A program made the position numbers and the translations under genes. This document shows, piece after piece, positions 1 through 64,000 of a stretch of DNA of 64,000 nt. The stretch is from Candidatus Hodarchaeaceae archaeon (GTDB taxonomy: Archaea > Hadarchaeota > Hadarchaeia > Hadarchaeales > Hadarchaeaceae). The notes beneath the pieces are model-generated. The model had not been told where the DNA came from, made no database searches, and saw nothing but the letters and a program-made list of their open reading frames with translations. The stretch spans positions 1-64,000 of the forward strand of contig JASEGJ010000003.1 of NCBI GenBank assembly GCA_030018135.1, read 5' to 3'. The number at the start of each line of letters is the position of its first letter. Within the stretch, counting starts at the first letter, position 1.

Positions 1-351
1 CCTCGTCGAGGTGTATCCCCCTTTGACCTTCGGCTTTGGCATTCGTTTGCGCTCAAATTTCTCCACCAGATTCGCGTACTTCCTAACCCAATTCAGGATG
101 CTTCCGTCCGAGATCCGGTAGCCGTGGTGCTGGTACATGTACTCCCTTATCTTGCTGAGGGATAGCCCCTCGACAAAGAGGTGCAGCACCGCAACGATGA
201 TTTCCTTTGGGTAGGTCATCCCCTCGAACCCATCGCGCTCAACGAAGTACCGCTTGCAATCCTTGCACCTATGCCCCTGCTTGGTAACGTACTTGTTCCT
301 GAGCTTGCCCGCCCTGATCACGTTTTCCGATCCGCAGTGTGGACATTTCAC
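1..351 (-). mobile_element. IS6/IS1-like DDE transposase, N-terminal part (runs off the window; frameshift just before the first catalytic motif)
   Basis: Manual translation from GTG at 351 gives MKCPHCGSENVIRAGK...HRCKDCKRYF (Zn ribbon), then an HTH-like GLSLSKIREY...ISDGSILNWVRKY. The expected IHLDE motif lies one base out of frame, after a 5-G run (positions 17-21). Not in the ORF track. Confidence 0.75.
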
Positions 352-506
352 GCTCTATCACTTTCTGTCCCCCACCAGCCTCGGTCAGCCTCCAAAATCC
401 ATGGGACTTGGTTGTTTAAATCAATAATCCTGAGGAAAACCCCTCTTCCGCAAGTTTTAAAAGAGTCCTTTTTCAAATTGTTCGATAGTGGGGATGACAT
501 TTGAGA

Positions 507-1853
507 ATGGAAAAATACGAATGGAAGGATAAATTCGGCGACAACGCATTGGTTCCAGTTCCTCTGGAGCAAAGAAGATCTGCGATGGCTTCTTTCTTGA
601 TCTTCACGGGAGTTCTCGCCTGCATAGCCGCCATCATGGCTGGGGGAACTTTAGGTTCGATGTTTTCGTTAAAAGACCTGATCATAGTCAGCGTGGTTGG
701 GTGTGCAATACTCGCGATAATAGGTGGGCTCACCGCGGTTATGGGGGTTACATCCGGGTGCTCGACTTACGTTAACATGAGGTGGCCCTATGGGAGAATT
801 GGGTCGTGGATTCTTGGGACGATCGTCGCAGGTCTTGCGTGTGGAATCGGGTGGTTCGCCATTCAAACTTGGTTTTTCGGGATTTTCGCAAATGCTCTAA
901 TCCCCATCGATATATGGATTTTTGCAGCAATCGGTGGTGCGCTTATGATATTGACTGCTGCCTATGGTTTCAGAGGCCTCGGTGTTCTCAGTTACCTCGT
1001 TGTTCCAATGTTCTTGCTACTCGCCGGGGTTGGATTTATGGTTGCCGTTGGAGAGGCTGGAGGTCTATCCGCTCTCCTCGCAGCCCAGCCTGCGACGCCG
1101 GCACCCACGGTGGTTGGGATTACAGCTGTGGTCGGAACATACATAGCCGGATCGATAATCACCCAAGATATAACACGATACTGTACGAGCGCTGCGGGCG
1201 GGGCTACAGCTTGGATCATCCAAGTGTTAATCCTGATGCCTTACATGTTTGTGGGAGCGGGAAGTATGATGCTTGTAACAGGAGAACTTAACATAGCAGC
1301 TGCGATGGCTGCGGCAGGACTAGGAGTCGGGGCCTTTTTGATCGTGTTTTTCGGTCAATGGACCACAAACGATAACAACCTATACAGCGGGGCTTTATCG
1401 GTTAACCTGTGGGCCCCGATTAAGAAGTGGATTTTGGTGGTGATCCTAGGAATGATAGGAACGGTTGTGGCTGTGTATTACTCCGTCACAGCTGGAGCGA
1501 ACGTAGGAGCCGCTTCTCCCTTCATGGATTTCTTAACTTTGCTGGGCAAGGCGTTGCCTGCGATAGGAGGGGGGCTGATAGCCGACTATTACATCTATCA
1601 ATGGTATAAAGGAGTGAAACTCTCGGAGAGATACCGCATCAAGCCCGGCATGGAGATCTCAGAGTTGAATTGGGTTGGATTAGTCGCAGTTGCGGCCGGG
1701 GTGGCTGGTGGCTTTCTCATCCCTTGGGGCATAGCCGCCATAAACTCGATTCTCTTAGCCTTTCTAGTCTACATCATCCTATCAATCCTGTTAGATAAGG
1801 CGGGGATACCTATCACGATAGGGAAACACAAACTTCCGGTGACTGGAACATGA
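507..1853 (+). CDS. NCS1 family (cytosine/purine/hydantoin) permease, CodB-like
   Basis: About 12 hydrophobic segments; motifs GIGWFAIQT, DITRY, QWTTNDNNLYSG, GGGLIADYY. ATG at 507 preferred over TTG at 501. Confidence 0.85.
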   Translation: MEKYEWKDKFGDNALVPVPLEQRRSAMASFLIFTGVLACIAAIMAGGTLGSMFSLKDLIIVSVVGCAILAIIGGLTAVMGVTSGCSTYVNMRWPYGRIGSWILGTIVAGLACGIGWFAIQTWFFGIFANALIPIDIWIFAAIGGALMILTAAYGFRGLGVLSYLVVPMFLLLAGVGFMVAVGEAGGLSALLAAQPATPAPTVVGITAVVGTYIAGSIITQDITRYCTSAAGGATAWIIQVLILMPYMFVGAGSMMLVTGELNIAAAMAAAGLGVGAFLIVFFGQWTTNDNNLYSGALSVNLWAPIKKWILVVILGMIGTVVAVYYSVTAGANVGAASPFMDFLTLLGKALPAIGGGLIADYYIYQWYKGVKLSERYRIKPGMEISELNWVGLVAVAAGVAGGFLIPWGIAAINSILLAFLVYIILSILLDKAGIPITIGKHKLPVTGT

Positions 1854-2242
1854 AGCCCGAACGTATAAGCTTAATGAGTGTTATTTTTTTCGCTTTATTA
1901 GGAATTGTACTCGTAGTTGTTGGAGCCTCGGCACTTGATGAAAGCATCTACGCAGGAACTATTTATGCTGTGATAGGGGCGGCTCAAGTCTTAATTTCTG
2001 TATTAACGTTTGCCTTCACCCGCGGTAAAATCAAGCGGGAATTTGGAAACACCATGGTCCTCGGTTGCTGGTGGATTCTGTCGGTTGGGATCGCGGGACT
2101 TGCTCTCTTCACATCCCCGCTATTCGCGATCTCGCCAGTATATAGCGTGGTATCGAGTCTCTTTGCAGTTATCTGGGTAGTTTTGGGTGCGTTCAACATG
2201 TGGTTAATGGTATCAAAAGTGGGGGCAGAAATAGTCGTTTGA
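1850..2242 (+). CDS. Hypothetical 4-TM membrane protein
   Basis: ATGA overlap with the permease stop; four hydrophobic helices. Confidence 0.7.
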   Translation: MKPERISLMSVIFFALLGIVLVVVGASALDESIYAGTIYAVIGAAQVLISVLTFAFTRGKIKREFGNTMVLGCWWILSVGIAGLALFTSPLFAISPVYSVVSSLFAVIWVVLGAFNMWLMVSKVGAEIVV

Positions 2243-2308
2243 GCTGACAATAAGCTTTTATTTTTCTATATCGAACTAATTACAATCTAAAAAATTTGAG
2301 GTGACAGA

Positions 2309-3415
2309 ATGGAAAAACTCACGACAGAAGACCTAAAAGATATAGTGATCGGAGCGACGTTTTTAGGCTCTGGTGGGGGAGGTTCACCCGAAAACGGACT
2401 AAAACTTGTCGATGAAATAGGTCGTATAACAAAAGAAGTCACCCTCGTAAATCCCAATGAGGTGCCAGACGGCGAGCATGTGGCGATGATAGCTGGTATG
2501 GGTAGCCCCATGGCCTTGAAAGAAAAGGGCTTTGGACCAGAAGCCATCTTCGCATTTGAGGGATTACAAAAGCTATATGGGTGGCTGGGAATTGACTTTA
2601 AATACATCATGCCTGGCGAGACCGGGGGATTCAATACAATAACGCCAATTTATGTGGCAGCCGCTAAAAAACTCACAATCGTCGATGCTGATGGCACTGG
2701 TGGGAGAGCTGTGCCGGATCTGGAAACCACGCTCTACTATTTGTATGGAATTCCCACTTCTCCATTCGTATTGGCCGATAGAAATGGAAACACGGTGATG
2801 GGGTGGACAAAGGACCCCATGGATGCCCCCTCATGCGAAAATATAGCCAGACATGTCACCACGGCATTCGGAATGCTAGCGGGACTCGGAACGTGGGTTG
2901 TTTCGGGTTACCAAATCAAGAATTGGCTAGAACCAAACGTCATAGCTAAATCACGTTCGATAGGCAAAGCCATTAGGGAAGCAAGGGAAAAGGGTGTGGA
3001 CCCTGTCACCGAAGTCACCAAAGTGGTCAACGGAATTGAGTTGATAAGAGGAGAGATCGAAAAGATAGAAACTAAAACGGTTGCAGGATTTGACTTTGGA
3101 AGGACTACGATAAGAGGAATCGATAAATTCGAAGGCAAGCGGCTTTTCATCGACTTCAAGAACGAAAACATGATATGTTGGAAAGCGTTGGAGGAGCCCG
3201 TTGCTATTGTTCCTGATTTGATGGGGCTGATAACACTCGACGGGAATCCGCTGACAAATGCCGACACAAAAGAGGGGATGAAAATTAGCGTGATCGCAGT
3301 GCCCGCATCCGAAAGATGGAGAAAGCATCCCAAATGTTTCGAACCTTGGAGGCCCATACTGGAAAAGATGGGATACAAGGGAGACTACATACCCGTAGAA
3401 AAGCTTGTAGGGTAA
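2309..3415 (+). CDS. DUF917 family protein (thiohydantoin desulfurase/desulfhydrase-like)
   Basis: Motifs GATFLGSGGGG, GMGSP, PGETGGFN, VDADGTGGRAVP, GFDFG, FKNEN, VPDL; GAGGTGA RBS. Confidence 0.85.
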   Translation: MEKLTTEDLKDIVIGATFLGSGGGGSPENGLKLVDEIGRITKEVTLVNPNEVPDGEHVAMIAGMGSPMALKEKGFGPEAIFAFEGLQKLYGWLGIDFKYIMPGETGGFNTITPIYVAAAKKLTIVDADGTGGRAVPDLETTLYYLYGIPTSPFVLADRNGNTVMGWTKDPMDAPSCENIARHVTTAFGMLAGLGTWVVSGYQIKNWLEPNVIAKSRSIGKAIREAREKGVDPVTEVTKVVNGIELIRGEIEKIETKTVAGFDFGRTTIRGIDKFEGKRLFIDFKNENMICWKALEEPVAIVPDLMGLITLDGNPLTNADTKEGMKISVIAVPASERWRKHPKCFEPWRPILEKMGYKGDYIPVEKLVG

Positions 3416-3421
3416 ATTACC

Positions 3422-4369
3422 ATGGGCATGAAAGAAGCAGCCGATGCAGCAGTTAAAACCTGCCTCAACGTTAAACAGGGAGAAACTTTCTTGGTGATAA
3501 CAGATACGGAGAAAGAAAATATTGGTAAGGCTTTATTTGAAGCAGGCTTGGACGTTGGTGCAGAAGCTTTACTTGCACTAATGAAACCAAGAACTAGACA
3601 CGGAGAGGAACCGCCGAGAGCCATAGCCGAGCTATGGAAAAGCGTCGATGTTTTTTTGGTACCGACGAGATTCAGCTTGACCCACACGCAAGCCAGGAAA
3701 AACGCCACAGATGCTGGTGCCCGGGGAGCCACGATGCCGGGGATAACTGAGGAAATGTTTCTCGAAACGATGGGTATAGATTACGTGAAAGTGCAAGAAA
3801 ACTGCGAAAAAATGAAAAGAGTTCTTGAAGGAGCAAAAGAAATCAGGGTGAAATCTCGCTTGGGTACTGATGTGGTGTTTTCCGTTGAAGGGAGAAGCCC
3901 AGTGATGGACACAGGGATGCTACATAGGAGTAGCGATTTCGGTAATTTGCCTGCGGGGGAAGTATTTATAGCACCCGTCGAGGGAACTGCCAACGGCGTG
4001 ATTTTTTTCGACGGCTCTGTGGCTGAGGTTGGAGTCCTGACCGAACCCATGAAAGTTGAAGTTAAAGACGGTAACGCTGTCAGAGTGAGCGGAGGGGGAG
4101 CCGAGCAGTTCAAAAAAATTCTCGAACGAGCTGGGAAGGAAGCGTATAACATTGCTGAAATAGGGGTCGGGTGCAATTTCGGAGCGAGAATCGTTGGCAA
4201 TATACTAGAGGATGAAAAAGTTTACGAAACCATCCATATAGCTTTCGGAGACAACAGCACCATTGGAGGGAAAGTAAAAGCTGGCATTCACCTAGATGGG
4301 CTGATCAAGAAGGCTACCCTCATCGTGGATGGAAGGGAAGCGATAAAGGATGGGAAATGGCTAGTCTAA
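3422..4369 (+). CDS. M29 family (thermophilic leucyl aminopeptidase-like) metallohydrolase
   Basis: Motifs HGEEPP, SLTHT, NLPAGEVFIAP, AEIGVGCN, LEDEKV..TIHIAFGDN, IHLDG. Confidence 0.85.
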   Translation: MGMKEAADAAVKTCLNVKQGETFLVITDTEKENIGKALFEAGLDVGAEALLALMKPRTRHGEEPPRAIAELWKSVDVFLVPTRFSLTHTQARKNATDAGARGATMPGITEEMFLETMGIDYVKVQENCEKMKRVLEGAKEIRVKSRLGTDVVFSVEGRSPVMDTGMLHRSSDFGNLPAGEVFIAPVEGTANGVIFFDGSVAEVGVLTEPMKVEVKDGNAVRVSGGGAEQFKKILERAGKEAYNIAEIGVGCNFGARIVGNILEDEKVYETIHIAFGDNSTIGGKVKAGIHLDGLIKKATLIVDGREAIKDGKWLV

Positions 4370-4589
4370 GATCGAATCGAAACTTTTTTCAAGTGTGGAT
4401 TTATGAAATTATTTTTGTCAAATGCTCGCTCATTAGCCGCAAACCACCTCAGCCTTTGGCATGACCCTTAGGACCTTCCTCACGGGTCTGAGCCCGATTA
4501 ACGATGGTGTGTTTAATCGAACCATCGACGAATATGAAGGGCGGATGAGGACAGGACATTCGAGTTAGGTCTAGACTACGAGGTGAAAT

Positions 4590-4877
4590 ATGAGCAAGGG
4601 CGGGGTTATAAAAGACGTCCTCAAAGCAACGCTTCTGGTCGTTTTCGGCACCGGCTTCCTCATCATCTTCGCGAAAATCGCCCTCCACGGCCACCACGTC
4701 GCCCTCGAACCAAATCCCGCGATCCTGTGCGTGGAGATGCTGGCGGCGGGGTTCGCGATAATTTTGGGCCTCGAGGCGCTGTGGAAAACGGGGGGGTCGT
4801 TGAGCGAATCCCTAAAAAAGTGGATGATATCGCGCTCCTCAATCGCGGGGAGAGAAGGAAAAGGAAAAAGGAGGTGA
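4590..4877 (+). CDS. Small hypothetical membrane protein (2 TM)
   Basis: GAGGTGA RBS before ATG at 4590; two hydrophobic segments; sits directly before the integrase start. Confidence 0.55.
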   Translation: MSKGGVIKDVLKATLLVVFGTGFLIIFAKIALHGHHVALEPNPAILCVEMLAAGFAIILGLEALWKTGGSLSESLKKWMISRSSIAGREGKGKRR

Positions 4878-4883
4878 GAAGGC

Positions 4884-6079
4884 TTGAAAGCGAACCCAAC
4901 CGTTTCAGAGTTTCCAGAGTTTCAGCGCGACAAGCTCAAGCTTTCCGATGCAAGGCGCGAGACATAAACACGCTTTTTCAGAGAAATGGAACTCAAAGGG
5001 GCAAGCTTCGAGACCATCAAGGGATACATAAAAGCCATCCGGACCTTGGGCTACGACGGCAAGCCGTACGAGGAGTTGACGAGCGAGGACCTAATGTCAT
5101 GGATGGAGCGGATAGGCTCAAACGGGTGGAGCGTACACACGATAAATTTGTACAGGCGAAAGATCAAGCACTTCCTCCGCTGGGTCCACGGGTGCAGGTC
5201 GACGAAGGATCCAACTCCCGAAGCTCTCAGGTGCATCCAGCAGCAGCACATGAGGCGAGAGCTTCCGAAGTCCATCCTATCGAGGGGGAGATAAAGCAGC
5301 TAATCGATGCATGCGACAATCAGCGAAACCATGCGTTAGTGTTTGTTTGCTACGAGTCGGGAGCGAGAGCCAGCGAGATCCTAGGGATAAAGATCAAGGA
5401 TGCCGAATTTGACCAATTCGGAGCCGTGCTTCACATTCGAGGAAAAACAGGTAAGCGCATGATAAGACTTGTTGAGAGTGTGTCGGACCTGAGGCTCTGG
5501 CTCTCGATGCACCCCGACGGCAAAAACCCAGATGCATGGTTATGGCCGGGGCGAAAGCAGAGTGGTGGACCGCTTTCAAGGGTCACTTTTGAATGGCTAC
5601 TCGCAAAACTCGGAGAAAGGGCGGGCCTGAGCAAACACATACATCCCCACCTGTTAAGGCACTCGAGGGCCACGCACCTAGCAAATGTGCTAACCGAGCC
5701 CCAGATGCGGGAGTTCTTCGGCTGGACAAAGGCAAGCTACATGCCCGAGATATACGTGCACCTCAGCGGGCGGGACGTGGACGCGACTTTGCTCAAACAC
5801 TACGGGATAAAGATTGAGACACCGGCGGAAGATCCGCTGGAACTCAAGACGTGCCCGTGGTGTCAGGCCGTAAACTCGCCGAGCGCACGTTTCTGCCAGC
5901 GGTGCAACGCCCCGTTGGACCCGGCGAGCGCGGAGAAGGCCGCGGAGAAACAGAGAAGGCGAATGGAGTTCACCGAGTGGTTCATCGAGCGGATGCTCCA
6001 AGAGGCTCCAAGTGCCGCCGAAAACGCCCTCAGAGAGAAGCGGGAGGAGCTCGCAGAGCTGGCCAGTGGTGATGCATGA
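4884..6079 (+). pseudogene. Tyrosine recombinase/integrase with C-terminal Zn ribbon, disrupted
   Basis: TTG at 4884 after GAGGTGA; in-frame TAA at 4965-4967; frameshift at a 5-G run (5284-5288). The catalytic half is intact: ESGARASE, GKTG, HPHLLRHSRAT, FFGW, IYVH, CPWC..CQRC. Confidence 0.85.
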
Positions 6080-6146
6080 AAAGTAATTTACGGTTGGGAA
6101 AGCAAAGTAACCCTAAAGTGACGGCACGATAACCCTTTGTTGTCCT

Positions 6147-6434
6147 CTACTTAACCATCCAAAGGGAAAGAATCGTGGAGAGAGCGGCAAAAACGCAAAT
6201 GGTTAAGATGAACAAAAGAAATGGTTTTTGCATCTTTAATAACTCAATGGCTGGCTTAGAAATCGCATAGATAGATGCCGCACATGCCAAATAGAACCAG
6301 AGCACCACGGTCGAGACCGCTAGTATGGAAAAATTTAGCAAAAGCATCAAAAATGCGACAAAACCGGCCACGCAAGTCGCAATCGTAAACGGATAGAAGA
6401 GGGCCAAGATAAGGACTTTTTTACGGGACTCCAA
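6147..6434 (-). CDS. Hypothetical membrane protein (3 TM)
   Basis: Hydrophobic ORF 6 bp downstream of the DUF61 gene on the same strand. Confidence 0.6.
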   Translation of the reverse strand: MESRKKVLILALFYPFTIATCVAGFVAFLMLLLNFSILAVSTVVLWFYLACAASIYAISKPAIELLKMQKPFLLFILTICVFAALSTILSLWMVK

Positions 6435-6440
6435 TTTTTT

Positions 6441-6839
6441 TCACCCCGTCATGAAAAAATACTGCGTGGTCGTTGGAAGATTTTTCCGCAAGATAGCCAC
6501 TTCCGGGCGATAAATAAGGAGTTCATCGTCAGTACCTTCTTTTCTAAGGATTTGGCCGACCACCTTCACCTCGATGTTGCCAATTATCTTGGCGGCTCCT
6601 TTACCCAGCTTCAGGTCAAATGAAATGAATATTGGCAGCCGCAATTTTTCCCAGTCTGTTTCTGGTAACATCTTGGCCAAAAGTTCGAGCTCTTCGCGTT
6701 TAAAGACATGAACACTGCCATCCCCCGCGACGACATGTGGTTCGGCAGATCGCAGGGCATCCTTAAGCGAAAGGCGTTGTTTTGGGATGCGAACGTTTAG
6801 CTTGCTTAACTCAAACTTTATCAAACGGTCGACGCTCAT
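6441..6839 (-). CDS. DUF61 (UPF0216) family protein
   Basis: Pattern LN..IP..R.SL...L....P.V...DGS.H.F...ELE.L, LRLPI, LPTTTQY; overlaps the atpD stop. Confidence 0.75.
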   Translation of the reverse strand: MSVDRLIKFELSKLNVRIPKQRLSLKDALRSAEPHVVAGDGSVHVFKREELELLAKMLPETDWEKLRLPIFISFDLKLGKGAAKIIGNIEVKVVGQILRKEGTDDELLIYRPEVAILRKNLPTTTQYFFMTG

Positions 6840-7477
6840 GCCCTTGCCTCAAACATGGCTTTGATTCGCTTTAGGCGAGAAAAATTCTCCCTTTCCATCT
6901 CGTCGAGCCTCATTGCTATGAATTTCACCGTAGCCTTCAGGCGTGGAATTATAATGTAATCGAGCGCGTTCACCCTCCGCTTCGTCTTCTCGAGTTCTTT
7001 CGCGATGGCGCGAGCCGATTCCTCGAGCTCCGCTAACTCGATCAAGAGCTTGAGGGCTTTTTCAAATTCCCTTGATGCATCATCCAGAACGGAAGATGTG
7101 GCATGAATGCTGTAACCCCTAGTCAAAGCGGTGCGCTCAACCTTCTCAACTCTTAGAGTCGGAACGATGATTCCCATGATGTGGCGCGTTGATGTATCCA
7201 CTTGTAGCTCGCGCTTCGCCTCCTTGGAAGCCTGCCTAGTTTCAATGGTGCCCATAACGGCAAAACAAATTGATAGTGCTCGATACGAGGTTGACAACTG
7301 CTCAAATGCTCCCACCCTTGCTTCCTTAATCCTCCTCAATATTTCAAAAAACTCGATGACGAGGGCATCCTTTTTTTCCGTGAGCAGATCATACCCCCGC
7401 TGGGCCAAACTAACCCTTTGCTTCAGCTTTAGGAGCTCCATTCTAGTGGGGGTTATCATTTCTATCGCTGCTGCCAT
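6836..7477 (-). CDS. atpD: A/V-type ATP synthase subunit D
   Basis: PTRMELLKLK...GYDLL.EKKDAL, KTKRRVNALDY, LDEMERENFSRLK. Confidence 0.97.
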   Translation of the reverse strand: MAAAIEMITPTRMELLKLKQRVSLAQRGYDLLTEKKDALVIEFFEILRRIKEARVGAFEQLSTSYRALSICFAVMGTIETRQASKEAKRELQVDTSTRHIMGIIVPTLRVEKVERTALTRGYSIHATSSVLDDASREFEKALKLLIELAELEESARAIAKELEKTKRRVNALDYIIIPRLKATVKFIAMRLDEMERENFSRLKRIKAMFEARA

Positions 7478-7478
7478 A

Positions 7479-7817
7479 TTAGCTACCCCTTATTTTTTCA
7501 ACGACTTTTGTTCCGACGGTACGCCTAATCAGCTCGCGCAGCTCGTCGATTTCTGGCGTAAACCCGGTCTTATCCGGGATCCTTAATACGACCGGGAGCA
7601 ATTTCTTCGCTCTCATTATCCATCTGAATTCCTCCCCGAGTTCCTCGACCACACGATGGGTTATCAATACAAGCCCGATATCCCCGCGCGCGAAGAGTTC
7701 CCTAAGTTTGGCGAGCGTTTCTCCCTTTTCAACGTGGACGTGAGTGTAGGGCACGCTAGCTAGGGCAAAGCCAGTTACGGTATCCACATCGCCGACTGCA
7801 GCTATATTATAGCTCAA
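7479..7817 (-). CDS. atpF: A/V-type ATP synthase subunit F
   Basis: IAAVGDVDTVTGFALA, IPDK.G, LIRRTVG. Confidence 0.95.
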   Translation of the reverse strand: MSYNIAAVGDVDTVTGFALASVPYTHVHVEKGETLAKLRELFARGDIGLVLITHRVVEELGEEFRWIMRAKKLLPVVLRIPDKTGFTPEIDELRELIRRTVGTKVVEKIRGS

Positions 7818-8946
7818 TTTTAGGTACCCTCACTAACATCTCTTTGATTTTTTCTGGCTCGACCTTATCGACCTTAAGCCTCATAATCGTGCGCAAGTTC
7901 CTGATCTCCGCTTCCTTCGCGTAAACGTGGGCGAGTACTGGGGCCAGGCTGAGCAATTTTACAATCGACATCCATTTACAGATTTTGAGTTGTCCCTCGT
8001 CGAGCGCCTTTTCCATCGCCAATAGCGAACCCGTGGCCTCAAATTGGGGCAGGGCCCCCGACAGGATCGGCCCATATGAAGTGTGGGATATCACATCGAT
8101 GGAGGAAGGGACATCGTCGGCAAGGATCATGGACCTCAACATCTCGTCCGATAGCTCACAGGATGGCCTAATTACATACTTATCGATTTCATCGGGCGGT
8201 ATTCCTTCTTTTTTGAGTCGCAGGATCAACTTTATGTTTACTGCATCTATCTCGTAACCGACCACCGCCCTCAAGACCGAGCGCTGGGCCTTCTTCCTCA
8301 ATACCTCAGTCCATAGGCTCGAGTAATAATGCTTGTCCAAAGCCGAGGTCAGAGCAATTAATCCCCTCTTTTTATAGTCTTCAAGGGCCGCGGAAATGAC
8401 ATCGAAGTATTCCGTCCCCTCTATGTACTTGAGGAGTTCCTCGAAGCTTTCCGCCGCCGCCAATAGCTCAAGCCTGCTAGGGGGGGAGGTCGGGGAGGGG
8501 ATCATCTCCCTCATCCTTTCTTCCTTGGGGACCTTGTTATGGATCGCGGCAAGCAACGTTTTAAGGTTCCAGAGGTCTATTCTTTGAATCAATCTCGCGA
8601 TGGCCCCCCTTCCTTCCTTGGGTACCATTTGAAGGAGCTCTTGGTAGCGCACGCTGAGGCTTGCCTTTAGGGCCCGCTCGACTGCGACCACATCCACTTC
8701 TTCAACCCTTGGGACATCCACAAGGTGGGGGCCGTAATCTGTGTCGTCCAAGCCAGATAGGATGTTCACGACCCTTGCGGCATCCGCGAACTCGAGCAGG
8801 CGAGCCTCCGGGATGGACCTCGCCTCCCAAGCGCTGATCTTCGCGCTACAATAGACATAGGGTATCGTGCGCCTGGCGTGCGTGATGACAAAAACAAAAA
8901 AAATGGTTATGAGCGCGGACACGATCATTAAAGCTAAGGTGTTCAT
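7807..8946 (-). CDS. atpC: A/V-type ATP synthase subunit C
   Basis: PYVYCSAKI, DLWNLKTLL, EIDAVNIK.ILRLK, KEAEIRNLR; short N-terminal hydrophobic segment. Confidence 0.93.
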   Translation of the reverse strand: MNTLALMIVSALITIFFVFVITHARRTIPYVYCSAKISAWEARSIPEARLLEFADAARVVNILSGLDDTDYGPHLVDVPRVEEVDVVAVERALKASLSVRYQELLQMVPKEGRGAIARLIQRIDLWNLKTLLAAIHNKVPKEERMREMIPSPTSPPSRLELLAAAESFEELLKYIEGTEYFDVISAALEDYKKRGLIALTSALDKHYYSSLWTEVLRKKAQRSVLRAVVGYEIDAVNIKLILRLKKEGIPPDEIDKYVIRPSCELSDEMLRSMILADDVPSSIDVISHTSYGPILSGALPQFEATGSLLAMEKALDEGQLKICKWMSIVKLLSLAPVLAHVYAKEAEIRNLRTIMRLKVDKVEPEKIKEMLVRVPKIEL

Positions 8947-9569
8947 GTAGACCCTTCGAAGAGAATCTTTGCTACCCTCACCCGCAGAGCCTCGAATTCC
9001 CTTTCCATTCTAGCCTCCAAAGTGTCGTCGACCTCCATCTTCCGATCAGGCGTTCCAACCCTGACCCCACCGATGGTTTGAATTGGTTCACCGAAAGAGA
9101 TACTTACTGGCCTATCTGCCGCCACCACGCGAGCGAGCTCGCCCTCATTTTTTTTGAGGAGCTTTAAGTCCCGTTTGTTGGCGTATATAACCGAGTTGTC
9201 CGAACCGAGTTTTTTGCACGCGCCTATGGCGATGCGAATGAGGTCCCTCTCGTATTTTTCGGATGATGTATATTCCACAAGCCTCCCCTTCGCGCCTCTG
9301 AATACCTCATTTACGAGTTCTTCCCTCCTCCGGAGCACCTCCTTTTTTGCCCTCATCCGGCCCTCCGCGAGCATTGCCTCATATGTTTGCTTGCCCACCG
9401 CCTTCGCCTCCTCTACCTCACGCTCTCCTTCCTCCCTCGCGGTGAAGCGGGCGGCATCCAAGATGGTCTTTGCTTCCCTTCTTGCGGCTTCGATTATCCT
9501 AGCCGATTTTTCGCCCGCCTCTTTGAGTATCTCATCTACTATCAATTGTGCACCTTTGTCGGCCGGCAA
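8943..9569 (-). CDS. atpE: A/V-type ATP synthase subunit E
   Basis: Coiled-coil N-terminus, IGGV..G.PD..M.VDDTLEAR; start re-assigned to TTG at 9569. Confidence 0.92.
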   Translation of the reverse strand: MPADKGAQLIVDEILKEAGEKSARIIEAARREAKTILDAARFTAREEGEREVEEAKAVGKQTYEAMLAEGRMRAKKEVLRRREELVNEVFRGAKGRLVEYTSSEKYERDLIRIAIGACKKLGSDNSVIYANKRDLKLLKKNEGELARVVAADRPVSISFGEPIQTIGGVRVGTPDRKMEVDDTLEARMEREFEALRVRVAKILFEGST

Positions 9570-9582
9570 GGTACAACCCCCT

Positions 9583-10050
9583 TTACCACACACCGAGGCT
9601 GACCAGCAACAGGAACGTCGCTAGAAAGCCCAAAATGGCGTAGGTTTCGACCATCACCGTGTACATGATGCACTTGCCGAATACCTCCGGCTTCTTAGCG
9701 ATTGCAGATACCCCTGCCGTGGCCGTCAATCCCTGCGCATAAGCCGTGAATCCCTGGAAGATCGCTGGGATGGCTGCAGCAAGCACCGCCAAACCAGCTA
9801 TGCCCGCCTTCAGTTCCCCTCCAAGCAAGCCGGTTCCGATGATTATTAACATGCCCGCGATGAAGCCATAGAACCCCTGTGTGCCGGGGAGTATCTCCAG
9901 CACGAACGCCTTTGAGAACTTCGTCGGATCCTCGCTCGTCACCCCTGCCGCCGCGACGCCCGTCATCCCGACGCCTATCGCCGAAAGGACCCCCGGAATT
10001 CCGACGGCTAGCCCTGCCGCCAACGCCACCCAAGTGATGTCGGTTACCAC
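9583..10050 (-). CDS. atpK: A/V-type ATP synthase proteolipid subunit K (c), 4-TM, Na+-type
   Basis: Duplicated hairpin with LPGTQGFYG, AYAQG and MVETYA, matching the NtpK-type Na+ ligands. Confidence 0.95.
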   Translation of the reverse strand: MVTDITWVALAAGLAVGIPGVLSAIGVGMTGVAAAGVTSEDPTKFSKAFVLEILPGTQGFYGFIAGMLIIIGTGLLGGELKAGIAGLAVLAAAIPAIFQGFTAYAQGLTATAGVSAIAKKPEVFGKCIMYTVMVETYAILGFLATFLLLVSLGVW

Positions 10051-12110
10051 CTACTCACCCCCTTTAATTTGGTGAACGTCCTTTTAGCTTTAAAGGGAGT
10101 GAACCCCAAGCCGCCAGCCTCATAGAACTTGCCGAAAAACTCCGCGAAATGAAGCCTCATCGTATGGATGAAGCCCCCCAAGCTGCTGATGAAGATGTTG
10201 AAGCCATGCCCGGCAACGAACAAAAGCCCAAGGACGATTAACAATGGGACAGCCAAAATCGCGGAGAGTACGGAAAGCTCGGATGGGAACATGCTACCGT
10301 ACGCAAATTTGACGACATAATTTACCAAAAATGCTATGACGCCCGTCGCGAGCCCTAGCGCCATGAGCCTTGCGTAGGAAACCACATCGGCCACCATACC
10401 CACTATGCCGTAAACGACGTTGACCGAGCCGCCGATTCTCTCCAAGCCGCCCTTTCTGGTCAACATAGCTCCAATCACCCCAATCACCAATCCAAGGTAG
10501 AGGAAAATTCGAAATGTTGAGACGATGGGCGCGGCTGGCGAGAACGGATTGAACGCATCGAATAAATCCATCTTCGGAAATGTGAAATCTATGCCGAACG
10601 AGGCCATGCTCATGCCAAGCACGCAAAAGCTCAGACCGAAGAACCCTATTATGATCAGCCCGCGCGAAACGCGGACGAACATCAAGCTCCTCCAGTCCCT
10701 CCTAAATACGTCCTTAAGGGCGCCTGCCACGCCGAATGCCAATAAGAGGTGGAGGATTCCTATGAATAACGCTAGCTTTAGCAGCGGTATCGGGTTCTCG
10801 ATCGGGTTTGCCCAGCGGGCCTCGAAAAATGGATGGATGCCTGCCAGGGCATCGCCAAACCATCCGCCCATCATAAGGCCAGCAAAAATGGTGAATATAG
10901 CGCATAGTACCATCATCCGCTTAAGTTCCCGTGGAAACACCTTGGCGAACCAAAAGTTTGATGCCATAAATAACCCTAAAATGATGCCGTAGCCAGCGTC
11001 AGACAAACAGATGGCGAAAAACATCGCAAAGGTGATCGTGAGTAGCGGTGTTGGATCAACCTCATCATATTTTGGCAGGCCATACATTTTAGTGACGTAC
11101 TCAAAGTCTTTAATGCCCTGCGGGTTCTCGAGCTGGGTCGGGACTATTTCGACCTCCGCGGGTCGAGGTTCATAAGTCCTGACGACGTATTGTCCGTGCG
11201 TGGTCGCACCAAGTACCGTTTCAAGCTCTTTCATCTTTTTTGCCGGAATCCATCCCTCAAGAACTATGGTGGCATCAGTATAACCAAAAATCCTGCCGCA
11301 CTCGAGCCTCTCCTTTTGGATTTCAAGAAGTTCCACCAAACAGTTGATATCCGAAGCCTTGGCTCCCGCTAATTTCCTTATACTTTTTTTGAGTCCTGCC
11401 TCCCTTTTCTGTAGTTCAACCAATCGCTTTTCCAGCGACTTCAGCGCTTTTCGCGGAACCCCTACTACCGGCGGAAGCTCGATAAGTTCAACTTCATATT
11501 TATACAAAATCGGCAAAATTTTGGGTTGATCCCGTGCTCTACAAATTAGAACAACTATTCGCACTTTGCCCTTCCCGAACACTGCTACAAGAACCCTGCG
11601 CGATAAAGCATCCCTCGCCGACTTGCAAAGTTCCAATGCCTTTTCCTCCGCGGTGCGCCCAACTGCAACATAAAATTCCTCGGTTGAGCGAAGGTACTGC
11701 AGGAGGAGTTTTATCTCGCGGAGATCCTTGAGCGCGTCTATTTGGGCAAACAGCTTCTGTCTTTCGTCCTCTATATACTTGCTTTTCGCCTTTAGCGCGT
11801 TTAGCTTTGGCTCCAGTTTGCCGAGAGTTTTCCTCGCCAGTTCTAGGGTCTGCCCGTAGGTTAGCTCCTTGAGCTCGACGGGCCGGCCGTATTGGGGGGT
11901 CATTAAAAATTCTTGAATCTCTCTAGCCTTCGCAAGTAACGATGAAACTCCATAAAATTCATCACCCAATGCTCTACGCGAGAGCTCGATTTCTGAGATC
12001 TCTTTAAGCTGAACAACGCCCTCCTCATGCAATCCCGACACGACATTATCGCGTGCGCGTTGTAGGACTATTGCACGGAATTTTTGCATTCGAGCCGTTC
12101 TAAACATCAT
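10044..12110 (-). CDS. atpI: A/V-type ATP synthase subunit I (a)
   Basis: MYGLPKYDEVDPT, DAGYG, DVVSYARLMALGLA, HTMRLHFAEFFGKFY. Confidence 0.97.
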   Translation of the reverse strand: MMFRTARMQKFRAIVLQRARDNVVSGLHEEGVVQLKEISEIELSRRALGDEFYGVSSLLAKAREIQEFLMTPQYGRPVELKELTYGQTLELARKTLGKLEPKLNALKAKSKYIEDERQKLFAQIDALKDLREIKLLLQYLRSTEEFYVAVGRTAEEKALELCKSARDALSRRVLVAVFGKGKVRIVVLICRARDQPKILPILYKYEVELIELPPVVGVPRKALKSLEKRLVELQKREAGLKKSIRKLAGAKASDINCLVELLEIQKERLECGRIFGYTDATIVLEGWIPAKKMKELETVLGATTHGQYVVRTYEPRPAEVEIVPTQLENPQGIKDFEYVTKMYGLPKYDEVDPTPLLTITFAMFFAICLSDAGYGIILGLFMASNFWFAKVFPRELKRMMVLCAIFTIFAGLMMGGWFGDALAGIHPFFEARWANPIENPIPLLKLALFIGILHLLLAFGVAGALKDVFRRDWRSLMFVRVSRGLIIIGFFGLSFCVLGMSMASFGIDFTFPKMDLFDAFNPFSPAAPIVSTFRIFLYLGLVIGVIGAMLTRKGGLERIGGSVNVVYGIVGMVADVVSYARLMALGLATGVIAFLVNYVVKFAYGSMFPSELSVLSAILAVPLLIVLGLLFVAGHGFNIFISSLGGFIHTMRLHFAEFFGKFYEAGGLGFTPFKAKRTFTKLKGVSRW

Positions 12111-12111
12111 T

Positions 12112-12423
12112 TCACCGCATGATGGATTCCAAAATCAGTTTGACGGCGTTCTCATACCTAGCTCTGGCCTTCTTCTCTAGGGCTTGAAGTTGCGTTTGAG
12201 TCTTTTTAAGAAGTTCTTGAATGTCCGTCTCAGCCCTCGACTTAGAGCGCTTGATTACTTCCTCGGCCCTTGCCCTTGCTTCTCCCATGGCCTGTTCTTT
12301 TATTCGCTCTGCCTCCGCGCGGGCAGATTCAACGATTTTCTTGGCTTCTCTTTGCGCGTCTTCGATTTTTTCCTTTGCTCTCTTCTCGGCCTCGAAAATC
12401 GCCTTGATGCTTTCTTCAACCAC
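12112..12423 (-). CDS. atpH: A/V-type ATP synthase subunit H (G-like stator)
   Basis: Charged E/K/A coiled coil; first gene of the minus-strand atp operon; GTG at 12423 after a GAGGGTGA RBS. Confidence 0.85.
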   Translation of the reverse strand: MVEESIKAIFEAEKRAKEKIEDAQREAKKIVESARAEAERIKEQAMGEARARAEEVIKRSKSRAETDIQELLKKTQTQLQALEKKARARYENAVKLILESIMR

Positions 12424-12500
12424 TGTATCACCCTCAAGCACGACCAAATCATTTAGGGTTTTTTACTATGGCGCTCATAAACATTCTGATTTAGACTGCT

Positions 12501-12534
12501 AGCGTTTTTATTCGAGGGCATATTCATAAAAGCT
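12501..12534. promoter_or_regulatory. Overlapping divergent TATA-like promoters of the two atp operons
   Basis: TTTTTAT on + (12505-12511) and TTTTAT on - (12531-12526), within an imperfect inverted repeat AGCG-TTTTTAT...ATAAAA-GCT. Confidence 0.45.
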
Positions 12535-12573
12535 GGGTCACTAATCATAGCTAGATAAGCCCGGGGTGTAAAA

Positions 12574-14361
12574 TTGGGCAAAATCGTTAGGATTACAGGT
12601 CCTGTGGTTATCGCAGACGACATGAAGGGCTCAGAGATGTATGAGCTCGTAAAGGTGGGCGAGGAGGGACTCATCGGCGAAATAATTGGATTAACTGGCG
12701 ACAGAGCTACTATTCAGGTATATGAAGAAACATCTGGCATAAAACCCGGCGAAAAAGTGGAGGGCACGGGGAAGCCATTATCAGTTGAACTCGGTCCTGG
12801 CTTGATCGGAGCCATTTACGATGGTACGCAGAGACCGCTCACAGTTATTCGAGCGAAGACCGGCGATTTGATAACGCGCGGTATTTCCGCATACGCCTTG
12901 CCCCGGGATAAAAAGTGGGGATTTGTGCCAAAAGTTAAAAAGGGCTCGAATGTCGTCGAGGGCGATGTGCTTGGCACCGTCAAGGAGGGTAAATTGGTCG
13001 AACACCGCATCTTGGTGCCTCCCGGGATAAGCGGCAAGGTGGCCGACATCTCGGAGGGAGCACACAAGGTCGAGGATGTTATAGCAGTGGTTGAGACGGC
13101 GAGTGGCGAAAAAAAGATAGCAATGATGCAAACGTGGCCCGTGAGGAGGGCTAGGCCGTATAAGGAGAAGCTGGATCCGGTTGAGCCGCTTATATCTGGG
13201 CAGCGCGTCATCGATGCTTTTTTCCCGATCGCAAAAGGGGGAACGGCAGCTATACCCGGTGGATTTGGCACTGGCAAGACGGTCATGCTACATCAGTTCG
13301 CAAAGTGGGCCGACGCCGATATCATCGTCTACGTCGGCTGTGGCGAGCGTGGTAACGAGATGTGCGATGTCCTCACGCATTTTCCTGAGCTTAAAGATCC
13401 CCGAACAGGCGAGTCGTTGATGGAGCGGGTAGTGCTTATTGCGAATACTTCAAACATGCCAGTCGCTGCAAGGGAGGCAAGCGTCTATACTGGTATCACG
13501 ATCGCCGAGTACTTCAGGGATATGGGCTACGATGTTGCCCTCATGGCCGACTCGACTTCGCGCTGGGCTGAGGCGATGCGTGAGATTTCAGGCAGGCTTG
13601 AGGAGATGCCCGGCGAGGAGGGCTTCCCCGCATACTTGGCGTCTAGGCTTGCGGAGTTCTACGAGCGCGCCGGTCGCGTGCGGACCATCTGCAGCGGCGA
13701 TAGAATTGGATCGATCACCGTTGTGGGGGCTGTTTCACCGCCCGGTGGCGATTTATCTGAACCAGTTTCCCAAAACACCTTGCGCATAGTTAAGGTCTTT
13801 TGGGCGCTCGACACCGCTCTAGCCGACCGCCGTCACTTCCCGGCGATTCATTGGCTGACGAGCTACTCGCTCTACGTTGACGCCATAAAGAATTGGTGGA
13901 AGCAAAAGTTTAGTAAGGACTGGAAATCTATGCGTGACGAGGCCATTGCGATGCTACAAGAGGAGGCCGAACTCGAGGAAATAGTTAAACTAGTCGGACC
14001 GGATGCGTTACCCGAGCGGGAGCGAGCGGTATTGGAAGCAGCTCGAATAATGCGCGAGGATTTTCTCCAGCAATTTGCATTTCAAGAGGTCGATACTTAT
14101 TGCCCCGTGGAAAAACAGCTCGGCATGCTCGAAGGAGTGCTTGAATTTTACCGCAATTGTGTCGAAGCGGCCAAACGCGGCGTCAGCGTAGATGAGATCA
14201 GGAAATTACCCATAAAGGATGCCATAGCTGGCATGAAAAGGCTTCCGCCGGATAAATTCGAGAGGGAATTCAAATTGCTGAAAAAACAGCTCAAGGAGCA
14301 GTTCGCGGTGCTCATGCAAACTAAGAGGGCACCCACCGGGGGTAGCGGGCATGACGAATGA
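12574..14361 (+). CDS. atpA: A/V-type ATP synthase subunit A
   Basis: Walker [38 protein letters not shown]; no intein. Confidence 0.98.
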
Positions 14362-15745
14362 GGCGATAAAGGGTCGGGAATATCGGACCGTCGCGAAGGT
14401 TTCTGGTCCGCTGATGGTGGTCGAAGGCGTAAGCGGCGTCGCGTACGGCGAAGTTGTCGAAATTGTGACACCAACGGGTGAAACCAAAAGAGGACAGGTG
14501 CTCGACGCATATGAGGACCGTGCTGTGGTGCAGGTCTACGAGGGCACCGCGGGAATTGATACCCTCCAAACCCGGGTTAGGTTTACTGGGGGGACCGTTA
14601 AATTTGGTATTGGACTTGAGTTGCTTGGTAGGATATTCAATGGCAGGGGCATGCCCATAGACGGCGGACCAAATCCCATATTCGAGGACAGGTGGGACGT
14701 GCATGGATCACCGATAAATCCGTCGGCGCGCGAGTATCCAAGCGAGTTTATCCAAACCGGCATTTCTGCCATCGACGGCATGAACACTTTAGTAAGGGGT
14801 CAGAAATTGCCGATATTCTCGGGCTCCGGTCTTCCTCACAATGAATTGGCCGCCCAAATAGCTAGACAATCCAAAGTTCTGGGTGAAGAGGAGCGGTTTG
14901 CGGTAGTATTTTGTGGTATGGGCATCACCCACGAGGAGGCCGCTTTCTTCATGAAGGACTTCGAACGAACTGGGGCGCTCGAGCGCGCGACCTTATTTCT
15001 AAACTTGGCAAACGACCCCGCGATAGAGCGAATATTGACGCCCCGGCTGGCGTTAACGACCGCTGAGTACCTCGCGTTCGTCCAAGGCATGCATGTTTTA
15101 GTCATCCTAACGGATATCACCAACTACGCGGAGGCCCTGCGCGAGGTTTCGGCGGCGAGGGGCGAGGTGCCAAGCAGGCGCGGCTATCCGGGCTACCTGT
15201 ACACGGATTTTGCCACCATCTACGAGCGGGCGGGGAGGATCAGGGGAAAGAAGGGCTCGATCACGCAGATGCCGATCCTTACTATGCCGGGCGACGACAT
15301 CACCCACCCAATACCAGACCTAACTGGCTACATAACCGAGGGGCAGCTTGTTATGAATCGTGAGCTTCATCACAAGGGCATATACCCACCGATCGATGTT
15401 TTACCATCGTTATCCAGGCTCATGAAGGACGGCATAGGCACCGGTCACACGCGCGAGGACCATAGCGATGTCTCCAACCAACTTTACGCTGCATATGCAG
15501 AGGGCAAGGATCTGAGGGCGCTTGTTACGGTCGTGGGCGAAGAAGCTTTGATCGAACGCGATCGACGTTATTTGGATTTCGCCGAGAGATTTGAGCGAGA
15601 GTTCATCAATCAAGGCAGGGATGAGGATCGCCCAATTGAGGTCACGCTTGAGTTAGGCTGGGAGCTGTTGCGCACGCTGCCCGAAGCTGAACTTAAGCGT
15701 ATCGATCCTAAATTCATAACTAAGTACTTGCATCAGCGGGGTTAG
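14351..15745 (+). CDS. atpB: A/V-type ATP synthase subunit B
   Basis: [41 protein letters not shown]. Confidence 0.98.
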
Positions 15746-15746
15746 C

Positions 15747-16163
15747 TTGATAGAAATTCGCAACTTTGAGAGCGACGATATCAATGACTTATTATCGCTT
15801 TTGCACACCTGCTTTGATCCGCGCGAGCTTGAGGGCATAACTTCATTTGACATGCTCGACTGGTACCGCCAGTTCCCGGGCGGTATGAAGGTGGCGGTTT
15901 CCGATGGGAATATCGCTGGTTTTGTGTTTGCGTTCACCTCACGTGGCATCGGCTGGATAACGTTGTTGTGTGTTAAGCCAGAGTTTCGCAGGCGGGAAAT
16001 TGGCACCCGCTTACTTCAGGCCGCTCTTGCGTACCTTTCCACACAGGGCGTTCGTGTGGTCAAGCTGGATGTTGAGCCCGAGAGCCCAGCGGCTGGGCTT
16101 TATAAAAAATTTGGCTTCGATGTCGAGCGGACCCTGTTGCGCATGCGGAAAAAATTGCGGTGA
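15747..16163 (+). CDS. GNAT family N-acetyltransferase (RimI/Ard1-like)
   Basis: LCVKPEFRRREIGTRLL (motif A) and A.GLYKKFGF; starts 1 bp after atpB. Confidence 0.85.
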   Translation: MIEIRNFESDDINDLLSLLHTCFDPRELEGITSFDMLDWYRQFPGGMKVAVSDGNIAGFVFAFTSRGIGWITLLCVKPEFRRREIGTRLLQAALAYLSTQGVRVVKLDVEPESPAAGLYKKFGFDVERTLLRMRKKLR

Positions 16164-16199
16164 ATTTTACAAATTTTGAGGGAATCTAAATCGACTCAG

Positions 16200-16261
16200 C
16201 GCGCTCGGGGACTCAAAATCTTCATCACTTGAATCAGCTTAGCCAGGCTCGTCATCGCGCG
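16200..16261 (-). ncRNA. Box C/D 2'-O-methylation guide sRNA
   Basis: Minus strand reads CGCGC stem - box C GATGACGA (16256-16249) - 11-nt guide - D' CTGA (16237-16234) - TTCAA - C' GTGATGA (16228-16222) - 13-nt guide - D CCGA (16208-16205) - GCGCG stem. BRE/TATA CGAAAGGCTTTAAT lies about 25 nt upstream. Confidence 0.85.
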
Positions 16262-16312
16262 TATCAAAATCTCGCCATAATGATTAAAGCCTTTCGCACA
16301 GTGGGCTGGCGC

Positions 16313-17428
16313 TCAGTAAACCTTTTCCACAAGTTTCTTTGCCTTAGCTTCGGTGCTCTTCCGCTTGGCCTGATGCGCCTTTAAGAACTTCGTCATAAGT
16401 TCGATCGCCCGCAACTTGCAATCGCCGCAAATTATCGCCCCAGATTTGCATGCCTCCCGCAAATCCAAGAGTTTTTCGTCATTTGGCATGAGGTGATAAA
16501 CGTAAAGTTTGTATACCGTGCATTTATCGGGGTCCCCTCCAAGGTTGCGTTGTTCATCGGCCGTCGGCTGTCCGCCCGTAAATGCATCCCTAATTTTTCT
16601 TTCCACTTGCTCGGGGCTATCAGTCAGAAATATTGCCGTCTCCGGCTTGCTGCTCGACATTTTCTCGCCAGTCAGACCGGGCATGAGGCGGTGATAAGTT
16701 GAGGACGGCAGGATAAATCCGAATTCACGTTGGAACCTTGCTGCGACATCGCGAGCAAGCCTTATGTGTGGGTCTTGGTCGACCCCAACTGGCACAACGG
16801 TCGGACAAGGGCCCTCAAATTCGCGTAATTGTGGATGCAAGATATCTGCTACATCCACCATTGGATAAAATATGTGCGCAATGTTCGAGTTCCCGGCGAA
16901 GCCATAAATTGCGCGCGTTTCGCTGAAGTTCACCTTTTTCGCCAGCATATACGCCAAGTGGCGCACGGCGTCGCTACGCGACTGAAAGTATACGTTGCAC
17001 TTGTCGAGGTTTAGGCCAAGCGCCAGATAATTCGTGAGGTACTCATCAACAGCAAGCCGGCGGGCTTCTTCAAACGGCACATCGCGTGCAGAATATGCCT
17101 CGAGATCGGCGACACAAAGGTAAATATTTGCGCCCCGTTCCTGATACCAGATCAGCTGATCGATGACTAATTTGTGGCCGATATGCATTCGACCGCTGGG
17201 CATGAGGCCCGTCATCACGACGAACTTCTTGTGGGCAAACATCGCATCCAGTACGCGGCCAAAGTCGCGGTGACCAAAGATCACGCGGCGGCGCATAAGA
17301 TGGTGTGGTTTGGGCATGCGATCGAGCAAACTCTCAAATGGCTCTATCCCGAACTCCTCCATCAATTTGGCGTAGTCCTTAGGTATGGCTGCACTCCAGG
17401 GGTCGATTCTGATTGGCATGCATTTCAC
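16313..17428 (-). CDS. trpS: Tryptophan--tRNA ligase
   Basis: HIGH motif (MHIGH), KMSSS, VPVGVDQDPH. Confidence 0.97.
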   Translation of the reverse strand: MKCMPIRIDPWSAAIPKDYAKLMEEFGIEPFESLLDRMPKPHHLMRRRVIFGHRDFGRVLDAMFAHKKFVVMTGLMPSGRMHIGHKLVIDQLIWYQERGANIYLCVADLEAYSARDVPFEEARRLAVDEYLTNYLALGLNLDKCNVYFQSRSDAVRHLAYMLAKKVNFSETRAIYGFAGNSNIAHIFYPMVDVADILHPQLREFEGPCPTVVPVGVDQDPHIRLARDVAARFQREFGFILPSSTYHRLMPGLTGEKMSSSKPETAIFLTDSPEQVERKIRDAFTGGQPTADEQRNLGGDPDKCTVYKLYVYHLMPNDEKLLDLREACKSGAIICGDCKLRAIELMTKFLKAHQAKRKSTEAKAKKLVEKVY

Positions 17429-17964
17429 GGCCTTTCGCGTTTTAGCGAATAGTAGGTAATATCTCCCTCGTCATCCACTATCGCAAATAACATGTCCTTG
17501 CGAACGCTGTGCGCCAATCGCACCGCGCGCGCGAGTTCGGTCGGCGTCAGTTTGGTGCCCTCCGGTACCGCATGGACTATATACTTTGAGTGCGTTTCGC
17601 CCGGCTTCTCACCGCGTTCGTAGACGCGAAAGTGTGCCCCAAACTTTAGCCCGGTCTTAACCACATAGCCGCGCGAGCGCATGTCCGCGTACACCAAGTA
17701 CTTAAGCATCAAATCCGGATCGCGCTTTGTCAACCTCGCTAGGAGCTCATCAAACCTGATTTGCTCGCCCATATCGTGGTCGATCACGTGGATTTTGCCA
17801 CCCTCGAGGAGGTAGAGCGCCTCCAATGGTGCCAGCTGGAGCTTGCCGCCCGAAAGCGGCTTGCCAAAAGACCCCCGCTGGTAAAGTTGGTTTGCCTGAG
17901 CCTCGTCCCAAACCATTACCTTGTCCTTGTACAGGTAAGCCTCGACAGGGATTTCGGCTTCCAT
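17425..17964 (-). CDS. endA: tRNA-splicing endonuclease (single 179-aa subunit, homotetramer type)
   Basis: LEALYL, GYVVKTGLKFGAHFRVY, HSKY, RLAHSVRK, DDEGDITYY; overlaps trpS. Confidence 0.95.
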   Translation of the reverse strand: MEAEIPVEAYLYKDKVMVWDEAQANQLYQRGSFGKPLSGGKLQLAPLEALYLLEGGKIHVIDHDMGEQIRFDELLARLTKRDPDLMLKYLVYADMRSRGYVVKTGLKFGAHFRVYERGEKPGETHSKYIVHAVPEGTKLTPTELARAVRLAHSVRKDMLFAIVDDEGDITYYSLKRERP

Positions 17965-18045
17965 ACCGTCCCCTCTTACACTATCTAATGCATGTTAAGA
18001 AGTTTTTGATGCGAGACGCGGGTCAAGATTGGCCCCACTGTGCCC

Positions 18046-19503
18046 TCACTTGCTAGAGACCTGAGTTGGCGTCTCATTTTTTGTAGTTTTCTTCAACTCA
18101 AGCCAATACTTGAGATTGTGGATGCAGCCGGGGTCCGGAGCCTGTACATCGTCATAATACCCATATGCCCTCGCCCTGCAACCGCCGCAGGTGTAGCGAT
18201 ACTTGCATTCCCCGCAGCCCTTCAAAGCCTCCCTATCCCTAAGCTTCCATAGGAGCTCGGAGGAGTGCCAAACGTCCCGCAGGCGCACATCCCTTATGTT
18301 ACCGAGCTTAATCGGCATGAACACGCAGGGGGTTATGTCTCCATTGGGCTCAAGTCCGCAGTAGAGCCTCCCGGCCCCACACCCGCCGAGGAAATCCGCG
18401 AGGCTCTTCGTTCGGCCCCGTAACGCCCTCATCGCCCCCTCGCTCGTGAAATGAGTTGGAACTATGCTGCTCGCACCGTGTGCACCGTACGCGAACTCCA
18501 AGGAGATCATCGAATATTGCGGCGCAGTTGAATAACAAATCATTTTGCAGTCACTGTCCACCATCTTGGTGTACAGGTAATTGAGCAGCTTGTGGCGCTC
18601 CTGCGGGCTTAGGTCTTGGTCGACGATGTCCTTGCCCCGCCCGACTGGCACGTAGTTGAACATGATAACGCGCTTCGCCCCAAGCTCTTGCTCGATGAAG
18701 TCGACAAGTTTTGGGATCTCTTGAAGGTTGGAGCGGGTTGCGGTCAGGGCGACACACGTGTCGATTCCCTCGCCGACGCTATTTTTGATCCCCTCGCACG
18801 TGAGCCTCCATGCCCCCGGGACCCCCCTGAATCTATCGTGCACCTTCTCGAACCCGTCGAGGGATATCTCCACGTAATCGAAAACATTTTTCATCTTTTT
18901 TGCGACCTCCCTTGTGATCACCGTGCCGTTCGTAGCGACGGAGATGAAAAATCCCTTACTTTTAGCGTAACTCGCGATCTCGAAAATGTCATTCCTCAGC
19001 AACGGTTCGCCGCCGGAAAATGCTATCGCCACAACGCCAGCGTCCTCGAACTCATCTATGACCCGCTTCGCCTCCTCGGTCGTGAGCTCATCCTTCATCG
19101 CCCCGGGTCCCGCGTTCTCATAGCAGTGCTCGCACCGCAGGTTGCAGTGCTTGGTGTAGTTCCAAACAACCAAGAAGGGGGCAATCGAGGTGAAAGGCCT
19201 GCGGGCGCCGTAATGGGCGACGCCTTCCAGCACGTTTACCATGCCGCGCCGGATCACGGGGTCCTTCAAATTTTTCTTCAAGCTCTCGCCGGAGTAGCCG
19301 AGGGCGTTTGTTCCGCGATCGGCTATAAGCTTGACCACCAAAGCGGCGATTCTGTCCCGGAAGTCGCAGGGGATGTCCTCGCCCGCGTACCTTCTCAGGG
19401 CAACATCCAACCTGTTGCCGCCGTACTTGCTCCTCCCGCAGACAAACCTGAGCAGAGCCTTGGAGAAGGGGTTCCCCAGCCACCTCTGCACCGCCCCTGT
19501 CAC
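18046..19503 (-). CDS. Radical SAM/SPASM protein with N-terminal extension (candidate GMGT synthase-like)
   Basis: CNLRCEHC; SPASM GCGAGR..C...PNGDITPCVF, CGEC.Y...CGGCRARAY, DPGC. Confidence 0.85.
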   Translation of the reverse strand: MTGAVQRWLGNPFSKALLRFVCGRSKYGGNRLDVALRRYAGEDIPCDFRDRIAALVVKLIADRGTNALGYSGESLKKNLKDPVIRRGMVNVLEGVAHYGARRPFTSIAPFLVVWNYTKHCNLRCEHCYENAGPGAMKDELTTEEAKRVIDEFEDAGVVAIAFSGGEPLLRNDIFEIASYAKSKGFFISVATNGTVITREVAKKMKNVFDYVEISLDGFEKVHDRFRGVPGAWRLTCEGIKNSVGEGIDTCVALTATRSNLQEIPKLVDFIEQELGAKRVIMFNYVPVGRGKDIVDQDLSPQERHKLLNYLYTKMVDSDCKMICYSTAPQYSMISLEFAYGAHGASSIVPTHFTSEGAMRALRGRTKSLADFLGGCGAGRLYCGLEPNGDITPCVFMPIKLGNIRDVRLRDVWHSSELLWKLRDREALKGCGECKYRYTCGGCRARAYGYYDDVQAPDPGCIHNLKYWLELKKTTKNETPTQVSSK

Positions 19504-19676
19504 CGCTTCCTCCCTTCTAACCGTGATCCCACCCCTTTCGCTCAGACGTTGGGGGCACCTCCGCTACCTGCGAAAATCCCCTTTTCAACCCCTTAATTGT
19601 AACGTTTAAATAATCGTCCAAATAATATATTAACTCGAGGATAGCGTCGATAATCGCACTAATACCGGGCGGTCGG

Positions 19677-19722
19677 CCGAGACGATGACGAGAGCTTAAA
19701 GCTGAGGCAATAAGCTCTTTTT
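19677..19722 (+). ncRNA. Possible second C/D-like (K-loop) small RNA, partial
   Basis: CCGA-gac-GATGACGA-10 nt-CTGA, overlapped by an AGAGCTTA/TAAGCTCT hairpin and a T-run; no clear upstream box C. Confidence 0.3.
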
Positions 19723-19745
19723 AGCCAATGAAGTGTCACCTCCAG

Positions 19746-20816
19746 CTAAGTCAGTGTGGCTGCCCGCCTGGGTATTATGACATCTCCGACTATTGGTATT
19801 CTATTCCCGCAGCTCGGGCATCTACAGTCATCTAGCCGGACCTCGACTAGTTTCAGTCCGTAGCGTTTGAGGAGCAACCTACCGCAACTCGGGCAATATG
19901 TGTTCTCGTAGCGATGTCCCGGCACATTACCTACGTATACGTACACCAAGCCTTCTGACATGGCTATGTCATGGGCCAGCTCGAGGGTCGCGATCGGTGT
20001 AGGCGGGGCATTGAACTTGTAGGCGGGGGAATAGGCGGTGAAGTGCAAGGGCGTCTCGCTGCCCGCCTCGCGCAGGTGGCGCCTCGCGAGCTCCCGCAAC
20101 TGGTCCTCGCGGTCGTTGACGCCGGGGATGACGAGGTTCACGACCTCGACGTGTAGCCCCAGCCACTTGGCCTCGCGCACGTTTCGCCAAACTAGCTCGA
20201 CATCGGTGCCGCAGTACTTGCGCACGGCCTCCGCATTCCCCTTGACATCGATATTTATCGCATCTAAGCCAGCGTCGCGAAGCATCCGAAGCGCCTCGAG
20301 GGTCATAAAGCCATTTGTGACGAATGTATTGCGGTAGCCCGCTTTTTTAGCCAGCTTGAACATATCCAACGACCATTCGAATAGAAGAGTCGGCTCGTTA
20401 AACGAAACGCTCGTGGACTGACACCCGTACCCCTTAACCAGTTCCACGAATCTTTCTGGAGTAACGTATTCGCTTCTCGTGGGGTCGGGTGGAAATTTGC
20501 TGATGTGCCAATTTTGGCACCATTTGCATTCGAAATTGCAACTCCAGCTCCCAATCGTCAGTGAATCGCTTCCCGGCCAGAAGTGGTAAAATGGCTTCTT
20601 CTCGATGGGGTTTGCCGAAATCCCACTCGAGAGCCCATACTGCAGGGTGTAAAGTTCCCCTTCCTGATTCTGCCTTGTTTTACAAAAGCCTGATTTGCCC
20701 GGCGGGATAACGCAACGCCTTTCGCAGGTATTGCACTCCACCACATTTCCGCCCACCTTGTCGTAAAGCAAAGCTTTTCTGACCCACGGCTGCTTTAGAT
20801 TCAAAGTTGCACCCAT
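19746..20816 (-). CDS. amrS: AmmeMemoRadiSam system radical SAM enzyme
   Basis: C..CERRC.I, NPIEKKPFYHFWPG, CNFECKWCQNW.IS, YVYVGNVPG, NTYCP.CG. Confidence 0.93.
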   Translation of the reverse strand: MGATLNLKQPWVRKALLYDKVGGNVVECNTCERRCVIPPGKSGFCKTRQNQEGELYTLQYGLSSGISANPIEKKPFYHFWPGSDSLTIGSWSCNFECKWCQNWHISKFPPDPTRSEYVTPERFVELVKGYGCQSTSVSFNEPTLLFEWSLDMFKLAKKAGYRNTFVTNGFMTLEALRMLRDAGLDAINIDVKGNAEAVRKYCGTDVELVWRNVREAKWLGLHVEVVNLVIPGVNDREDQLRELARRHLREAGSETPLHFTAYSPAYKFNAPPTPIATLELAHDIAMSEGLVYVYVGNVPGHRYENTYCPSCGRLLLKRYGLKLVEVRLDDCRCPSCGNRIPIVGDVIIPRRAATLT

Positions 20817-20890
20817 CGTTATACATTAACGTTTTCGCACTTTTAGATGTGGGTTCCGAACTCGTGCAGTAAAGTGCTTCAAGTTTTGGG

Positions 20891-21847
20891 CTATCTAACT
20901 ATTTCGGCGCCGGCCCTTCCTTCAATGGCATCCGTGGCGTGGTCCAGCGAGGCAATTATCGCCCGCTTGCCCCCCCACTCCATGAACCTGACTGCGGCCC
21001 TGACCTTGGGCTCCATGCTACCCACCGCGAACTGGCCCTCCTGCAGGTAGCGCTTCGCATCCTCCACGGTAACCCTCCTGAGCCATCGCTCGCCGGGCTT
21101 CCCGTAATTTATCGCCACCCCGTCGACATCTGTTAGCATCATCAACACATCGGCGTCCACTGCCTCCGCCAGCTTCTCACCGGCCAGGTCCTTGTCTATG
21201 ACGGCTTCCACGCCGACCAACTTTCCATCTTTCTCTATCACAGGTATTCCTCCCCCGCCGGAAGCTATGGGGACGACATGTGCCTCGAGGAGCTGCCTTA
21301 TCGCCTCCTTCTCCGCTATGTCCTTGGGGTCGGGCGATGGGACGACACGCCTCCAGCCCCGCCCGGCGTCGTCGATCACGATCCACCCCCTCTCCTTCGC
21401 GAGCTTTTTTGCCTCCTCCTCGCTGTAGAAGGGTCCAACCGGCTTGGTAGGATTTTTAAATGCCGGGTCGTCCTTGCTCACGATGACCTGAGTAACGACC
21501 GTGGCTATGGGGATGTCTGGCCTTCCGCCTTCGACGAGGACCTCCCGCAGGCATTGCTGGATCATGTAGCCTATCAACCCTTGGCTCTCGGCGCCGCATA
21601 CGTCCATGGGCATCGCCGGTATGCCGTACCTCTGCCCGGCGTCGTTCTGCAGGAGGATCGCTCCCACTTGGGGGCCGTTGCCGTGGGTTATTACCACCTG
21701 ATATTTGCCGCTCAAGATCATCTTGCCCATGTGCTCCGCCGTCCTCCTGACGTTTGCCAGCTGCTCCTCGTACGTCCCCTTCTGCCCCTTCTGGAGGATG
21801 GCGTTCCCGCCCAAGGCCACGACGACCCTTGTCTTGGTTTTCGGCAA
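20891..21847 (-). CDS. arcC: Carbamate kinase (Pyrococcus CpkA-like)
   Basis: [51 protein letters not shown]. Confidence 0.96.
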
Positions 21848-21897
21848 GGATATCCCTGCTGAACGCTATTATCAATAGCCACATGTTTTAAGTTTTT

Positions 21898-22270
21898 TCA
21901 AGCTACGCGGGTTGTCGAATAAATCCACACAATAATTAAAATTTCCTTGTCTTTTTGCGCGCGGACTCGCGCCGAGGTTCGCAGGTTGTGGGCCACAGCC
22001 ATGAGCATGATGTTAAAAATCTGTACATGGAGCAACTTGCACCTGATTCCACCGTCGTATCGGGTCTCGATGCCACCGAAAAATCCCTCGGCCACCTTGC
22101 GCAAGCGGTAGAGCTCTCGGTTTTCTTCGAACTCTTTGAAAACTTCCCTCCGCACGAAAGCGTGGGGTCCCTCCATCCTTTTCTGCTGGCTTGATGATGG
22201 GGTTTGAATCCGTGTTGCCCCGCGAATTCTCTAACGAACTCGGCATCGTAAGCGGGATCCCCCAGCAAGG
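21898..22270 (-). pseudogene. IS4/IS5-superfamily transposase C-terminal remnant (frameshifted)
   Basis: LGDPAYD and YRLRKVAEGFFGGIETR...AVAHNL are spread over different frames. The end reads WIYSTT through a possible terminal repeat GGGTTGTCGAATAAATCC (from about 21909). Confidence 0.7.
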
Positions 22271-22335
22271 GCTCGCCTCTAACCCTATTGTCAAATGGTT
22301 CGCTGGGAAATCTTGATGCACGTGTATCAAAAAAT

Positions 22336-23277
22336 TCAGCTTAAGAGTATGAGCCCAGCGAGATAAAATGCGTAGAGCGTGAGCAGTGCCCAGCTCTCGC
22401 CCCGTGTCAGCCTTTGTCCGGTCCGCATGAAAACCAGCAGTGACGCCATGATCAAAAACATCATCAAATTGCTGAACCATATCTTTTGAAGGCCGACGGA
22501 CAGCGGCCTTATCACCGCGGAGAGTCCGAGAACCCAAGTAAGGTCGAGGATGTTGGCGCCGACGATGTTCCCCAGCGAAAGTTCGGGCACCCCCTTGAAG
22601 GCGGACATGACGGCCGTGACCAACTCGGGAAGCGACGTACCGATGGCGACCATTGTAGAGCCTATTACGGCTTCCGATACCCCCAGGGATTCAACGATGC
22701 CCATTCCGGAATAGATGAGGAGCCTGCTGCCCACCAGTATGCCTAGGGCCCCGAACGAAAACAGGAGAATGGGGCGCCCCAGTCTGAATGGGTACCCTGG
22801 CATCCGCGCTCGAGCTATCCGCGCGTTCCTCCGCTCCCTTCGCACGATAAATCTGAGGAACAGCACCAAGAGCAGCAGGAGCCCCACGCCCTCATAGCGG
22901 CTAAGCGTGCCGTCCCACGCGATAATTGTCACGAGTGCCCCAAGCCCGACCATTACCGCCCCCTCGTTCAGCCTATCCCTCTCTACGTGGATTGCCACGG
23001 TTGCCGCCACTATCGCAAGGATCAAGGCGATGTTCGCGATGCACGTCCCCACGGCATTTCCGTACGCCAATCCGACATTTCCTATGCCAGCCGCCATGGT
23101 CGAAGCGACGAGTTCCGGGGCGACGGTGGCAAAGCTCACGAGCGTTAGGCCTATAACTGCCCGCGATAGGCCCAGCCTGCGGGCTATCGCACACGCCGAG
23201 TCGACGAATACATTGCCACCTATGGCGATCGATGCAAGACCGGCCAAGAGGGCGAGGGTGTACAAGATCGCGGACAT
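22336..23277 (-). CDS. Ca2+/Na+ (CaCA, YrbG-like) antiporter
   Basis: Alpha repeats SFATVAPEL/GNAVGTCIAN and AIGTSLPEL/GNIVGANI. Confidence 0.92.
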   Translation of the reverse strand: MSAILYTLALLAGLASIAIGGNVFVDSACAIARRLGLSRAVIGLTLVSFATVAPELVASTMAAGIGNVGLAYGNAVGTCIANIALILAIVAATVAIHVERDRLNEGAVMVGLGALVTIIAWDGTLSRYEGVGLLLLLVLFLRFIVRRERRNARIARARMPGYPFRLGRPILLFSFGALGILVGSRLLIYSGMGIVESLGVSEAVIGSTMVAIGTSLPELVTAVMSAFKGVPELSLGNIVGANILDLTWVLGLSAVIRPLSVGLQKIWFSNLMMFLIMASLLVFMRTGQRLTRGESWALLTLYAFYLAGLILLS

Positions 23278-23290
23278 GGGCGCAGCTCCA

Positions 23291-24457
23291 CTACCTCGTG
23301 ATTTGCCTGAACAGCACCGGAGCCAGAAGCGTGGTCGTCAACGTGGTCGCTATCATCACGGCAAATAGATCCGGCGGTACCACCCTGGCTTCAAGCCCAA
23401 AGAGCAGTACCGCAACCTCAAGCGACCCACGCGGGCACATGGCTGTGCCGATTGTCAGGCGGTCCCTCCCCCTATATCCAACTGCCGCGGCCCCGGCGCC
23501 GCCCCCTATGATCTTACCCGCAAATGCGGCAGCGATCAGCAATAAGAGCATCGCGACCTTGATTTGCCCCCAATCCGGCGCGAAGGTGAGCCCAACGTAT
23601 ACGAAAAACATGGGGGTGAGTATGGATTGAAATGAGGTCGTGATGTCGTCCAAAATAGCATTCAACCTGATCCTGCTGAGCAGGAGGGCGTCGGGCCTCT
23701 CGCGTAGCCTGCTGATGAACAGGCCAGCCATATATGCGCCGATTATCTCGTGGAGCCCGATTTTGCGGGCGATTACCGCGAGGACGAGCGCGAGGGATAG
23801 GGCAAAGGTAAGCGGAGCGCCCCCCCTCTCGAACCTCCAAATCCTCCGCATGGTGTCCTTCTCTATTATGAGCTTGCGCGATAGGTAGACGACGACCAAG
23901 AAAAACACAACTATCAATATGGTCGCCCAAGCCAGCGCGTTTGGGTCCAGCCTCTTTTCCGGGCTCAGGGCTACCATGGAAAGGATGCCGATGATGTAAA
24001 CGGCGAGAATATCGTCGATGAGTGCCACACCAACCACTAGCTGACCAAGCGGGCGAGTTCCGACCATGCGAACGACGATCTCCGTGGCGGTGTTGCTCAG
24101 GGCCGCCCCGACGAAGAGGCAGGCGACCGTTGGGTAGTTCCATGCGTACGCGACGCCAAACCCGAGCGCAAAGGAAGCTGCCATGCCGCAAAGCGCGATG
24201 ATCAACGCCTTAAATTTCACCCTCAGGAACAGGTCGAAGCGCGAGTTCATGCCGGCGACGAGCATGAGCACAACCAGCCCGAGCATGGCAATCGCCTTGA
24301 TGAAGTCGGTCGGGTCCATCCACCCGAGCAGGGCCGGGCCGAGCACCACTCCGGTCGCGACCTCGCCGATTAGCGGCGAAAAGCCGTATTTGTGCAGCAA
24401 CTCGCCGAACACCTTCGCGCAGAGCAACAGCACTAGCAGCTCGAGCAGAAACTCCAT
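23291..24457 (-). CDS. Cation:proton antiporter (CPA2)
   Basis: IGEVATGVVLGP, VALIDDIL, PMFFVYVG, AMCPRG. Confidence 0.9.
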   Translation of the reverse strand: MEFLLELLVLLLCAKVFGELLHKYGFSPLIGEVATGVVLGPALLGWMDPTDFIKAIAMLGLVVLMLVAGMNSRFDLFLRVKFKALIIALCGMAASFALGFGVAYAWNYPTVACLFVGAALSNTATEIVVRMVGTRPLGQLVVGVALIDDILAVYIIGILSMVALSPEKRLDPNALAWATILIVVFFLVVVYLSRKLIIEKDTMRRIWRFERGGAPLTFALSLALVLAVIARKIGLHEIIGAYMAGLFISRLRERPDALLLSRIRLNAILDDITTSFQSILTPMFFVYVGLTFAPDWGQIKVAMLLLLIAAAFAGKIIGGGAGAAAVGYRGRDRLTIGTAMCPRGSLEVAVLLFGLEARVVPPDLFAVMIATTLTTTLLAPVLFRQITR

Positions 24458-24460
24458 GTT

Positions 24461-24709
24461 TTAGAACCCCCGCTTCCGCCAGAGCGTTCGTCCCCGCGCC
24501 TCGATTCGAAGGATTCGGTGGTAGGGGATATCAACCTCCCCCTCCTGCGAAGCTACCCTCATGAAGGCCCGCCCGAGTTCCTTTATGTCGCTGCCCTCGA
24601 CGACGCGAATGTTCCCCGGAGCGCCTCTGTGCACTATCGCCACCCTAACGTCGAGTAGGCTGAGCCTCGGGTGCCACTTGAGCCTGTTTAATTCGTCGCG
24701 CGCCCCCAT
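24461..24709 (-). CDS. DUF504 family protein (putative RNA repair-associated)
   Basis: R..LNRLKW, HRGAPG, IPYHRILRI; start re-assigned to ATG at 24709. Confidence 0.8.
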   Translation of the reverse strand: MGARDELNRLKWHPRLSLLDVRVAIVHRGAPGNIRVVEGSDIKELGRAFMRVASQEGEVDIPYHRILRIEARGRTLWRKRGF

Positions 24710-24925
24710 GTAAACCAAGAGCCCTATTTTTGATTGTACATTTACCGTTATCGCCCCCATGCGAATTCTCCGCCATGCTACTTATGAATCAACCTAGCTG
24801 GTAGCGGGAGGAGTCCACGCTCGTGCAAGCAATTCGGCAAATTTTTACATTTTAAGATGCGAGAGCCCGCCAGCTTGAGCTATTTATCCTCGCACACAAA
24901 CCGAGGGCTTGAAGGCGGGATTGAA

Positions 24926-25552
24926 ATGTTTTCCTACGTATTCTTGCTCGGGCGCCCCGGCTCAGGCAAGTCGGCCGTCTATAAGATGTTTGTCGAGCGC
25001 ATGCTTCGAGAGGGGCTGGCAAGCGAGGTGATGCGCATCGACGACTTCCCGATCCTGAAGCAGATCCTCGACGAGGACGTTGAGTTCAAGCGCCACGTTA
25101 GGAAGGAGGGCGGGTTCGAGGTCACGGATTTCTCCATACTCGACGATGTGCTTAAGCGCATCAACGGCCAGCTCAAGGAATTGCAAAAGCCCGGCAGGGT
25201 GATATTTGTCGAGTTCTCGCGCGATAGCTACGCCAATGCGCTAGGAAATTTTGACGATGGGGTGCTTAGTCGCTCGCTCTTGGTTTACATCTACTGCCCA
25301 TTCGAGGTCTGCTTGGAGAGGAACGCGAGAAGGTTCAAAGAAGGGCTCAAGGATGTTGATGATCACATCGTACCCCGCGACCTCATGGAAAAGTACTACC
25401 GCTATGACGACTACGAGGAGCTTTTTTTGAAATCGGAGAATGAACTGAAAGCACGAGCCCCCGCCCCGATCGTGGTAGTCAAGAACAACGTTGAGGGGTT
25501 AGATCATCTCAAATTGGAAATCGAGAAGGTAGTAACTGCTTTGAAAATTTAG
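24926..25552 (+). CDS. P-loop NMP-kinase-like protein
   Basis: FLLGRPGSGKS at the N-terminus; CLERNARR lid-like motif; start ATG at 24926. Confidence 0.75.
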   Translation: MFSYVFLLGRPGSGKSAVYKMFVERMLREGLASEVMRIDDFPILKQILDEDVEFKRHVRKEGGFEVTDFSILDDVLKRINGQLKELQKPGRVIFVEFSRDSYANALGNFDDGVLSRSLLVYIYCPFEVCLERNARRFKEGLKDVDDHIVPRDLMEKYYRYDDYEELFLKSENELKARAPAPIVVVKNNVEGLDHLKLEIEKVVTALKI

Positions 25553-25558
25553 CTCCCG

Positions 25559-26341
25559 TCAAGGATGGTCGTGCCCGTATGGACAGAAGTGCCTTAGATT
25601 CAGAATTTTTGCAGCCCCCTTGCTGGTGACTCCGTAAATCACAGGTTTAACCCCGTAAGTTTCGCACCATCCGATTAACTCGGGCAACGTCCCACTAGCT
25701 AAAGTACTGCCGGTTATACAGGCAACGTCGACCTTTCTTATCACTTCTTCATTTGCTGATCCATCCAAAATCTTTCTCCCGAACTTCACTTCCCCAACGT
25801 TTTCAGAATCTAGGTCAGTAACATAACTCTCGAAATGTTTTGAACACGCCTCCACGTGGCTAGGCTGATAGCCGATGTGCGCAACCCGGACCTTACCGAA
25901 GTTCTCCAAGATATACGCGGCCAATCGCTCGCCGCACTTCCTCGGCTCATCACCCTTACAGTGAACCGTTCCCCGGATTAACCCAACGTAGCTGAGCGTC
26001 GCGTTTAACGTGGCAAAGAAAACGGCTTTGTCTCCCTTATCGCCAAATAATAGTTCACACACGTCCTCGATCCCCCCCCTGAAAGTTTTTGGTTCGTCGG
26101 TGAAGGCGTCCCCGTAGTGATCCTCAAGCTTGCATCGGACGAGAACTTCCTTTCCTTTTGCCAGCGCATACTCCCTTGAGGGTAACTTGAAATGTTGTTC
26201 GATGAAATTTTTGGGCGTAGAGGATAACCGTGGCCGACGATCACTGAATCCCTTTGCTATTATCCCACAGCTGACCTCCTTCTCCTGAAGCTTATGCTTT
26301 TCAACTATTTTTTTGAACTCCCCGTTTATCTTTTCATACAT
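25559..26341 (-). CDS. DUF364-like Rossmann-fold protein (putative metal chelation)
   Basis: GDAFTD, ATLNA.L, T.HC...EP..C, IGYQP, ITGSTL.SGT, FCPYGH. Confidence 0.75.
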   Translation of the reverse strand: MYEKINGEFKKIVEKHKLQEKEVSCGIIAKGFSDRRPRLSSTPKNFIEQHFKLPSREYALAKGKEVLVRCKLEDHYGDAFTDEPKTFRGGIEDVCELLFGDKGDKAVFFATLNATLSYVGLIRGTVHCKGDEPRKCGERLAAYILENFGKVRVAHIGYQPSHVEACSKHFESYVTDLDSENVGEVKFGRKILDGSANEEVIRKVDVACITGSTLASGTLPELIGWCETYGVKPVIYGVTSKGAAKILNLRHFCPYGHDHP

Positions 26342-26373
26342 GTGGTGTCTCCCTGCTCACGCTTGGTGATCGG

Positions 26374-26796
26374 TCACAGAATCTCAACTTTCCCTTCTTT
26401 GCTAACCATAATGCCGAAGTCTGTGAGGGCCTTTCTACGTTTGAGATTCTTCCTTCCAAGCGTTTCCGTTATCAGCCTCGTAAGCTCTGAATAATTACGA
26501 GTTATTTTGATCCCCCTCTCATCGGCTTTCCTGAACACCTGTTCTGAGACGCTGTAAACGTTGGATCCCGCCCTCACATCTATTTTGATCGGCCACTCGA
26601 TGGTCCCGATTAGCTTTAGAGTATTCCTAGCTCGTTCCACATTGCGTTCAGCGATTTTTATGATGCGGCTGACATTTGACCTGCTTGTTCCCAGCTCTTC
26701 CGCTATCTGCGTCAGACTCTTCCCTTCCCTCCTCCTTTTGAGCACCTCGAACTGCCTTCTTGTAAGATGGGTTTCCTTTATGTTAACCATTTTCAT
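26374..26796 (-). CDS. Tfx family DNA-binding protein
   Basis: T.LT.RQ.EVL..R..G.S...IA..LGTSR.NVS.I...A..NVE.ARNTL. Confidence 0.88.
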   Translation of the reverse strand: MKMVNIKETHLTRRQFEVLKRRREGKSLTQIAEELGTSRSNVSRIIKIAERNVERARNTLKLIGTIEWPIKIDVRAGSNVYSVSEQVFRKADERGIKITRNYSELTRLITETLGRKNLKRRKALTDFGIMVSKEGKVEIL

Positions 26797-26835
26797 TGCT
26801 CATTAGACTTATATTGACTGGTTTGGGTATAAAAA

Positions 26836-27360
26836 ATGGTGCCTATGAAGCTTGAAACAGCACTCGAGCTGTTCGGGAAAAATCCTTTCGTCCACGCTCT
26901 GATAATCGCGACCGTATTTGTCTATCTTATTTTGTTGATCGCCAAACCCACGGTCGCGAAAAAATCTGCAAAAGATTCGATCAGAACTTTGAAAAGTTTG
27001 ATGATTCCAATAATTGCCGCCTTATTCATAGCTGGCGCAATCAAATTCCTCGTTCCCTCCAAAATGCTCGCTGGATTTCTTGGGGAACAGGCGGGGATTG
27101 CCGCCGTCTTCATCGGGGTCGCGATCGGAAGTTTGCTACCAGCTTGCCCTTTCATCTCCTTCCCGATAATCGCGGGTGTTTATGCTGCTGGTGCGAGTCT
27201 TGTCGGAGTGATGGCTATGCTTTTCGGGTCTGGGCTCGCCTTCGCGTGTCGGGTCACTTGCGATCTCATGTTTTTTAACCCAAAGGTTGCCGGAGCCCGG
27301 ATGACGCTGTCGTTCTTCGTGGCCGTCGTTGCAGGGCTTCTGGTTTACTTCATCATCTGA
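26836..27360 (+). CDS. Permease (DUF318/COG0701-like half)
   Basis: Hydrophobic; LG..AG..AV..G..IGSLLPACPFISFP. Confidence 0.75.
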   Translation: MVPMKLETALELFGKNPFVHALIIATVFVYLILLIAKPTVAKKSAKDSIRTLKSLMIPIIAALFIAGAIKFLVPSKMLAGFLGEQAGIAAVFIGVAIGSLLPACPFISFPIIAGVYAAGASLVGVMAMLFGSGLAFACRVTCDLMFFNPKVAGARMTLSFFVAVVAGLLVYFII

Positions 27361-27369
27361 GGTGAAGCA

Positions 27370-27921
27370 ATGGAGACGAAGGAAAAGATCTACTTGAGCA
27401 TAGTAATCGCGGCGGTTCTTCTCTACTTGGTGACTTGGCTTTTGGACCCCACGCGAGTCAAAAAATGCGTTGCCGCGAGTTTTTCTGAAGTGAAGAAACT
27501 GTTCATCCCTATCTTGGCAGCGATCTTCGCCGGAAGTGTCGCAAAGAACCTTCTGCTGGGAAGCCGTTTCATGAAGATCTTGGGTGGTAAATCCAAGCTG
27601 AGGGGGGTAGTTGCGGGGGGGACGCTCGGCAGTCTGTTGCCGCCATGTCCTTACGCCTCCTATCCGTTGATAAAAGGCGTAAGCGACGGAGGAGCCAACT
27701 CCCTGAGCACGATGGCGATGCTCCTCGGCCTCACGTCGGTGGCGGTGGGGCGAGTTTTCGCCGGGATCGCGATCTTGGGCCCGGAGATCGAAGGACTCAG
27801 AATACTTTTTTCATTTTTGGCAGTGATGCTCGTCGGCACCCTTTGCTTCTACTTTGACCGCGCCTTGGAGGTTAAGAGAAGGTTGCCGCGTGTTCTGAGC
27901 CGCGCGAGCGAACCCAAGTGA
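27370..27921 (+). CDS. Permease (DUF318/COG0701-like half)
   Basis: Paralogous GSLLPPCPYASYP motif; GAGGTGA RBS. Confidence 0.75.
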   Translation: METKEKIYLSIVIAAVLLYLVTWLLDPTRVKKCVAASFSEVKKLFIPILAAIFAGSVAKNLLLGSRFMKILGGKSKLRGVVAGGTLGSLLPPCPYASYPLIKGVSDGGANSLSTMAMLLGLTSVAVGRVFAGIAILGPEIEGLRILFSFLAVMLVGTLCFYFDRALEVKRRLPRVLSRASEPK

Positions 27922-28111
27922 TCAAATTCGCTGCCTTAGCTCTACTGCGTGGGGACACTCGCGGTTTTGTTTTCTGGGAGCTAGCATAGTGGCCATCGCA
28001 TCGGGACCTTAGAGTACTGACAAATTTCCCCCAACGCCGCTGCTATCCGAACCAACGAGAGATGAAGGTAATACTTTTATTCAAATAGGTAATATCAATT
28101 GAGGCGATGCG

Positions 28112-29386
28112 ATGCTCAATTATATGATCGAGAGAATGACTAGGAAAAAAATTGGAAATGTCAAATTTTCCAGAACCAAACCAGAAATCCCAAATGATAA
28201 GGATGAAATCGGTCTATACATCCACATACCATTTTGTAAGGTCCCATGTCCGTTCTGCGCTTACATCCGCTATCCTTGGAACCCAAAGCTCGAGCGACCT
28301 TACGTGGAGGCCGTGAAGGAGGAGATAAACCTCTACCGGGAGAGGCTAAGCGACGTGAAAATAAACTCTATATACGTCGGCGGGGGCACCCCAACCATCA
28401 TGCCTGAGGGCATTGCCGATATCCTCAGACATGCCGAGGACACTTTCGACGTGAGCAGCGACATAGGAGTCGAATCAAACCCCGATGATTTGAATGAAAA
28501 AACCCTTGAGCTTCTGCTTGACGCCGGCGTGAGCAAGCTCAGCATGGGGGTACAGTCCTTCAACGACGAGATCTTAAAAGCGATAGGGAGACGAAGCCAC
28601 GACGCAAAACAGGCGCTTGACGCAATAGAACTCGTCATGGACAACGGTGGATTTGACACTTTCAGCATCGATTTGATGTTTTCCCTGCCGACCCAGTCCC
28701 TCTCCAGTTTGAAGAGAGATCTCGAGATAGCCATCGAAAAGGGCGTGCCGCAGGTCGCAACTTATCCCCTCCTCTTGTTCCCCTACTGCAAGATGTACCG
28801 CGATGAGAAAGAGGGAAAGGTGAAGCTGCAGAACAAAAAAATCGAAAAGTGCATGTACGACACCATCGTGGATTCCTTCACGGATGCGGGCTATGAACCA
28901 TGTTCGGTCTGGAGCTTCGTAAAGCAAGGGATAGACAAGTACGGATCGGTCGAACGCGATGAGTACGTTGGGATAGGCGCGGGGGCGATGAGTTCTGTGA
29001 ACCAATACTTTTACGCCAACACCGCTTCGATCGAGGAATACACCCGGACGGTAGGGGAGGGAGCTCTACCAATAACGATCGGGGCAGAGTTCCAGCCGGA
29101 GGGCGTCGCGGCGAGATGGCTGTCTATGTCACTTTACGAAACGGGGTTCGACAAGCGCGAGTTCAAAAATCGCTTCAGCATGGGTGTCGACGAGAAATTT
29201 AAATCATTCCTGCGCTGGCTCAAACTCTTTGGGATCATAAAACTCGAAGGAGATCACGTCCAAGTTACAAGGAAAGGTATGTGCCCCATCCATCTGATGA
29301 CAAAAACATTCTTGCTCACGTTCATAGCCAAAGCGTGCGTCGCGTGCATGGAAAACCCAAAGCCCCTAAACTTGCAGGTAGGCTAA
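28112..29386 (+). CDS. HemN-like class C radical SAM enzyme (MenK-like)
   Basis: LYIHIPFC..PCPFC, YVGGGTP, LSMGVQSF, IDLMFSLP.Q, QVATYPL, EYVGIGAGAMS. Confidence 0.85.
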   Translation: MLNYMIERMTRKKIGNVKFSRTKPEIPNDKDEIGLYIHIPFCKVPCPFCAYIRYPWNPKLERPYVEAVKEEINLYRERLSDVKINSIYVGGGTPTIMPEGIADILRHAEDTFDVSSDIGVESNPDDLNEKTLELLLDAGVSKLSMGVQSFNDEILKAIGRRSHDAKQALDAIELVMDNGGFDTFSIDLMFSLPTQSLSSLKRDLEIAIEKGVPQVATYPLLLFPYCKMYRDEKEGKVKLQNKKIEKCMYDTIVDSFTDAGYEPCSVWSFVKQGIDKYGSVERDEYVGIGAGAMSSVNQYFYANTASIEEYTRTVGEGALPITIGAEFQPEGVAARWLSMSLYETGFDKREFKNRFSMGVDEKFKSFLRWLKLFGIIKLEGDHVQVTRKGMCPIHLMTKTFLLTFIAKACVACMENPKPLNLQVG

Positions 29387-29466
29387 GCGTTGCTTCTCTT
29401 CAGTCTTCGGATGGATTTTATTGCAATTGCATATAACAACAACAGTTAAAAACACTTTCACGCTAA

Positions 29467-29486
29467 AAATTAGGCATGCCTAATTT
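29467..29486. promoter_or_regulatory. DtxR/MntR-type operator upstream of feoAB
   Basis: Perfect 20-bp palindrome AAATTAGGCATGCCTAATTT with a TTAGG-N4-CCTAA core, 15 bp before feoA; a DtxR-family gene follows feoB. Confidence 0.85.
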
Positions 29487-29501
29487 CAAGGAGAGCCGTA
29501 T

Positions 29502-29735
29502 TTGAGAAAATTACTCGTTGAGCTAAGAGCGGGCGAGAGTGGCATCATTGCGGGCGTCACAGGCGGGTTTGGGTTGCAACGGCGTTTGGCAACTTTAGGG
29601 ATAAAAATCAACAAAAAAGTCCGAATGATCACTGCTCAACCGTTCAGGGGCCCTGTTGTCGTGGAAGTCGATGGGGCCCGTGTAGCAATCGGCATGGGAA
29701 TAGCTTGGAAGGTCCTTGTGGAGGTAACAAAGTGA
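29502..29735 (+). CDS. feoA: Ferrous iron transport protein A
   Basis: RRLATLGI, QPFRGPVVV.V.G.R.AIG.G.A.KV.VE. Confidence 0.93.
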   Translation: MRKLLVELRAGESGIIAGVTGGFGLQRRLATLGIKINKKVRMITAQPFRGPVVVEVDGARVAIGMGIAWKVLVEVTK

Positions 29736-31438
29736 GAATACTCCTCATGGGAAATCCAAACGTCGGTAAAAGTGTCGTTTTTTCAAGGCTGACAGGTACC
29801 AGCGTGGTCGTGTCCAATTACCCCGGTACCACAGTTGAGTTCACGAAAGGCACGATGAAGATTGGGGAAAAGAAAGCAGACGTAATCGACGTTCCGGGGA
29901 CCTATACCTTGGAGCCAACCACAAGGGCAGAAGAAGTCGCAGTTGAGATGCTTAAAGAAGGCGATGTGGTCATCGATATCGTCGACGCCACAAACTTGGA
30001 GAGAAACCTTTACTTAACGCTTCAGCTATTGGAAAAGAAAGTGCCTGTGATCGTGGCCCTCAACTTGTCGGACGAGGCCAAGCACAAAGGTATAACTATC
30101 GATGTCAAGAAACTCGAGAAATTATTAGACGTCCCAGTCGTTCCCACCGTTGCCATCACTGGAGAGGGGCTCAAAAAACTCGTTTCTCGCCTGCCTGAAG
30201 CCAAAGCACATGCTTACAGACACACCGACGAACAAAGATGGGAAAAAGTGGGCAAGATCGTTGAAGATGTCCAATCAGTAGCGCATCGACATCATACTTT
30301 GGCAGAAAGGCTAGGGGATGCAACCGTTAGGCCCTTAACTGGGATCCCAATTGCCATTGGAATAGTTACACTAATGTTCCTTGTGATACGATTCATCGGC
30401 GAGGGATTGATTGCCAATGTGTTTGATCCAGCGTTTGGGGCCTATGAACCCGTAGCGATGAGGATGAGCGAAGCATTAGGTTCTGGCGGCCTCCTCCATA
30501 ATATCGTAATCGGAAACCTGATCGATGGCGGGATAGACTTTACGCAGTCCATGGGCCTATTGACTACCGGGATTTTTGTCCCGTTCGCAATGGTTCTACC
30601 TTACGTGTTTGCGTTTTACTTGGTGCTGGGATTTCTCGAGGATAGCGGCTACTTACCAAGGCTAGGTGTACTTGTCGATAGTGGAATGCACAGGGTAGGG
30701 ATGCACGGCCTTGCGGTAGTGCCGATGTTGCTTGGCTTAGGGTGCAATGTCCCGGGAGCTCTTTCTTCCAGAATTCTCGAAACTCAAAGGCAAAGGTTCA
30801 TTGCCCTCACGCTCATGGGGATAGCAGTCCCATGCATGGCCCAGCTCGCCATAATCTTCGGGTTGGTAGGTCCCTATGGCATCGGAGCTCTGGCGATGGT
30901 CTTTGCAACACTTTTTGTGGTATGGGTGGTGATTGGGCTCTTGCTCAACAAGGTTTTGGCGGGCGAAAGTCCGGAGATGTTCACAGAAATTCCGCCTTAC
31001 CGCATGCCGTATTGGGGGGCAACATTGAAAAAGCTGTGGATGAGGATAAGGCACTTTTTGACCACGGCGATCCCCTTCGTGCTGCTGGGCGTACTTCTTG
31101 TGAATGTATTGTATACTTTGGGGATAATCGACTTCATGGGTGATATCGCATCCCCAGTTGTTGTTGGGTTGCTTGGGTTACCGCCGGCTGCGGCCGGAGC
31201 ATTGATAATAGGATTTCTGCGCAAAGATGTGGCTGTAGGGATGTTGCTGCCCCTCGGCCTGAGCATGCAACAGCTGGTAGTGGCCAGCGTGGTACTGGCG
31301 ATGTACTTCCCCTGTGTCGCAACCTTCGCCATCCTCTTCAAAGAGTTCGGGATAAAAGGCACGATAAAATCTACTTCAATTATGATCGGAATGGCGTTGC
31401 TAGTGGGGACTTTACTTAGACTTGTACTCGGTGTGTGA
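29732..31438 (+). CDS. feoB: Ferrous iron transport protein B
   Basis: [46 protein letters not shown]; GTG at 29732 overlaps the feoA stop. Confidence 0.96.
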
Positions 31439-31439
31439 G

Positions 31440-31868
31440 ATGCCATCGGTAAGTATCGACGAATATCTGGAAGTCCTGTGGACTCTACGGGTCGATAGAA
31501 ATCAGCCCGGAAAGATAAGGGATGTCGCAAAGTTATTAAAAATCGCGCCGCCAAGTGTGTTCCAAATGTTCGAAAAAATGAGAATGCAGGGGCTGATTAA
31601 ATATGACAAGCGCTCTGGGGCAGATTTCACACGAAAGGGAAAGAGGAGGGCCAGACATATTGTGAGAAGTCACAAGCTTGTGGAAAAACTCCTCGTTGAC
31701 ATCGTGGGCGTTAAACTCGGTGAGGTGGAACGTCCCGCTTGCGGCGCCGAGCATTATCTGCCAGAAGAAGTGGCTGATGCGATATGTATTTATTTGAAAC
31801 ATCCGCGCGAGTGTCCACACGGAGATCCGATTCCGAAGGGAAAATGTTGTCCTCAGAGGAAAGTTTGA
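31440..31868 (+). CDS. DtxR/MntR family metal-dependent transcriptional regulator
   Basis: DEYLE.L, IAPPSV..M, R.HKLVEKLL, AC..EH, P.ECPHG.PIP. Confidence 0.92.
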   Translation: MPSVSIDEYLEVLWTLRVDRNQPGKIRDVAKLLKIAPPSVFQMFEKMRMQGLIKYDKRSGADFTRKGKRRARHIVRSHKLVEKLLVDIVGVKLGEVERPACGAEHYLPEEVADAICIYLKHPRECPHGDPIPKGKCCPQRKV

Positions 31869-31937
31869 GGGCGCCGATATAGGACCATTGCACAAAAACC
31901 TATATTGGCACGAGTAATTCTCTTCTATGGGGTTAGC

Positions 31938-32285
31938 TTGTACCAATGGCGTCGCGGTCGGCGAGGGGGACCTGGAAGGCCGATGAAACCCAGGTTCTTG
32001 AGCTTCAGGCCCGAAGCGATAACGTTTATGCCATCCGCTCCAATAGGGCCACCAATCGCGGGCGAGCCGATCTACATGACTTATGACGAGTACGAGGCCT
32101 TTCGCCTGATTTATCACGAAGGGCTGAACCAGGAGGAGGCCGCCAAGCGGATGAAAATTTCGCGTGGGACGGTGTGGCGCTGCTTAGAGAGCGCGAGGAA
32201 TAAGGTTGCCTGCATGCTCGTCGAACGCCGCCCGCTCGTGGTCACGTCTGCACCTCCTCGACCTCCAGAGGAGACAGGCACTTGA
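31938..32285 (+). CDS. DUF134 family HTH protein
   Basis: GRP.K.R, F.P, DEYEAFRL....GL.QEEAA..M.ISRGT.WR.L..AR.K.A..LV; start uncertain (31905 or 31938). Confidence 0.9.
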   Translation: MYQWRRGRRGGPGRPMKPRFLSFRPEAITFMPSAPIGPPIAGEPIYMTYDEYEAFRLIYHEGLNQEEAAKRMKISRGTVWRCLESARNKVACMLVERRPLVVTSAPPRPPEETGT

Positions 32286-33121
32286 GCCAAGTCGATAGAA
32301 TACGGCTCACGGTTTTGGTTGACGATTCCAAGAACCCGATCAGACCCGAACTCACAGCCAAGCACGGGTTGTCCTTCTTCATCGAATTGAAAGCTGGCAG
32401 ACACACAACTAGTCTGTTGCTGGATACCGGGCCGTCCGCCGATGTTGTCCTACAAAACGCTCGGAAGCTCGACATCGATTTGAGGAAGGTGGATTCTATT
32501 TTCCTGAGCCACGGACATTACGACCATACCGGTGGGCTCTTGGGCGTCCTAAAACACATCGGCAAAAAGGTACCTGTGATAGCCCACCCAGAGGCGCTTG
32601 AGCCAAAATTTGCGAGGAGGAAGAAGCGTCTCAAAAAGGCCGGCATCCCTTTTCAAGTTTCAGAGTTGCAGAGATCGAGCGGCATCTTAACTCTAAAACG
32701 GGGGTCGACTTCCGTAGCGCCCGGAGTTTGGGTGAGCGGGGAAATCAAAAGAGTCAGCCCATTTGAAGAGGTAAAGGGGTTCAAGGTTATGAGGCGGGGC
32801 AAACTCGTAGAGGATTACATGCCGGATGATCAGGCTCTTTTCGTGAGGGTCAAGGGCAGGGGGCTGGTGGTCATCACGGGTTGCGCTCACGCGGGGTTGA
32901 TAAACACGATCAAGCAGGCGCAAAAGGTAACGGGTTCGAGCGGCGTGTATGCGGTCGTTGGTGGGTTTCACCTAGCTGGAGCAAGTGCGGGAAGGATAAA
33001 TGCAACCATTGAGGAGCTCCAGAAAGCTGGCGTGAAAGCTGTCATGCCATGTCACTGCACGGGAAAGAAGGCAATCACAAAGTTCTCGAAGGTCTTTGGA
33101 AAAAAAGTGCAACCAGCTTAG
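32282..33121 (+). CDS. MBL-fold metallohydrolase (COG1237-like); C-terminus possibly frameshifted
   Basis: HGLSF, LLDTG, LSHGHYDHTGG, DDQAL, ITGCAHAG, GGFHL, PCHCTG; A7 run near the 3' end. Confidence 0.9.
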   Translation: MSQVDRIRLTVLVDDSKNPIRPELTAKHGLSFFIELKAGRHTTSLLLDTGPSADVVLQNARKLDIDLRKVDSIFLSHGHYDHTGGLLGVLKHIGKKVPVIAHPEALEPKFARRKKRLKKAGIPFQVSELQRSSGILTLKRGSTSVAPGVWVSGEIKRVSPFEEVKGFKVMRRGKLVEDYMPDDQALFVRVKGRGLVVITGCAHAGLINTIKQAQKVTGSSGVYAVVGGFHLAGASAGRINATIEELQKAGVKAVMPCHCTGKKAITKFSKVFGKKVQPA

Positions 33122-33169
33122 AACAGGTAATGTAATCATTCTAAGCACCAAAAAGCTTTTATAGAATTA

Positions 33170-33183
33170 TGTGCAATAGCACA
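33170..33183. promoter_or_regulatory. Palindromic operator TGTGC-AATA-GCACA just downstream of BRE/TATA
   Basis: AAAAGCTTTTATAG (33151-33164) followed by the palindrome; related copies at 29420, 31881 and 38337. Confidence 0.6.
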
Positions 33184-33209
33184 AATAGTACAAATAGAGG
33201 TGGTAACGA

Positions 33210-33473
33210 ATGTGGTGGCCGGGTTTCGGCTGGGGTCGAGGCTGGTTTGGACCTTGGCCAGGCAGAGGGCCTTTTAGCTATCTGCCCCCATGGCAGAGAC
33301 CCGGGTGGTGGTTTGGTCGAGGAGCGTGCTGGTGGCTCTTCGGACCTTGGGCGTGGTCGATGTTCGGATACCCATGGAGTGGATACCTAGGAACCTACGG
33401 GTTTGCTCCGTACGCGATGCCACAGTACCCCTACCAAAGATACGTACCATACCCTTATCCGGGATACTGGTAA
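33210..33473 (+). CDS. Trp/Gly/Pro/Tyr-rich microprotein (DUF5320 N-terminal-like)
   Basis: GAGGTGG RBS; GPWPGRGPFSYLPPWQRPGW motif; 14 Trp and no Asp, Glu or Lys. Confidence 0.75.
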   Translation: MWWPGFGWGRGWFGPWPGRGPFSYLPPWQRPGWWFGRGACWWLFGPWAWSMFGYPWSGYLGTYGFAPYAMPQYPYQRYVPYPYPGYW

Positions 33474-33496
33474 ACAAACAAAAGGAGGTCAAAAGT

Positions 33497-33814
33497 ATGT
33501 GGTGGCCTAGAGGTTGGAGATGTTGGTGGTGGTATATGAATCCATACATGTACCCACCCTACCTACCATACGTGCAAGCGCCGCAGCAACCCTCGCAACC
33601 TGCGCCGCAACCCACGCAGCCCGCAACAGTACCTTACTACCCGCTCCCACCGTTCATGCCTCCTCCACCGACGCCCGAGCAAGAGATCGAAGCGCTGGAG
33701 GCATACAAAAGCGAGCTCGAAGAGGAACTCAAGGGCATCGAGGCGAGGATAAAAGAGTTGAGGGAGTCCCTAGGCAAAGGATCCAGCGGTCAACCATCTG
33801 AAACCGGAAAGTGA
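33497..33814 (+). CDS. DUF5320-like protein: Tyr/Pro/Gln-rich N-terminus plus C-terminal coiled coil
   Basis: GGAGG RBS, ATG at 33497 (MWWPRGW...), ends PEQEIEALEAYKSELEEELKGIEARIKEL. Confidence 0.8.
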   Translation: MWWPRGWRCWWWYMNPYMYPPYLPYVQAPQQPSQPAPQPTQPATVPYYPLPPFMPPPPTPEQEIEALEAYKSELEEELKGIEARIKELRESLGKGSSGQPSETGK

Positions 33815-33818
33815 TAAA

Positions 33819-34184
33819 TTGGGGCTTAAAGTGGCAGTTGCCACGAAGGGGCTCAAAAGCCTAGAGGATGAAGTATCAGATGTCTTCGGCAGAGCTCGAG
33901 CCTTTGCAATAGTCGAGACCGAGGGAGGTCAGATCAAGAACGCAAAAGCTGTGGAGAATCCCGCAGCTTCATACGAGTACGGAGCTGGACCGATAGTCAC
34001 AAAAATGCTCGCCGACATGGGAGTCGAGGTCGTGATCGCTGGCGAGTTCGGTATGGGGGTGTCAGTTCTCCTCAAGGATAAGAATATCCGTGCAGTCAAA
34101 GTTAGAGCTGGAACAAATGTCTGCCGGGCCGTGGATAGTGAATTAAGTGAGAAACAAACTTCGGAGCGATTGTCATGCGGGTAG
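33819..34184 (+). CDS. NifB/NifX family (COG1433) cluster-binding protein
   Basis: KVAVAT.G, VS.VFGRA..F.IV, ENP, GAG, GV.VVIAGEFG. Confidence 0.9.
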   Translation: MGLKVAVATKGLKSLEDEVSDVFGRARAFAIVETEGGQIKNAKAVENPAASYEYGAGPIVTKMLADMGVEVVIAGEFGMGVSVLLKDKNIRAVKVRAGTNVCRAVDSELSEKQTSERLSCG

Positions 34185-35053
34185 CCATCCCATCAAATAA
34201 GCCTGGCGGACTGGATGCTGCGGTCTCCCCCCATTTTGGTCGTTGTGATGTATTCACGATAGTTAAAATTGAAAATGGCAAGGTAGTGGATGTAAGCGTT
34301 GTTGAAAATCGAGGGACACATTTCGGCTTTGGAGCAACACCTGCGGAAATCTTGGTTTCGAACGGCGTAGATGCGGTATTAGCTCAGGGTATGGGACCTA
34401 AGGCCCTGCAGCTCTTGGCACAAAGCGGTATCACAACGTACATGGCCTCGGCTCAAACGGTTGGAGAGGCTGTGCGCGAGCTGGTCGAGGATAAGGTCAG
34501 GCTGGCTACAATCGAGGAAGCGTGCAAAGAAGCAAGAGAACCTTGGTTGCCTCCGGCCCCTATCATGCCCGGTGTGGGGATGGGGATGGGCCGTGGAATG
34601 GGAAGGGGGGGGAGAATGATGGGTCCCTCTCCTTATGGTCCCGCTTACCCACCGATGATCCCCCCAACGCCGTATCCTCCACAAATGCCGAAACCTTCTC
34701 CCCCACCAACAGGCCGCTTTAAAGTGGGCGTCGCAAGCCAGGGGCCAGGGGGACTCGACGACATGGTATCGCCGATCTTTGGCAGGTGCCCGAGCTTTAC
34801 CATCGTCGAGATCGAAGGGAGAGAAATTAAAAATGTAAAGGTGATACCGAATCAATTCGTTTCTACGCCTCGCGGTGTGGGAATCGCTGTGGTCCAGATG
34901 CTAGCAAGCGAAGGGGTGAAATTTATTTTGGCCGGACGATTTGGCCCTTGGGCATCCTCAACTTCTAGTCAATTCGATATCCAAATGGTCATGGTCCCGC
35001 CCGGCGTGAGGATTAGGGACGCTATCAACCAATACATCATCGGCTCACGCTAG
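34175..35053 (+). CDS. Tandem two-domain NifB/NifX family protein with Gly/Met/Pro-rich linker
   Basis: Two SPxFGRC domains joined by GMGMGRGMGRGGRMMG...PPTPYPPQMP. Confidence 0.9.
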   Translation: MRVAIPSNKPGGLDAAVSPHFGRCDVFTIVKIENGKVVDVSVVENRGTHFGFGATPAEILVSNGVDAVLAQGMGPKALQLLAQSGITTYMASAQTVGEAVRELVEDKVRLATIEEACKEAREPWLPPAPIMPGVGMGMGRGMGRGGRMMGPSPYGPAYPPMIPPTPYPPQMPKPSPPPTGRFKVGVASQGPGGLDDMVSPIFGRCPSFTIVEIEGREIKNVKVIPNQFVSTPRGVGIAVVQMLASEGVKFILAGRFGPWASSTSSQFDIQMVMVPPGVRIRDAINQYIIGSR

Positions 35054-35054
35054 G

Positions 35055-35960
35055 GTGCAGCGATTGAAGGAAATTGTGATCGCTAGTGGAAAGGGTGGAG
35101 TCGGTAAGACTACGGTCGCTGCATCGCTTGCAGTTTTTTTGGCCAAAGCCGGGACGAAAATCGTTGCAGCTGATGCAGATGTTGATGCACCGGATCTCTT
35201 GTTGGCGCTGGGTGGCGGAAAGACAATTTCCTCAACCGAGATCGAAGCTTCAGAAAAAGCGGTGGTCGACGGGTCGAAATGCACTGGATGTGGTAATTGC
35301 GTCAGCGCTTGCCCGTTCGGCGCGATTGTGGTGCAGAATCGTCGACCAACCGTTGTGCGGCTCATGTGTGAGGGTTGCGGCGTGTGCGAGGTTGTCTGCC
35401 CCGTCAACGCAGTTGAGGTGAAAAAGGCGGTGACGGGCACCCTGAAAATCGAGGATACTAAGTACGGATTCCCGTTGGTGACTGGGTACCTGAGGCTGGG
35501 CGAACACAATTCGGGGCACCTCGTAGCGAGCGTAAAAAAATCCGGGCGGAAGACGGCTGAGGATTTGGGGGCAAGGGCGCTCGTGGTCGACGCAGCGCCG
35601 GGTATAGGTTGCCCAGTGATCGCTTCGATCTCGGGAGCCAGCTATGTTATTGCTGTTACCGAGCCGACGCCTGCCGCCAAGCGGGACCTAGAACGCTTGG
35701 TCAAAATCATAAAACACTTCGGGGTCTCGGCGGGAGTGGTGATAAACAAGGCGAACCTCTCGGACGACTTCAGGGATGCGCTTGAGGACTGGGTAAAGCA
35801 TGTGCTAGGTTATCAAATTTTAGGCGAGATCCCCATCGACTACGAAGTTGTTAAAGCTCTGGTGAACATGGTGCCGGTCACTGAGTTTAATCCAAACGCT
35901 GAAGCATCGAAGATCTTGACTGCGATAGCCAAACGCGTGCGAGATGAGGTTTTACTATGA
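35055..35960 (+). CDS. MinD-like P-loop ATPase with inserted 2[4Fe-4S] ferredoxin (COG1149)
   Basis: SGKGGVGKT, DADVDAPD, CTGCGNC...CP, CEGCGVC...CP, DAAPGIGCP, VTEPT. Confidence 0.92.
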   Translation: MQRLKEIVIASGKGGVGKTTVAASLAVFLAKAGTKIVAADADVDAPDLLLALGGGKTISSTEIEASEKAVVDGSKCTGCGNCVSACPFGAIVVQNRRPTVVRLMCEGCGVCEVVCPVNAVEVKKAVTGTLKIEDTKYGFPLVTGYLRLGEHNSGHLVASVKKSGRKTAEDLGARALVVDAAPGIGCPVIASISGASYVIAVTEPTPAAKRDLERLVKIIKHFGVSAGVVINKANLSDDFRDALEDWVKHVLGYQILGEIPIDYEVVKALVNMVPVTEFNPNAEASKILTAIAKRVRDEVLL

Positions 35961-36910
35961 AACCCGGCGGGGAGGTGTCAGCGAAAGTGCTCAGGAAAAA
36001 GAGCGTGAGCGTGCCCATGATAGCAGTCACCGGCGGAAAGGGCGGCACGGGCAAAACCACGGTTGCGGTGAATTTGGCCGTGGGGTTGAGTTTGAAAGGC
36101 TCTAAGGTCATGCTGGTCGATGCCGACGTTGACTGCCCCTGTTGCGCGATGTTGCTCGGAACCGAACTGAATGCTAGCGAGGAAGTCAGAGTATTTAAGC
36201 CAGTGATCGATGCGGCGAAGTGCACTGGATGTGGAAGGTGTGTGGAAGTCTGTCGGGAACATGCATTGGTAGGGCTTGAGGGGCAAGTCCCATCACTTTT
36301 CGAAGAACTTTGCTCCGGGTGTAAAGCGTGTCAGCTCGTTTGCGAAGCCGGCGCCATGAAGAGCGGTCAGAAAGTTCTCGGTACCATCTACGTCGCAGAT
36401 TCAAATGGGATTAAACTGGTGGTGGGCGAACTCAAACCGACCGAGCCGAGGTCGCCGATCGTGGCGCGCGCGACCATGCTCAAAGCCGCTGAGGAGCTTA
36501 AGCTTGACAAACACGATATCGTAATCGTGGACACCGCTCCGGGGATTCATAACGTGGTGGCTCAAGCCCTTTGGGAAGCCGACCTAGCGCTGGCTGTGAC
36601 TGAGCCGACCCCACTCGGAGCTCACGATCTGGGATTCATGTTAGACCTCACCGAGGAACTGGGGTTGCCGACCGAGGTCATCCTGAACAAGGCCGACATC
36701 CCAAGCGGTTTGAAGGATAAGGTGGTGAAGACGAGCCGTGATCGGGGAGTTAAAATCGTTGCGGAGATACCGATGGACGAAGAGCTGTTGCGCTCCTACG
36801 TTTCGGGTGAGCCGCTCGTGAGAAAATCACCCAAGAGCCCAGCTGCAGCTGCAATGTTAACTCTGGTTCCGCACATTCGTGAAATGTTTGTAAAGGGAGG
36901 TGAAACCTGA
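35957..36910 (+). CDS. MinD-like P-loop ATPase with inserted 2[4Fe-4S] ferredoxin (COG1149), second paralog
   Basis: GGKGGTGKTT, DADVDCP, CTGCGRC...C, CSGCKAC...C, VTEPTPLG.HD; true start may be downstream (about 36017). Confidence 0.92.
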   Translation: MKPGGEVSAKVLRKKSVSVPMIAVTGGKGGTGKTTVAVNLAVGLSLKGSKVMLVDADVDCPCCAMLLGTELNASEEVRVFKPVIDAAKCTGCGRCVEVCREHALVGLEGQVPSLFEELCSGCKACQLVCEAGAMKSGQKVLGTIYVADSNGIKLVVGELKPTEPRSPIVARATMLKAAEELKLDKHDIVIVDTAPGIHNVVAQALWEADLALAVTEPTPLGAHDLGFMLDLTEELGLPTEVILNKADIPSGLKDKVVKTSRDRGVKIVAEIPMDEELLRSYVSGEPLVRKSPKSPAAAAMLTLVPHIREMFVKGGET

Positions 36911-37119
36911 TGGCGCAACCACCCACCCCACCACCGCTGCCAACTAAAAAGTTTCAATGTTTTGCCTGCGGGAACATCATAGAGGTGCCTCAGGGGATAC
37001 CCAAGCCACCAGCGTGCTCTAGGTGCGGCGCTCCGGCGGTAATGATTCATCGTGTTGACAAGGGGCCGCCGGGTGGAAGACGCGGCGCTGCGGGCCCACC
37101 TTGGGCTCAGCAAGGCTGA
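36910..37119 (+). CDS. Small Zn-ribbon/rubredoxin-like protein
   Basis: FQCFACG...EVP.G..KP..CSRCG; GGAGGTGA RBS; overlaps the upstream stop. Confidence 0.7.
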   Translation: MAQPPTPPPLPTKKFQCFACGNIIEVPQGIPKPPACSRCGAPAVMIHRVDKGPPGGRRGAAGPPWAQQG

Positions 37120-37204
37120 TTTAGTTGGGCCGTGGAACCAAAATCACTGAAAGAAGGGATAGATGTTTACGGCAAGGAGAAACTACAAAAATTGGTGAAT
37201 AAGA

Positions 37205-38053
37205 GTGAGGATCTATTTAGATTGCATCCCGTGCTTCGTGAGGCAGGCTTTGGAAGCGAGCAAGATGGCTACGAGGAACAAAAACAAACAAGAAAAAGTC
37301 TTGAAGAAAGTTTTATCTGAGATTGGGAAAACTTCGTTAAAAAACAAGATACCATCTGATATTGCTCATAAAGTTCACCGCATAATCAGAAAAATGACAG
37401 GGAATAACGATCCTTACAAGAAATTGAAAGACCAGTGCAACAGAAAAGCGCTGAGGATGTACCCGGACCTTAAACAAAAGGTCGCTGGGTCTAAAGATAG
37501 ATTGCTGACGGCGACAAAACTCGCCATAGCTGGAAACATTATCGATTTTGGGCCCGGTTCTGAGTTCAATCTGGAGAAAACAATAGAGGAAGTTCTAGTT
37601 CAGGATTTCGCTATAAATCATTTTAATCGGCTTAGGGAAGCGTTGCAAAAATCTGAAAAGATTGTATATTTAGGAGACAATGCAGGTGAGATAGTTTTCG
37701 ATCGGATTCTCTTGGAAGAATTGAAGGATAAAGAGATCACATTTGTGGTCAAAGGAGGGCCCATCATAAATGATGCAACGGTCGAAGATGCAAAATTCGC
37801 TGGCATAGACAAAATTGCTGAGATTAAAACAATAAGCAATGGGGAGCCTGGCACGGGGCCGAAGAGAAATTCAAAGGAATTTACAAATTTCTTAAAAAGC
37901 GCCGATGTCGTGATTAGCAAAGGGCAGGGAAACTATGAAGCCTTAAGCGAAGTGAACGCGAACATATTCTTCTTGCTCAAGGTGAAGTGCCCAACGATTG
38001 CTGGGGATATCGGAGTTAAAATTGGTGGTATCGTCGTAAAACAATCGTGTTAG
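37205..38053 (+). CDS. DUF89/ARMT1-like damage-control phosphatase
   Basis: DCIPC..RQ, DPY...K, AIAGNIIDFG, DNAGEIVFD, PIINDAT, KGQGNYE.LS. Confidence 0.92.
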   Translation: MRIYLDCIPCFVRQALEASKMATRNKNKQEKVLKKVLSEIGKTSLKNKIPSDIAHKVHRIIRKMTGNNDPYKKLKDQCNRKALRMYPDLKQKVAGSKDRLLTATKLAIAGNIIDFGPGSEFNLEKTIEEVLVQDFAINHFNRLREALQKSEKIVYLGDNAGEIVFDRILLEELKDKEITFVVKGGPIINDATVEDAKFAGIDKIAEIKTISNGEPGTGPKRNSKEFTNFLKSADVVISKGQGNYEALSEVNANIFFLLKVKCPTIAGDIGVKIGGIVVKQSC

Positions 38054-38073
38054 TTGGTTGAGGCGATCCCAAG

Positions 38074-38238
38074 ATGTCGGAGACCAAGCTCGTGAGCGCC
38101 TGCCTTTTTGGGGTCAACTGTAGTACGACGGTCAAAACAACTTTAACGAGAAAGACAAATGCTTGAAGGTCAGGCGGCAGCGCTCCGGCAGCAATTGGAT
38201 CAATCAAGAAGAGGCTTGAAGAGCTCAGCAAAATGTAG
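38074..38238 (+). pseudogene. Fusion scar: DUF523 (TudS-like) 5' fragment plus DUF5320-like coiled-coil 3' fragment
   Basis: MSETKLVSACLFGVNC/YDG (1-nt shift), then MLEGQAAALRQQLDQ/KKRLEELSKM* (1-nt shift). Confidence 0.6.
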
Positions 38239-38360
38239 GGCCCAATCGTCTTATCAATGAGTCCGACAACAGGGGTGAAAAAGTGCTACGATAAGTGTGT
38301 AGCCTCATCTTGAATCAGCTGGATACACATTTATTTTGTGCAATCGCCAGAAAAAAATGA

Positions 38361-39218
38361 ATGGTGGGGCAAGTAGAAGAAAGGATGAAAGAAATACAGG
38401 AACAGGAAAGGCGCCTCAAAATACGGATGGCCAAAATCAAGTATAAACTGGCGATACTGAGTGGAAAGGGCGGGGTCGGCAAGAGTACCATCACCGCTAA
38501 TTTAGCCATTGCTTTTGCACGCAAGGGTCACAAGGTGGGTGTTTTGGATGTTGATATTCACGGCCCGAGTATTCCCAAAATACTCGGCATGAGGGGGCAG
38601 GAGTTGACTGCAGGGCGGCTTGAAGGTGTGGGCATCTTTCCGGCCAAAGGTCCGCTCGACATCAAAGTCATCTCCATGGATTTCCTCCTCCCAGATGACG
38701 AAACCCCGGTTATTTGGCGCGGTCCGATGAAGATGGGTGCGATCAGGCAATTTTTGGCGGATGTGGCGTGGGGTGACTTGGATTTTCTGTTTATTGATGT
38801 CCCGCCAGGAACTGGGGACGAGCCGCTCAGCTTGATGCAATTGTTGCCAGACATCACGGGTGTCATCGTAGTAACTGCACCATCCGAGGTTTCTCAGATC
38901 GTCGTCAAGAGAGCAGTAGGATTTACAAGGGAGCTGCACGTGCCGGTGGTTGGCATCGTAGAGAACATGAGTGGGTTCGTTTGTCCAAAATGTGGTGCAG
39001 AATTCGACATTTTAGGAACTAGTGGTGGGCAAAAAATATCAGAGCAACTTGGCATCCCATTTTTGGGCAAGATTCCAATCGATCAAAAGATATGTGAGGA
39101 TTCAGACAGGGGAACGCCTTTCGTCATCGAGCGTGCTGAAACTCCGGCGGCTAAGGCCTTCATGCGAGTGGTTGATAAAGTGGAGGGGTATTTAAAACAA
39201 CTGGGAGTGCGGGCTTGA
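38361..39218 (+). CDS. mrp: Mrp/NBP35 (ApbC) Fe-S cluster carrier ATPase
   Basis: SGKGGVGKST, DVDIHGPS, VIWRGP, DVPPGTGDE, ENMSGFVCPKC. Confidence 0.95.
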   Translation: MVGQVEERMKEIQEQERRLKIRMAKIKYKLAILSGKGGVGKSTITANLAIAFARKGHKVGVLDVDIHGPSIPKILGMRGQELTAGRLEGVGIFPAKGPLDIKVISMDFLLPDDETPVIWRGPMKMGAIRQFLADVAWGDLDFLFIDVPPGTGDEPLSLMQLLPDITGVIVVTAPSEVSQIVVKRAVGFTRELHVPVVGIVENMSGFVCPKCGAEFDILGTSGGQKISEQLGIPFLGKIPIDQKICEDSDRGTPFVIERAETPAAKAFMRVVDKVEGYLKQLGVRA

Positions 39219-39973
39219 TCGTCGACGAGTTATTGGGTCTGGTCGGGGAGCGGAGAAGCCAGCTAGAAGACCTGACGCTCTCGAGGGTATGCGTGAGCCT
39301 CTGCTATACCGCGGTGATGCTCGATAACGGCTACGTTGGGCTCTGCCACACGCCTACCGAGGACATTGCACACACTCATTGGGGCCGCAGGCGGGACTTC
39401 CACGGCTTCAAGGCCTTGGAAATCACGCGCCTGGCGAATTCGCTTGACATGATTGAGAGGACCGTTGGCATAGCGGCATTGAACGCCCTCTCACAGTACC
39501 TGATGGACTCTGAAGGTTATGAGCGGCAGTTTGGAATGGACGCCTTTAATGCGATAGATGTAAAGGAGGAAGACAGCGCCGCGGTGGTTGGGTACATGAG
39601 GCCCCTAGTCGGGAAGCTGAGGGCAAAGGCCCGCGAAGTCCACGTTTTCGAACGCAACCCCCAATTGAGGGGGGATGCCCTGCCTGATACTTTTGTCGAC
39701 TCGATATTGCCGAAAGCGGATATCGTGGTTATAAGCGGGTCGAGTTTAGTCAATGGAACCCTTGATAGGTTGCTGGAGCTATCCAAAAGAACTAGATTCG
39801 TGATTTTTGCAGGGCCAACGGCCAGCACTTTACCAGAGCCTCTTTTCAAGCGGGGTGTAAGCGTCGTGGCGGGCGTTCGCGCGAAAGGTCCTAAGGTGAT
39901 GGGTGCAGTAGCCGAGGCCAAACCATTCGTGGCATTCAAACAGCTTGTGGAGAAGTATATTTTAAGGAGATGA
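39215..39973 (+). CDS. DUF364 (COG2014) family protein
   Basis: YTAV.L..G..G, GIAALNALSQ, VVGYM.P, FERNP, ISGSSLVNGT, GPTAS. Confidence 0.88.
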   Translation: MIVDELLGLVGERRSQLEDLTLSRVCVSLCYTAVMLDNGYVGLCHTPTEDIAHTHWGRRRDFHGFKALEITRLANSLDMIERTVGIAALNALSQYLMDSEGYERQFGMDAFNAIDVKEEDSAAVVGYMRPLVGKLRAKAREVHVFERNPQLRGDALPDTFVDSILPKADIVVISGSSLVNGTLDRLLELSKRTRFVIFAGPTASTLPEPLFKRGVSVVAGVRAKGPKVMGAVAEAKPFVAFKQLVEKYILRR

Positions 39974-39993
39974 AAACAGCCTAAGGGGTAAGA

Positions 39994-40602
39994 GTGAATC
40001 GGCTTAAGCACATCGCTGCAGAGCTCAAAGAGCATGCACCTTTCACCGCTTTTGGAGCGGGCGTAGGGATGGTTGTAATGGCTGTTGTGTGTCTAACCAA
40101 ACCCGACCCAGAGGTCTCTCACCACACCTTCCACGTCCTGCATCCCGCCCACATGCTACTGAGCTCGATCGTGACCGCCGCGATGTTCAGGCTGCATAGG
40201 AGGGGTGTCAGATCCTCGATAGTCGTCGGACTCGTGGGAGCAGCGGGAATATGCGCGATAAGTGACATATTGTTCCCCTACGTGGGAGGTACTTTGCTCG
40301 GGGCTAGGATGACTTTGCACGTGTGCCTCTTAAAGCACCCGTGGCTCGTGCTTATACCAGGAGTCGTTGGCGCGACAATTGGTGCCCTTACACGCCGCCC
40401 TACCAAGTGCCCGCACGCGGCGCACGTGCTAATAAGCACCCTCGCATCGCTCTTCTACCTCATGGCGTTTGGGGTGGTGGATTGGCTCCCGGTGTTTCCG
40501 CTCGTATTCGTGGTACTGTTCATAGCGGTATGGATCCCATGTTGCACCAGTGATATCGTGTTTCCCCTCTTGTTCGTGAGGGAAGGGAGGCATCGGAGGT
40601 GA
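39994..40602 (+). CDS. Conserved His/Cys-rich multi-pass membrane protein (putative metal transporter)
   Basis: LKEHAPFT, FH.LHP.H, C..SD..FPY, HVC..KHPW, PH..HVLIST, W.PCC.SDIVFP. Confidence 0.75.
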   Translation: MNRLKHIAAELKEHAPFTAFGAGVGMVVMAVVCLTKPDPEVSHHTFHVLHPAHMLLSSIVTAAMFRLHRRGVRSSIVVGLVGAAGICAISDILFPYVGGTLLGARMTLHVCLLKHPWLVLIPGVVGATIGALTRRPTKCPHAAHVLISTLASLFYLMAFGVVDWLPVFPLVFVVLFIAVWIPCCTSDIVFPLLFVREGRHRR

Positions 40603-40606
40603 CCTC

Positions 40607-41002
40607 GTGGACGAATTGGATGAAATACGCAAGAGGGGGATGAAAGAGCTGATGCGGAAATATTTGGGGAAAAAGGAAGCGTTTGGCAAACCCATTCAGG
40701 TCACGGACGAAACATTCGACCGAGTCATCAAGGCCCATCCCGTAGTCGTGGTGGACTTCTGGGGTGAGTGGTGCCCGCCATGTCGCTTAATCGCGCCAAT
40801 CATCGAGGAGCTCGCAAGGGATTACGCAGGAAAGGTGATATTCGGGAAGCTGAACGTCGATGAGAACAAAGCTACCGCGGTGAGGTATGGTATAACGGCG
40901 ATCCCGACCTTACTGATTTTTAAGAACGGTAAGCTGGTCGACCAAGTGCTCGGCGCTGTGTCGAAGCGGCACTTGGAGGAAAAAATTAGAAAAACGATTT
41001 AA
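40607..41002 (+). CDS. trxA: Thioredoxin
   Basis: VVDFWGEWCPPCR, KLNVDEN, IPTL; N-terminal DELDEIR. Confidence 0.93.
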   Translation: MDELDEIRKRGMKELMRKYLGKKEAFGKPIQVTDETFDRVIKAHPVVVVDFWGEWCPPCRLIAPIIEELARDYAGKVIFGKLNVDENKATAVRYGITAIPTLLIFKNGKLVDQVLGAVSKRHLEEKIRKTI

Positions 41003-41006
41003 AGCT

Positions 41007-41369
41007 CTAACTGAGTCCCTTCATCGCATCCATCGCCACCTTCGTGTAGGCCAGCGCAGGACCACCGCCCATCACTATCGCCATGAAGCAAGCCTCGATT
41101 ATTTCGTCCTTCGTCGCCCCCGCCTCTATCGCCTTCTTCACGTGGGTCGCTATGCACCAGTCGCATCCCCTGACGATCCCCGCGGCCAGCGCTATCAGCC
41201 GCTTCACCTTGGCGGAAAGGGCTCCCTCTTCAAAGGCGTGCCTCAGGAACACGTTGAACTGTCCTCCGACTTTCGGGGATATCCTCCCTAGCTCTTCGGC
41301 TGTTTCCGCCAGTTCCTTTACCAGCCTAACGGCTTCTCCTCCTTCCATCTCGATCACCCCCTTTAACAC
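41007..41369 (-). CDS. Carboxymuconolactone decarboxylase/AhpD family protein
   Basis: GALS.K.K.LIALA, CDWCIATH, GAT.DEI.EA, MGGGPA. Confidence 0.9.
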   Translation of the reverse strand: MLKGVIEMEGGEAVRLVKELAETAEELGRISPKVGGQFNVFLRHAFEEGALSAKVKRLIALAAGIVRGCDWCIATHVKKAIEAGATKDEIIEACFMAIVMGGGPALAYTKVAMDAMKGLS

Positions 41370-41440
41370 CTATAGGCTACTGTTAAATCGTCAAATGAGT
41401 TCTTATTAACCTTTGAGAACGTCGGCGAAAAGGGGAAAAC

Positions 41441-42019
41441 ATGGTAAATTGTGTATCTTGCGTGGAAAAAGCGTGTTCAAGAGGGAACCCATGCCCAGTC
41501 GGCGAACCTTTGAAAAAATTTGCATTCAAATTCAAGGAATACCGCAAAGCGGGCAACTTGAAGCTCTATCAAAAATCCAGCTCGCTAGAAGTCGAAGGGT
41601 ACATGAGATACCCCCGGGTGAAAGAACCCATCCGGCTGGCAGAGGGGATGGGCTGGAATAAACTGGGGATGGCCTTTTGCATAGGTCTTTCGGAGGAGGC
41701 GAAGAAGCTGCAGGAGGTACTGAAGTGCACGGTTTTGAAGTTCATTCGGTTGTGTGTAAAGTTGGTGGCGTTGAGAAGGAAAAATTCTCTTCCCGAAAGG
41801 AAAAGATCACGCATGCAATCCAATTCTCCAAGCGATGGTCCTCAACGAGGTTGGAACGGATTTGAACGTCATCGTGGGTCTTTGCATCGGCCACGACACC
41901 TGTTCCAGCGGTATTCGAAGGCTCCGACGACGACGCTCATAGTCAAGGATCGAGTACTGGCTCACAATCCGGTCGGGGCCCTCTACTCGAGATACCACTT
42001 CAAAAAGTTGTTGCGGTAG
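41441..42019 (+). pseudogene. DUF1847 family metal-binding protein, multiply frameshifted
   Basis: PRV.E..RLA...G..KLG.AFCIGL..EA in frame 1; HGFEV.SVVCKVG and [22 protein letters not shown] in other frames; KDRVLAHNP back in the first frame. Confidence 0.8.
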
Positions 42020-42025
42020 GAGAGG

Positions 42026-42814
42026 TTGAGCGATAATTTCAGAGAGGTAATCTACGGCCCGGTTTTCTCTTGGCGGCTTGGCAGATCTCTGGGAGTAGAC
42101 CCGATTTGCGCCGAGGGGAAAATCTGTTCATTCGATTGTGTGTATTGCTCTCTCGGTCGGACCGCGATGAAAACCGTCGACCGCAGAACCTTTGTCCCGG
42201 CGAAAACTGTGGAGCGAGCCCTTGGAGAAGCGCTGAAAAGTGTCAAGGCGGATGTCATAACTTTTTCTGGAACGGGTGAGCCGACACTCGCCAAAAACTT
42301 GGGTGAACTCATAGAGGTCGCTAAAGAATCCTCCGATCTCCCGGTCGCGGTTTTAACGAATTCCTCCCTCCAATTCAGGAAGGATGCGAGAAAAGAACTC
42401 GCAAAGGCGGACATCGTGAAAGGCAAACTGGATGCTCAAAACGATGAACTTCTCAAACGGATAAATCGTCCGCACGAGAAAATTTCGTTCTCTGAAATCA
42501 TAGCGGGTTTGAAAAAATTCCGAAAGGAGTTCACCGGAAGGTTCGCGATAGAGGTGATGTTCGTCCCGGAAAACAAGGATTTTTCGGGCGAGATCGCGGA
42601 AATTGTGGAAACAATAGAGCCGGATGAGGTCCAGATTAACACCCCTCTCAGACCGAGTCCCGCAACACCGCTTACCCGAGAGGAGTTGGAGAAAGTCGAG
42701 AAAAGCTTTCGGGGTTTGAATTGCAGGTCCGTTTACAAAGCTAGAATCCCGGCAAGACGCTACCTAAAAGTCTTGGGAGCGGAAAAAATAAGACGGCTCA
42801 AACGAGTCGATTGA
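42026..42814 (+). CDS. Radical SAM protein (COG0731-like)
   Basis: YGPV.SWRLGRSLGVD, CSFDCVYC.LG, TFSG.GEPTL, LTNSSL, INRP. Confidence 0.9.
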   Translation: MSDNFREVIYGPVFSWRLGRSLGVDPICAEGKICSFDCVYCSLGRTAMKTVDRRTFVPAKTVERALGEALKSVKADVITFSGTGEPTLAKNLGELIEVAKESSDLPVAVLTNSSLQFRKDARKELAKADIVKGKLDAQNDELLKRINRPHEKISFSEIIAGLKKFRKEFTGRFAIEVMFVPENKDFSGEIAEIVETIEPDEVQINTPLRPSPATPLTREELEKVEKSFRGLNCRSVYKARIPARRYLKVLGAEKIRRLKRVD

Positions 42815-43140
42815 TTACTTGGGTTCGTTGGTGCCAAGAATAAAATCCGAGCCCCGCCTTTCTCTCCTCTTCCCGTCTCCCACTAGCAAAGAGTCGAACA
42901 CCACTGATCGACAATTTTCTCCAAGCCTTCCCTTTCGTCGATATCAATGCCGCCACACGAGCCGCCTGGGCTTTACTCTGCACGAGGATCACGCCTGCCC
43001 TTTCGAGTTTTCTTCGTTGCACCGATAGGTTTTGCGGATCGCGGGGTGTGTCAAATCGAGGCGACAATGCTCAAGTGCCCCTTCTCTGCCCCCACGGCAT
43101 GCTTTGCTTCACCGATCGCTTTTGCGAGTTCATCCGCTGG
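42798..43140 (-). pseudogene. FdrA (acyl-CoA synthetase-like) C-terminal remnant
   Basis: DELAKAIGEAK...LSIVASI, then (shifted) TPRDPQNLSVQRRKLERAGV.LV.S.AQAAR.AALI, resembling the FdrA C-terminus. Confidence 0.6.
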
Positions 43141-43434
43141 GTTTTAAAGGCCTCTCGGATGGAGTGGCATGTGCTTTTGCTCGGGCCAAAACCTTCACGA
43201 TCCTCGATGTAGGGGGCAGAAAGGTTCAGGTGAAAGTCATCGCCAACCGGCAATTTCTGCGAGCGCGGCCGCGGACGGGCGGTAGTTCAAATGCTTTCGG
43301 AGGAGGGCGTGGATGTTGCGATCGCGGGCGAGTTCGGCCCGGGGGCGGCGGCATTTCTCCAAAAGAATAGAATCGACACGGTCGTGGAAAAAGCCGGCAC
43401 TAAGGTTGTCGACTTGCTGAGGGGCAAATATTGA
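43140..43434 (+). pseudogene. NifB/NifX family gene, 5'-truncated and frameshifted
   Basis: GLSDGV..AFARAKTFTILD, then (shifted) VVQMLSEEGVDVAIAGEFGPGA...GTKV.DLL; no start codon. Confidence 0.7.
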
Positions 43435-43518
43435 AATACGATATCGCATAGTGCATTCCTCACGAGTTGGCTCTGAGGAGCTGGGCCTTCCATCAAACCT
43501 AGGTCTTAGGAGCACGGC

Positions 43519-44184
43519 CTACCATCGACTTTCTTTAACGAGTCGGTGGGCCATCCTCACGTGCATGTCCGCAGACTCCTCGACGACCGGCCCGTGGCCG
43601 GGAAGCAGCTTCTGCACCTCCAGTCTAGCCAACCTCCGCAGCGATTTCAGCATTGCCGCCGCGTCGCCCGTCGGCAAATCAACGCGCCCGATGCCTTCAC
43701 AGAAAACAGTGTCCCCCGAGAAGAGGAGCCGCTGCTTTGGCTCGTACAGGCATATGCTACCCAGCGTGTGGCCAGGAGTATGCAACACCTCGAGCTTGAG
43801 TTTACCGAGCTTAATGCGGTCGCCCTCGCGTAACTCCCGCGCAACCTCCATTGGCCCCAACCTTCCACCGAAGCCTCCTGCTAGCGTGATAGTTTGATCC
43901 CCCTTCCGAAGCAGCTCCGCCTCGAGCTCATGGATCGACACCTCGCAGCCCGCAGCGACGAAATCCCGGTCGCCGCCAGCGTGATCGAAGTGGCAGTGGG
44001 TGTTGATGATGAGTTCGATGTCGCCCGGCTTCAGGTTAAAATCGGCCAGATTTCGTTTGACCGACTCGAAGTTCATGCCCGTGCCCGCGTCGATGAGCGC
44101 TACGGTCTCGTCGATGATCAAGTAGATATTCGAGTCGAATCCAAAACCACCTATACTGTGCACCTCTGCCAATTTCACCGCCAA
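43519..44184 (-). CDS. MBL-fold hydrolase (glyoxalase II-like)
   Basis: THCHFDHAGG, HTPGHT.GS, LFSGD, LPGHG. Confidence 0.9.
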   Translation of the reverse strand: MAVKLAEVHSIGGFGFDSNIYLIIDETVALIDAGTGMNFESVKRNLADFNLKPGDIELIINTHCHFDHAGGDRDFVAAGCEVSIHELEAELLRKGDQTITLAGGFGGRLGPMEVARELREGDRIKLGKLKLEVLHTPGHTLGSICLYEPKQRLLFSGDTVFCEGIGRVDLPTGDAAAMLKSLRRLARLEVQKLLPGHGPVVEESADMHVRMAHRLVKESRW

Positions 44185-44199
44185 AATACGGATGGTGGG

Positions 44200-45291
44200 C
44201 TAAGTTATGACATTTTCTAGTCCAACCTCGCGAGCTATTTCGAGCGCCCTACCAAATTCATCGCTCGTCAGTCGCCTGTTCAGTTCCTCGAACTCATGGG
44301 CCCGATATTCTGGCCTGTACTGGTCCATCAAATTCACACGAACCATTGAGCCCAAGTTCTCGGCTATCCATTCGAGCACCGGGCGGGTGCAGCATTCGAT
44401 GTGGTTGGGAAGGACTAGATGGCGGACGATGAGCTCTGAGTCAGCAAAAGCGAGCCTATGATTGCGTGCAACGATTTTGAAAAAATTTGGCACCTTTGAA
44501 TACTTGAGTGCACACTTATCGTCTGCATACTTAAAATCGGTTAAATAGACATCCTGCGTCCCGAAAAGCAGTTTCATTGCCTCGAGCGACATGTAGAAGT
44601 TAGAGTTCCAAACACTCGGTACGCTTACTTCACACAGGTTAAGCGTCTCCAGGATCGTATGAAGGTGAGGAGTAGGGGAACCACCGACCCAGTTGACGTT
44701 TCTAGCCCCATCATGACGTTGGGCTTCGACGAGTCTGGCAAGCGTCCGAGGCGAGACTTCGACTCCCCCTCTTGGATCTTGGGAGATGTCATAGTTCTGG
44801 CAGAAGCAGCACTTGAAGGTGCAGCCGTTAAAAAAGATCGTGTAACTCGGCACAAGCTCCGGCTCTTCGCCCATGTGGATGAACTCCGATGCTATTCGCG
44901 ACCGTTCACTCACCCCACAGACCCCAACTTTCCCCGCAGTTCGGTCGACCACACACCTGCGCTCGCAGAAGTGGCAAGATTTCAGGATTCGCCGGGCGAG
45001 TTCCACCTTTAAGTCGAGCAGCGAGGGCTCTGGTCGCTCGAGGTCCTCAAGCCTCGCCTTGCCCCCGTCGATGTGCGCGAGCAGCTTGCGGAACTCCCTC
45101 AGGCCGCGATCGTGCGCGCGCCACAGCTCCTCATCGCCCGCCGAAAGGTCGACCTTGACCTCCGCACGCTTGCACACCAAGAAGCGCGCCGGGAGCTCGC
45201 CCCCCATGACCGCGAAGTAGCGGCCGAGCGATTTCCGCGCCCGCTCGTCCTTGAGCACCGCCACCGCGTCCGGCCTCAAAACCCGCCACAT
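44200..45291 (-). CDS. PflX-like radical SAM protein (COG1313)
   Basis: C.FCERRC.VDR, H.GEEPELVPS.TIFF.GC.F.C.FCQN, YL.DFKY, RHLVLPNH.ECCT. Confidence 0.9.
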   Translation of the reverse strand: MWRVLRPDAVAVLKDERARKSLGRYFAVMGGELPARFLVCKRAEVKVDLSAGDEELWRAHDRGLREFRKLLAHIDGGKARLEDLERPEPSLLDLKVELARRILKSCHFCERRCVVDRTAGKVGVCGVSERSRIASEFIHMGEEPELVPSYTIFFNGCTFKCCFCQNYDISQDPRGGVEVSPRTLARLVEAQRHDGARNVNWVGGSPTPHLHTILETLNLCEVSVPSVWNSNFYMSLEAMKLLFGTQDVYLTDFKYADDKCALKYSKVPNFFKIVARNHRLAFADSELIVRHLVLPNHIECCTRPVLEWIAENLGSMVRVNLMDQYRPEYRAHEFEELNRRLTSDEFGRALEIAREVGLENVIT

Positions 45292-45354
45292 TTGCCAGCC
45301 CCATATATGTTTTTAAATCAGCCCCACAAAAGGGTTGTCGCATCAGGTGTCATC

Positions 45355-46221
45355 ATGATAGTGGTTGCTGGCCCAGCTTCAGGTGAATTAGCCGCGCGGG
45401 TCGCCAAGGCCTTGAAGTGTTCGCTCATCGAGCCAGAACTCAAACGCTTCCCGGATGGCGAGAGCTACGTGCGCATCGACCACAAGTTCGAGGGCGAACA
45501 CGCCGTGGTCGTGCAATCCACCTGCCATCCGGTGAACGACAATTTCATGGAGCTATTTCTGCTCTTGGATACCACCAAGGACTTGGGCGCCAAGCGCGTG
45601 ACGGCGGCAGTGCCCTATTTTGGCTACGCCCGGCAGGATAAGCGCTTCAAGCCCGGCGAGGCCATCAGCGTTCGGACCATGTGCAAGCTGATCGAGCGCG
45701 CTGGCGCGGATGATCTGCTGACGATCGATATCCATGAGGATGAAATAATGGCGAACTTCGCGATCCCCGCATACAACCTCACCGCAATGCCGCTGATCGG
45801 CCGCTACCTCGCAAACCTCGACCTTCGAGATCCGGTCGTTCTGGCGCCGGACCCCGGGGCGTTGCGCCACGCCCGTCGCGCCGCGGCCGAGTTCATGGCG
45901 GACTACGATTACCTCGAAAAGACCAGGCTGACCTCAACCAAGGTCGCGATGCGCCCCAAGCGACTCAGCGTGTCCGGGAGGGACGTCGCGATAGTCGACG
46001 ACATAATCAGCACGGGCGGCACGGTAATCGAGGCCACCAAGGTACTCAAAAAGCAGGGAGCCCGCAAGATCTACGCAGCTTGCACTCATCCGGTGCTCGT
46101 GGGCAAGGCCGCGCAAAAGATCCTGGCAGCCGGCGTGCGAGAAATCATCTCGACCGATACCATCAAGCATAAGACAAATATGATATCCGTAGCGCCAGTC
46201 ATAGCAGAATCGATCCATTAG
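45355..46221 (+). CDS. prs: Ribose-phosphate pyrophosphokinase
   Basis: FPDGE.YVRI, PYFGYARQD, LAPDPGA, VDDIISTGGT; start ATG at 45355. Confidence 0.96.
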   Translation: MIVVAGPASGELAARVAKALKCSLIEPELKRFPDGESYVRIDHKFEGEHAVVVQSTCHPVNDNFMELFLLLDTTKDLGAKRVTAAVPYFGYARQDKRFKPGEAISVRTMCKLIERAGADDLLTIDIHEDEIMANFAIPAYNLTAMPLIGRYLANLDLRDPVVLAPDPGALRHARRAAAEFMADYDYLEKTRLTSTKVAMRPKRLSVSGRDVAIVDDIISTGGTVIEATKVLKKQGARKIYAACTHPVLVGKAAQKILAAGVREIISTDTIKHKTNMISVAPVIAESIH

Positions 46222-46229
46222 GGTTTCCC

Positions 46230-47255
46230 ATGAGGCAACTCATGTTCCTGCTCTCAGGCGAGCACCCAACTCTGCCGGTGGCGGAGGCAGCGGCTGCCAT
46301 CAAGGCGGAACACCGCGCCTACAAGGTGATCGAACAGTTCGACCAAGTTTTGGTGGTGGAAACCAAGGCCAAGCCGGAAGTCCTCGCCTCGAGGCTCGCC
46401 ATGTGTCGTGAGATATGTTGGCACCTCTGTACCTCCGGCGTTGACGAGGTCTTGGAAGCGGTGGGCAGCTCCGACATCGTCGACCTCATCCCCCACGGCC
46501 GGACCTTCGCGGTGCACATAAAACGCGTGAAGCGCCACTCCTCTGAAGTCGATGTGCCCAAGCTGACCAGAGATATTGCGGAGTTGATAGCCAGCGAGGT
46601 GGAGTTCAAGGTCGACCTTGTGCAACCCGAAGTTGAGGTGTTGGGTGTACTCACGGATGGCAAGTGCATAATCGGTCTAAAGGCCACGCACGTCGACCGC
46701 ACCCAGTTTACAAAGCGCCGGCCGACGATGAGGCCAGCGTTTCACCCCGGCACGCTTACGCCCCTTTTGGCGCGCTGCATGGTGAACTTGGCGCGGACCC
46801 CCAGGGGCGGTACCATGCTCGATCCGTTTTGCGGTGTCGGGGGTATCCTGATCGAAGCGGGCCTGATGGGCGCGAAGCCAATCGGCATGGATATCGACGC
46901 GGAGATGATAGAGGGCGCTCGGCGCAACCTCGAAGCCGCTGGTATAAAAGATTACCAGTTGCTCGTTGGAGATGCGCGGCATCTCCCAGTGGCGGAGGTC
47001 GACGCAGTTGCCACTGACCCGCCGTACGGACGACAGGCCACCACCGCAGGCCTGCGGCTCGAGGAGCTTTATGGGCAGGCGTTACCTTCGATCGCAGGCG
47101 TGCTCAAACGCAGGGGGTACGTGTGCATCACCTCGCCGGCGGATCTTGAGCTCAAGGAGCTAGCCAAGGGAGCGGGCCTGAGGCTCATCGAAAGGCATGA
47201 GCAACGCGTGCATAAGAGCTTGACCCGCCGCATCTATGTATTCAGGGGAAAGTAG
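46230..47255 (+). CDS. trmG10: tRNA (guanine(10)-N2)-methyltransferase (THUMP plus MTase)
   Basis: LSGEHP.LP.AE, RP.FHPG...P..AR..VNL, DPFCG.GG, TDPPYG, VHKSLTR.I. Confidence 0.9.
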   Translation: MRQLMFLLSGEHPTLPVAEAAAAIKAEHRAYKVIEQFDQVLVVETKAKPEVLASRLAMCREICWHLCTSGVDEVLEAVGSSDIVDLIPHGRTFAVHIKRVKRHSSEVDVPKLTRDIAELIASEVEFKVDLVQPEVEVLGVLTDGKCIIGLKATHVDRTQFTKRRPTMRPAFHPGTLTPLLARCMVNLARTPRGGTMLDPFCGVGGILIEAGLMGAKPIGMDIDAEMIEGARRNLEAAGIKDYQLLVGDARHLPVAEVDAVATDPPYGRQATTAGLRLEELYGQALPSIAGVLKRRGYVCITSPADLELKELAKGAGLRLIERHEQRVHKSLTRRIYVFRGK

Positions 47256-47256
47256 G

Positions 47257-48168
47257 ATGAGGCTAATATTTTTGGGCACCGGTGGGAGCATCCCGACGCC
47301 ATCACGCAGCCTGCCTGCGATCGCAGTCAAGAGAGCGAGGGAACTTTTACTTTTCGATTGTGGGGAGGGCACGCAATCTCAAATGGCCCGCGCTGGAGTG
47401 AGCCCGATGAAGGTGAAGGCCGTTTTCCTGACCCATTTCCACGGCGACCATTTTCTCGGCTTGCCCGGCCTGGTGCAGACGATGGCATTGATGAACCGCG
47501 ACGAGGAACTCGAGATTTATGGTCCGCGAGGCGCCGCCGGGCTCGTCGAGAAGTTGCTCGATCTGGGCTACTACACCCTAACGTTTCAAGTGCGGGCGCG
47601 GGATGTCAAACCGGGCGAGGAGCTGCGGCGTCAGGGCTACCGCGTTCAAACATGCGAGGTTGAGCACACGGTCGAGAGCTTGGCATACGCGATTGTCGAG
47701 GACCTCCGCCCGGGCAAATTTTACCTCGAGAAGGCCCTCGAGTTCGGAGTCAAGCCTGGGCCGGACTTCTCGCGCCTGCAAGCTGGGCAAACCGTTGAGC
47801 TGCCTGGCGGGCGAGTGATAAAACCGGAGCAGGTGATGGGACCGGCTAGGCCTGGGCGAAAGGTGGTTTACGCCGGAGATACGAGGCCCTGCGAGCGCCT
47901 AATAGAGCTTGCTCGCGACGCCGATGTGTTGATTCACGATTGCACGCTGGCTAACGAACTCGCCGACAAGGCGGCGGAGAGCGGCCACTCGACGCCCGCC
48001 GAAGCCGCGGAGGTCGCAAGGAGGGCAGGCGTCAAGCAACTGGTGCTCGTCCACATAAGCCCGCGCTACACCGACGATGCGGAGTTGCTCAGGGAGGCGC
48101 AGCAAATATTTCCAAACGTCATCGTCGCCCGCGATCTGATGGAGTTGAATGTACAGCTGAGAGAATGA
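47257..48168 (+). CDS. rnz: Ribonuclease Z
   Basis: FLGTGG..P, FDCGEGTQ, THFHGDH, GP..S.L..G (exosite), GDTRP, HST, HISPRY. Confidence 0.96.
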   Translation: MRLIFLGTGGSIPTPSRSLPAIAVKRARELLLFDCGEGTQSQMARAGVSPMKVKAVFLTHFHGDHFLGLPGLVQTMALMNRDEELEIYGPRGAAGLVEKLLDLGYYTLTFQVRARDVKPGEELRRQGYRVQTCEVEHTVESLAYAIVEDLRPGKFYLEKALEFGVKPGPDFSRLQAGQTVELPGGRVIKPEQVMGPARPGRKVVYAGDTRPCERLIELARDADVLIHDCTLANELADKAAESGHSTPAEAAEVARRAGVKQLVLVHISPRYTDDAELLREAQQIFPNVIVARDLMELNVQLRE

Positions 48169-48184
48169 GGGGTTAAAAAGTTTG

Positions 48185-48835
48185 TTACAGCCCCTCAAAG
48201 CGGATGCCGACGCCAGCTGTCTTGTAGCGTCGGGTGAGTTCGACGAGCAGCGCCACCATTGGTTCAACAAATCTGCTGTTGCACAGGGGCCCGCCGTCTA
48301 TCGCCCGCACGCTTGGCATTTTTTCCGCCAGCTTCATGACTACCTGTTTGGCCTCTAGGTCGTCGCCGCACACGACGACATCGCAGTCGAGCGGCGTCGA
48401 GATATCCTGTATTCTTTTTGCACCTATGGTCTGAAATCCCGACACCACCCTCACACCCTTCGGTACCAGCCTCGCCAGCTCCTCGGTGGCGGAACCCGCC
48501 CTTGGCTGCTCAACCACGATCACGCCCCGCCGAAGCTCGATGGGGACGACGACGTTGACGAGGATCTTGCCCGGGCTCAAAGCCGGCTTTATATCCTCGA
48601 TGATCCTCTTCATTGCTTTAAACGGCACGCTTAAAACCACGATGTCAGCAGCGCGCGCGGCCTCGAGATTTGTCGCCCCGCGTACCGATTTGCCGGTACG
48701 CTCGCTCACTTGGCTTGCTACGAGTTCGGCCTTCTCACGCTGGCGGGAGCCTATGATAACGTTCTCGCCGGCCAACGCCAGACGCGCCACCAATCCGCGG
48801 CCTTGTGCGCCAGTTCCACCTATGACCGCTATCAC
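48185..48835 (-). CDS. npdG: NADPH-dependent F420 reductase
   Basis: IGGTG.QG.GL..RLA, IGSR, GSA.E, CGDD..AK, DGGPL.N.R.VE. Confidence 0.88.
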   Translation of the reverse strand: MIAVIGGTGAQGRGLVARLALAGENVIIGSRQREKAELVASQVSERTGKSVRGATNLEAARAADIVVLSVPFKAMKRIIEDIKPALSPGKILVNVVVPIELRRGVIVVEQPRAGSATEELARLVPKGVRVVSGFQTIGAKRIQDISTPLDCDVVVCGDDLEAKQVVMKLAEKMPSVRAIDGGPLCNSRFVEPMVALLVELTRRYKTAGVGIRFEGL

Positions 48836-48844
48836 GCCATCGCC

Positions 48845-49261
48845 TCAGTATTTGATCTCCTCGATCGGCTTACCGTTTACGGTGCGTGGGGCGAGGTAGT
48901 CTATCAGATGCTCCGCATCGGGAGCTTCGAGCGTAACCATGATAGGGCCGAGCGGCGACTCCCCGTTTGTGAAGCTTACCCTCCCAACCGCGGCAACTTG
49001 TTTATTCAGCATGAATCGCACGATGTTTTCCCGCATGCCGCCGCGCATGACCCTTCGCGCGGAGTCGAGGATGGCCTGCAACCTCAACAGCTGATGCAGC
49101 CTATCCAGGGCTTCTACCTGCGTTGACTCGCCCATGAGCAGGTTTCCCGCGAGGTTCAGCCGGAGCGTTGGGAAGATGTTTTTTACGGCCGCCTCCACCT
49201 TTTTAGGATCCTCGGTCGGTTTAACTTCGGCCTCGACGCGCAGCCTTAACAAGCTTTTCAC
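48845..49261 (-). CDS. DUF54 (UPF0201) RNA-binding-domain protein
   Basis: V.PTED..KV..A..N.FP, ILDSAR, LNKQ.A..G, SPLGPI, LAP.T..G.P. Confidence 0.88.
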   Translation of the reverse strand: MKSLLRLRVEAEVKPTEDPKKVEAAVKNIFPTLRLNLAGNLLMGESTQVEALDRLHQLLRLQAILDSARRVMRGGMRENIVRFMLNKQVAAVGRVSFTNGESPLGPIMVTLEAPDAEHLIDYLAPRTVNGKPIEEIKY

Positions 49262-49820
49262 CAGCCACGATCTTTTTAAGGATTTTATCCGCCTTTTCGT
49301 GGAGTTCGGCAAGCGTGCCCTCGTTGACGATGATTGAATCGGCCAGCGCGAACGCATCGCCCAGCCCCCAGCTGAGTTCGCGCGCGTCCTTTTGGCGAAA
49401 AGTTTTCATGCCGGCGATGTCATCCGCCCTACCTCGGGCCACGACCCTCGAGTAGCGCGTGGGCTCGCTCGCCCAAATCGCTAGGAGATGAAAACGGTCG
49501 CCGAAGGCGCGGCGGAACTCCTCGACCTCGGCAATGCCCCTGATGCCATCGACTATTACGGCCTGCTTGCCCCTGCCCCTCCGCTCGATCAGTGGCACGC
49601 AGCGATTGGCGATCGTCCCGAGCCCCTCCCGCTGCCTGAGCTCGTTCGCCACAGCTCCGACGTTCGCCTCGTTCAGCTCCAGCCCGCGGCGCTTGACCTC
49701 CGCCCAAACGACATCGCCCATCCGTACGTAGGGCATATCCAGCTTCATGGCCACCCCAGCGACCTCGGTCTTGCCGGATCCCTGCAGGCCGACGATGCCT
49801 ATGACCTTAAAATCGCTCAT
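49221..49820 (-). CDS. UPF0200 P-loop kinase (dephospho-CoA kinase-like)
   Basis: IVGLQGSGKT, MGD.V, DGIRG..EVE, RGR.DD, D.REL.WG. Confidence 0.85.
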   Translation of the reverse strand: MSDFKVIGIVGLQGSGKTEVAGVAMKLDMPYVRMGDVVWAEVKRRGLELNEANVGAVANELRQREGLGTIANRCVPLIERRGRGKQAVIVDGIRGIAEVEEFRRAFGDRFHLLAIWASEPTRYSRVVARGRADDIAGMKTFRQKDARELSWGLGDAFALADSIIVNEGTLAELHEKADKILKKIVAGEKLVKAARRGRS

Positions 49821-50050
49821 AACTCGACCACGATCAGCGTCGTGGTGTTCGTGACGCCGGGTATGCCTCGGATATCACCAAAAACAGCTTTCGTCAACTT
49901 CTCAAGGGAGTCCACTTCTATGCGGGCGACGATCTCATACGGACCAGCGACGCATTCAGCCTTCTTGACGCCTTCGATGGTTTTCACCTTGCGAAAAACA
50001 TCTGCGGTTTTACCCGACTCCGCGGAAATTAGGCTATAGGCATTTACCAT
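49817..50050 (-). CDS. Stand-alone Lrp/AsnC ligand-binding (RAM) domain protein
   Basis: AY.LI..E.G, V.GPY.I.A, IR.I.GV..T.TLI. Confidence 0.85.
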   Translation of the reverse strand: MVNAYSLISAESGKTADVFRKVKTIEGVKKAECVAGPYEIVARIEVDSLEKLTKAVFGDIRGIPGVTNTTTLIVVEL

Positions 50051-50115
50051 ATACCCACCTCTTTTTACCACTATGTTGAACTGCTTTAAAACTTCAGCGT
50101 CAAGGATATCGATGG

Positions 50116-50538
50116 GTGCGCTGGGTGAAGCTCAGGACATCGCGCGAGCACCTCAGGCAAATCGGGGCGGATGCTAAGGCTAGAGCGCCGATCGAGGCAT
50201 GTGGCGTTTTGGTGGGCGTCCGCAGAAAGGGGGGATTCGAGGTTTTGGAAGTCCTTCCCGCCCCCAACGAGTTGAGTTCGCCGACCCGCTTCGAGATAAA
50301 TCCCGAGCGCCTCTACGAGTTCATCAAGGGCGCTGAGGGCAAAGGCTTGGAGGTCATAGGGTTTTATCATTCCCACCTAGGTTATGGCGCAGGGCCGTCA
50401 GCAACAGATCTTGAGCACTTGAAATTTCTTCCGAACTTGGTGTGGTTGATATGTGATGTTTCCACAGCTGGCGCTGAGTTCAGAGCTTTTGTCATGCGAT
50501 CAGGTGCGTTGGTGGAGCTTGAGGTCGTGGTGGCTTGA
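50116..50538 (+). CDS. JAMM/MPN+ (M67) metalloprotease, desampylase-like
   Basis: P.EACGVL.G and YHSH.....PS.TD. Confidence 0.9.
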   Translation: MRWVKLRTSREHLRQIGADAKARAPIEACGVLVGVRRKGGFEVLEVLPAPNELSSPTRFEINPERLYEFIKGAEGKGLEVIGFYHSHLGYGAGPSATDLEHLKFLPNLVWLICDVSTAGAEFRAFVMRSGALVELEVVVA

Positions 50539-51137
50539 CTCTAGTTTATTACAGGGGAAAAGGCTTCGAGGTCAGGCCAAGCGTTTACGAGCCCGCCGAG
50601 GACACATTTCTCCTCGCGGATAACCTCGATGTGTATCCGGGTGAAAAAGTTTTAGAGCTCGGGACTGGTTGTGGCTTGTTGGCAATTCTAGCGGCGGAAG
50701 CCGGGGGCCGCGTGGTTGCGACAGATATAAACCCAATCGCGCTTGAGTGCGCCCGCACAAACGCGGTAGCGCACGAGGTCCTCGACCTCGTAGATTTTCG
50801 ATTTGGCGACCTCTTCGAGCCGGTCGTCGATGAACGCTTTGATTTAGTGATCTTTAATCCGCCATATTTACCCGTTCAGCCTGAGGAAGTGCTTGGTACC
50901 ATGCTCGATCGCGCGTGGGGGGCGGGACCAGAAGGTAGAGAGGTTATCGATCGGTTTTTGAGCAGGTTGCCAAACCATTTGGTAAGCAAAGGCCGGGCGT
51001 TATTTGTGCAGTCGTCTTTGTCAAATGCTGCCAAAACGCTCCGCGCCCTCCAAGCTCGCGGTTTTCAGGTCGATGTCATTGGCAAGAAGTTGCCATTTGA
51101 GGAGCTGTTCTTGTTTAAGGCAAAGCTCATGTTTTAG
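50535..51137 (+). CDS. HemK2/MTQ2-type protein-glutamine methyltransferase
   Basis: VYEPAEDTFLL, LELG.G.G, DINP.A, FNPPYLP, G..G.EVI.RF. Confidence 0.9.
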   Translation: MTLVYYRGKGFEVRPSVYEPAEDTFLLADNLDVYPGEKVLELGTGCGLLAILAAEAGGRVVATDINPIALECARTNAVAHEVLDLVDFRFGDLFEPVVDERFDLVIFNPPYLPVQPEEVLGTMLDRAWGAGPEGREVIDRFLSRLPNHLVSKGRALFVQSSLSNAAKTLRALQARGFQVDVIGKKLPFEELFLFKAKLMF

Positions 51138-51228
51138 GCTGGGGACAAACAAGCAAAATATCATGCGAAACTTGGATTAGGTAAGATTTTTAGCCTCGCA
51201 GTAGCAAGTCGAGCAAGCTGGTGCTAAC

Positions 51229-51336
51229 ATGGGGAAAAGGCCTCGCAAGTGGAAGAAGAAGGGAAGGATGCGTTGGAAGTGGGTCAAGAAGCGCATGCGC
51301 AGGAAAAAGCGCAGACTGAAGCAGAGAAAGGCTTAG
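51229..51336 (+). CDS. rpl41e: Ribosomal protein eL41 (L41e/eS32), long Thermococcales-like form, 35 aa
   Basis: [35 protein letters not shown], containing the MRWKW.KKR.RR core; below the ORF-track length cutoff. Confidence 0.9.
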
Positions 51337-51396
51337 TTTCTTTAGATTTAAAAGGTCAAAATCGAGCGGTGCCCATTCAAGGCAAAGATTTTTATA

Positions 51397-51417
51397 TTGG
51401 ATGGATAATCCATCCAA
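51397..51417. promoter_or_regulatory. Perfect 10-1-10 palindromic operator abutting a TATA box
   Basis: TTGGATGGAT-A-ATCCATCCAA directly after CAAAGATTTTTATA. Confidence 0.75.
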
Positions 51418-51470
51418 GAGGAGGTTATAGCATATTCGCAAAGTTATTCCGCGGCGGTGTCCCAGAAGAG

Positions 51471-52082
51471 GTGCTATCCAAAAGGATCAAGATATTCGTC
51501 CTTCTTGGGTTCACATTTATAGCGATAAACAAATTCACGTTAAGCCGATTTAGCCCCCTCCCAAATCTTGAGATGATAATTCCGACCATCTGCGTCATGG
51601 GCTGCTTTCCGCTCTATTGCGGCGGGGGCAAGTTCTGGGGTCTTTTGATGAGATATTTTGGGGTAGTGGCATTGGTCAGCGTGTTCTTGGCGGATTTGTG
51701 GGTCTGGGGTTTCCGCTCGATATATGCCTTTACCTGGTCGGGGTTCGTAATTTGCTGGTTTTTCGCCGCGCGCAGGAAGCTCTTCATGTTCGGTAGATTC
51801 AAACACCTGCTCTGGCACTCGATGCTGACAACCGCGGTCGCCATCATAATGTTTGATATCTACACCTGTTTTGGTTGGGCATTTCTGACGGGGGCTAGGA
51901 CCCTTGCAGGGCTAACGGCAGTTTTCCTCGCCCAAATACCCTTCACTCTGTACCATCTCTCCTCCCTGACGTTCGTTCCGCCTTTAGTCGGGTTGGCTAA
52001 GTTGTTGATCAGGGTTAGAGTTCCAGTTCCAGCGGCAGTTCCCATGGCGATGAAAATTCGGACCGCTCAGGGAAGGGGGTGA
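51471..52082 (+). CDS. ECF S-component-like membrane protein (BtuM/DUF6580-like)
   Basis: About 6 TM; PLPNLE near the N-terminus, F.WSGF, TLAGL....A.IPF..YH. Start uncertain; the ORF-track start at 51249 overlaps eL41. Confidence 0.65.
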   Translation: MLSKRIKIFVLLGFTFIAINKFTLSRFSPLPNLEMIIPTICVMGCFPLYCGGGKFWGLLMRYFGVVALVSVFLADLWVWGFRSIYAFTWSGFVICWFFAARRKLFMFGRFKHLLWHSMLTTAVAIIMFDIYTCFGWAFLTGARTLAGLTAVFLAQIPFTLYHLSSLTFVPPLVGLAKLLIRVRVPVPAAVPMAMKIRTAQGRG

Positions 52083-52088
52083 ATTGAA

Positions 52089-52502
52089 TTGGGCATCAAA
52101 GTCTTAGCCTTTGGCATCCTATCGGCGGCGATATTGGCAGGGGCGATGTTCCAAATTGGCAGCATGTATGGCTCTAAGGGAACGGAAACGGTTGGCAGCG
52201 TGTCCATCCGCGTCATCGTGGTGCAACCAGGAGAGAACCAATTGTTAAAAAATGAAAACGTGAGGATCTCGACAGGAACCACGGTTTTCGAGGTGCTGGA
52301 CCGAGTTGCGGATGTGGGTTATAAAAAATACCCAGGGGTGGGCAAATTTGTGATCTCCATCGACAACGTGGAGCAAACCCCCGACAAATGGTGGCTCTAC
52401 CAGGTGAACGGGGTCTACCCAAATATCGCGTCGGATAGGTATGCCGTGATGGACGGGGACAACATCCTCTGGGAGTTCACCTCGGAATGGCCCACCTTCT
52501 GA
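52089..52502 (+). CDS. DUF4430 (transcobalamin C-terminal-like) membrane-anchored protein
   Basis: N-terminal signal/TM; GTTVF.VL, G.FV.SID, WWLY.VNG.....ASD.Y.V.DGD.I.W.F. Confidence 0.85.
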   Translation: MGIKVLAFGILSAAILAGAMFQIGSMYGSKGTETVGSVSIRVIVVQPGENQLLKNENVRISTGTTVFEVLDRVADVGYKKYPGVGKFVISIDNVEQTPDKWWLYQVNGVYPNIASDRYAVMDGDNILWEFTSEWPTF

Positions 52503-52522
52503 CGATTTTCAGACGGGCCCCG

Positions 52523-53083
52523 TTACGAAAGCCTTCTTGCCGCGGCCCTCGCCCCAGCCTCGGCTTTTGCTACATCTCCCCCTGTCCCGATTATGATGAC
52601 GTCTCCTTCGCGAGGCTTAAAAATCTTCTTCAACTCGGAGCTGATTTCCTTGTTGACTTCTAGAAAGCCGTCCGGGAACTGAAGTTTGCCCGCCCTGAAG
52701 ACGAGCACGGTAGCTCCATCGGCACCAGCTTTAATCGCCTCATCGCGTTGCTCCACGCCCCGCCTAACCTTTGCTGCAGCATTTCTGACGATTATCGCGA
52801 CATCGACCTCGCCGACCGTTAAATCTCCAGCATCGATTTGCGCGCATTTGAACGCCTTTCCGAGTTCGCGCCTGCCCTTCTCAGTTATCGAGTGACCGCC
52901 CCTGCCCGAAGTTATTAGCCCACGTTTTTTCAGGCGGTTTAGGATCGTGCGCATACTGCCCTCGCCTATGCCAAGTTTCCCCGCCAATCTCTTGCGCCCC
53001 AGCGCCTTTTGCTCGGCGATGAGTTCTAGCGCCATGCGAACTTGGACCTCGGCGAAGTGCGGCATTGGCCCTGTGGCGGGCAA
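52523..53083 (-). CDS. DUF4443-like winged-helix protein
   Basis: GP.P.F, GRK.LA..LG.GEGS.RT.L..L, G.EQRDEAIK.GA.GAT.L; last gene of the arg operon. Confidence 0.8.
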   Translation of the reverse strand: MPATGPMPHFAEVQVRMALELIAEQKALGRKRLAGKLGIGEGSMRTILNRLKKRGLITSGRGGHSITEKGRRELGKAFKCAQIDAGDLTVGEVDVAIIVRNAAAKVRRGVEQRDEAIKAGADGATVLVFRAGKLQFPDGFLEVNKEISSELKKIFKPREGDVIIIGTGGDVAKAEAGARAAARRLS

Positions 53084-53084
53084 G

Positions 53085-54008
53085 CTACATCACCACGCAG
53101 AGGATTGCTTTCTGGGAATGCAGCCTGTTCTCAGCTTGGTCGAAGACGACCGAGTGAGGCCCGTCTATTACCTCAGCGGTAACCTCTTCTCCGCGATGGG
53201 CGGGTAGGCAATGCATGAAGATTACGTCCTCCTTCGCATGTTTCAGAAGGCCGGCGTTAACTTGGTAGCCCTTGAAGTCCTTCATCCTCCTCTCTCGCTC
53301 CGCCTCGTGGCCCATCGAGACGAACACATCGGTGTAAATTACATCCGCCCCCTTGACCGCTTTTTTTGGGTCGTTGAGGATTTCGAGCTTAACCCCGCTG
53401 CGCTTGGCATTCTTCTGCGCCTGTTCCACTATTTCGGCGTTCGGTTCATATCCCTTCGGGCACGCGACTGAAATGTTCATGCCGACGAGCGTACACGCGA
53501 GCAGCAGCGAGTTGCACACGTTGTTGCCGTCTCCGACCCAAGCTAGCTTCAGGCCCTCCAGCCCGCCCTTCTTTTCCCTGATCGTCTGGAGGTCCGCGAG
53601 CGTCTGGCAGGGGTGGAGCAGCTCGGTGAGGCCATTTATCACCGGCACGCTCGAATTTCGCGCCAGCTCGACAACATCCTCATGCTTGAATAACCTAGCC
53701 ATCACCGCATCGACGTAGCGTGAAAGCGTTCTGGCCGTGTCGGCGATGGTTTCTCCTCGCCCAAGTTGAAGGTCGCCGGTGCCCAAGTAAATCGCGTGCC
53801 CACCCAGCTGGGTCATCGCGGCCTCGAAGCTGACACGTGTCCTCGTTGATGGCTTGGCGAATATCATACCAAGCGTCTTGCCGTGGAGCACCTCATGGGG
53901 TTCGCCCCTGCGCAGCTTCTGCTTGAGTTCGTCCGCCTTGTCGAGCAGAGCAATGATCTCCTCAGGGCTTAAATCCTGAGGCGACAGGAGATGTCTTCCC
54001 TTCAGCAT
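53085..54008 (-). CDS. argF: Ornithine carbamoyltransferase
   Basis: [44 protein letters not shown]. Confidence 0.97.
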
Positions 54009-55192
54009 TTCCCCACCTCCGTCAGGATTTGGTCGAGCTCCTTAATTAGGCGATCTACGTGTTTGCGTTCGACTATGAGGGGCGGCACGAACCTTAGAAC
54101 TTTGTCAGCCGTGCAGTTTATCAATAAACCCCTCTCCCTTGCCTTTGCCACCGCCGCATCTGCGATCTGCTTACTTGAAAGTTCCATCCCGAGCATGAGC
54201 CCAAGCCCTCGAACGTCGAGCACGCAGTCATGTTTGTCCTTTAACTCGAGCAAGCGCTTCTTGAAATATTTGCCGATCCTCGCGACGCGCTTGGGGAGCT
54301 TCAGCCGCAGCATGGTCTTGATCACCGCCTTCGAAGCCTCGCATGCGAGGGGGTTGCCGCCAAAGGTTGAGGCGTGATCGCCCGGGGAGAATGAAGCCAT
54401 AACGTCGCCCTTGGCGCCGAAGCAACCTATCGGGAAGCCCCCTCCGAGAGCCTTTGCCATCGTTACAATATCGGGAGTTACCCCCCAATTCTGGCAGGCG
54501 AACCATCGCCCTGTTCGTCCCATGCCCGTCTGGATCTCGTCGCAGATCAGGAGGATGCCCCGCTCATCACAGAGCTTTCTGAGCCCGGGCAGGAAATCGT
54601 CGGAGGCAACGTTTATCCCCCCTTCCCCTTGGACGGGCTCGACGATCACCGCGGCGGTTTGATCGGTCGTCGCCTTCTCCACGGCCGCAAGGTCGTTGAA
54701 CGGCACGAAATCGAAGACCTTGGGGATCAGCGCCGCATAGGGCTCACGATAGGAGGCGTGCCAAGTTGCCCCTACTGTAGATGCCGTCCTGCCGTGGAAC
54801 GAGCCTTCCATGGCTATGATGCGTTGGCGCTTCGTGTGTTTGACCGCGAGCTTGAAGGAGCCCTCGACGGCCTCAGCGCCGGAATTGCAGAAGAAGAACT
54901 TGTCTATACCCTGAGGAGCGACTTGAGCGAGCAGTCCAGCTAGTTCAGCCTGCGGTTGGATGTAGTAGAGGTTTGAAACGTGCATCAGTTTCTTAGCCTG
55001 CGTAGAAATCGCTTTTATGATTGCCGGATGGCAATGACCCAGAGCACAAACCGCTATTCCACCGACGAAGTCGAGGTATTTCTTTCCCTCGATGTCGCGG
55101 ACGAACATTCCCTTGCCTTCGACGAGGCAAAGGGGCTGGCGTCTGTAGGTCTGGGCGACGTAGCGCCCGTCTAACTCTTGAATGCGATGCAT
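54002..55192 (-). CDS. argD: Acetylornithine aminotransferase
   Basis: [51 protein letters not shown]. Confidence 0.93.
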
Positions 55193-56089
55193 TCATTGCC
55201 CTCGTTCGATCATCGTACCTATACCGCTCTCAGTCAAGATCTCGAGCAAGAGGACATGAGGCATGGTGCCTTTGAGAATGTGGCACCGCTCGACGCCGCT
55301 CTGTATGGCCTTCAGACAAGCATCGACCTTGGGTATCATACCCTTCTTGATCACCCCATCCTGTATGAGCTTCCGCGCCTCGTCAACTGTCAACACCGAA
55401 ATTAAGGTTTTTTCATCGTTTGGGTCTCGCATAACCCCAACGACATCCGTGAGCAGGATGAGCTTTTTTGCATGCATGGCCCCGGCGAGTTCGGCGGCGG
55501 TGATGTCGGCGTTTATGTTTAAACTGTGACCTTCGGCATCCACACCGATTGGCGTGATCACCGGGATGCAGCCCCCTTTGATCAAGTTATGGATGATGGT
55601 CGGGTCGATCTTTTCCACCTCTCCGACGAGCCCGAGGTCGACTTCAACTTCCTTTCCCTTGCTTGTGGTCATCTTGTGGATGAGCTTGCGCGCGCGGATG
55701 AGGTTCCCATCCATCCCGGAGATCCCGAAGGCTTTTCCCCCGTGGTGGTTGATCCCGAGGACTATCTGCTTGTTGATCTTCCCGGCGAGCTGTTCGTGCA
55801 GGATCTCCATCGTCCTCTCATCGGTGACGCGAAGCCCCTCGATGAACTTAGGCTTGATCCCCAGCTTGCGCATTTCCTCGCTTATCTCCGGGCCGCCTCC
55901 GTGGACCACCACTATCTTCATCCCAAAGAGGTTGAGGAGGACTACATCTTGGAGGAGGGTATCGAGCATCTTTTCGCCCCCTAGCACGCTGCCGCCGATT
56001 TTGATGACGATGATTTTGCCGTGAAAGCGCTGAATGTAGGGTAGTGCCTCGAGCAATACCGACGCGCGATCTTGCATCTTTATCTCCAC
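55193..56089 (-). CDS. argB: Acetylglutamate kinase
   Basis: L.EALPYI..F, KIGG, VHGGGPEI, GLRVTD, NINAD, GMIPKV. Confidence 0.96.
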   Translation of the reverse strand: MEIKMQDRASVLLEALPYIQRFHGKIIVIKIGGSVLGGEKMLDTLLQDVVLLNLFGMKIVVVHGGGPEISEEMRKLGIKPKFIEGLRVTDERTMEILHEQLAGKINKQIVLGINHHGGKAFGISGMDGNLIRARKLIHKMTTSKGKEVEVDLGLVGEVEKIDPTIIHNLIKGGCIPVITPIGVDAEGHSLNINADITAAELAGAMHAKKLILLTDVVGVMRDPNDEKTLISVLTVDEARKLIQDGVIKKGMIPKVDACLKAIQSGVERCHILKGTMPHVLLLEILTESGIGTMIERGQ

Positions 56090-56255
56090 AATTTCACTTC
56101 ATTGTTATGTATCTTCTTAAAAACATTTGTAAACGACGTAAGCGTCAAAGTAAAAATCTTGATCGCTGGATCGATGTTTTTCTAGGCACGCACAGCTGTG
56201 AAGTTAGGGGAAATTGGTTATTTTTTAGATTCTCAAGCAATCTTGGTGAACCTCA

Positions 56256-57488
56256 TCAGGTGGTGTACCTCGAGTTTATCCTCACGTAGTCATAGGTCAG
56301 GTCGCATCCCCACGCGACTGCCTCGGCCTTCCCCGCGGCCAAGTCCACATGGACCTCGATCTCCCGACAGCGCATTATGTCGCGCGCTCGCTCGAGGGCT
56401 CGCCTTGGCTTGGGCTTGCCCCGTTCGACTAGGTTGACCCGCCCACGATCGCTCACAAACTCCAGGCTGATCTTGGACGGATCGAAGGAAGCTCCGGAGT
56501 ACCCGAGCGCGGCGATCACGCGGCCCCAATTTGGATCTCGGCCAAAGACGGCGGCCTTAACGAGGTTCGAGCCAGCCACAGCGAGGGCCGCTCGACGTGC
56601 GTCCCCCTCGTTGCGCGCGTTTTTTACCCGTACCTCGATTAGGTGGGCCGCGCCTTCCCCATCCCTCACGATCATGCGCGCGAGTTCGATGAGCACATAG
56701 TCCAAACCGGATTGGAACATTTTGTCGATGTGTTTGATGGTTATCGGGCGATTTTTCGCGCGCCCATTTGCCATGATCAATACCATATCATTTGTGCTTG
56801 TATCGTCATCGACGGTGATCATGTTAAAGCTCCGCTCAACGGAGTTTTGGAGCGCAGCTCTCAAGGCAGCCGGGGTCACCGTGGCATCGGTCACGATCAA
56901 TGCCAACATGGTTGCAACCCTCATCCGCGGTCGGATCATGCCTGCGCCCTTGGCTACCCCAGCGATGTTGATCGTCGTGCCGTCCTCCAGGTTAACTCTG
57001 ATCGCGATTTCCTTTGGAAATGTATCGGTCGTCATGATGGCCCTTGCGGCGTTCAAGCTCGCCTCGCGTGAGCTGGAGAGCTCCTCGACTGCTGCCCTGA
57101 TACCTGCCTCTATTCGACGCATGGGGAGACGCATTCCTATGAGGCCAGTCGACGCAACGGCGAGGTCATTCGAGCGCAGCTTGAGAAGCTTGGCAGCGAG
57201 CCGTGCCATCTGGCGCGCGTCCCGTATCCCCTGCTTGCCGGTGTATGCATTCGCGTTGCCGCTGTTAGCGACCACCGCCGCGAGCTTGCCGTCCTTGAGG
57301 TGCTCCATTGTAACCAAAAGCGGCGCACCCCTGACTAGGTTGGTTGTAAAGGAGCCAGCAGCCGGCACCGGGCCATCCTCGCTCACCAGCATCATGATGT
57401 CCAAGCCGCGCCGCTTGACGTTTGCCCTAACCCCCGCCGCCAAAAAGCCAGGCACTGCGGTTAAGCCGCCCTCCAGCACGGTGATCAT
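56256..57488 (-). CDS. argJ: Ornithine acetyltransferase/N-acetylglutamate synthase
   Basis: NSGNANA.TG, STG.IG, IMTTDT, KGAGMI.P..ATML, D.DTSTND, DGEGA, DPNWGR, WGCDL..DYV.IN..Y.T. Confidence 0.96.
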   Translation of the reverse strand: MITVLEGGLTAVPGFLAAGVRANVKRRGLDIMMLVSEDGPVPAAGSFTTNLVRGAPLLVTMEHLKDGKLAAVVANSGNANAYTGKQGIRDARQMARLAAKLLKLRSNDLAVASTGLIGMRLPMRRIEAGIRAAVEELSSSREASLNAARAIMTTDTFPKEIAIRVNLEDGTTINIAGVAKGAGMIRPRMRVATMLALIVTDATVTPAALRAALQNSVERSFNMITVDDDTSTNDMVLIMANGRAKNRPITIKHIDKMFQSGLDYVLIELARMIVRDGEGAAHLIEVRVKNARNEGDARRAALAVAGSNLVKAAVFGRDPNWGRVIAALGYSGASFDPSKISLEFVSDRGRVNLVERGKPKPRRALERARDIMRCREIEVHVDLAAGKAEAVAWGCDLTYDYVRINSRYTT

Positions 57489-57496
57489 GGCTTCAC

Positions 57497-58525
57497 CTAT
57501 GGGCGTAGCGGCGGGGTTTCCAAGCCCCTCGCCTCATCGATGCCGAACATCAGATTCATGTTTTGGATCGCCTGACCGGATGCGCCCTTGATGAGGTTAT
57601 CGATCGTAGATACCACCACAAGCCTTTTCCCCTCGGCGTCGCATTCGACCCCGACATCGCAGTAATTCGACCCCGCGACGAAGTTGACCTGCGGCAGATC
57701 TTCCAGCACGCGCACAAAGCGCTCGCCGCGGTAAAACTCTTGATAGAGCTTGAGCACCCTCTCCTTAAACATTGGCTCACGAGCGAACACGTGCATGGTA
57801 GATAGGATGCCTCGCACGATCGGTATGAGGTGCGGGGTGAAGAATGCCTTGATTTCCCGTCCGGCGAGTTTACTCAGCTCCTGATCTATTTCGGGGCCGT
57901 GGCGATGGGTCGTCACTGCATAGGCGCGGACATTTGAGCCGCAGGTGGGGTGATGGGTAATTTCGCCGGGTGCGGCCCCGGCTCCAGAGGTGCCGCTCTT
58001 GGCATCGATCACTATATGTCCAAGATCGACGAGATGTCCCTTGACGAGCGGCGCTAAACCCAGGACGGCGGCAGTTGGATAGCAGCCGGGGTTGGCGACG
58101 AGTTCGGCCCCCTTTATTTCATCGCGGTAGAGCTCCGGCAATCCGTAGACCGCTTTAAGGTGCGGGCTCTCGTGTTTGACGTAGTGCCGTTCAAACACCT
58201 TGGGGTCGTCGAACCTATAGTCGGCACTAAGGTCGACCACTTTCGCACCGCCCTCTAAAAGCTTTGGGACAAACTTCATAGCAATCCCATGTGGCGTGGC
58301 GGTGAACACGACATCAGCTGCTTTACCTATCTTTGCATAGTCTGGCTCAGCTATGGTTAAATCAACCAATCCCCGCAAGTTTGGGTGTACCCTGTGTAAT
58401 GGCTGACCGGCGTTTTTAATGTCATACGCACCGACGAGATTTACATCCGGATGGTTCGCCAGAAGCCTGAACAGCTCGCCCCCAGCATATCCAGATGCCC
58501 CGATGACGGCAGCGGTTATCGTCAA
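57497..58525 (-). CDS. argC: N-acetyl-gamma-glutamyl-phosphate reductase
   Basis: GASGYAGGEL, DLSADYR, YGLPE, ANPGCYPT, SG.SGAG, HRH.PEI, DNLIKGASGQA.QN.N. Confidence 0.97.
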   Translation of the reverse strand: MTITAAVIGASGYAGGELFRLLANHPDVNLVGAYDIKNAGQPLHRVHPNLRGLVDLTIAEPDYAKIGKAADVVFTATPHGIAMKFVPKLLEGGAKVVDLSADYRFDDPKVFERHYVKHESPHLKAVYGLPELYRDEIKGAELVANPGCYPTAAVLGLAPLVKGHLVDLGHIVIDAKSGTSGAGAAPGEITHHPTCGSNVRAYAVTTHRHGPEIDQELSKLAGREIKAFFTPHLIPIVRGILSTMHVFAREPMFKERVLKLYQEFYRGERFVRVLEDLPQVNFVAGSNYCDVGVECDAEGKRLVVVSTIDNLIKGASGQAIQNMNLMFGIDEARGLETPPLRP

Positions 58526-60003
58526 CGCACCCTTCTCCTCACGTCTTTCAACAGTTTTGTCTCCGCCTTTGCAATCGCCCTCGCTCGTGCGCGCACCAGC
58601 TTTTCCCTGTTTTTAACGGCTCTCCTTAGTTGATTTATTTGCCCTTTTATCACCTTCGGCGCAGGTCCACCGAGCGTGCCTCGAGCCTCCACGCATTTTT
58701 CGGCATCCCAAGCTTCTTTAAACTCCTTTTCTGTGAGCGAGATTCCCTTGCCGAGGATCTCGCGGCATGCCGCCTGCAAATCCTCGATGCTTAATGCCCG
58801 CGGGGATTTGTGCTCTTTCACGGCCCGAGCGACCATTCGGCCAACTACCGCGTGCGCGTCCCTGAACGCCAACCCAGCTCTGCGCACGAGCGTGTCGGCG
58901 AGTTCCGTTGCGGTGGCAAAGCTCATCTCTGCGCGCTCGCGCATGACCTCCGGCTTAGGCTCGATTGCACCCATGAGTTTTGACATCGCCTTCAAGCTAT
59001 CCCTTGTCTGGTCGATGGCGTCCCAAAGCAGGGGAGTGAGATCCTGGAGGTCCAAGTTATATGACTGCGGCAGGGCTTTCATTACGGCCAATGCACCGAC
59101 TAGGTTGCCGGTCAAGCGTCCTGCCTTCGCGCGGGCTATTTCTGCAACCACCGGGTTTTTCTTCTGAGGCATTATGCTGCTGGTCGCTGCAAACTCGTCG
59201 GGCATCTCGATCATGTCAAACTCGGCCGAACCCCAAAGCACGAGCTCATCAGCTAACCTGCTCACATTCACCATTGAAATGGCCAGAGCTGATATTGTCT
59301 GAAGGGCAAAGTCCCGACCACCGACGGCGTCGATGGTGTTCTCCAGGATGTGCTTAAAACCGAGCAACCGAGCGACACGCATCCGATCGATGGGAAAGCT
59401 CGTTCCAGCCAAAGCGCAGGCGCCCATTGGACAGGAGCTGGCCTGTTCTAGCGCGTGCGAGAGGCGGTCCGCATCCCGGAGGAAAGCCGATGCATGGGCG
59501 ACAAGGTAGTGGGCGAAGGTTGTTGGCTCCGCAACTTGGAGGTGGGTATAGCCGGGCATTATTGTCCTAGTGTTTTTTTCGGCGAGGGCTATCAAATTGC
59601 CTATCAGCTCGAGGAGCGCGGCCTGAACTTCCAAAAGGTCCTTTCGAAGGGTCATGCGAATGGCGGCGGCGACTTGGTCGTTACGGCTCTTCGCCGTGTG
59701 AAGTTTACCTCCGACCTCCTCGTCGGTGGCCGCAATGACGAACTTCTCAACGGCCATGTGGATGTCCTCGAGCTCCGGCCGTAGCTCGAGGGCTTCCACG
59801 CCCCGCTCATGGAGTTCATGAAGCGCACGAAGTATTGCGGCGGCATCTTCCTCAGGGATTATACGGCGTTCAGCCAGCATGATGATGTGCGCCATGTTGA
59901 TCTGGACAACTGGCTTAAAAATCCGGACATCGGCCCGCATTGAGGAGGTGTACTCGCTGATCATCTCATCCGTCGGCGGCTTGAGGCGTCCTCTGCGCAA
60001 CAT
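58522..60003 (-). CDS. argH: Argininosuccinate lyase
   Basis: EDIH, LHTAKSRNDQV, MPGYTHLQ, TSSIMPQKKNP, SYNLDLQ. Confidence 0.97.
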   Translation of the reverse strand: MLRRGRLKPPTDEMISEYTSSMRADVRIFKPVVQINMAHIIMLAERRIIPEEDAAAILRALHELHERGVEALELRPELEDIHMAVEKFVIAATDEEVGGKLHTAKSRNDQVAAAIRMTLRKDLLEVQAALLELIGNLIALAEKNTRTIMPGYTHLQVAEPTTFAHYLVAHASAFLRDADRLSHALEQASSCPMGACALAGTSFPIDRMRVARLLGFKHILENTIDAVGGRDFALQTISALAISMVNVSRLADELVLWGSAEFDMIEMPDEFAATSSIMPQKKNPVVAEIARAKAGRLTGNLVGALAVMKALPQSYNLDLQDLTPLLWDAIDQTRDSLKAMSKLMGAIEPKPEVMRERAEMSFATATELADTLVRRAGLAFRDAHAVVGRMVARAVKEHKSPRALSIEDLQAACREILGKGISLTEKEFKEAWDAEKCVEARGTLGGPAPKVIKGQINQLRRAVKNREKLVRARARAIAKAETKLLKDVRRRVR

Positions 60004-60042
60004 CCTATCTCCCTCACTCTACTTTTACCACAACTTGTTTGA

Positions 60043-61224
60043 TCATCTACCCTTCTTTCTGGCACATGCAATTTTTTGTTGCAACCCATACAATTTTATG
60101 AACGCTTCCGCGTCGGCGCCTTTCCAACTTGCCATCTGTGCGTACCGTGCGACATCTTCGCGCACGAGGGAGTATGGGGATGAAACGCTTACCTGAATTG
60201 CACTCATGTGATCCAGTTTCATCACCGTTTCCCCCGTCACAACCTTTTGAGTTGAATCCATGAAGGCTTCTATGTCTCGCACCAGTGGCTCATAAAACAA
60301 ACCACGGTAAGACATGTCCGCATAGGTACTCTCTAGAGGGGTTTTGGTGGCAAGCTGGTGTCGCGTGAGCACAAGCCTTTCAAGCGCCCTGTGCGCCTCG
60401 ATCAGCAGGAGCAAGCCCGGTGCTTCAAATGCCTGAAAACCTTTTATCCCAACCGTTTCGTCCTCCACGTAAAGTCCCCTTCCGTACCCGTGCGCCCCGG
60501 CCACCTCGTTCAACTTCTGGAGGATCTCTATTCCATGCATTTTCTTTCCGTCCAACGCGACGGGAACCCCTTTCTCGAAGGAAATTTTAACATATTCGGG
60601 TTCTCTTTTCCTTACTTTAGTTAACACCCATACTTCCTCACTTGGCTCCTTGTTTTCGTCTATTTCTGAGCCTGAAATAGTTCGCCCGAAAACATTTTCG
60701 TTGATGGTGTATTTTTTCGTCGCATTTTTCACGCTGAATCCTTTTTTCTCCAAATACTCTATTTCCTGCGGCCTTCTTATCCCGAGCTCTCGTATGGGCG
60801 CGATTATTTTAAGATCCGGAGCCAAGCACATCGTAGTTATGTCGATTCGCACTTGGTCATTTCCCGCCCCGGTGCATCCGTGCGCAACCGCGCTAGCTTT
60901 TTCCTCAGCCGCGATCTCGATTAGATGTTTTGCGATGGTATAGCGGTCGGAGCACATGAGGGGGTACACTCCCTCATACAACGCGTTTGCCTTGATGATG
61001 TAAGAGATTATCTCGTCGAAGATTTCTTTTTTCGCATCGACAAAATAATGTTTTATTGCGCCCAACTTCTTTGAACGATTTTCGATGTACTTCAATTCTT
61101 CTTTACTCAGTCCACCAGTATCTACCGTTGCGGTAATCACGTCAAACTTTTTTTCTTTTAAGTAGAGCAAACAAAAACTCGTGTCTAAGCCACCAGAAAA
61201 AGCCAATACAACTTTTTCGGTCAT
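60043..61224 (-). CDS. argG: Argininosuccinate synthase
   Basis: LAFSGGLDTS, AHGCTG.GNDQVR, FEAPG, AE.FIKL.G. Confidence 0.96.
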   Translation of the reverse strand: MTEKVVLAFSGGLDTSFCLLYLKEKKFDVITATVDTGGLSKEELKYIENRSKKLGAIKHYFVDAKKEIFDEIISYIIKANALYEGVYPLMCSDRYTIAKHLIEIAAEEKASAVAHGCTGAGNDQVRIDITTMCLAPDLKIIAPIRELGIRRPQEIEYLEKKGFSVKNATKKYTINENVFGRTISGSEIDENKEPSEEVWVLTKVRKREPEYVKISFEKGVPVALDGKKMHGIEILQKLNEVAGAHGYGRGLYVEDETVGIKGFQAFEAPGLLLLIEAHRALERLVLTRHQLATKTPLESTYADMSYRGLFYEPLVRDIEAFMDSTQKVVTGETVMKLDHMSAIQVSVSSPYSLVREDVARYAQMASWKGADAEAFIKLYGLQQKIACARKKGR

Positions 61225-61361
61225 TTACTCCACCCACCTACAATAGCGTCTCAGTTTTTATCACTATTTAGTTCGGGTATATCAATAAATCTTTAATCAT
61301 CCCGAAAGCTTTTTAGCAGCCGTTCTCCAATCGCTACGGTTGAAGTTCCACGGGTGCCTAG

Positions 61362-61796
61362 ATGGGAAGGATCGCGTACGTGGGTGAAGGCTGTACCGGA
61401 TGCAAAATCTGCTCTGTTGCCTGTGCTTATGCGCACGATCGGACATTTGGCGTCAAGGCGGGCCGCATTTGGGTCGTCAAGGAGGAGCCACTTACAGATT
61501 ATCCCGTTGTTTGCGTCCAGTGCGCTAAGCCCCGGTGCCAAGAAGTTTGTCCGGTGGCGGCCATCAGCCGCGTTAACGATTTGGTGCTTGTCGACGAAAA
61601 TGCTTGCATAGGCTGTGGCGCGTGCGTCGAGGCCTGTCCGTTTGGTGCGATAATTTTGCATCCCGCGAAGCGCATCGCGATTAAATGCGACCTCTGCGGC
61701 GGCAATGAGCCACAATGCGTAAAGTTTTGCCCAGCGGACGTATTGAAACTCAAAGAGCTCGCAGCCGTGGCGCAGGAGAAGCGGACTAAGGGGTGA
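61362..61796 (+). CDS. 4x[4Fe-4S] ferredoxin-like subunit of aldehyde oxidoreductase
   Basis: CTGCKIC...C, CVQC..P.C...CP, CIGCGAC...CP, KCDLC...PQCV..CP. Confidence 0.92.
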   Translation: MGRIAYVGEGCTGCKICSVACAYAHDRTFGVKAGRIWVVKEEPLTDYPVVCVQCAKPRCQEVCPVAAISRVNDLVLVDENACIGCGACVEACPFGAIILHPAKRIAIKCDLCGGNEPQCVKFCPADVLKLKELAAVAQEKRTKG

Positions 61797-61800
61797 TATC

Positions 61801-63711
61801 TTGCCATATCCGTTCGGCGGCTACATGGGACAAATCCTGCGCGTGGATTTGACGAGACAAAAGTCCGCCGTGGAGCAACTGCCGAGCAGGCTTGTGCGCG
61901 ACTATATCGGCGGCACAGGCTTTGCAGCTCGCATTTTGTTCGATGAGCTCAAGTCCGGGATGGACGCCCTCGATCCGGAAAACAGGCTAATCTTCGCGAC
62001 CGGTCCGCTGGTGGGCACGCTCTGGCCAACGTCTGGCAGGTGGGCGGTTTACGCGAAATCTCCTCTGACAGATATTTGGGGGGAGTCGCACTGCGGAGGG
62101 TTCTTCGGCGCGGAGCTGAAGTTCGCTGGCTACGATATGATCATAGTGAATGGGCGAGCGAACAAACCCGTTTATTTGTGGATCGACGACGGAAGGATCG
62201 AGATCCTGTCCGCCAAAAACCTCTGGAACAGAAACACGGCCGAAACCACGGACGCGATTCGAGAGCAACACGGCGATCGGGAGATCGAGGTGGCTTGCAT
62301 CGGTCCAGCGGGTGAGAACCTCGTGCGCTTCGCTTGCATAATGAACAATTATCAAGACGCGGCTGGCAGGGCAGGCTTGGGGGCGGTGATGGGCTCGAAG
62401 CGCCTAAAGGCGGTTGCCGTGAGGGGTTCGCAAAGCGTCAGGGTGGCGGATGATGATAAGTTTATGGAGCTGGTTGAGGATGCCCACGAGCGCGTGCTCA
62501 AGCAACCTCAAGCTCGGGAGATGACCAAGTATGGCACGCCGTTGCTTGTCGCATACAAATCAGAAATTGGGGAACTCCCCACGCGAAACCATCAAACGGG
62601 CATATTTGCGGGCGCCGGTAAACTTAAGGCAGACACGATCCGCGCGCAGTACTTCGCCAAAACGCGGTCATGCTTTGGCTGCCGCATAATGTGCAAAAAG
62701 GTAAACCGCATCCCCGAGGGCCCGTATAAGGGGACGATATCCGGCGGGCCGGAATATGAGTCAATTTTTTCGCTCGGCACCAATTGCGGCATAGATGATT
62801 TTGGCGCGATACATAAGGCGAACCAGCTTTGCAACCTGTACGGTCTCGACGCCATCTCAGCGGGCTGCGTCGTAGCATGGCTGATGGAGTGCTATGAACG
62901 TGGGCTGATCAACCGTGGGCAGTGCGATGGCCTCGACCCGACGTGGGGCAACCATGGGGCGATGGTGACGCTAATCGAGAAAATTGCAAAACGCGAGGGG
63001 ATCGGCGATACCCTCGCGGAGGGCAGCTATCGCGCGGCGAAGAAGCTGGGCAAGGGCGCCGAATACGTCATGCACGTCAAAAAACTGGAAATATCGGGTC
63101 AGGATGGCCGCACCCATCGAAGCGTCGCGCTTACGCACGCCATATCCGTGCGCGGCGCCGACCATCTGCGCTCGCTCGTCACCGTGGATCAGCTCGGCTA
63201 CGAGGAGACGGCGGCGAAGCGCTACGGCAAGGACAAGTTACCGGAGATATGCGATCCCTACGTGGAGAAATACAAGGCCGCGGCGGTCAAGGACACCGAG
63301 GACGCGTTCGCGATACGCGATAGCTTGATCGTCTGTTGGTACTCCTGCGGTTGGCCGCCCATCTTCTGGATGCCTGACTTTGCGGCGGTTGCGGCGGCGG
63401 CAACTGGCATAAAGGAGTTCGGCAGGCTCGAGGAGCTTTACCGCATAGCGCAGCGCATATGCAATCTGCGGCGGGCCTTCAACGTGCGCGAGGGGCTGGA
63501 TCGAAGGCACGACGCGCTGCCCAAGCGTTTCACCCACGAACCCATGCCCGAAGGGCCTGGCAAGGGGCAGGTGGCGAACCTTGAAATAATGTTGCGCGAA
63601 TATTACAAATTGAGGGGCTGGGGCGAAAATGGCATACCTACGAGGCGGACGTTGGGTGAGCTTGGGTTGAGCGATGTGGCGGCCGAGCTGGAGCGCTTGG
63701 GGAGGTTGTGA
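61801..63711 (+). CDS. aor: Tungsten aldehyde:ferredoxin oxidoreductase family protein
   Basis: GYMG.ILRVDL, KSPLT, IGPAGEN, AGR.G.GAVMGSK.LKA, C.GC...C, GPEYE, GLDAIS, YY.LRGW...G.P. Confidence 0.95.
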   Translation: MPYPFGGYMGQILRVDLTRQKSAVEQLPSRLVRDYIGGTGFAARILFDELKSGMDALDPENRLIFATGPLVGTLWPTSGRWAVYAKSPLTDIWGESHCGGFFGAELKFAGYDMIIVNGRANKPVYLWIDDGRIEILSAKNLWNRNTAETTDAIREQHGDREIEVACIGPAGENLVRFACIMNNYQDAAGRAGLGAVMGSKRLKAVAVRGSQSVRVADDDKFMELVEDAHERVLKQPQAREMTKYGTPLLVAYKSEIGELPTRNHQTGIFAGAGKLKADTIRAQYFAKTRSCFGCRIMCKKVNRIPEGPYKGTISGGPEYESIFSLGTNCGIDDFGAIHKANQLCNLYGLDAISAGCVVAWLMECYERGLINRGQCDGLDPTWGNHGAMVTLIEKIAKREGIGDTLAEGSYRAAKKLGKGAEYVMHVKKLEISGQDGRTHRSVALTHAISVRGADHLRSLVTVDQLGYEETAAKRYGKDKLPEICDPYVEKYKAAAVKDTEDAFAIRDSLIVCWYSCGWPPIFWMPDFAAVAAAATGIKEFGRLEELYRIAQRICNLRRAFNVREGLDRRHDALPKRFTHEPMPEGPGKGQVANLEIMLREYYKLRGWGENGIPTRRTLGELGLSDVAAELERLGRL

Positions 63712-64000
63712 CGGCTGTGGAAGTCGTGATCAAACTTCACGGCGATTTATGCGAGAAGGCGGGCACCGACACGATAAAGCTGCCGATCGACGAAGACGAG
63801 ACGATCGACACGCTGCTGATGAAGCTCGGCAGGCGCCACTCGGACCTGCTGGAGGCCATCCTCGATCCGCAGACGGGCGAACTCAAGTCCTACTACAATA
63901 TTTTGCTCAATGGTAGGAGGGTACAGCAGCTTCGCGGCATCCATACCAAGCTGAAGCACAAGGACGAGCTCGCGATCTTTCCGCCCGTGGCGGGGGGTTA
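63708..64000 (+). CDS. moaD: MoaD/SAMP-like ubiquitin-fold sulfur carrier (stop codon cut by window edge)
   Basis: GTG at 63708 overlaps the aor stop; translates ...NILLNGR....GI.T.L...DELAIFPPVAGG, followed by TA at the window end. Confidence 0.9.
   Translation, partial: MTAVEVVIKLHGDLCEKAGTDTIKLPIDEDETIDTLLMKLGRRHSDLLEAILDPQTGELKSYYNILLNGRRVQQLRGIHTKLKHKDELAIFPPVAGG

Follow-up and report, generated by a model that had tools for sequence, protein, structure and literature searches.

Judged by its gene families, the locus analysed here represents, in Hadesarchaea, the ORP (orange protein) type of gene cluster known from anaerobes (Table 1; "the window" denotes the whole 64,000-nucleotide stretch of DNA analysed). 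Homology identifies its two MinD-family ATPases, which belong to the two ancient types and each carry two [4Fe-4S] clusters, as the counterparts of Orp3 and Orp4; its three NifX-type domains as those of the orange protein Orp8 and related proteins; and its Mrp/NBP35 protein as that of the P-loop part of MrpORP. Excerpts of the published work report that Orp3, Orp4, and Orp8 co-purify and that MrpORP passes Fe-S clusters to the complex in vitro (PMC6345978), and an excerpt from 2021 still terms the physiological role of the complex unclear (PMC8359166). The original prediction had recognized the constituent families, all of which were recovered in place by Pfam and NCBIfam scans (27 and 21 ORFs) and by motifs in the translations; its view of the system as undescribed gives way, as the ORP-type cluster has already been described and partly studied.

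Table 1. Features of the cluster and its upstream flank (genes on the + strand unless marked otherwise).
Feature	Position	Strand	Basis or context
Palindrome AAATTAGGCATGCCTAATTT, perfect 20-bp	29467-29486	.	5′ of feoA; candidate DtxR-type operator, context not core
feoA	29502-29735	+	Pfam
feoB	29705-31438	+	Pfam
DtxR/IdeR-type repressor gene	31422-31868	+	Pfam
TGTGCAAT box	31887-31894	-	4 nt past TATA-like GATATAGG, 5′ of DUF134
DUF134 (UPF0251) helix-turn-helix protein	31905-32285	+	PF02001, 65.7 bits
MBL-fold metallo-hydrolase, TM1679-like	32282-33121	+	HGHYDH motif; 3h3e, E 6.8e-34
Palindrome TGTGCAATAGCACA (TGTGC-N4-GCACA), perfect	33170-33183	.	Directly 3′ of TATA-like TTTTATAG, head of core operon
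Trp/Gly/Pro/Tyr-rich peptide, 87 aa	33210-33473	+	Composition of translation; added to the original list
DUF5320-like protein, 105 aa	33497-33814	+	PF17253, 24.4 bits, under cut-off 27; added to the original list
Single-domain NifX-like carrier	33819-34184	+	PF02579, 57 bits
Double NifX protein	34175-35053	+	Two PF02579 domains
ATPase 1, type-1 MinD/CbiA family	35055-35960	+	Pfam, motifs
ATPase 2, type-2 paralogue	35957-36910	+	Pfam, motifs
Zn-ribbon peptide, 69 aa	36910-37119	+	CxxC...CxxC, Gly/Pro/Arg tail
DUF89/ARMT1 damage-control phosphatase family	37205-38053	+	PF01937, 246 bits
DUF5320-type coiled-coil end, frameshifted relic	38159-38238	+	By-eye three-frame reading
TGTGCAAT box	38337-38344	+	Directly past TATA-like ATTTATTT, 17 nt before Mrp start codon
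Mrp/NBP35 (ApbC-type) Fe-S carrier ATPase	38361-39218	+	PF10609, 322 bits; CPKC motif
DUF4213+DUF364 protein	39215-39973	+	Pfam; 3npg, E 3.6e-27
His/Cys-rich membrane protein, 202 aa, 13 His + 6 Cys	39994-40602	+	Translation
Thioredoxin	40607-41002	+	WCPPC motif, Pfam/NCBIfam
AhpD/CMD-family gene	41007-41369	-	Pfam; added to the original list
DUF1847 protein, Cys-rich N-terminus	41441-42019	+	PF08901, 69.5 bits
Radical SAM enzyme, 262 aa, outside named families	42026-42814	+	CSFDCVYC motif
Fourth NifX-like gene, broken	about 43146-43434	+	Pieces in two frames, further shift upstream; added to the original list

Both ATPases combine a GKGGxGKT motif with two CxxCxxCxxxC motifs. In ATPase 1, a 2x[4Fe-4S] ferredoxin domain is inserted; the deviant Walker A motif, seven ferredoxin cysteines, and Cys186 (in PGIGCPV) are invariant among 32 type-1 sequences, and an eighth ferredoxin cysteine is kept in at least 90%. 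ATPase 2 has Asn at the position where at least 90% of type-2 sequences have the switch-II Cys. The structural model of ATPase 1 (pLDDT 96.4) confidently predicts a MinD-like fold, its closest matches being MinD, FleN, and FlhG, followed by Soj and NifH.

We surveyed 78 loci, corresponding to the 80 top-ranking stretches among at least 520 relatives (hereafter the best-80 sample), and contrasted 49 ATPase-pair loci with 33 control loci; percentages of loci are rough, because of this selection and because each family HMM rests on few sequences. In this best-80 sample, 46 of the 49 ATPase-pair loci have NifX next to the pair, versus 0 of 33 controls, a co-occurrence of the core (ATPase pair plus NifX) far beyond chance; of 39 classifiable loci, 26 combine one type-1 with one type-2 ATPase. 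The families recur together in anaerobes as originally claimed, the accessories more weakly; ATPase-pair loci derive from many anaerobic phyla of bacteria and archaea, including very small genomes of varied lifestyles, and the order of accessory genes is shuffled among loci. In a separate sample of genomes of the order, all seven genomes with the ATPase pair (six of them relatives) have two to four NifX domains, versus none in 18 and one in 6 of the 24 genomes without it. The start codon of the Zn-ribbon peptide overlaps the stop codon of ATPase 2; the peptide holds the identical position in two relatives (G007 and G028), and Zn_ribbon_8 peptides occur in six other loci of the best-80 sample.

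As predicted, three intact NifX-type domains are present, and these are the sole intact ones in the 1.108-Mb source genome (92.9% complete). The single-domain protein lacks conserved Cys/His, retains the invariant residues F23, G24, P48, G55, G57, P58, and L64, and has no tail, nor does any of its 82 homologues (97 to 147 aa). In the double protein, domain 2 matches the Desulfovibrio gigas orange protein (2wfb, E 1.7e-8), and the 58-aa linker (Pro 20, Gly 11, Met 8; pI 10.4) contains GMGMGRGMGRG repeats. Upstream, the 87-aa peptide (14 Trp, 16 Gly, 15 Pro, 11 Tyr, no acidic residues; pI 9.6) is 75% identical over 36 aa to the orthologous stretch in G028, and the 105-aa protein, whose gene is directly preceded by a Shine-Dalgarno-like AAAGGAGGT, joins a Trp/Pro-rich N-terminus to a C-terminal coiled coil and aligns with 11 DUF5320 proteins (hhalign: 97.7% probability, E 1.6e-12, 42 columns). 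These segments recall IssA, whose tail, in an excerpt of the published description, is Pro-rich, then cationic, aromatic, and Gly-containing, its key residues being Trp, Gly, and Arg (PMC5524996). In the best-80 sample, 18 of 49 loci have NifX proteins with Gly/Arg/Met/aromatic runs, often with a DUF5320-type coiled-coil end, 17 of 49 have stand-alone DUF5320 proteins, and 27 of 49 have one or the other. NifX proteins of these loci often bear Gly/Arg-rich tails with a DUF5320 coiled coil; here such segments form the double-NifX linker and two Trp-rich peptides, an IssA-like arrangement. The likeness to the IssA tail is one of composition only, and the local peptides are rich in Trp, Pro, and Tyr with few Arg (5 of 87).

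The Mrp gene, the sole strong PF10609 match in the genome, lacks a C-terminal NifX domain; its best NCBIfam model is MrpORP (348.8 bits over positions 1 to 249 of 365, below the cut-off of 450). True MrpORP (557 and 510 bits against the same cut-off) adjoins the ATPase pair in some of the loci found with the ATPase alignment, and sigma-54 activators occur in four loci (best-80 sample). MBL, DUF89, DUF364, DUF1847, and the radical SAM enzyme recur with the core as accessories, though in fewer loci. In the best-80 sample, MBL occurs in 14 of 49 loci (and in three of six relatives' loci), DUF89 in 11 of 49 versus 0 of 33 controls, the radical SAM enzyme in 10 of 49, DUF364 in 6 overall (4 of the present type and 3 of the DUF364b type), and DUF1847 in 2, adjoining the ATPase pair in G024 and L062. 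DUF4213+DUF364 also adjoins the pair in G030 and G027 and persists as a 31-aa remnant in G007; counterparts of the radical SAM enzyme (58 to 60% identity) adjoin the cluster in G028 and G027.

Contrary to the original prediction, the 11.5-kb run is not one unit, because the His/Cys-rich membrane protein belongs to another block and the thioredoxin and CMD genes hardly recur. The membrane protein was rejected as a member of the system: it is absent from all six relatives with the ATPase pair and present in 13 of 24 genomes without it, and its gene in relatives comes after the other DUF364 paralogue, as part of a different conserved block. In the locus survey, thioredoxin recurs in one of 49 loci and AhpD/CMD, with the query used, in 0 of 84; membership of each is doubtful, and each is probably a mere neighbour.

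DUF134, present in 18 of the 49 ATPase-pair loci and in none of the 33 controls (best-80 sample), is the likely regulator of the cluster and probably controls it through the candidate TGTGC-N4-GCACA site. The palindrome TGTGCAATAGCACA is the only zero-mismatch match to this motif in the window, and the same TATA/palindrome layout precedes the orthologue of the 87-aa peptide gene in G028. Four of the 18 genome-wide TGTGCAAT sites fall within 7.5 kb here; three of the four, one being the perfect palindrome, each directly follow the TATA-like box of a different transcription unit. When degenerate matches are counted, the window shows no enrichment of the operator motif (28 matches versus 24 expected). 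The feoA-feoB-DtxR block (29502-31868) lies directly 5′ of the cluster in the same orientation; the three families also adjoin it in G028 (locus L012). The palindrome AAATTAGGCATGCCTAATTT, which we take to resemble DtxR/IdeR boxes, has a 14-bp core with a single match in the window even when three mismatches are allowed. Of the idea that FeoAB feeds the system, a role fed by iron uptake is still the most plausible, but FeoA plus FeoB are only weakly enriched (8 of 49 loci versus 2 of 33 controls; Fur in 4 loci and DtxR in 3; best-80 sample), and gene neighbourhood ties the cluster to iron only weakly.

The best reading of the locus, which we hold at about even chances, is ATP- and electron-driven handling of inorganic iron-sulfur species. 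NifX domains would hold, without Cys ligands, an inorganic anionic Fe-S species, either a cluster or an IssA-like thioferrate-like polymer, whose retention could be aided by cationic/aromatic Gly/Arg/Trp-rich segments: the double-NifX linker, the two Trp-rich peptides (one with the DUF5320 coiled coil), and the tail of the Zn-ribbon peptide. An ATPase heterodimer, through ATP-driven dimer cycling and its ferredoxin domains, might load, reduce, or release this material, and Mrp could give the complex [4Fe-4S] clusters or take them from it. DUF134 would repress at least the core operon at TGTGC-N4-GCACA behind the TATA box and probably its own transcription unit and that of Mrp too, with the adjoining FeoAB supplying iron and DtxR presumably sensing it; the membrane protein stands outside the system. 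Counting against this reading are the missing conserved switch-II Cys of ATPase 2, the weak iron link, the composition-only likeness to IssA, the tailless single-domain NifX, the lack of operator enrichment with degenerate matching, the decayed NifX and DUF5320 genes, the preference of the ORP authors for cell division, and the sole cofactor seen on an orange protein, a Mo-Cu sulfide cluster rather than iron-sulfur according to an excerpt of PMC6345978.

The originally predicted ATP-driven assembly or repair of clusters survives as ATP-dependent Fe-S or metal-sulfide handling; its narrower form, a pathway dedicated to maturing one complex cofactor of a client enzyme, is not favoured and seems to us unlikely. 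Here NifH-like ATPases and NifX carriers would build a metallocluster whose organic ligand the accessories make or trim, an arrangement that draws on the accessory counts above, and small-molecule chemistry is plausible because a DUF364 enzyme cyclises a SAM derivative (excerpt of PMC12930334). Yet no client emerges: among 142 neighbours that lie on the same strand and no more than 6 kb away in 43 loci, no enzyme family occurs in more than about two loci, and every accessory gene is found in under a third of loci (both best-80 sample). The spread of the cluster through very small genomes and many lifestyles also speaks against a dedicated client, as does the genome's lack of nitrogenase D/K (PF00148), which agrees with the prediction that no nitrogenase client is present. 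Less likely still is thiomolybdate or thiotungstate handling for pterin-cofactor enzymes, with NifX binding Mo/W-sulfide that the ATPases process for tungsten enzymes. The [S2MoS2CuS2MoS2] cluster bound by the orange protein (excerpt of PMC6345978) fits this idea, as do the Methanococcus maripaludis DUF364 gene, which is part of a modABC operon and shows cofitness with nifH (excerpt of bioRxiv 10.1101/2024.03.05.583561), the radical SAM enzyme's best, weak NCBIfam match (a tungsten-cofactor maturase, 40 bits versus a cut-off of 380), and nine AOR-family genes in the 1.1-Mb genome, one of them in the window (61801-63711). However, AOR copies do not track the cluster (9, 2, 1, 0, 3, 3, and 4 with it versus 0 to 11 without), a single Mo-cofactor gene (MoeA, L037) occurs among the 142 scanned neighbours of the best-80 sample, and we saw no molybdate/tungstate transporter next to the cluster in the window.

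The least probable of the alternatives is a MinD-like role in positioning or cell division. Such a role has been proposed for the Desulfovibrio ORP complex, whose authors lean towards a cell-division link (excerpts of PMC8359166 and PMC3897727). The closest folds of the ATPase 1 model would suit it, and excerpts of the ORP literature (PMC8359166, PMC6345978, PMC3897727) describe the orp operons as putatively involved in septum positioning, MrpORP as polar, and morphological defects upon loss of OrpR; but such a phenotype could follow secondarily from an Fe-S defect, Pfam scans revealed no MinC- or MinE-like gene in the window, and positioning alone does not account for the ferredoxin inserts, which are invariant, or for the NifX and Mrp carriers and the iron-regulator links.

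The fourth NifX-like gene, at the end of the 11.5-kb run, is disrupted by at least two frameshifts, and the DUF5320-type relic sits in a 308-bp gap; because both are decayed, the locus may be partly eroding.

The locus is an archaeal member of the ORP (orange protein) complex system, which is described but functionally unsolved, and it offers little that is new in kind. The original prediction had called it an uncharacterised metallocluster-assembly system and the window's best candidate for an undescribed one. Its gene inventory is correct, because Pfam and NCBIfam scans place every gene and because the catalytic and ligand motifs, read in the translations, are intact; the claim that the system is undescribed is refuted. 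MrpORP is the NCBIfam model that fits the Mrp gene best, and portions of it also match the NifX proteins; the structure of the D. gigas orange protein (2wfb) matches residues 183-290, the second domain, of the double NifX protein (E 1.7e-8); and two of the loci surveyed (L018 and L035) encode, beside orthologous ATPase pairs, true MrpORP proteins that score 557 and 510 bits where 450 are required.

Genes and candidate regulatory sites of the cluster, from the ORF listing and Pfam/NCBIfam scans (sites from k-mer comparison of intergenic regions)
Feature	Coordinates	Strand	Remark
feoA, feoB, DtxR-type repressor	29502-31868	+	
TGTGCAAT 5' of DUF134	31887		reversed
DUF134 HTH protein	31905-32285	+	PF02001, 65.7 bits (Pfam threshold 27)
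MBL-fold protein	32282-33121	+	
TGTGCAAT heading core operon	33170-33183		perfect palindrome TGTGCAATAGCACA
Two small Trp-rich genes	33210-33473; 33497-33814	+	
Single NifX domain	33819-34184	+	
Double NifX protein	34175-35053	+	
Two MinD-type ATPases (ATPase 1; ATPase 2)	35055-35960; 35957-36910	+	ferredoxin domains inserted
Zn-ribbon peptide	36910-37119	+	
DUF89	37205-38053	+	
TGTGCAAT 5' of Mrp	38337		
Mrp	38361-39218	+	preceded by 308-bp gap
DUF364	39215-39973	+	
His/Cys-rich membrane protein	39994-40602	+	
Thioredoxin	40607-41002	+	
AhpD/CMD gene	41007-41369	opposite to run	
DUF1847	41441-42019	+	
Radical SAM enzyme	42026-42814	+	
Fourth NifX-like gene	end at 43434	+	frameshifted

In D. 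vulgaris Hildenborough, the ORP complex comprises Orp3 (DVU2103), Orp4 (DVU2104), Orp5 (DVU2105), Orp8 (DVU2108), and Orp9, or MrpORP (DVU2109). As presented in PMC6345978, Orp3 and Orp4 resemble each other and have two [4Fe-4S] motifs each, Orp8 is the NifX-like orange protein, Orp3 "systematically" copurifies with Orp4 and Orp8, and MrpORP passes Fe-S clusters to them in vitro; one physical complex is described there for the Desulfovibrio proteins only. Like that system, the present locus clusters two paralogous MinD-type ATPases, NifX (Di-Nase) carriers, and an Mrp/NBP35 protein, an arrangement of anaerobes only. It differs in that its host is archaeal, that the place of the sigma-54 activator is filled by the HTH protein DUF134 together with a palindrome near the TATA box, that two NifX domains are fused via a Gly/Arg/Pro linker, and that Trp-rich peptides, a Zn-ribbon peptide, MBL, DUF89, DUF364, DUF1847, and radical SAM genes are added. 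A sigma-54 activator (OrpR in ORP) lies near the ATPase pair in four bacterial loci; in this archaeal host, there is none among the window ORFs scanned. The link of the window's ATPases to ORP was drawn through a 14-ATPase alignment that retrieves MrpORP loci.

A deviant Walker A motif (SGKGGVGKST), a CPKC (CxxC) motif, and a PF10609 score of 322 bits place the Mrp protein in the Mrp/NBP35/ApbC family. Against the MrpORP model (NF041136), it scores 348.8 bits, below the cut-off of 450, and covers positions 1-249 of 365: the P-loop part is present, whereas the C-terminal Di-Nase/NifX part is not fused, and the N-terminal Cys motif of MrpORP is absent. With no second strong member of its family in the genome, Mrp may act for the cell at large and not the complex alone.

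Of 30 relatives from the same taxonomic order, 6 have full-length paired ATPases; the same family, represented by 18 of the genomes, contributes only one of these 6. With the window's own genome included, the seven genomes that have the pair carry two to four NifX domains each, versus none in 18 and one in 6 of the 24 relatives that lack it. Gene order is shuffled in the six relatives' loci, but the same set recurs (NifX, both ATPases, DUF134, Mrp, MBL, DUF364, DUF1847, and radical SAM), and one of them (G028) also carries FeoAB-DtxR, a Trp-rich peptide, DUF5320, and a Zn-ribbon. A one-genome-per-species scan yielded at least 520 relatives, of which the best 80 stretches (78 loci) were used; together with the six relatives' loci, 84 were classified, 51 with a ferredoxin-bearing MinD ATPase and 33 without, the latter serving as controls. 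Removal of two Mrp-like false calls (L086 and L090) reduced the 51 to 49 ATPase-pair loci.

Families at ATPase-pair loci and controls, counted by HMMs built on the window's proteins (crude ORF calls and small HMMs; accessory percentages are rough)
Family	ATPase-pair loci	Controls
NifX	46/49	0/33
Mrp	19/49	uninformative (controls selected for Mrp)
DUF134	18/49	0/33
MBL	14/49	2/33
DUF89	11/49	0/33
Radical SAM	10/49	0/33
FeoA and FeoB together	8/49	2/33
DUF364, either paralogue type	6/49	0/33
DtxR	3/49	0/33
DUF1847	2/49	0/33
Thioredoxin	1/49	0/33
CMD	0/49	0/33
Membrane protein	0/49	0/33

The core association of the ATPase pair with NifX is beyond doubt; of the three ATPase-pair loci without NifX (L033, L039, and L051), two are contigs shorter than 4 kb. 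That the families recur together in anaerobes, as the original prediction held, is borne out, more strongly for this core than for the accessory genes, and not for thioredoxin or the membrane protein. Neither thioredoxin nor CMD has a recurrent tie to the cluster, and thiol-redox genes generally occur in a minority of loci. Unbiased clustering of neighbours returned DUF5320 in 17 loci and TrmO_N-like proteins in 7; Zn_ribbon_8 peptides, CoA-disulfide-reductase-like flavoproteins, and a methyltransferase in 6 each; and Fur and peroxiredoxin in 4 each. A literature search on the accessory families and the NifX/MinD-ferredoxin combination found no paper on the extended gene set and yielded instead ORP papers, structure and enzyme papers on DUF364, and an M. 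maripaludis fitness preprint. In the closest relative carrying the cluster (G007, contig C57; locus L011, 1066-3429), a serine-dehydratase-alpha-like gene, with a ZIP metal transporter next, stands in place of DUF89, Mrp, and the greater part of DUF364; what remains is the last 31 aa of DUF364 and a Zn-ribbon gene that is truncated.

The His/Cys-rich membrane protein is rejected as a component of the system: it occurs in none of the six relatives with the ATPase pair versus 13 of the 24 without, and it belongs to a conserved block of its own. This block, TFX–DUF364b–membrane protein–MBL2–radical SAM (DUF364b and MBL2 being the second DUF364 paralogue and the second MBL gene), is compact in G013 and G003 and contiguous at loci L098, L099, L097, and L014. 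It is split in the window, with TFX and DUF364b at 25559-26796 on the other strand and MBL2 and a second radical SAM gene at 43519-45291, so that the ORP-type genes sit within a broken-up conserved backbone. Taken with the cluster's patchy distribution, this disruption points either to its gain here or to its loss from most relatives. DUF364b itself (25559-26341, minus strand) adjoins TFX as well as a split pair of ArsP_1-type permease genes (26836-27921); DUF364 paralogues by permeases and by the membrane protein point to a repeated pairing with membrane transporters. A HemN/HemW-like radical SAM gene (28112-29386), directly 5' of feoA, separates the permease pair from the iron genes.

Three PF02579 domains in the cluster correspond to the NifX/Di-Nase domain of ORP and the NifX domain (IPR003731) of IssA. 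The single-domain NifX family is without conserved Cys or His, which fits noncovalent retention of a ligand, the mode reported for the orange protein and suggested for IssA. In the description given in PMC5524996, the IssA of Pyrococcus furiosus has a NifX domain followed by a tail that passes from Pro-rich to cationic, aromatic, and Gly-rich; this tail, whose conserved character is Trp, Gly, and Arg, is proposed to hold anionic thioferrate by charge, and the portions of that paper drawn on here report no ATPase requirement. The window's locus has NifX domains devoid of Cys ligands and, with a similar composition, putatively unstructured segments that are Pro-rich, cationic, aromatic, and Gly-rich, but these form an internal linker or separate peptides, and none is a C-terminal tail. 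In the double NifX protein, the 58-aa linker (pI 10.4) contains GMGRG repeats, with 20 Pro, 11 Gly, 8 Met, and 3 Arg residues in all; the 87-aa peptide lacks acidic residues and includes 14 Trp, 16 Gly, and 15 Pro; and the Zn-ribbon peptide ends in a Gly/Pro/Arg tail. Judged by composition rather than by alignment, we infer that these segments may act like the IssA tail.

The C-terminal coiled coil of a 105-aa protein is homologous to DUF5320 (hhalign probability 97.7%, E 1.6e-12, 42 columns), although its match to PF17253 reaches only 24.4 bits (gathering threshold, 27) and spans profile positions 63-99 only; unlike in DUF5320, a Trp/Pro/Tyr-rich segment takes the place of the N-terminal MPGGDGTGP...GR motif and Gly/Arg repeats. 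In 18 of the 49 loci, NifX proteins bear long runs of Gly, Arg, Met, and aromatic residues, and many terminate in the coiled coil that defines DUF5320; such fusions extend into a Zn-ribbon in L021 and into a 2x[4Fe-4S] domain in L018 and L062. Stand-alone DUF5320 is present in 17 of the 49, and either DUF5320 or the NifX-tail form is present in 27. In the window, then, tail material sits in a linker and on separate peptides, and in other genomes it is fused to NifX; these fusions lead us to regard NifX domains, tails, coiled coils, Zn-ribbons, and ferredoxin-ATPases as parts of one assembly. A putative frameshifted DUF5320-type coiled-coil remnant (LEGQAAALRQQLDQ / IKKRLEELSK, in two frames) lies at 38159-38238, in the gap before Mrp. 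CDF-like membrane domains with a C-terminal NifX fused to them occur in two loci, beside the ATPase pair in each: L031 (19534-20757, a deltaproteobacterial MAG) and L057 (10164-11450, a Methanobacterium MAG). DUF134-NifX fusions were absent from the ORFs examined, an apparent graph link having run through other fusions.

By motif reading, both ATPases are of the Orp3/Orp4 type, each with GKGGxGKT and two CxxCxxCxxxC motifs. One type-1 (as ATPase 1) and one type-2 (as ATPase 2) protein occur together in 26 of 39 loci. Across 32 type-1 and 33 type-2 sequences from many phyla, invariance extends to the deviant Walker A motif, signature lysine included, and to the Walker B Asp, as well as to all eight ferredoxin Cys residues in type-2 and seven of them in type-1, where the eighth is found in at least 90%. 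A switch-II Cys seven residues past the Walker B Asp (PGIGCPV) is invariant in type-1 and present in at least 90% of type-2 ATPases, with Asn in its place in the window's ATPase 2 and in G007 (L011); one cluster ligand of NifH presumably sits at an equivalent spacing. ATPase 2 has an extra DCPCC motif near residue 60. As with nitrogenase NifH and NifX/NifEN (and BchL and CfbC), these are SIMIBI-class dimeric Fe-S ATPases whose genes lie beside NifX-type carriers. Unlike in NifH, their clusters would reside in an inserted ferredoxin domain, with no Cys97/Cys132 bridge, and they reach 38 bits where the NifH family model (TIGR01287) requires 394. No solved structure spans the entire ATPase family, and a complex prediction from alignments for ATPase 1, ATPase 2, and single-domain NifX scored 0.00 against a mark of 0.32, which weighs neither way.

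Each of the three TGTGCAAT sites in the cluster's promoters is directly 3' of a TATA-like box. The window contains 5 copies versus 1.55 expected (1 of 100 shuffles reached 5), and of the genome's 18 copies, 4 fall inside the cluster's 7.5 kb and only the three at the promoters are clearly intergenic. TATA-plus-TGTGCAAT-AACACA, as in the window, also stands 5' of the orthologous peptide gene of G028. With two mismatches allowed, the palindrome TGTGCAATAGCACA is not enriched and the perfect site alone stands out, which places the full operator at the core-operon site only. These sequence patterns agree with DUF134 as the probable regulator, acting through the TGTGCAAT/TGTGCAATAGCACA site. No such box was found 5' of DUF89 or of the DUF1847-radical SAM pair, and the one regulon candidate outside the cluster (C22:19425) was dropped because a 201-aa ORF of the opposite strand encloses it. 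Positions 29467-29486, 16 nt before feoA, form a perfect 20-bp palindrome, AAATTAGGCATGCCTAATTT; it appears to resemble a DtxR-type box and is a probable operator for the DtxR-type repressor whose gene follows feoB.

The role of ORP was still called unclear in 2021, ten years past its description, in the account of PMC8359166. For the present locus, Fe-S storage and hand-over by an ORP-type complex ranks first of four readings, and we consider it about evenly balanced between right and wrong. In its most far-reaching form, ORP-type clusters would be an ATP- and ferredoxin-driven Fe-S "store and dispense" machine: NifX/IssA-like carriers and detachable Trp/Gly/Arg-rich tail proteins (DUF5320 and the window's peptides) would hold a thioferrate-like Fe-S polymer, an Orp3/Orp4-type ATPase heterodimer would reductively mobilise it into [4Fe-4S] clusters for Mrp, and DUF134 would repress the whole set, giving sulfidic anaerobes a route to Fe-S clusters that bypasses cysteine desulfurase. 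With all of its steps taken jointly, the scheme is doubtful. ORP clusters are widespread in anaerobic bacteria and archaea, and this one occupies approximately 0.5 to 1% of a 1.1-Mb genome; storage and release, if true, would fill a gap in how strict anaerobes acquire, store, and distribute Fe-S, and the full machine, if true, would explain the long-unsolved role of the complex. What the locus offers is a clean example from archaea whose candidate operator is defined, a fused-versus-separate pattern of Gly/Arg or Trp-rich tail modules on NifX, and a sharper line between core, recurrent accessories, and mere neighbours.

As to iron, FeoAB-DtxR adjoins the cluster here and in G028, Fur or DtxR appears in a few other loci, and CDF-NifX fusions, as noted, occur in two; Feo genes exceed the controls only slightly, and the proposed feeding of the system by FeoAB has a weak link in gene neighbourhood. 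Because the genome also encodes SufB/D, just past the window, and a cysteine-desulfurase-like protein, the cluster is not its sole Fe-S route. The original interpretation is partly supported, its Fe-S handling being ranked first. A cofactor line dedicated to a client enzyme ranks second and is improbable, as the neighbourhood search found no recurrent client among 142 neighbours; the absence of a nitrogenase client is borne out by that of PF00148, and with it of NifDK/NifEN-type partners, from this 92.9% complete genome.

Handling of Mo/W thiometalates, ranked third and less probable again, would accord with the Mo-Cu cluster of the orange protein, with DUF364 in a mod operon (as given in bioRxiv 2024.03.05.583561), and with nine paralogues of the tungstopterin enzyme aldehyde:ferredoxin oxidoreductase (AOR) in so small a genome; yet AOR copy number does not track the cluster among relatives, for which reason AOR is also rejected as client, and only 1 of the 142 neighbours scanned is a Mo-cofactor gene. 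ATPase 1 has a confident AlphaFold model (pLDDT 96.4), to which the nearest folds are MinD, FleN, and FlhG, followed by Soj, NifH, HypB, and ApbC; a role in positioning or cell division ranks fourth and is the least probable of all.

The AOR genes are spread over contigs C1, C17, C19, C33, C42, and C45, with one in the window behind a polyferredoxin gene (61362-63711). The window is the first 64 kb of C33, in an assembly of 1.108 Mb and 45 contigs. Its archaeal marker genes are those for the A-type ATP synthase, tRNA-intron endonuclease, and TFX, and one of its genes has its closest named homologue in a Hadesarchaea MAG (86% identity). A tyrosine recombinase of the phage integrase family (498 aa, 4583-6079) adjoins the A-type ATP synthase operon.
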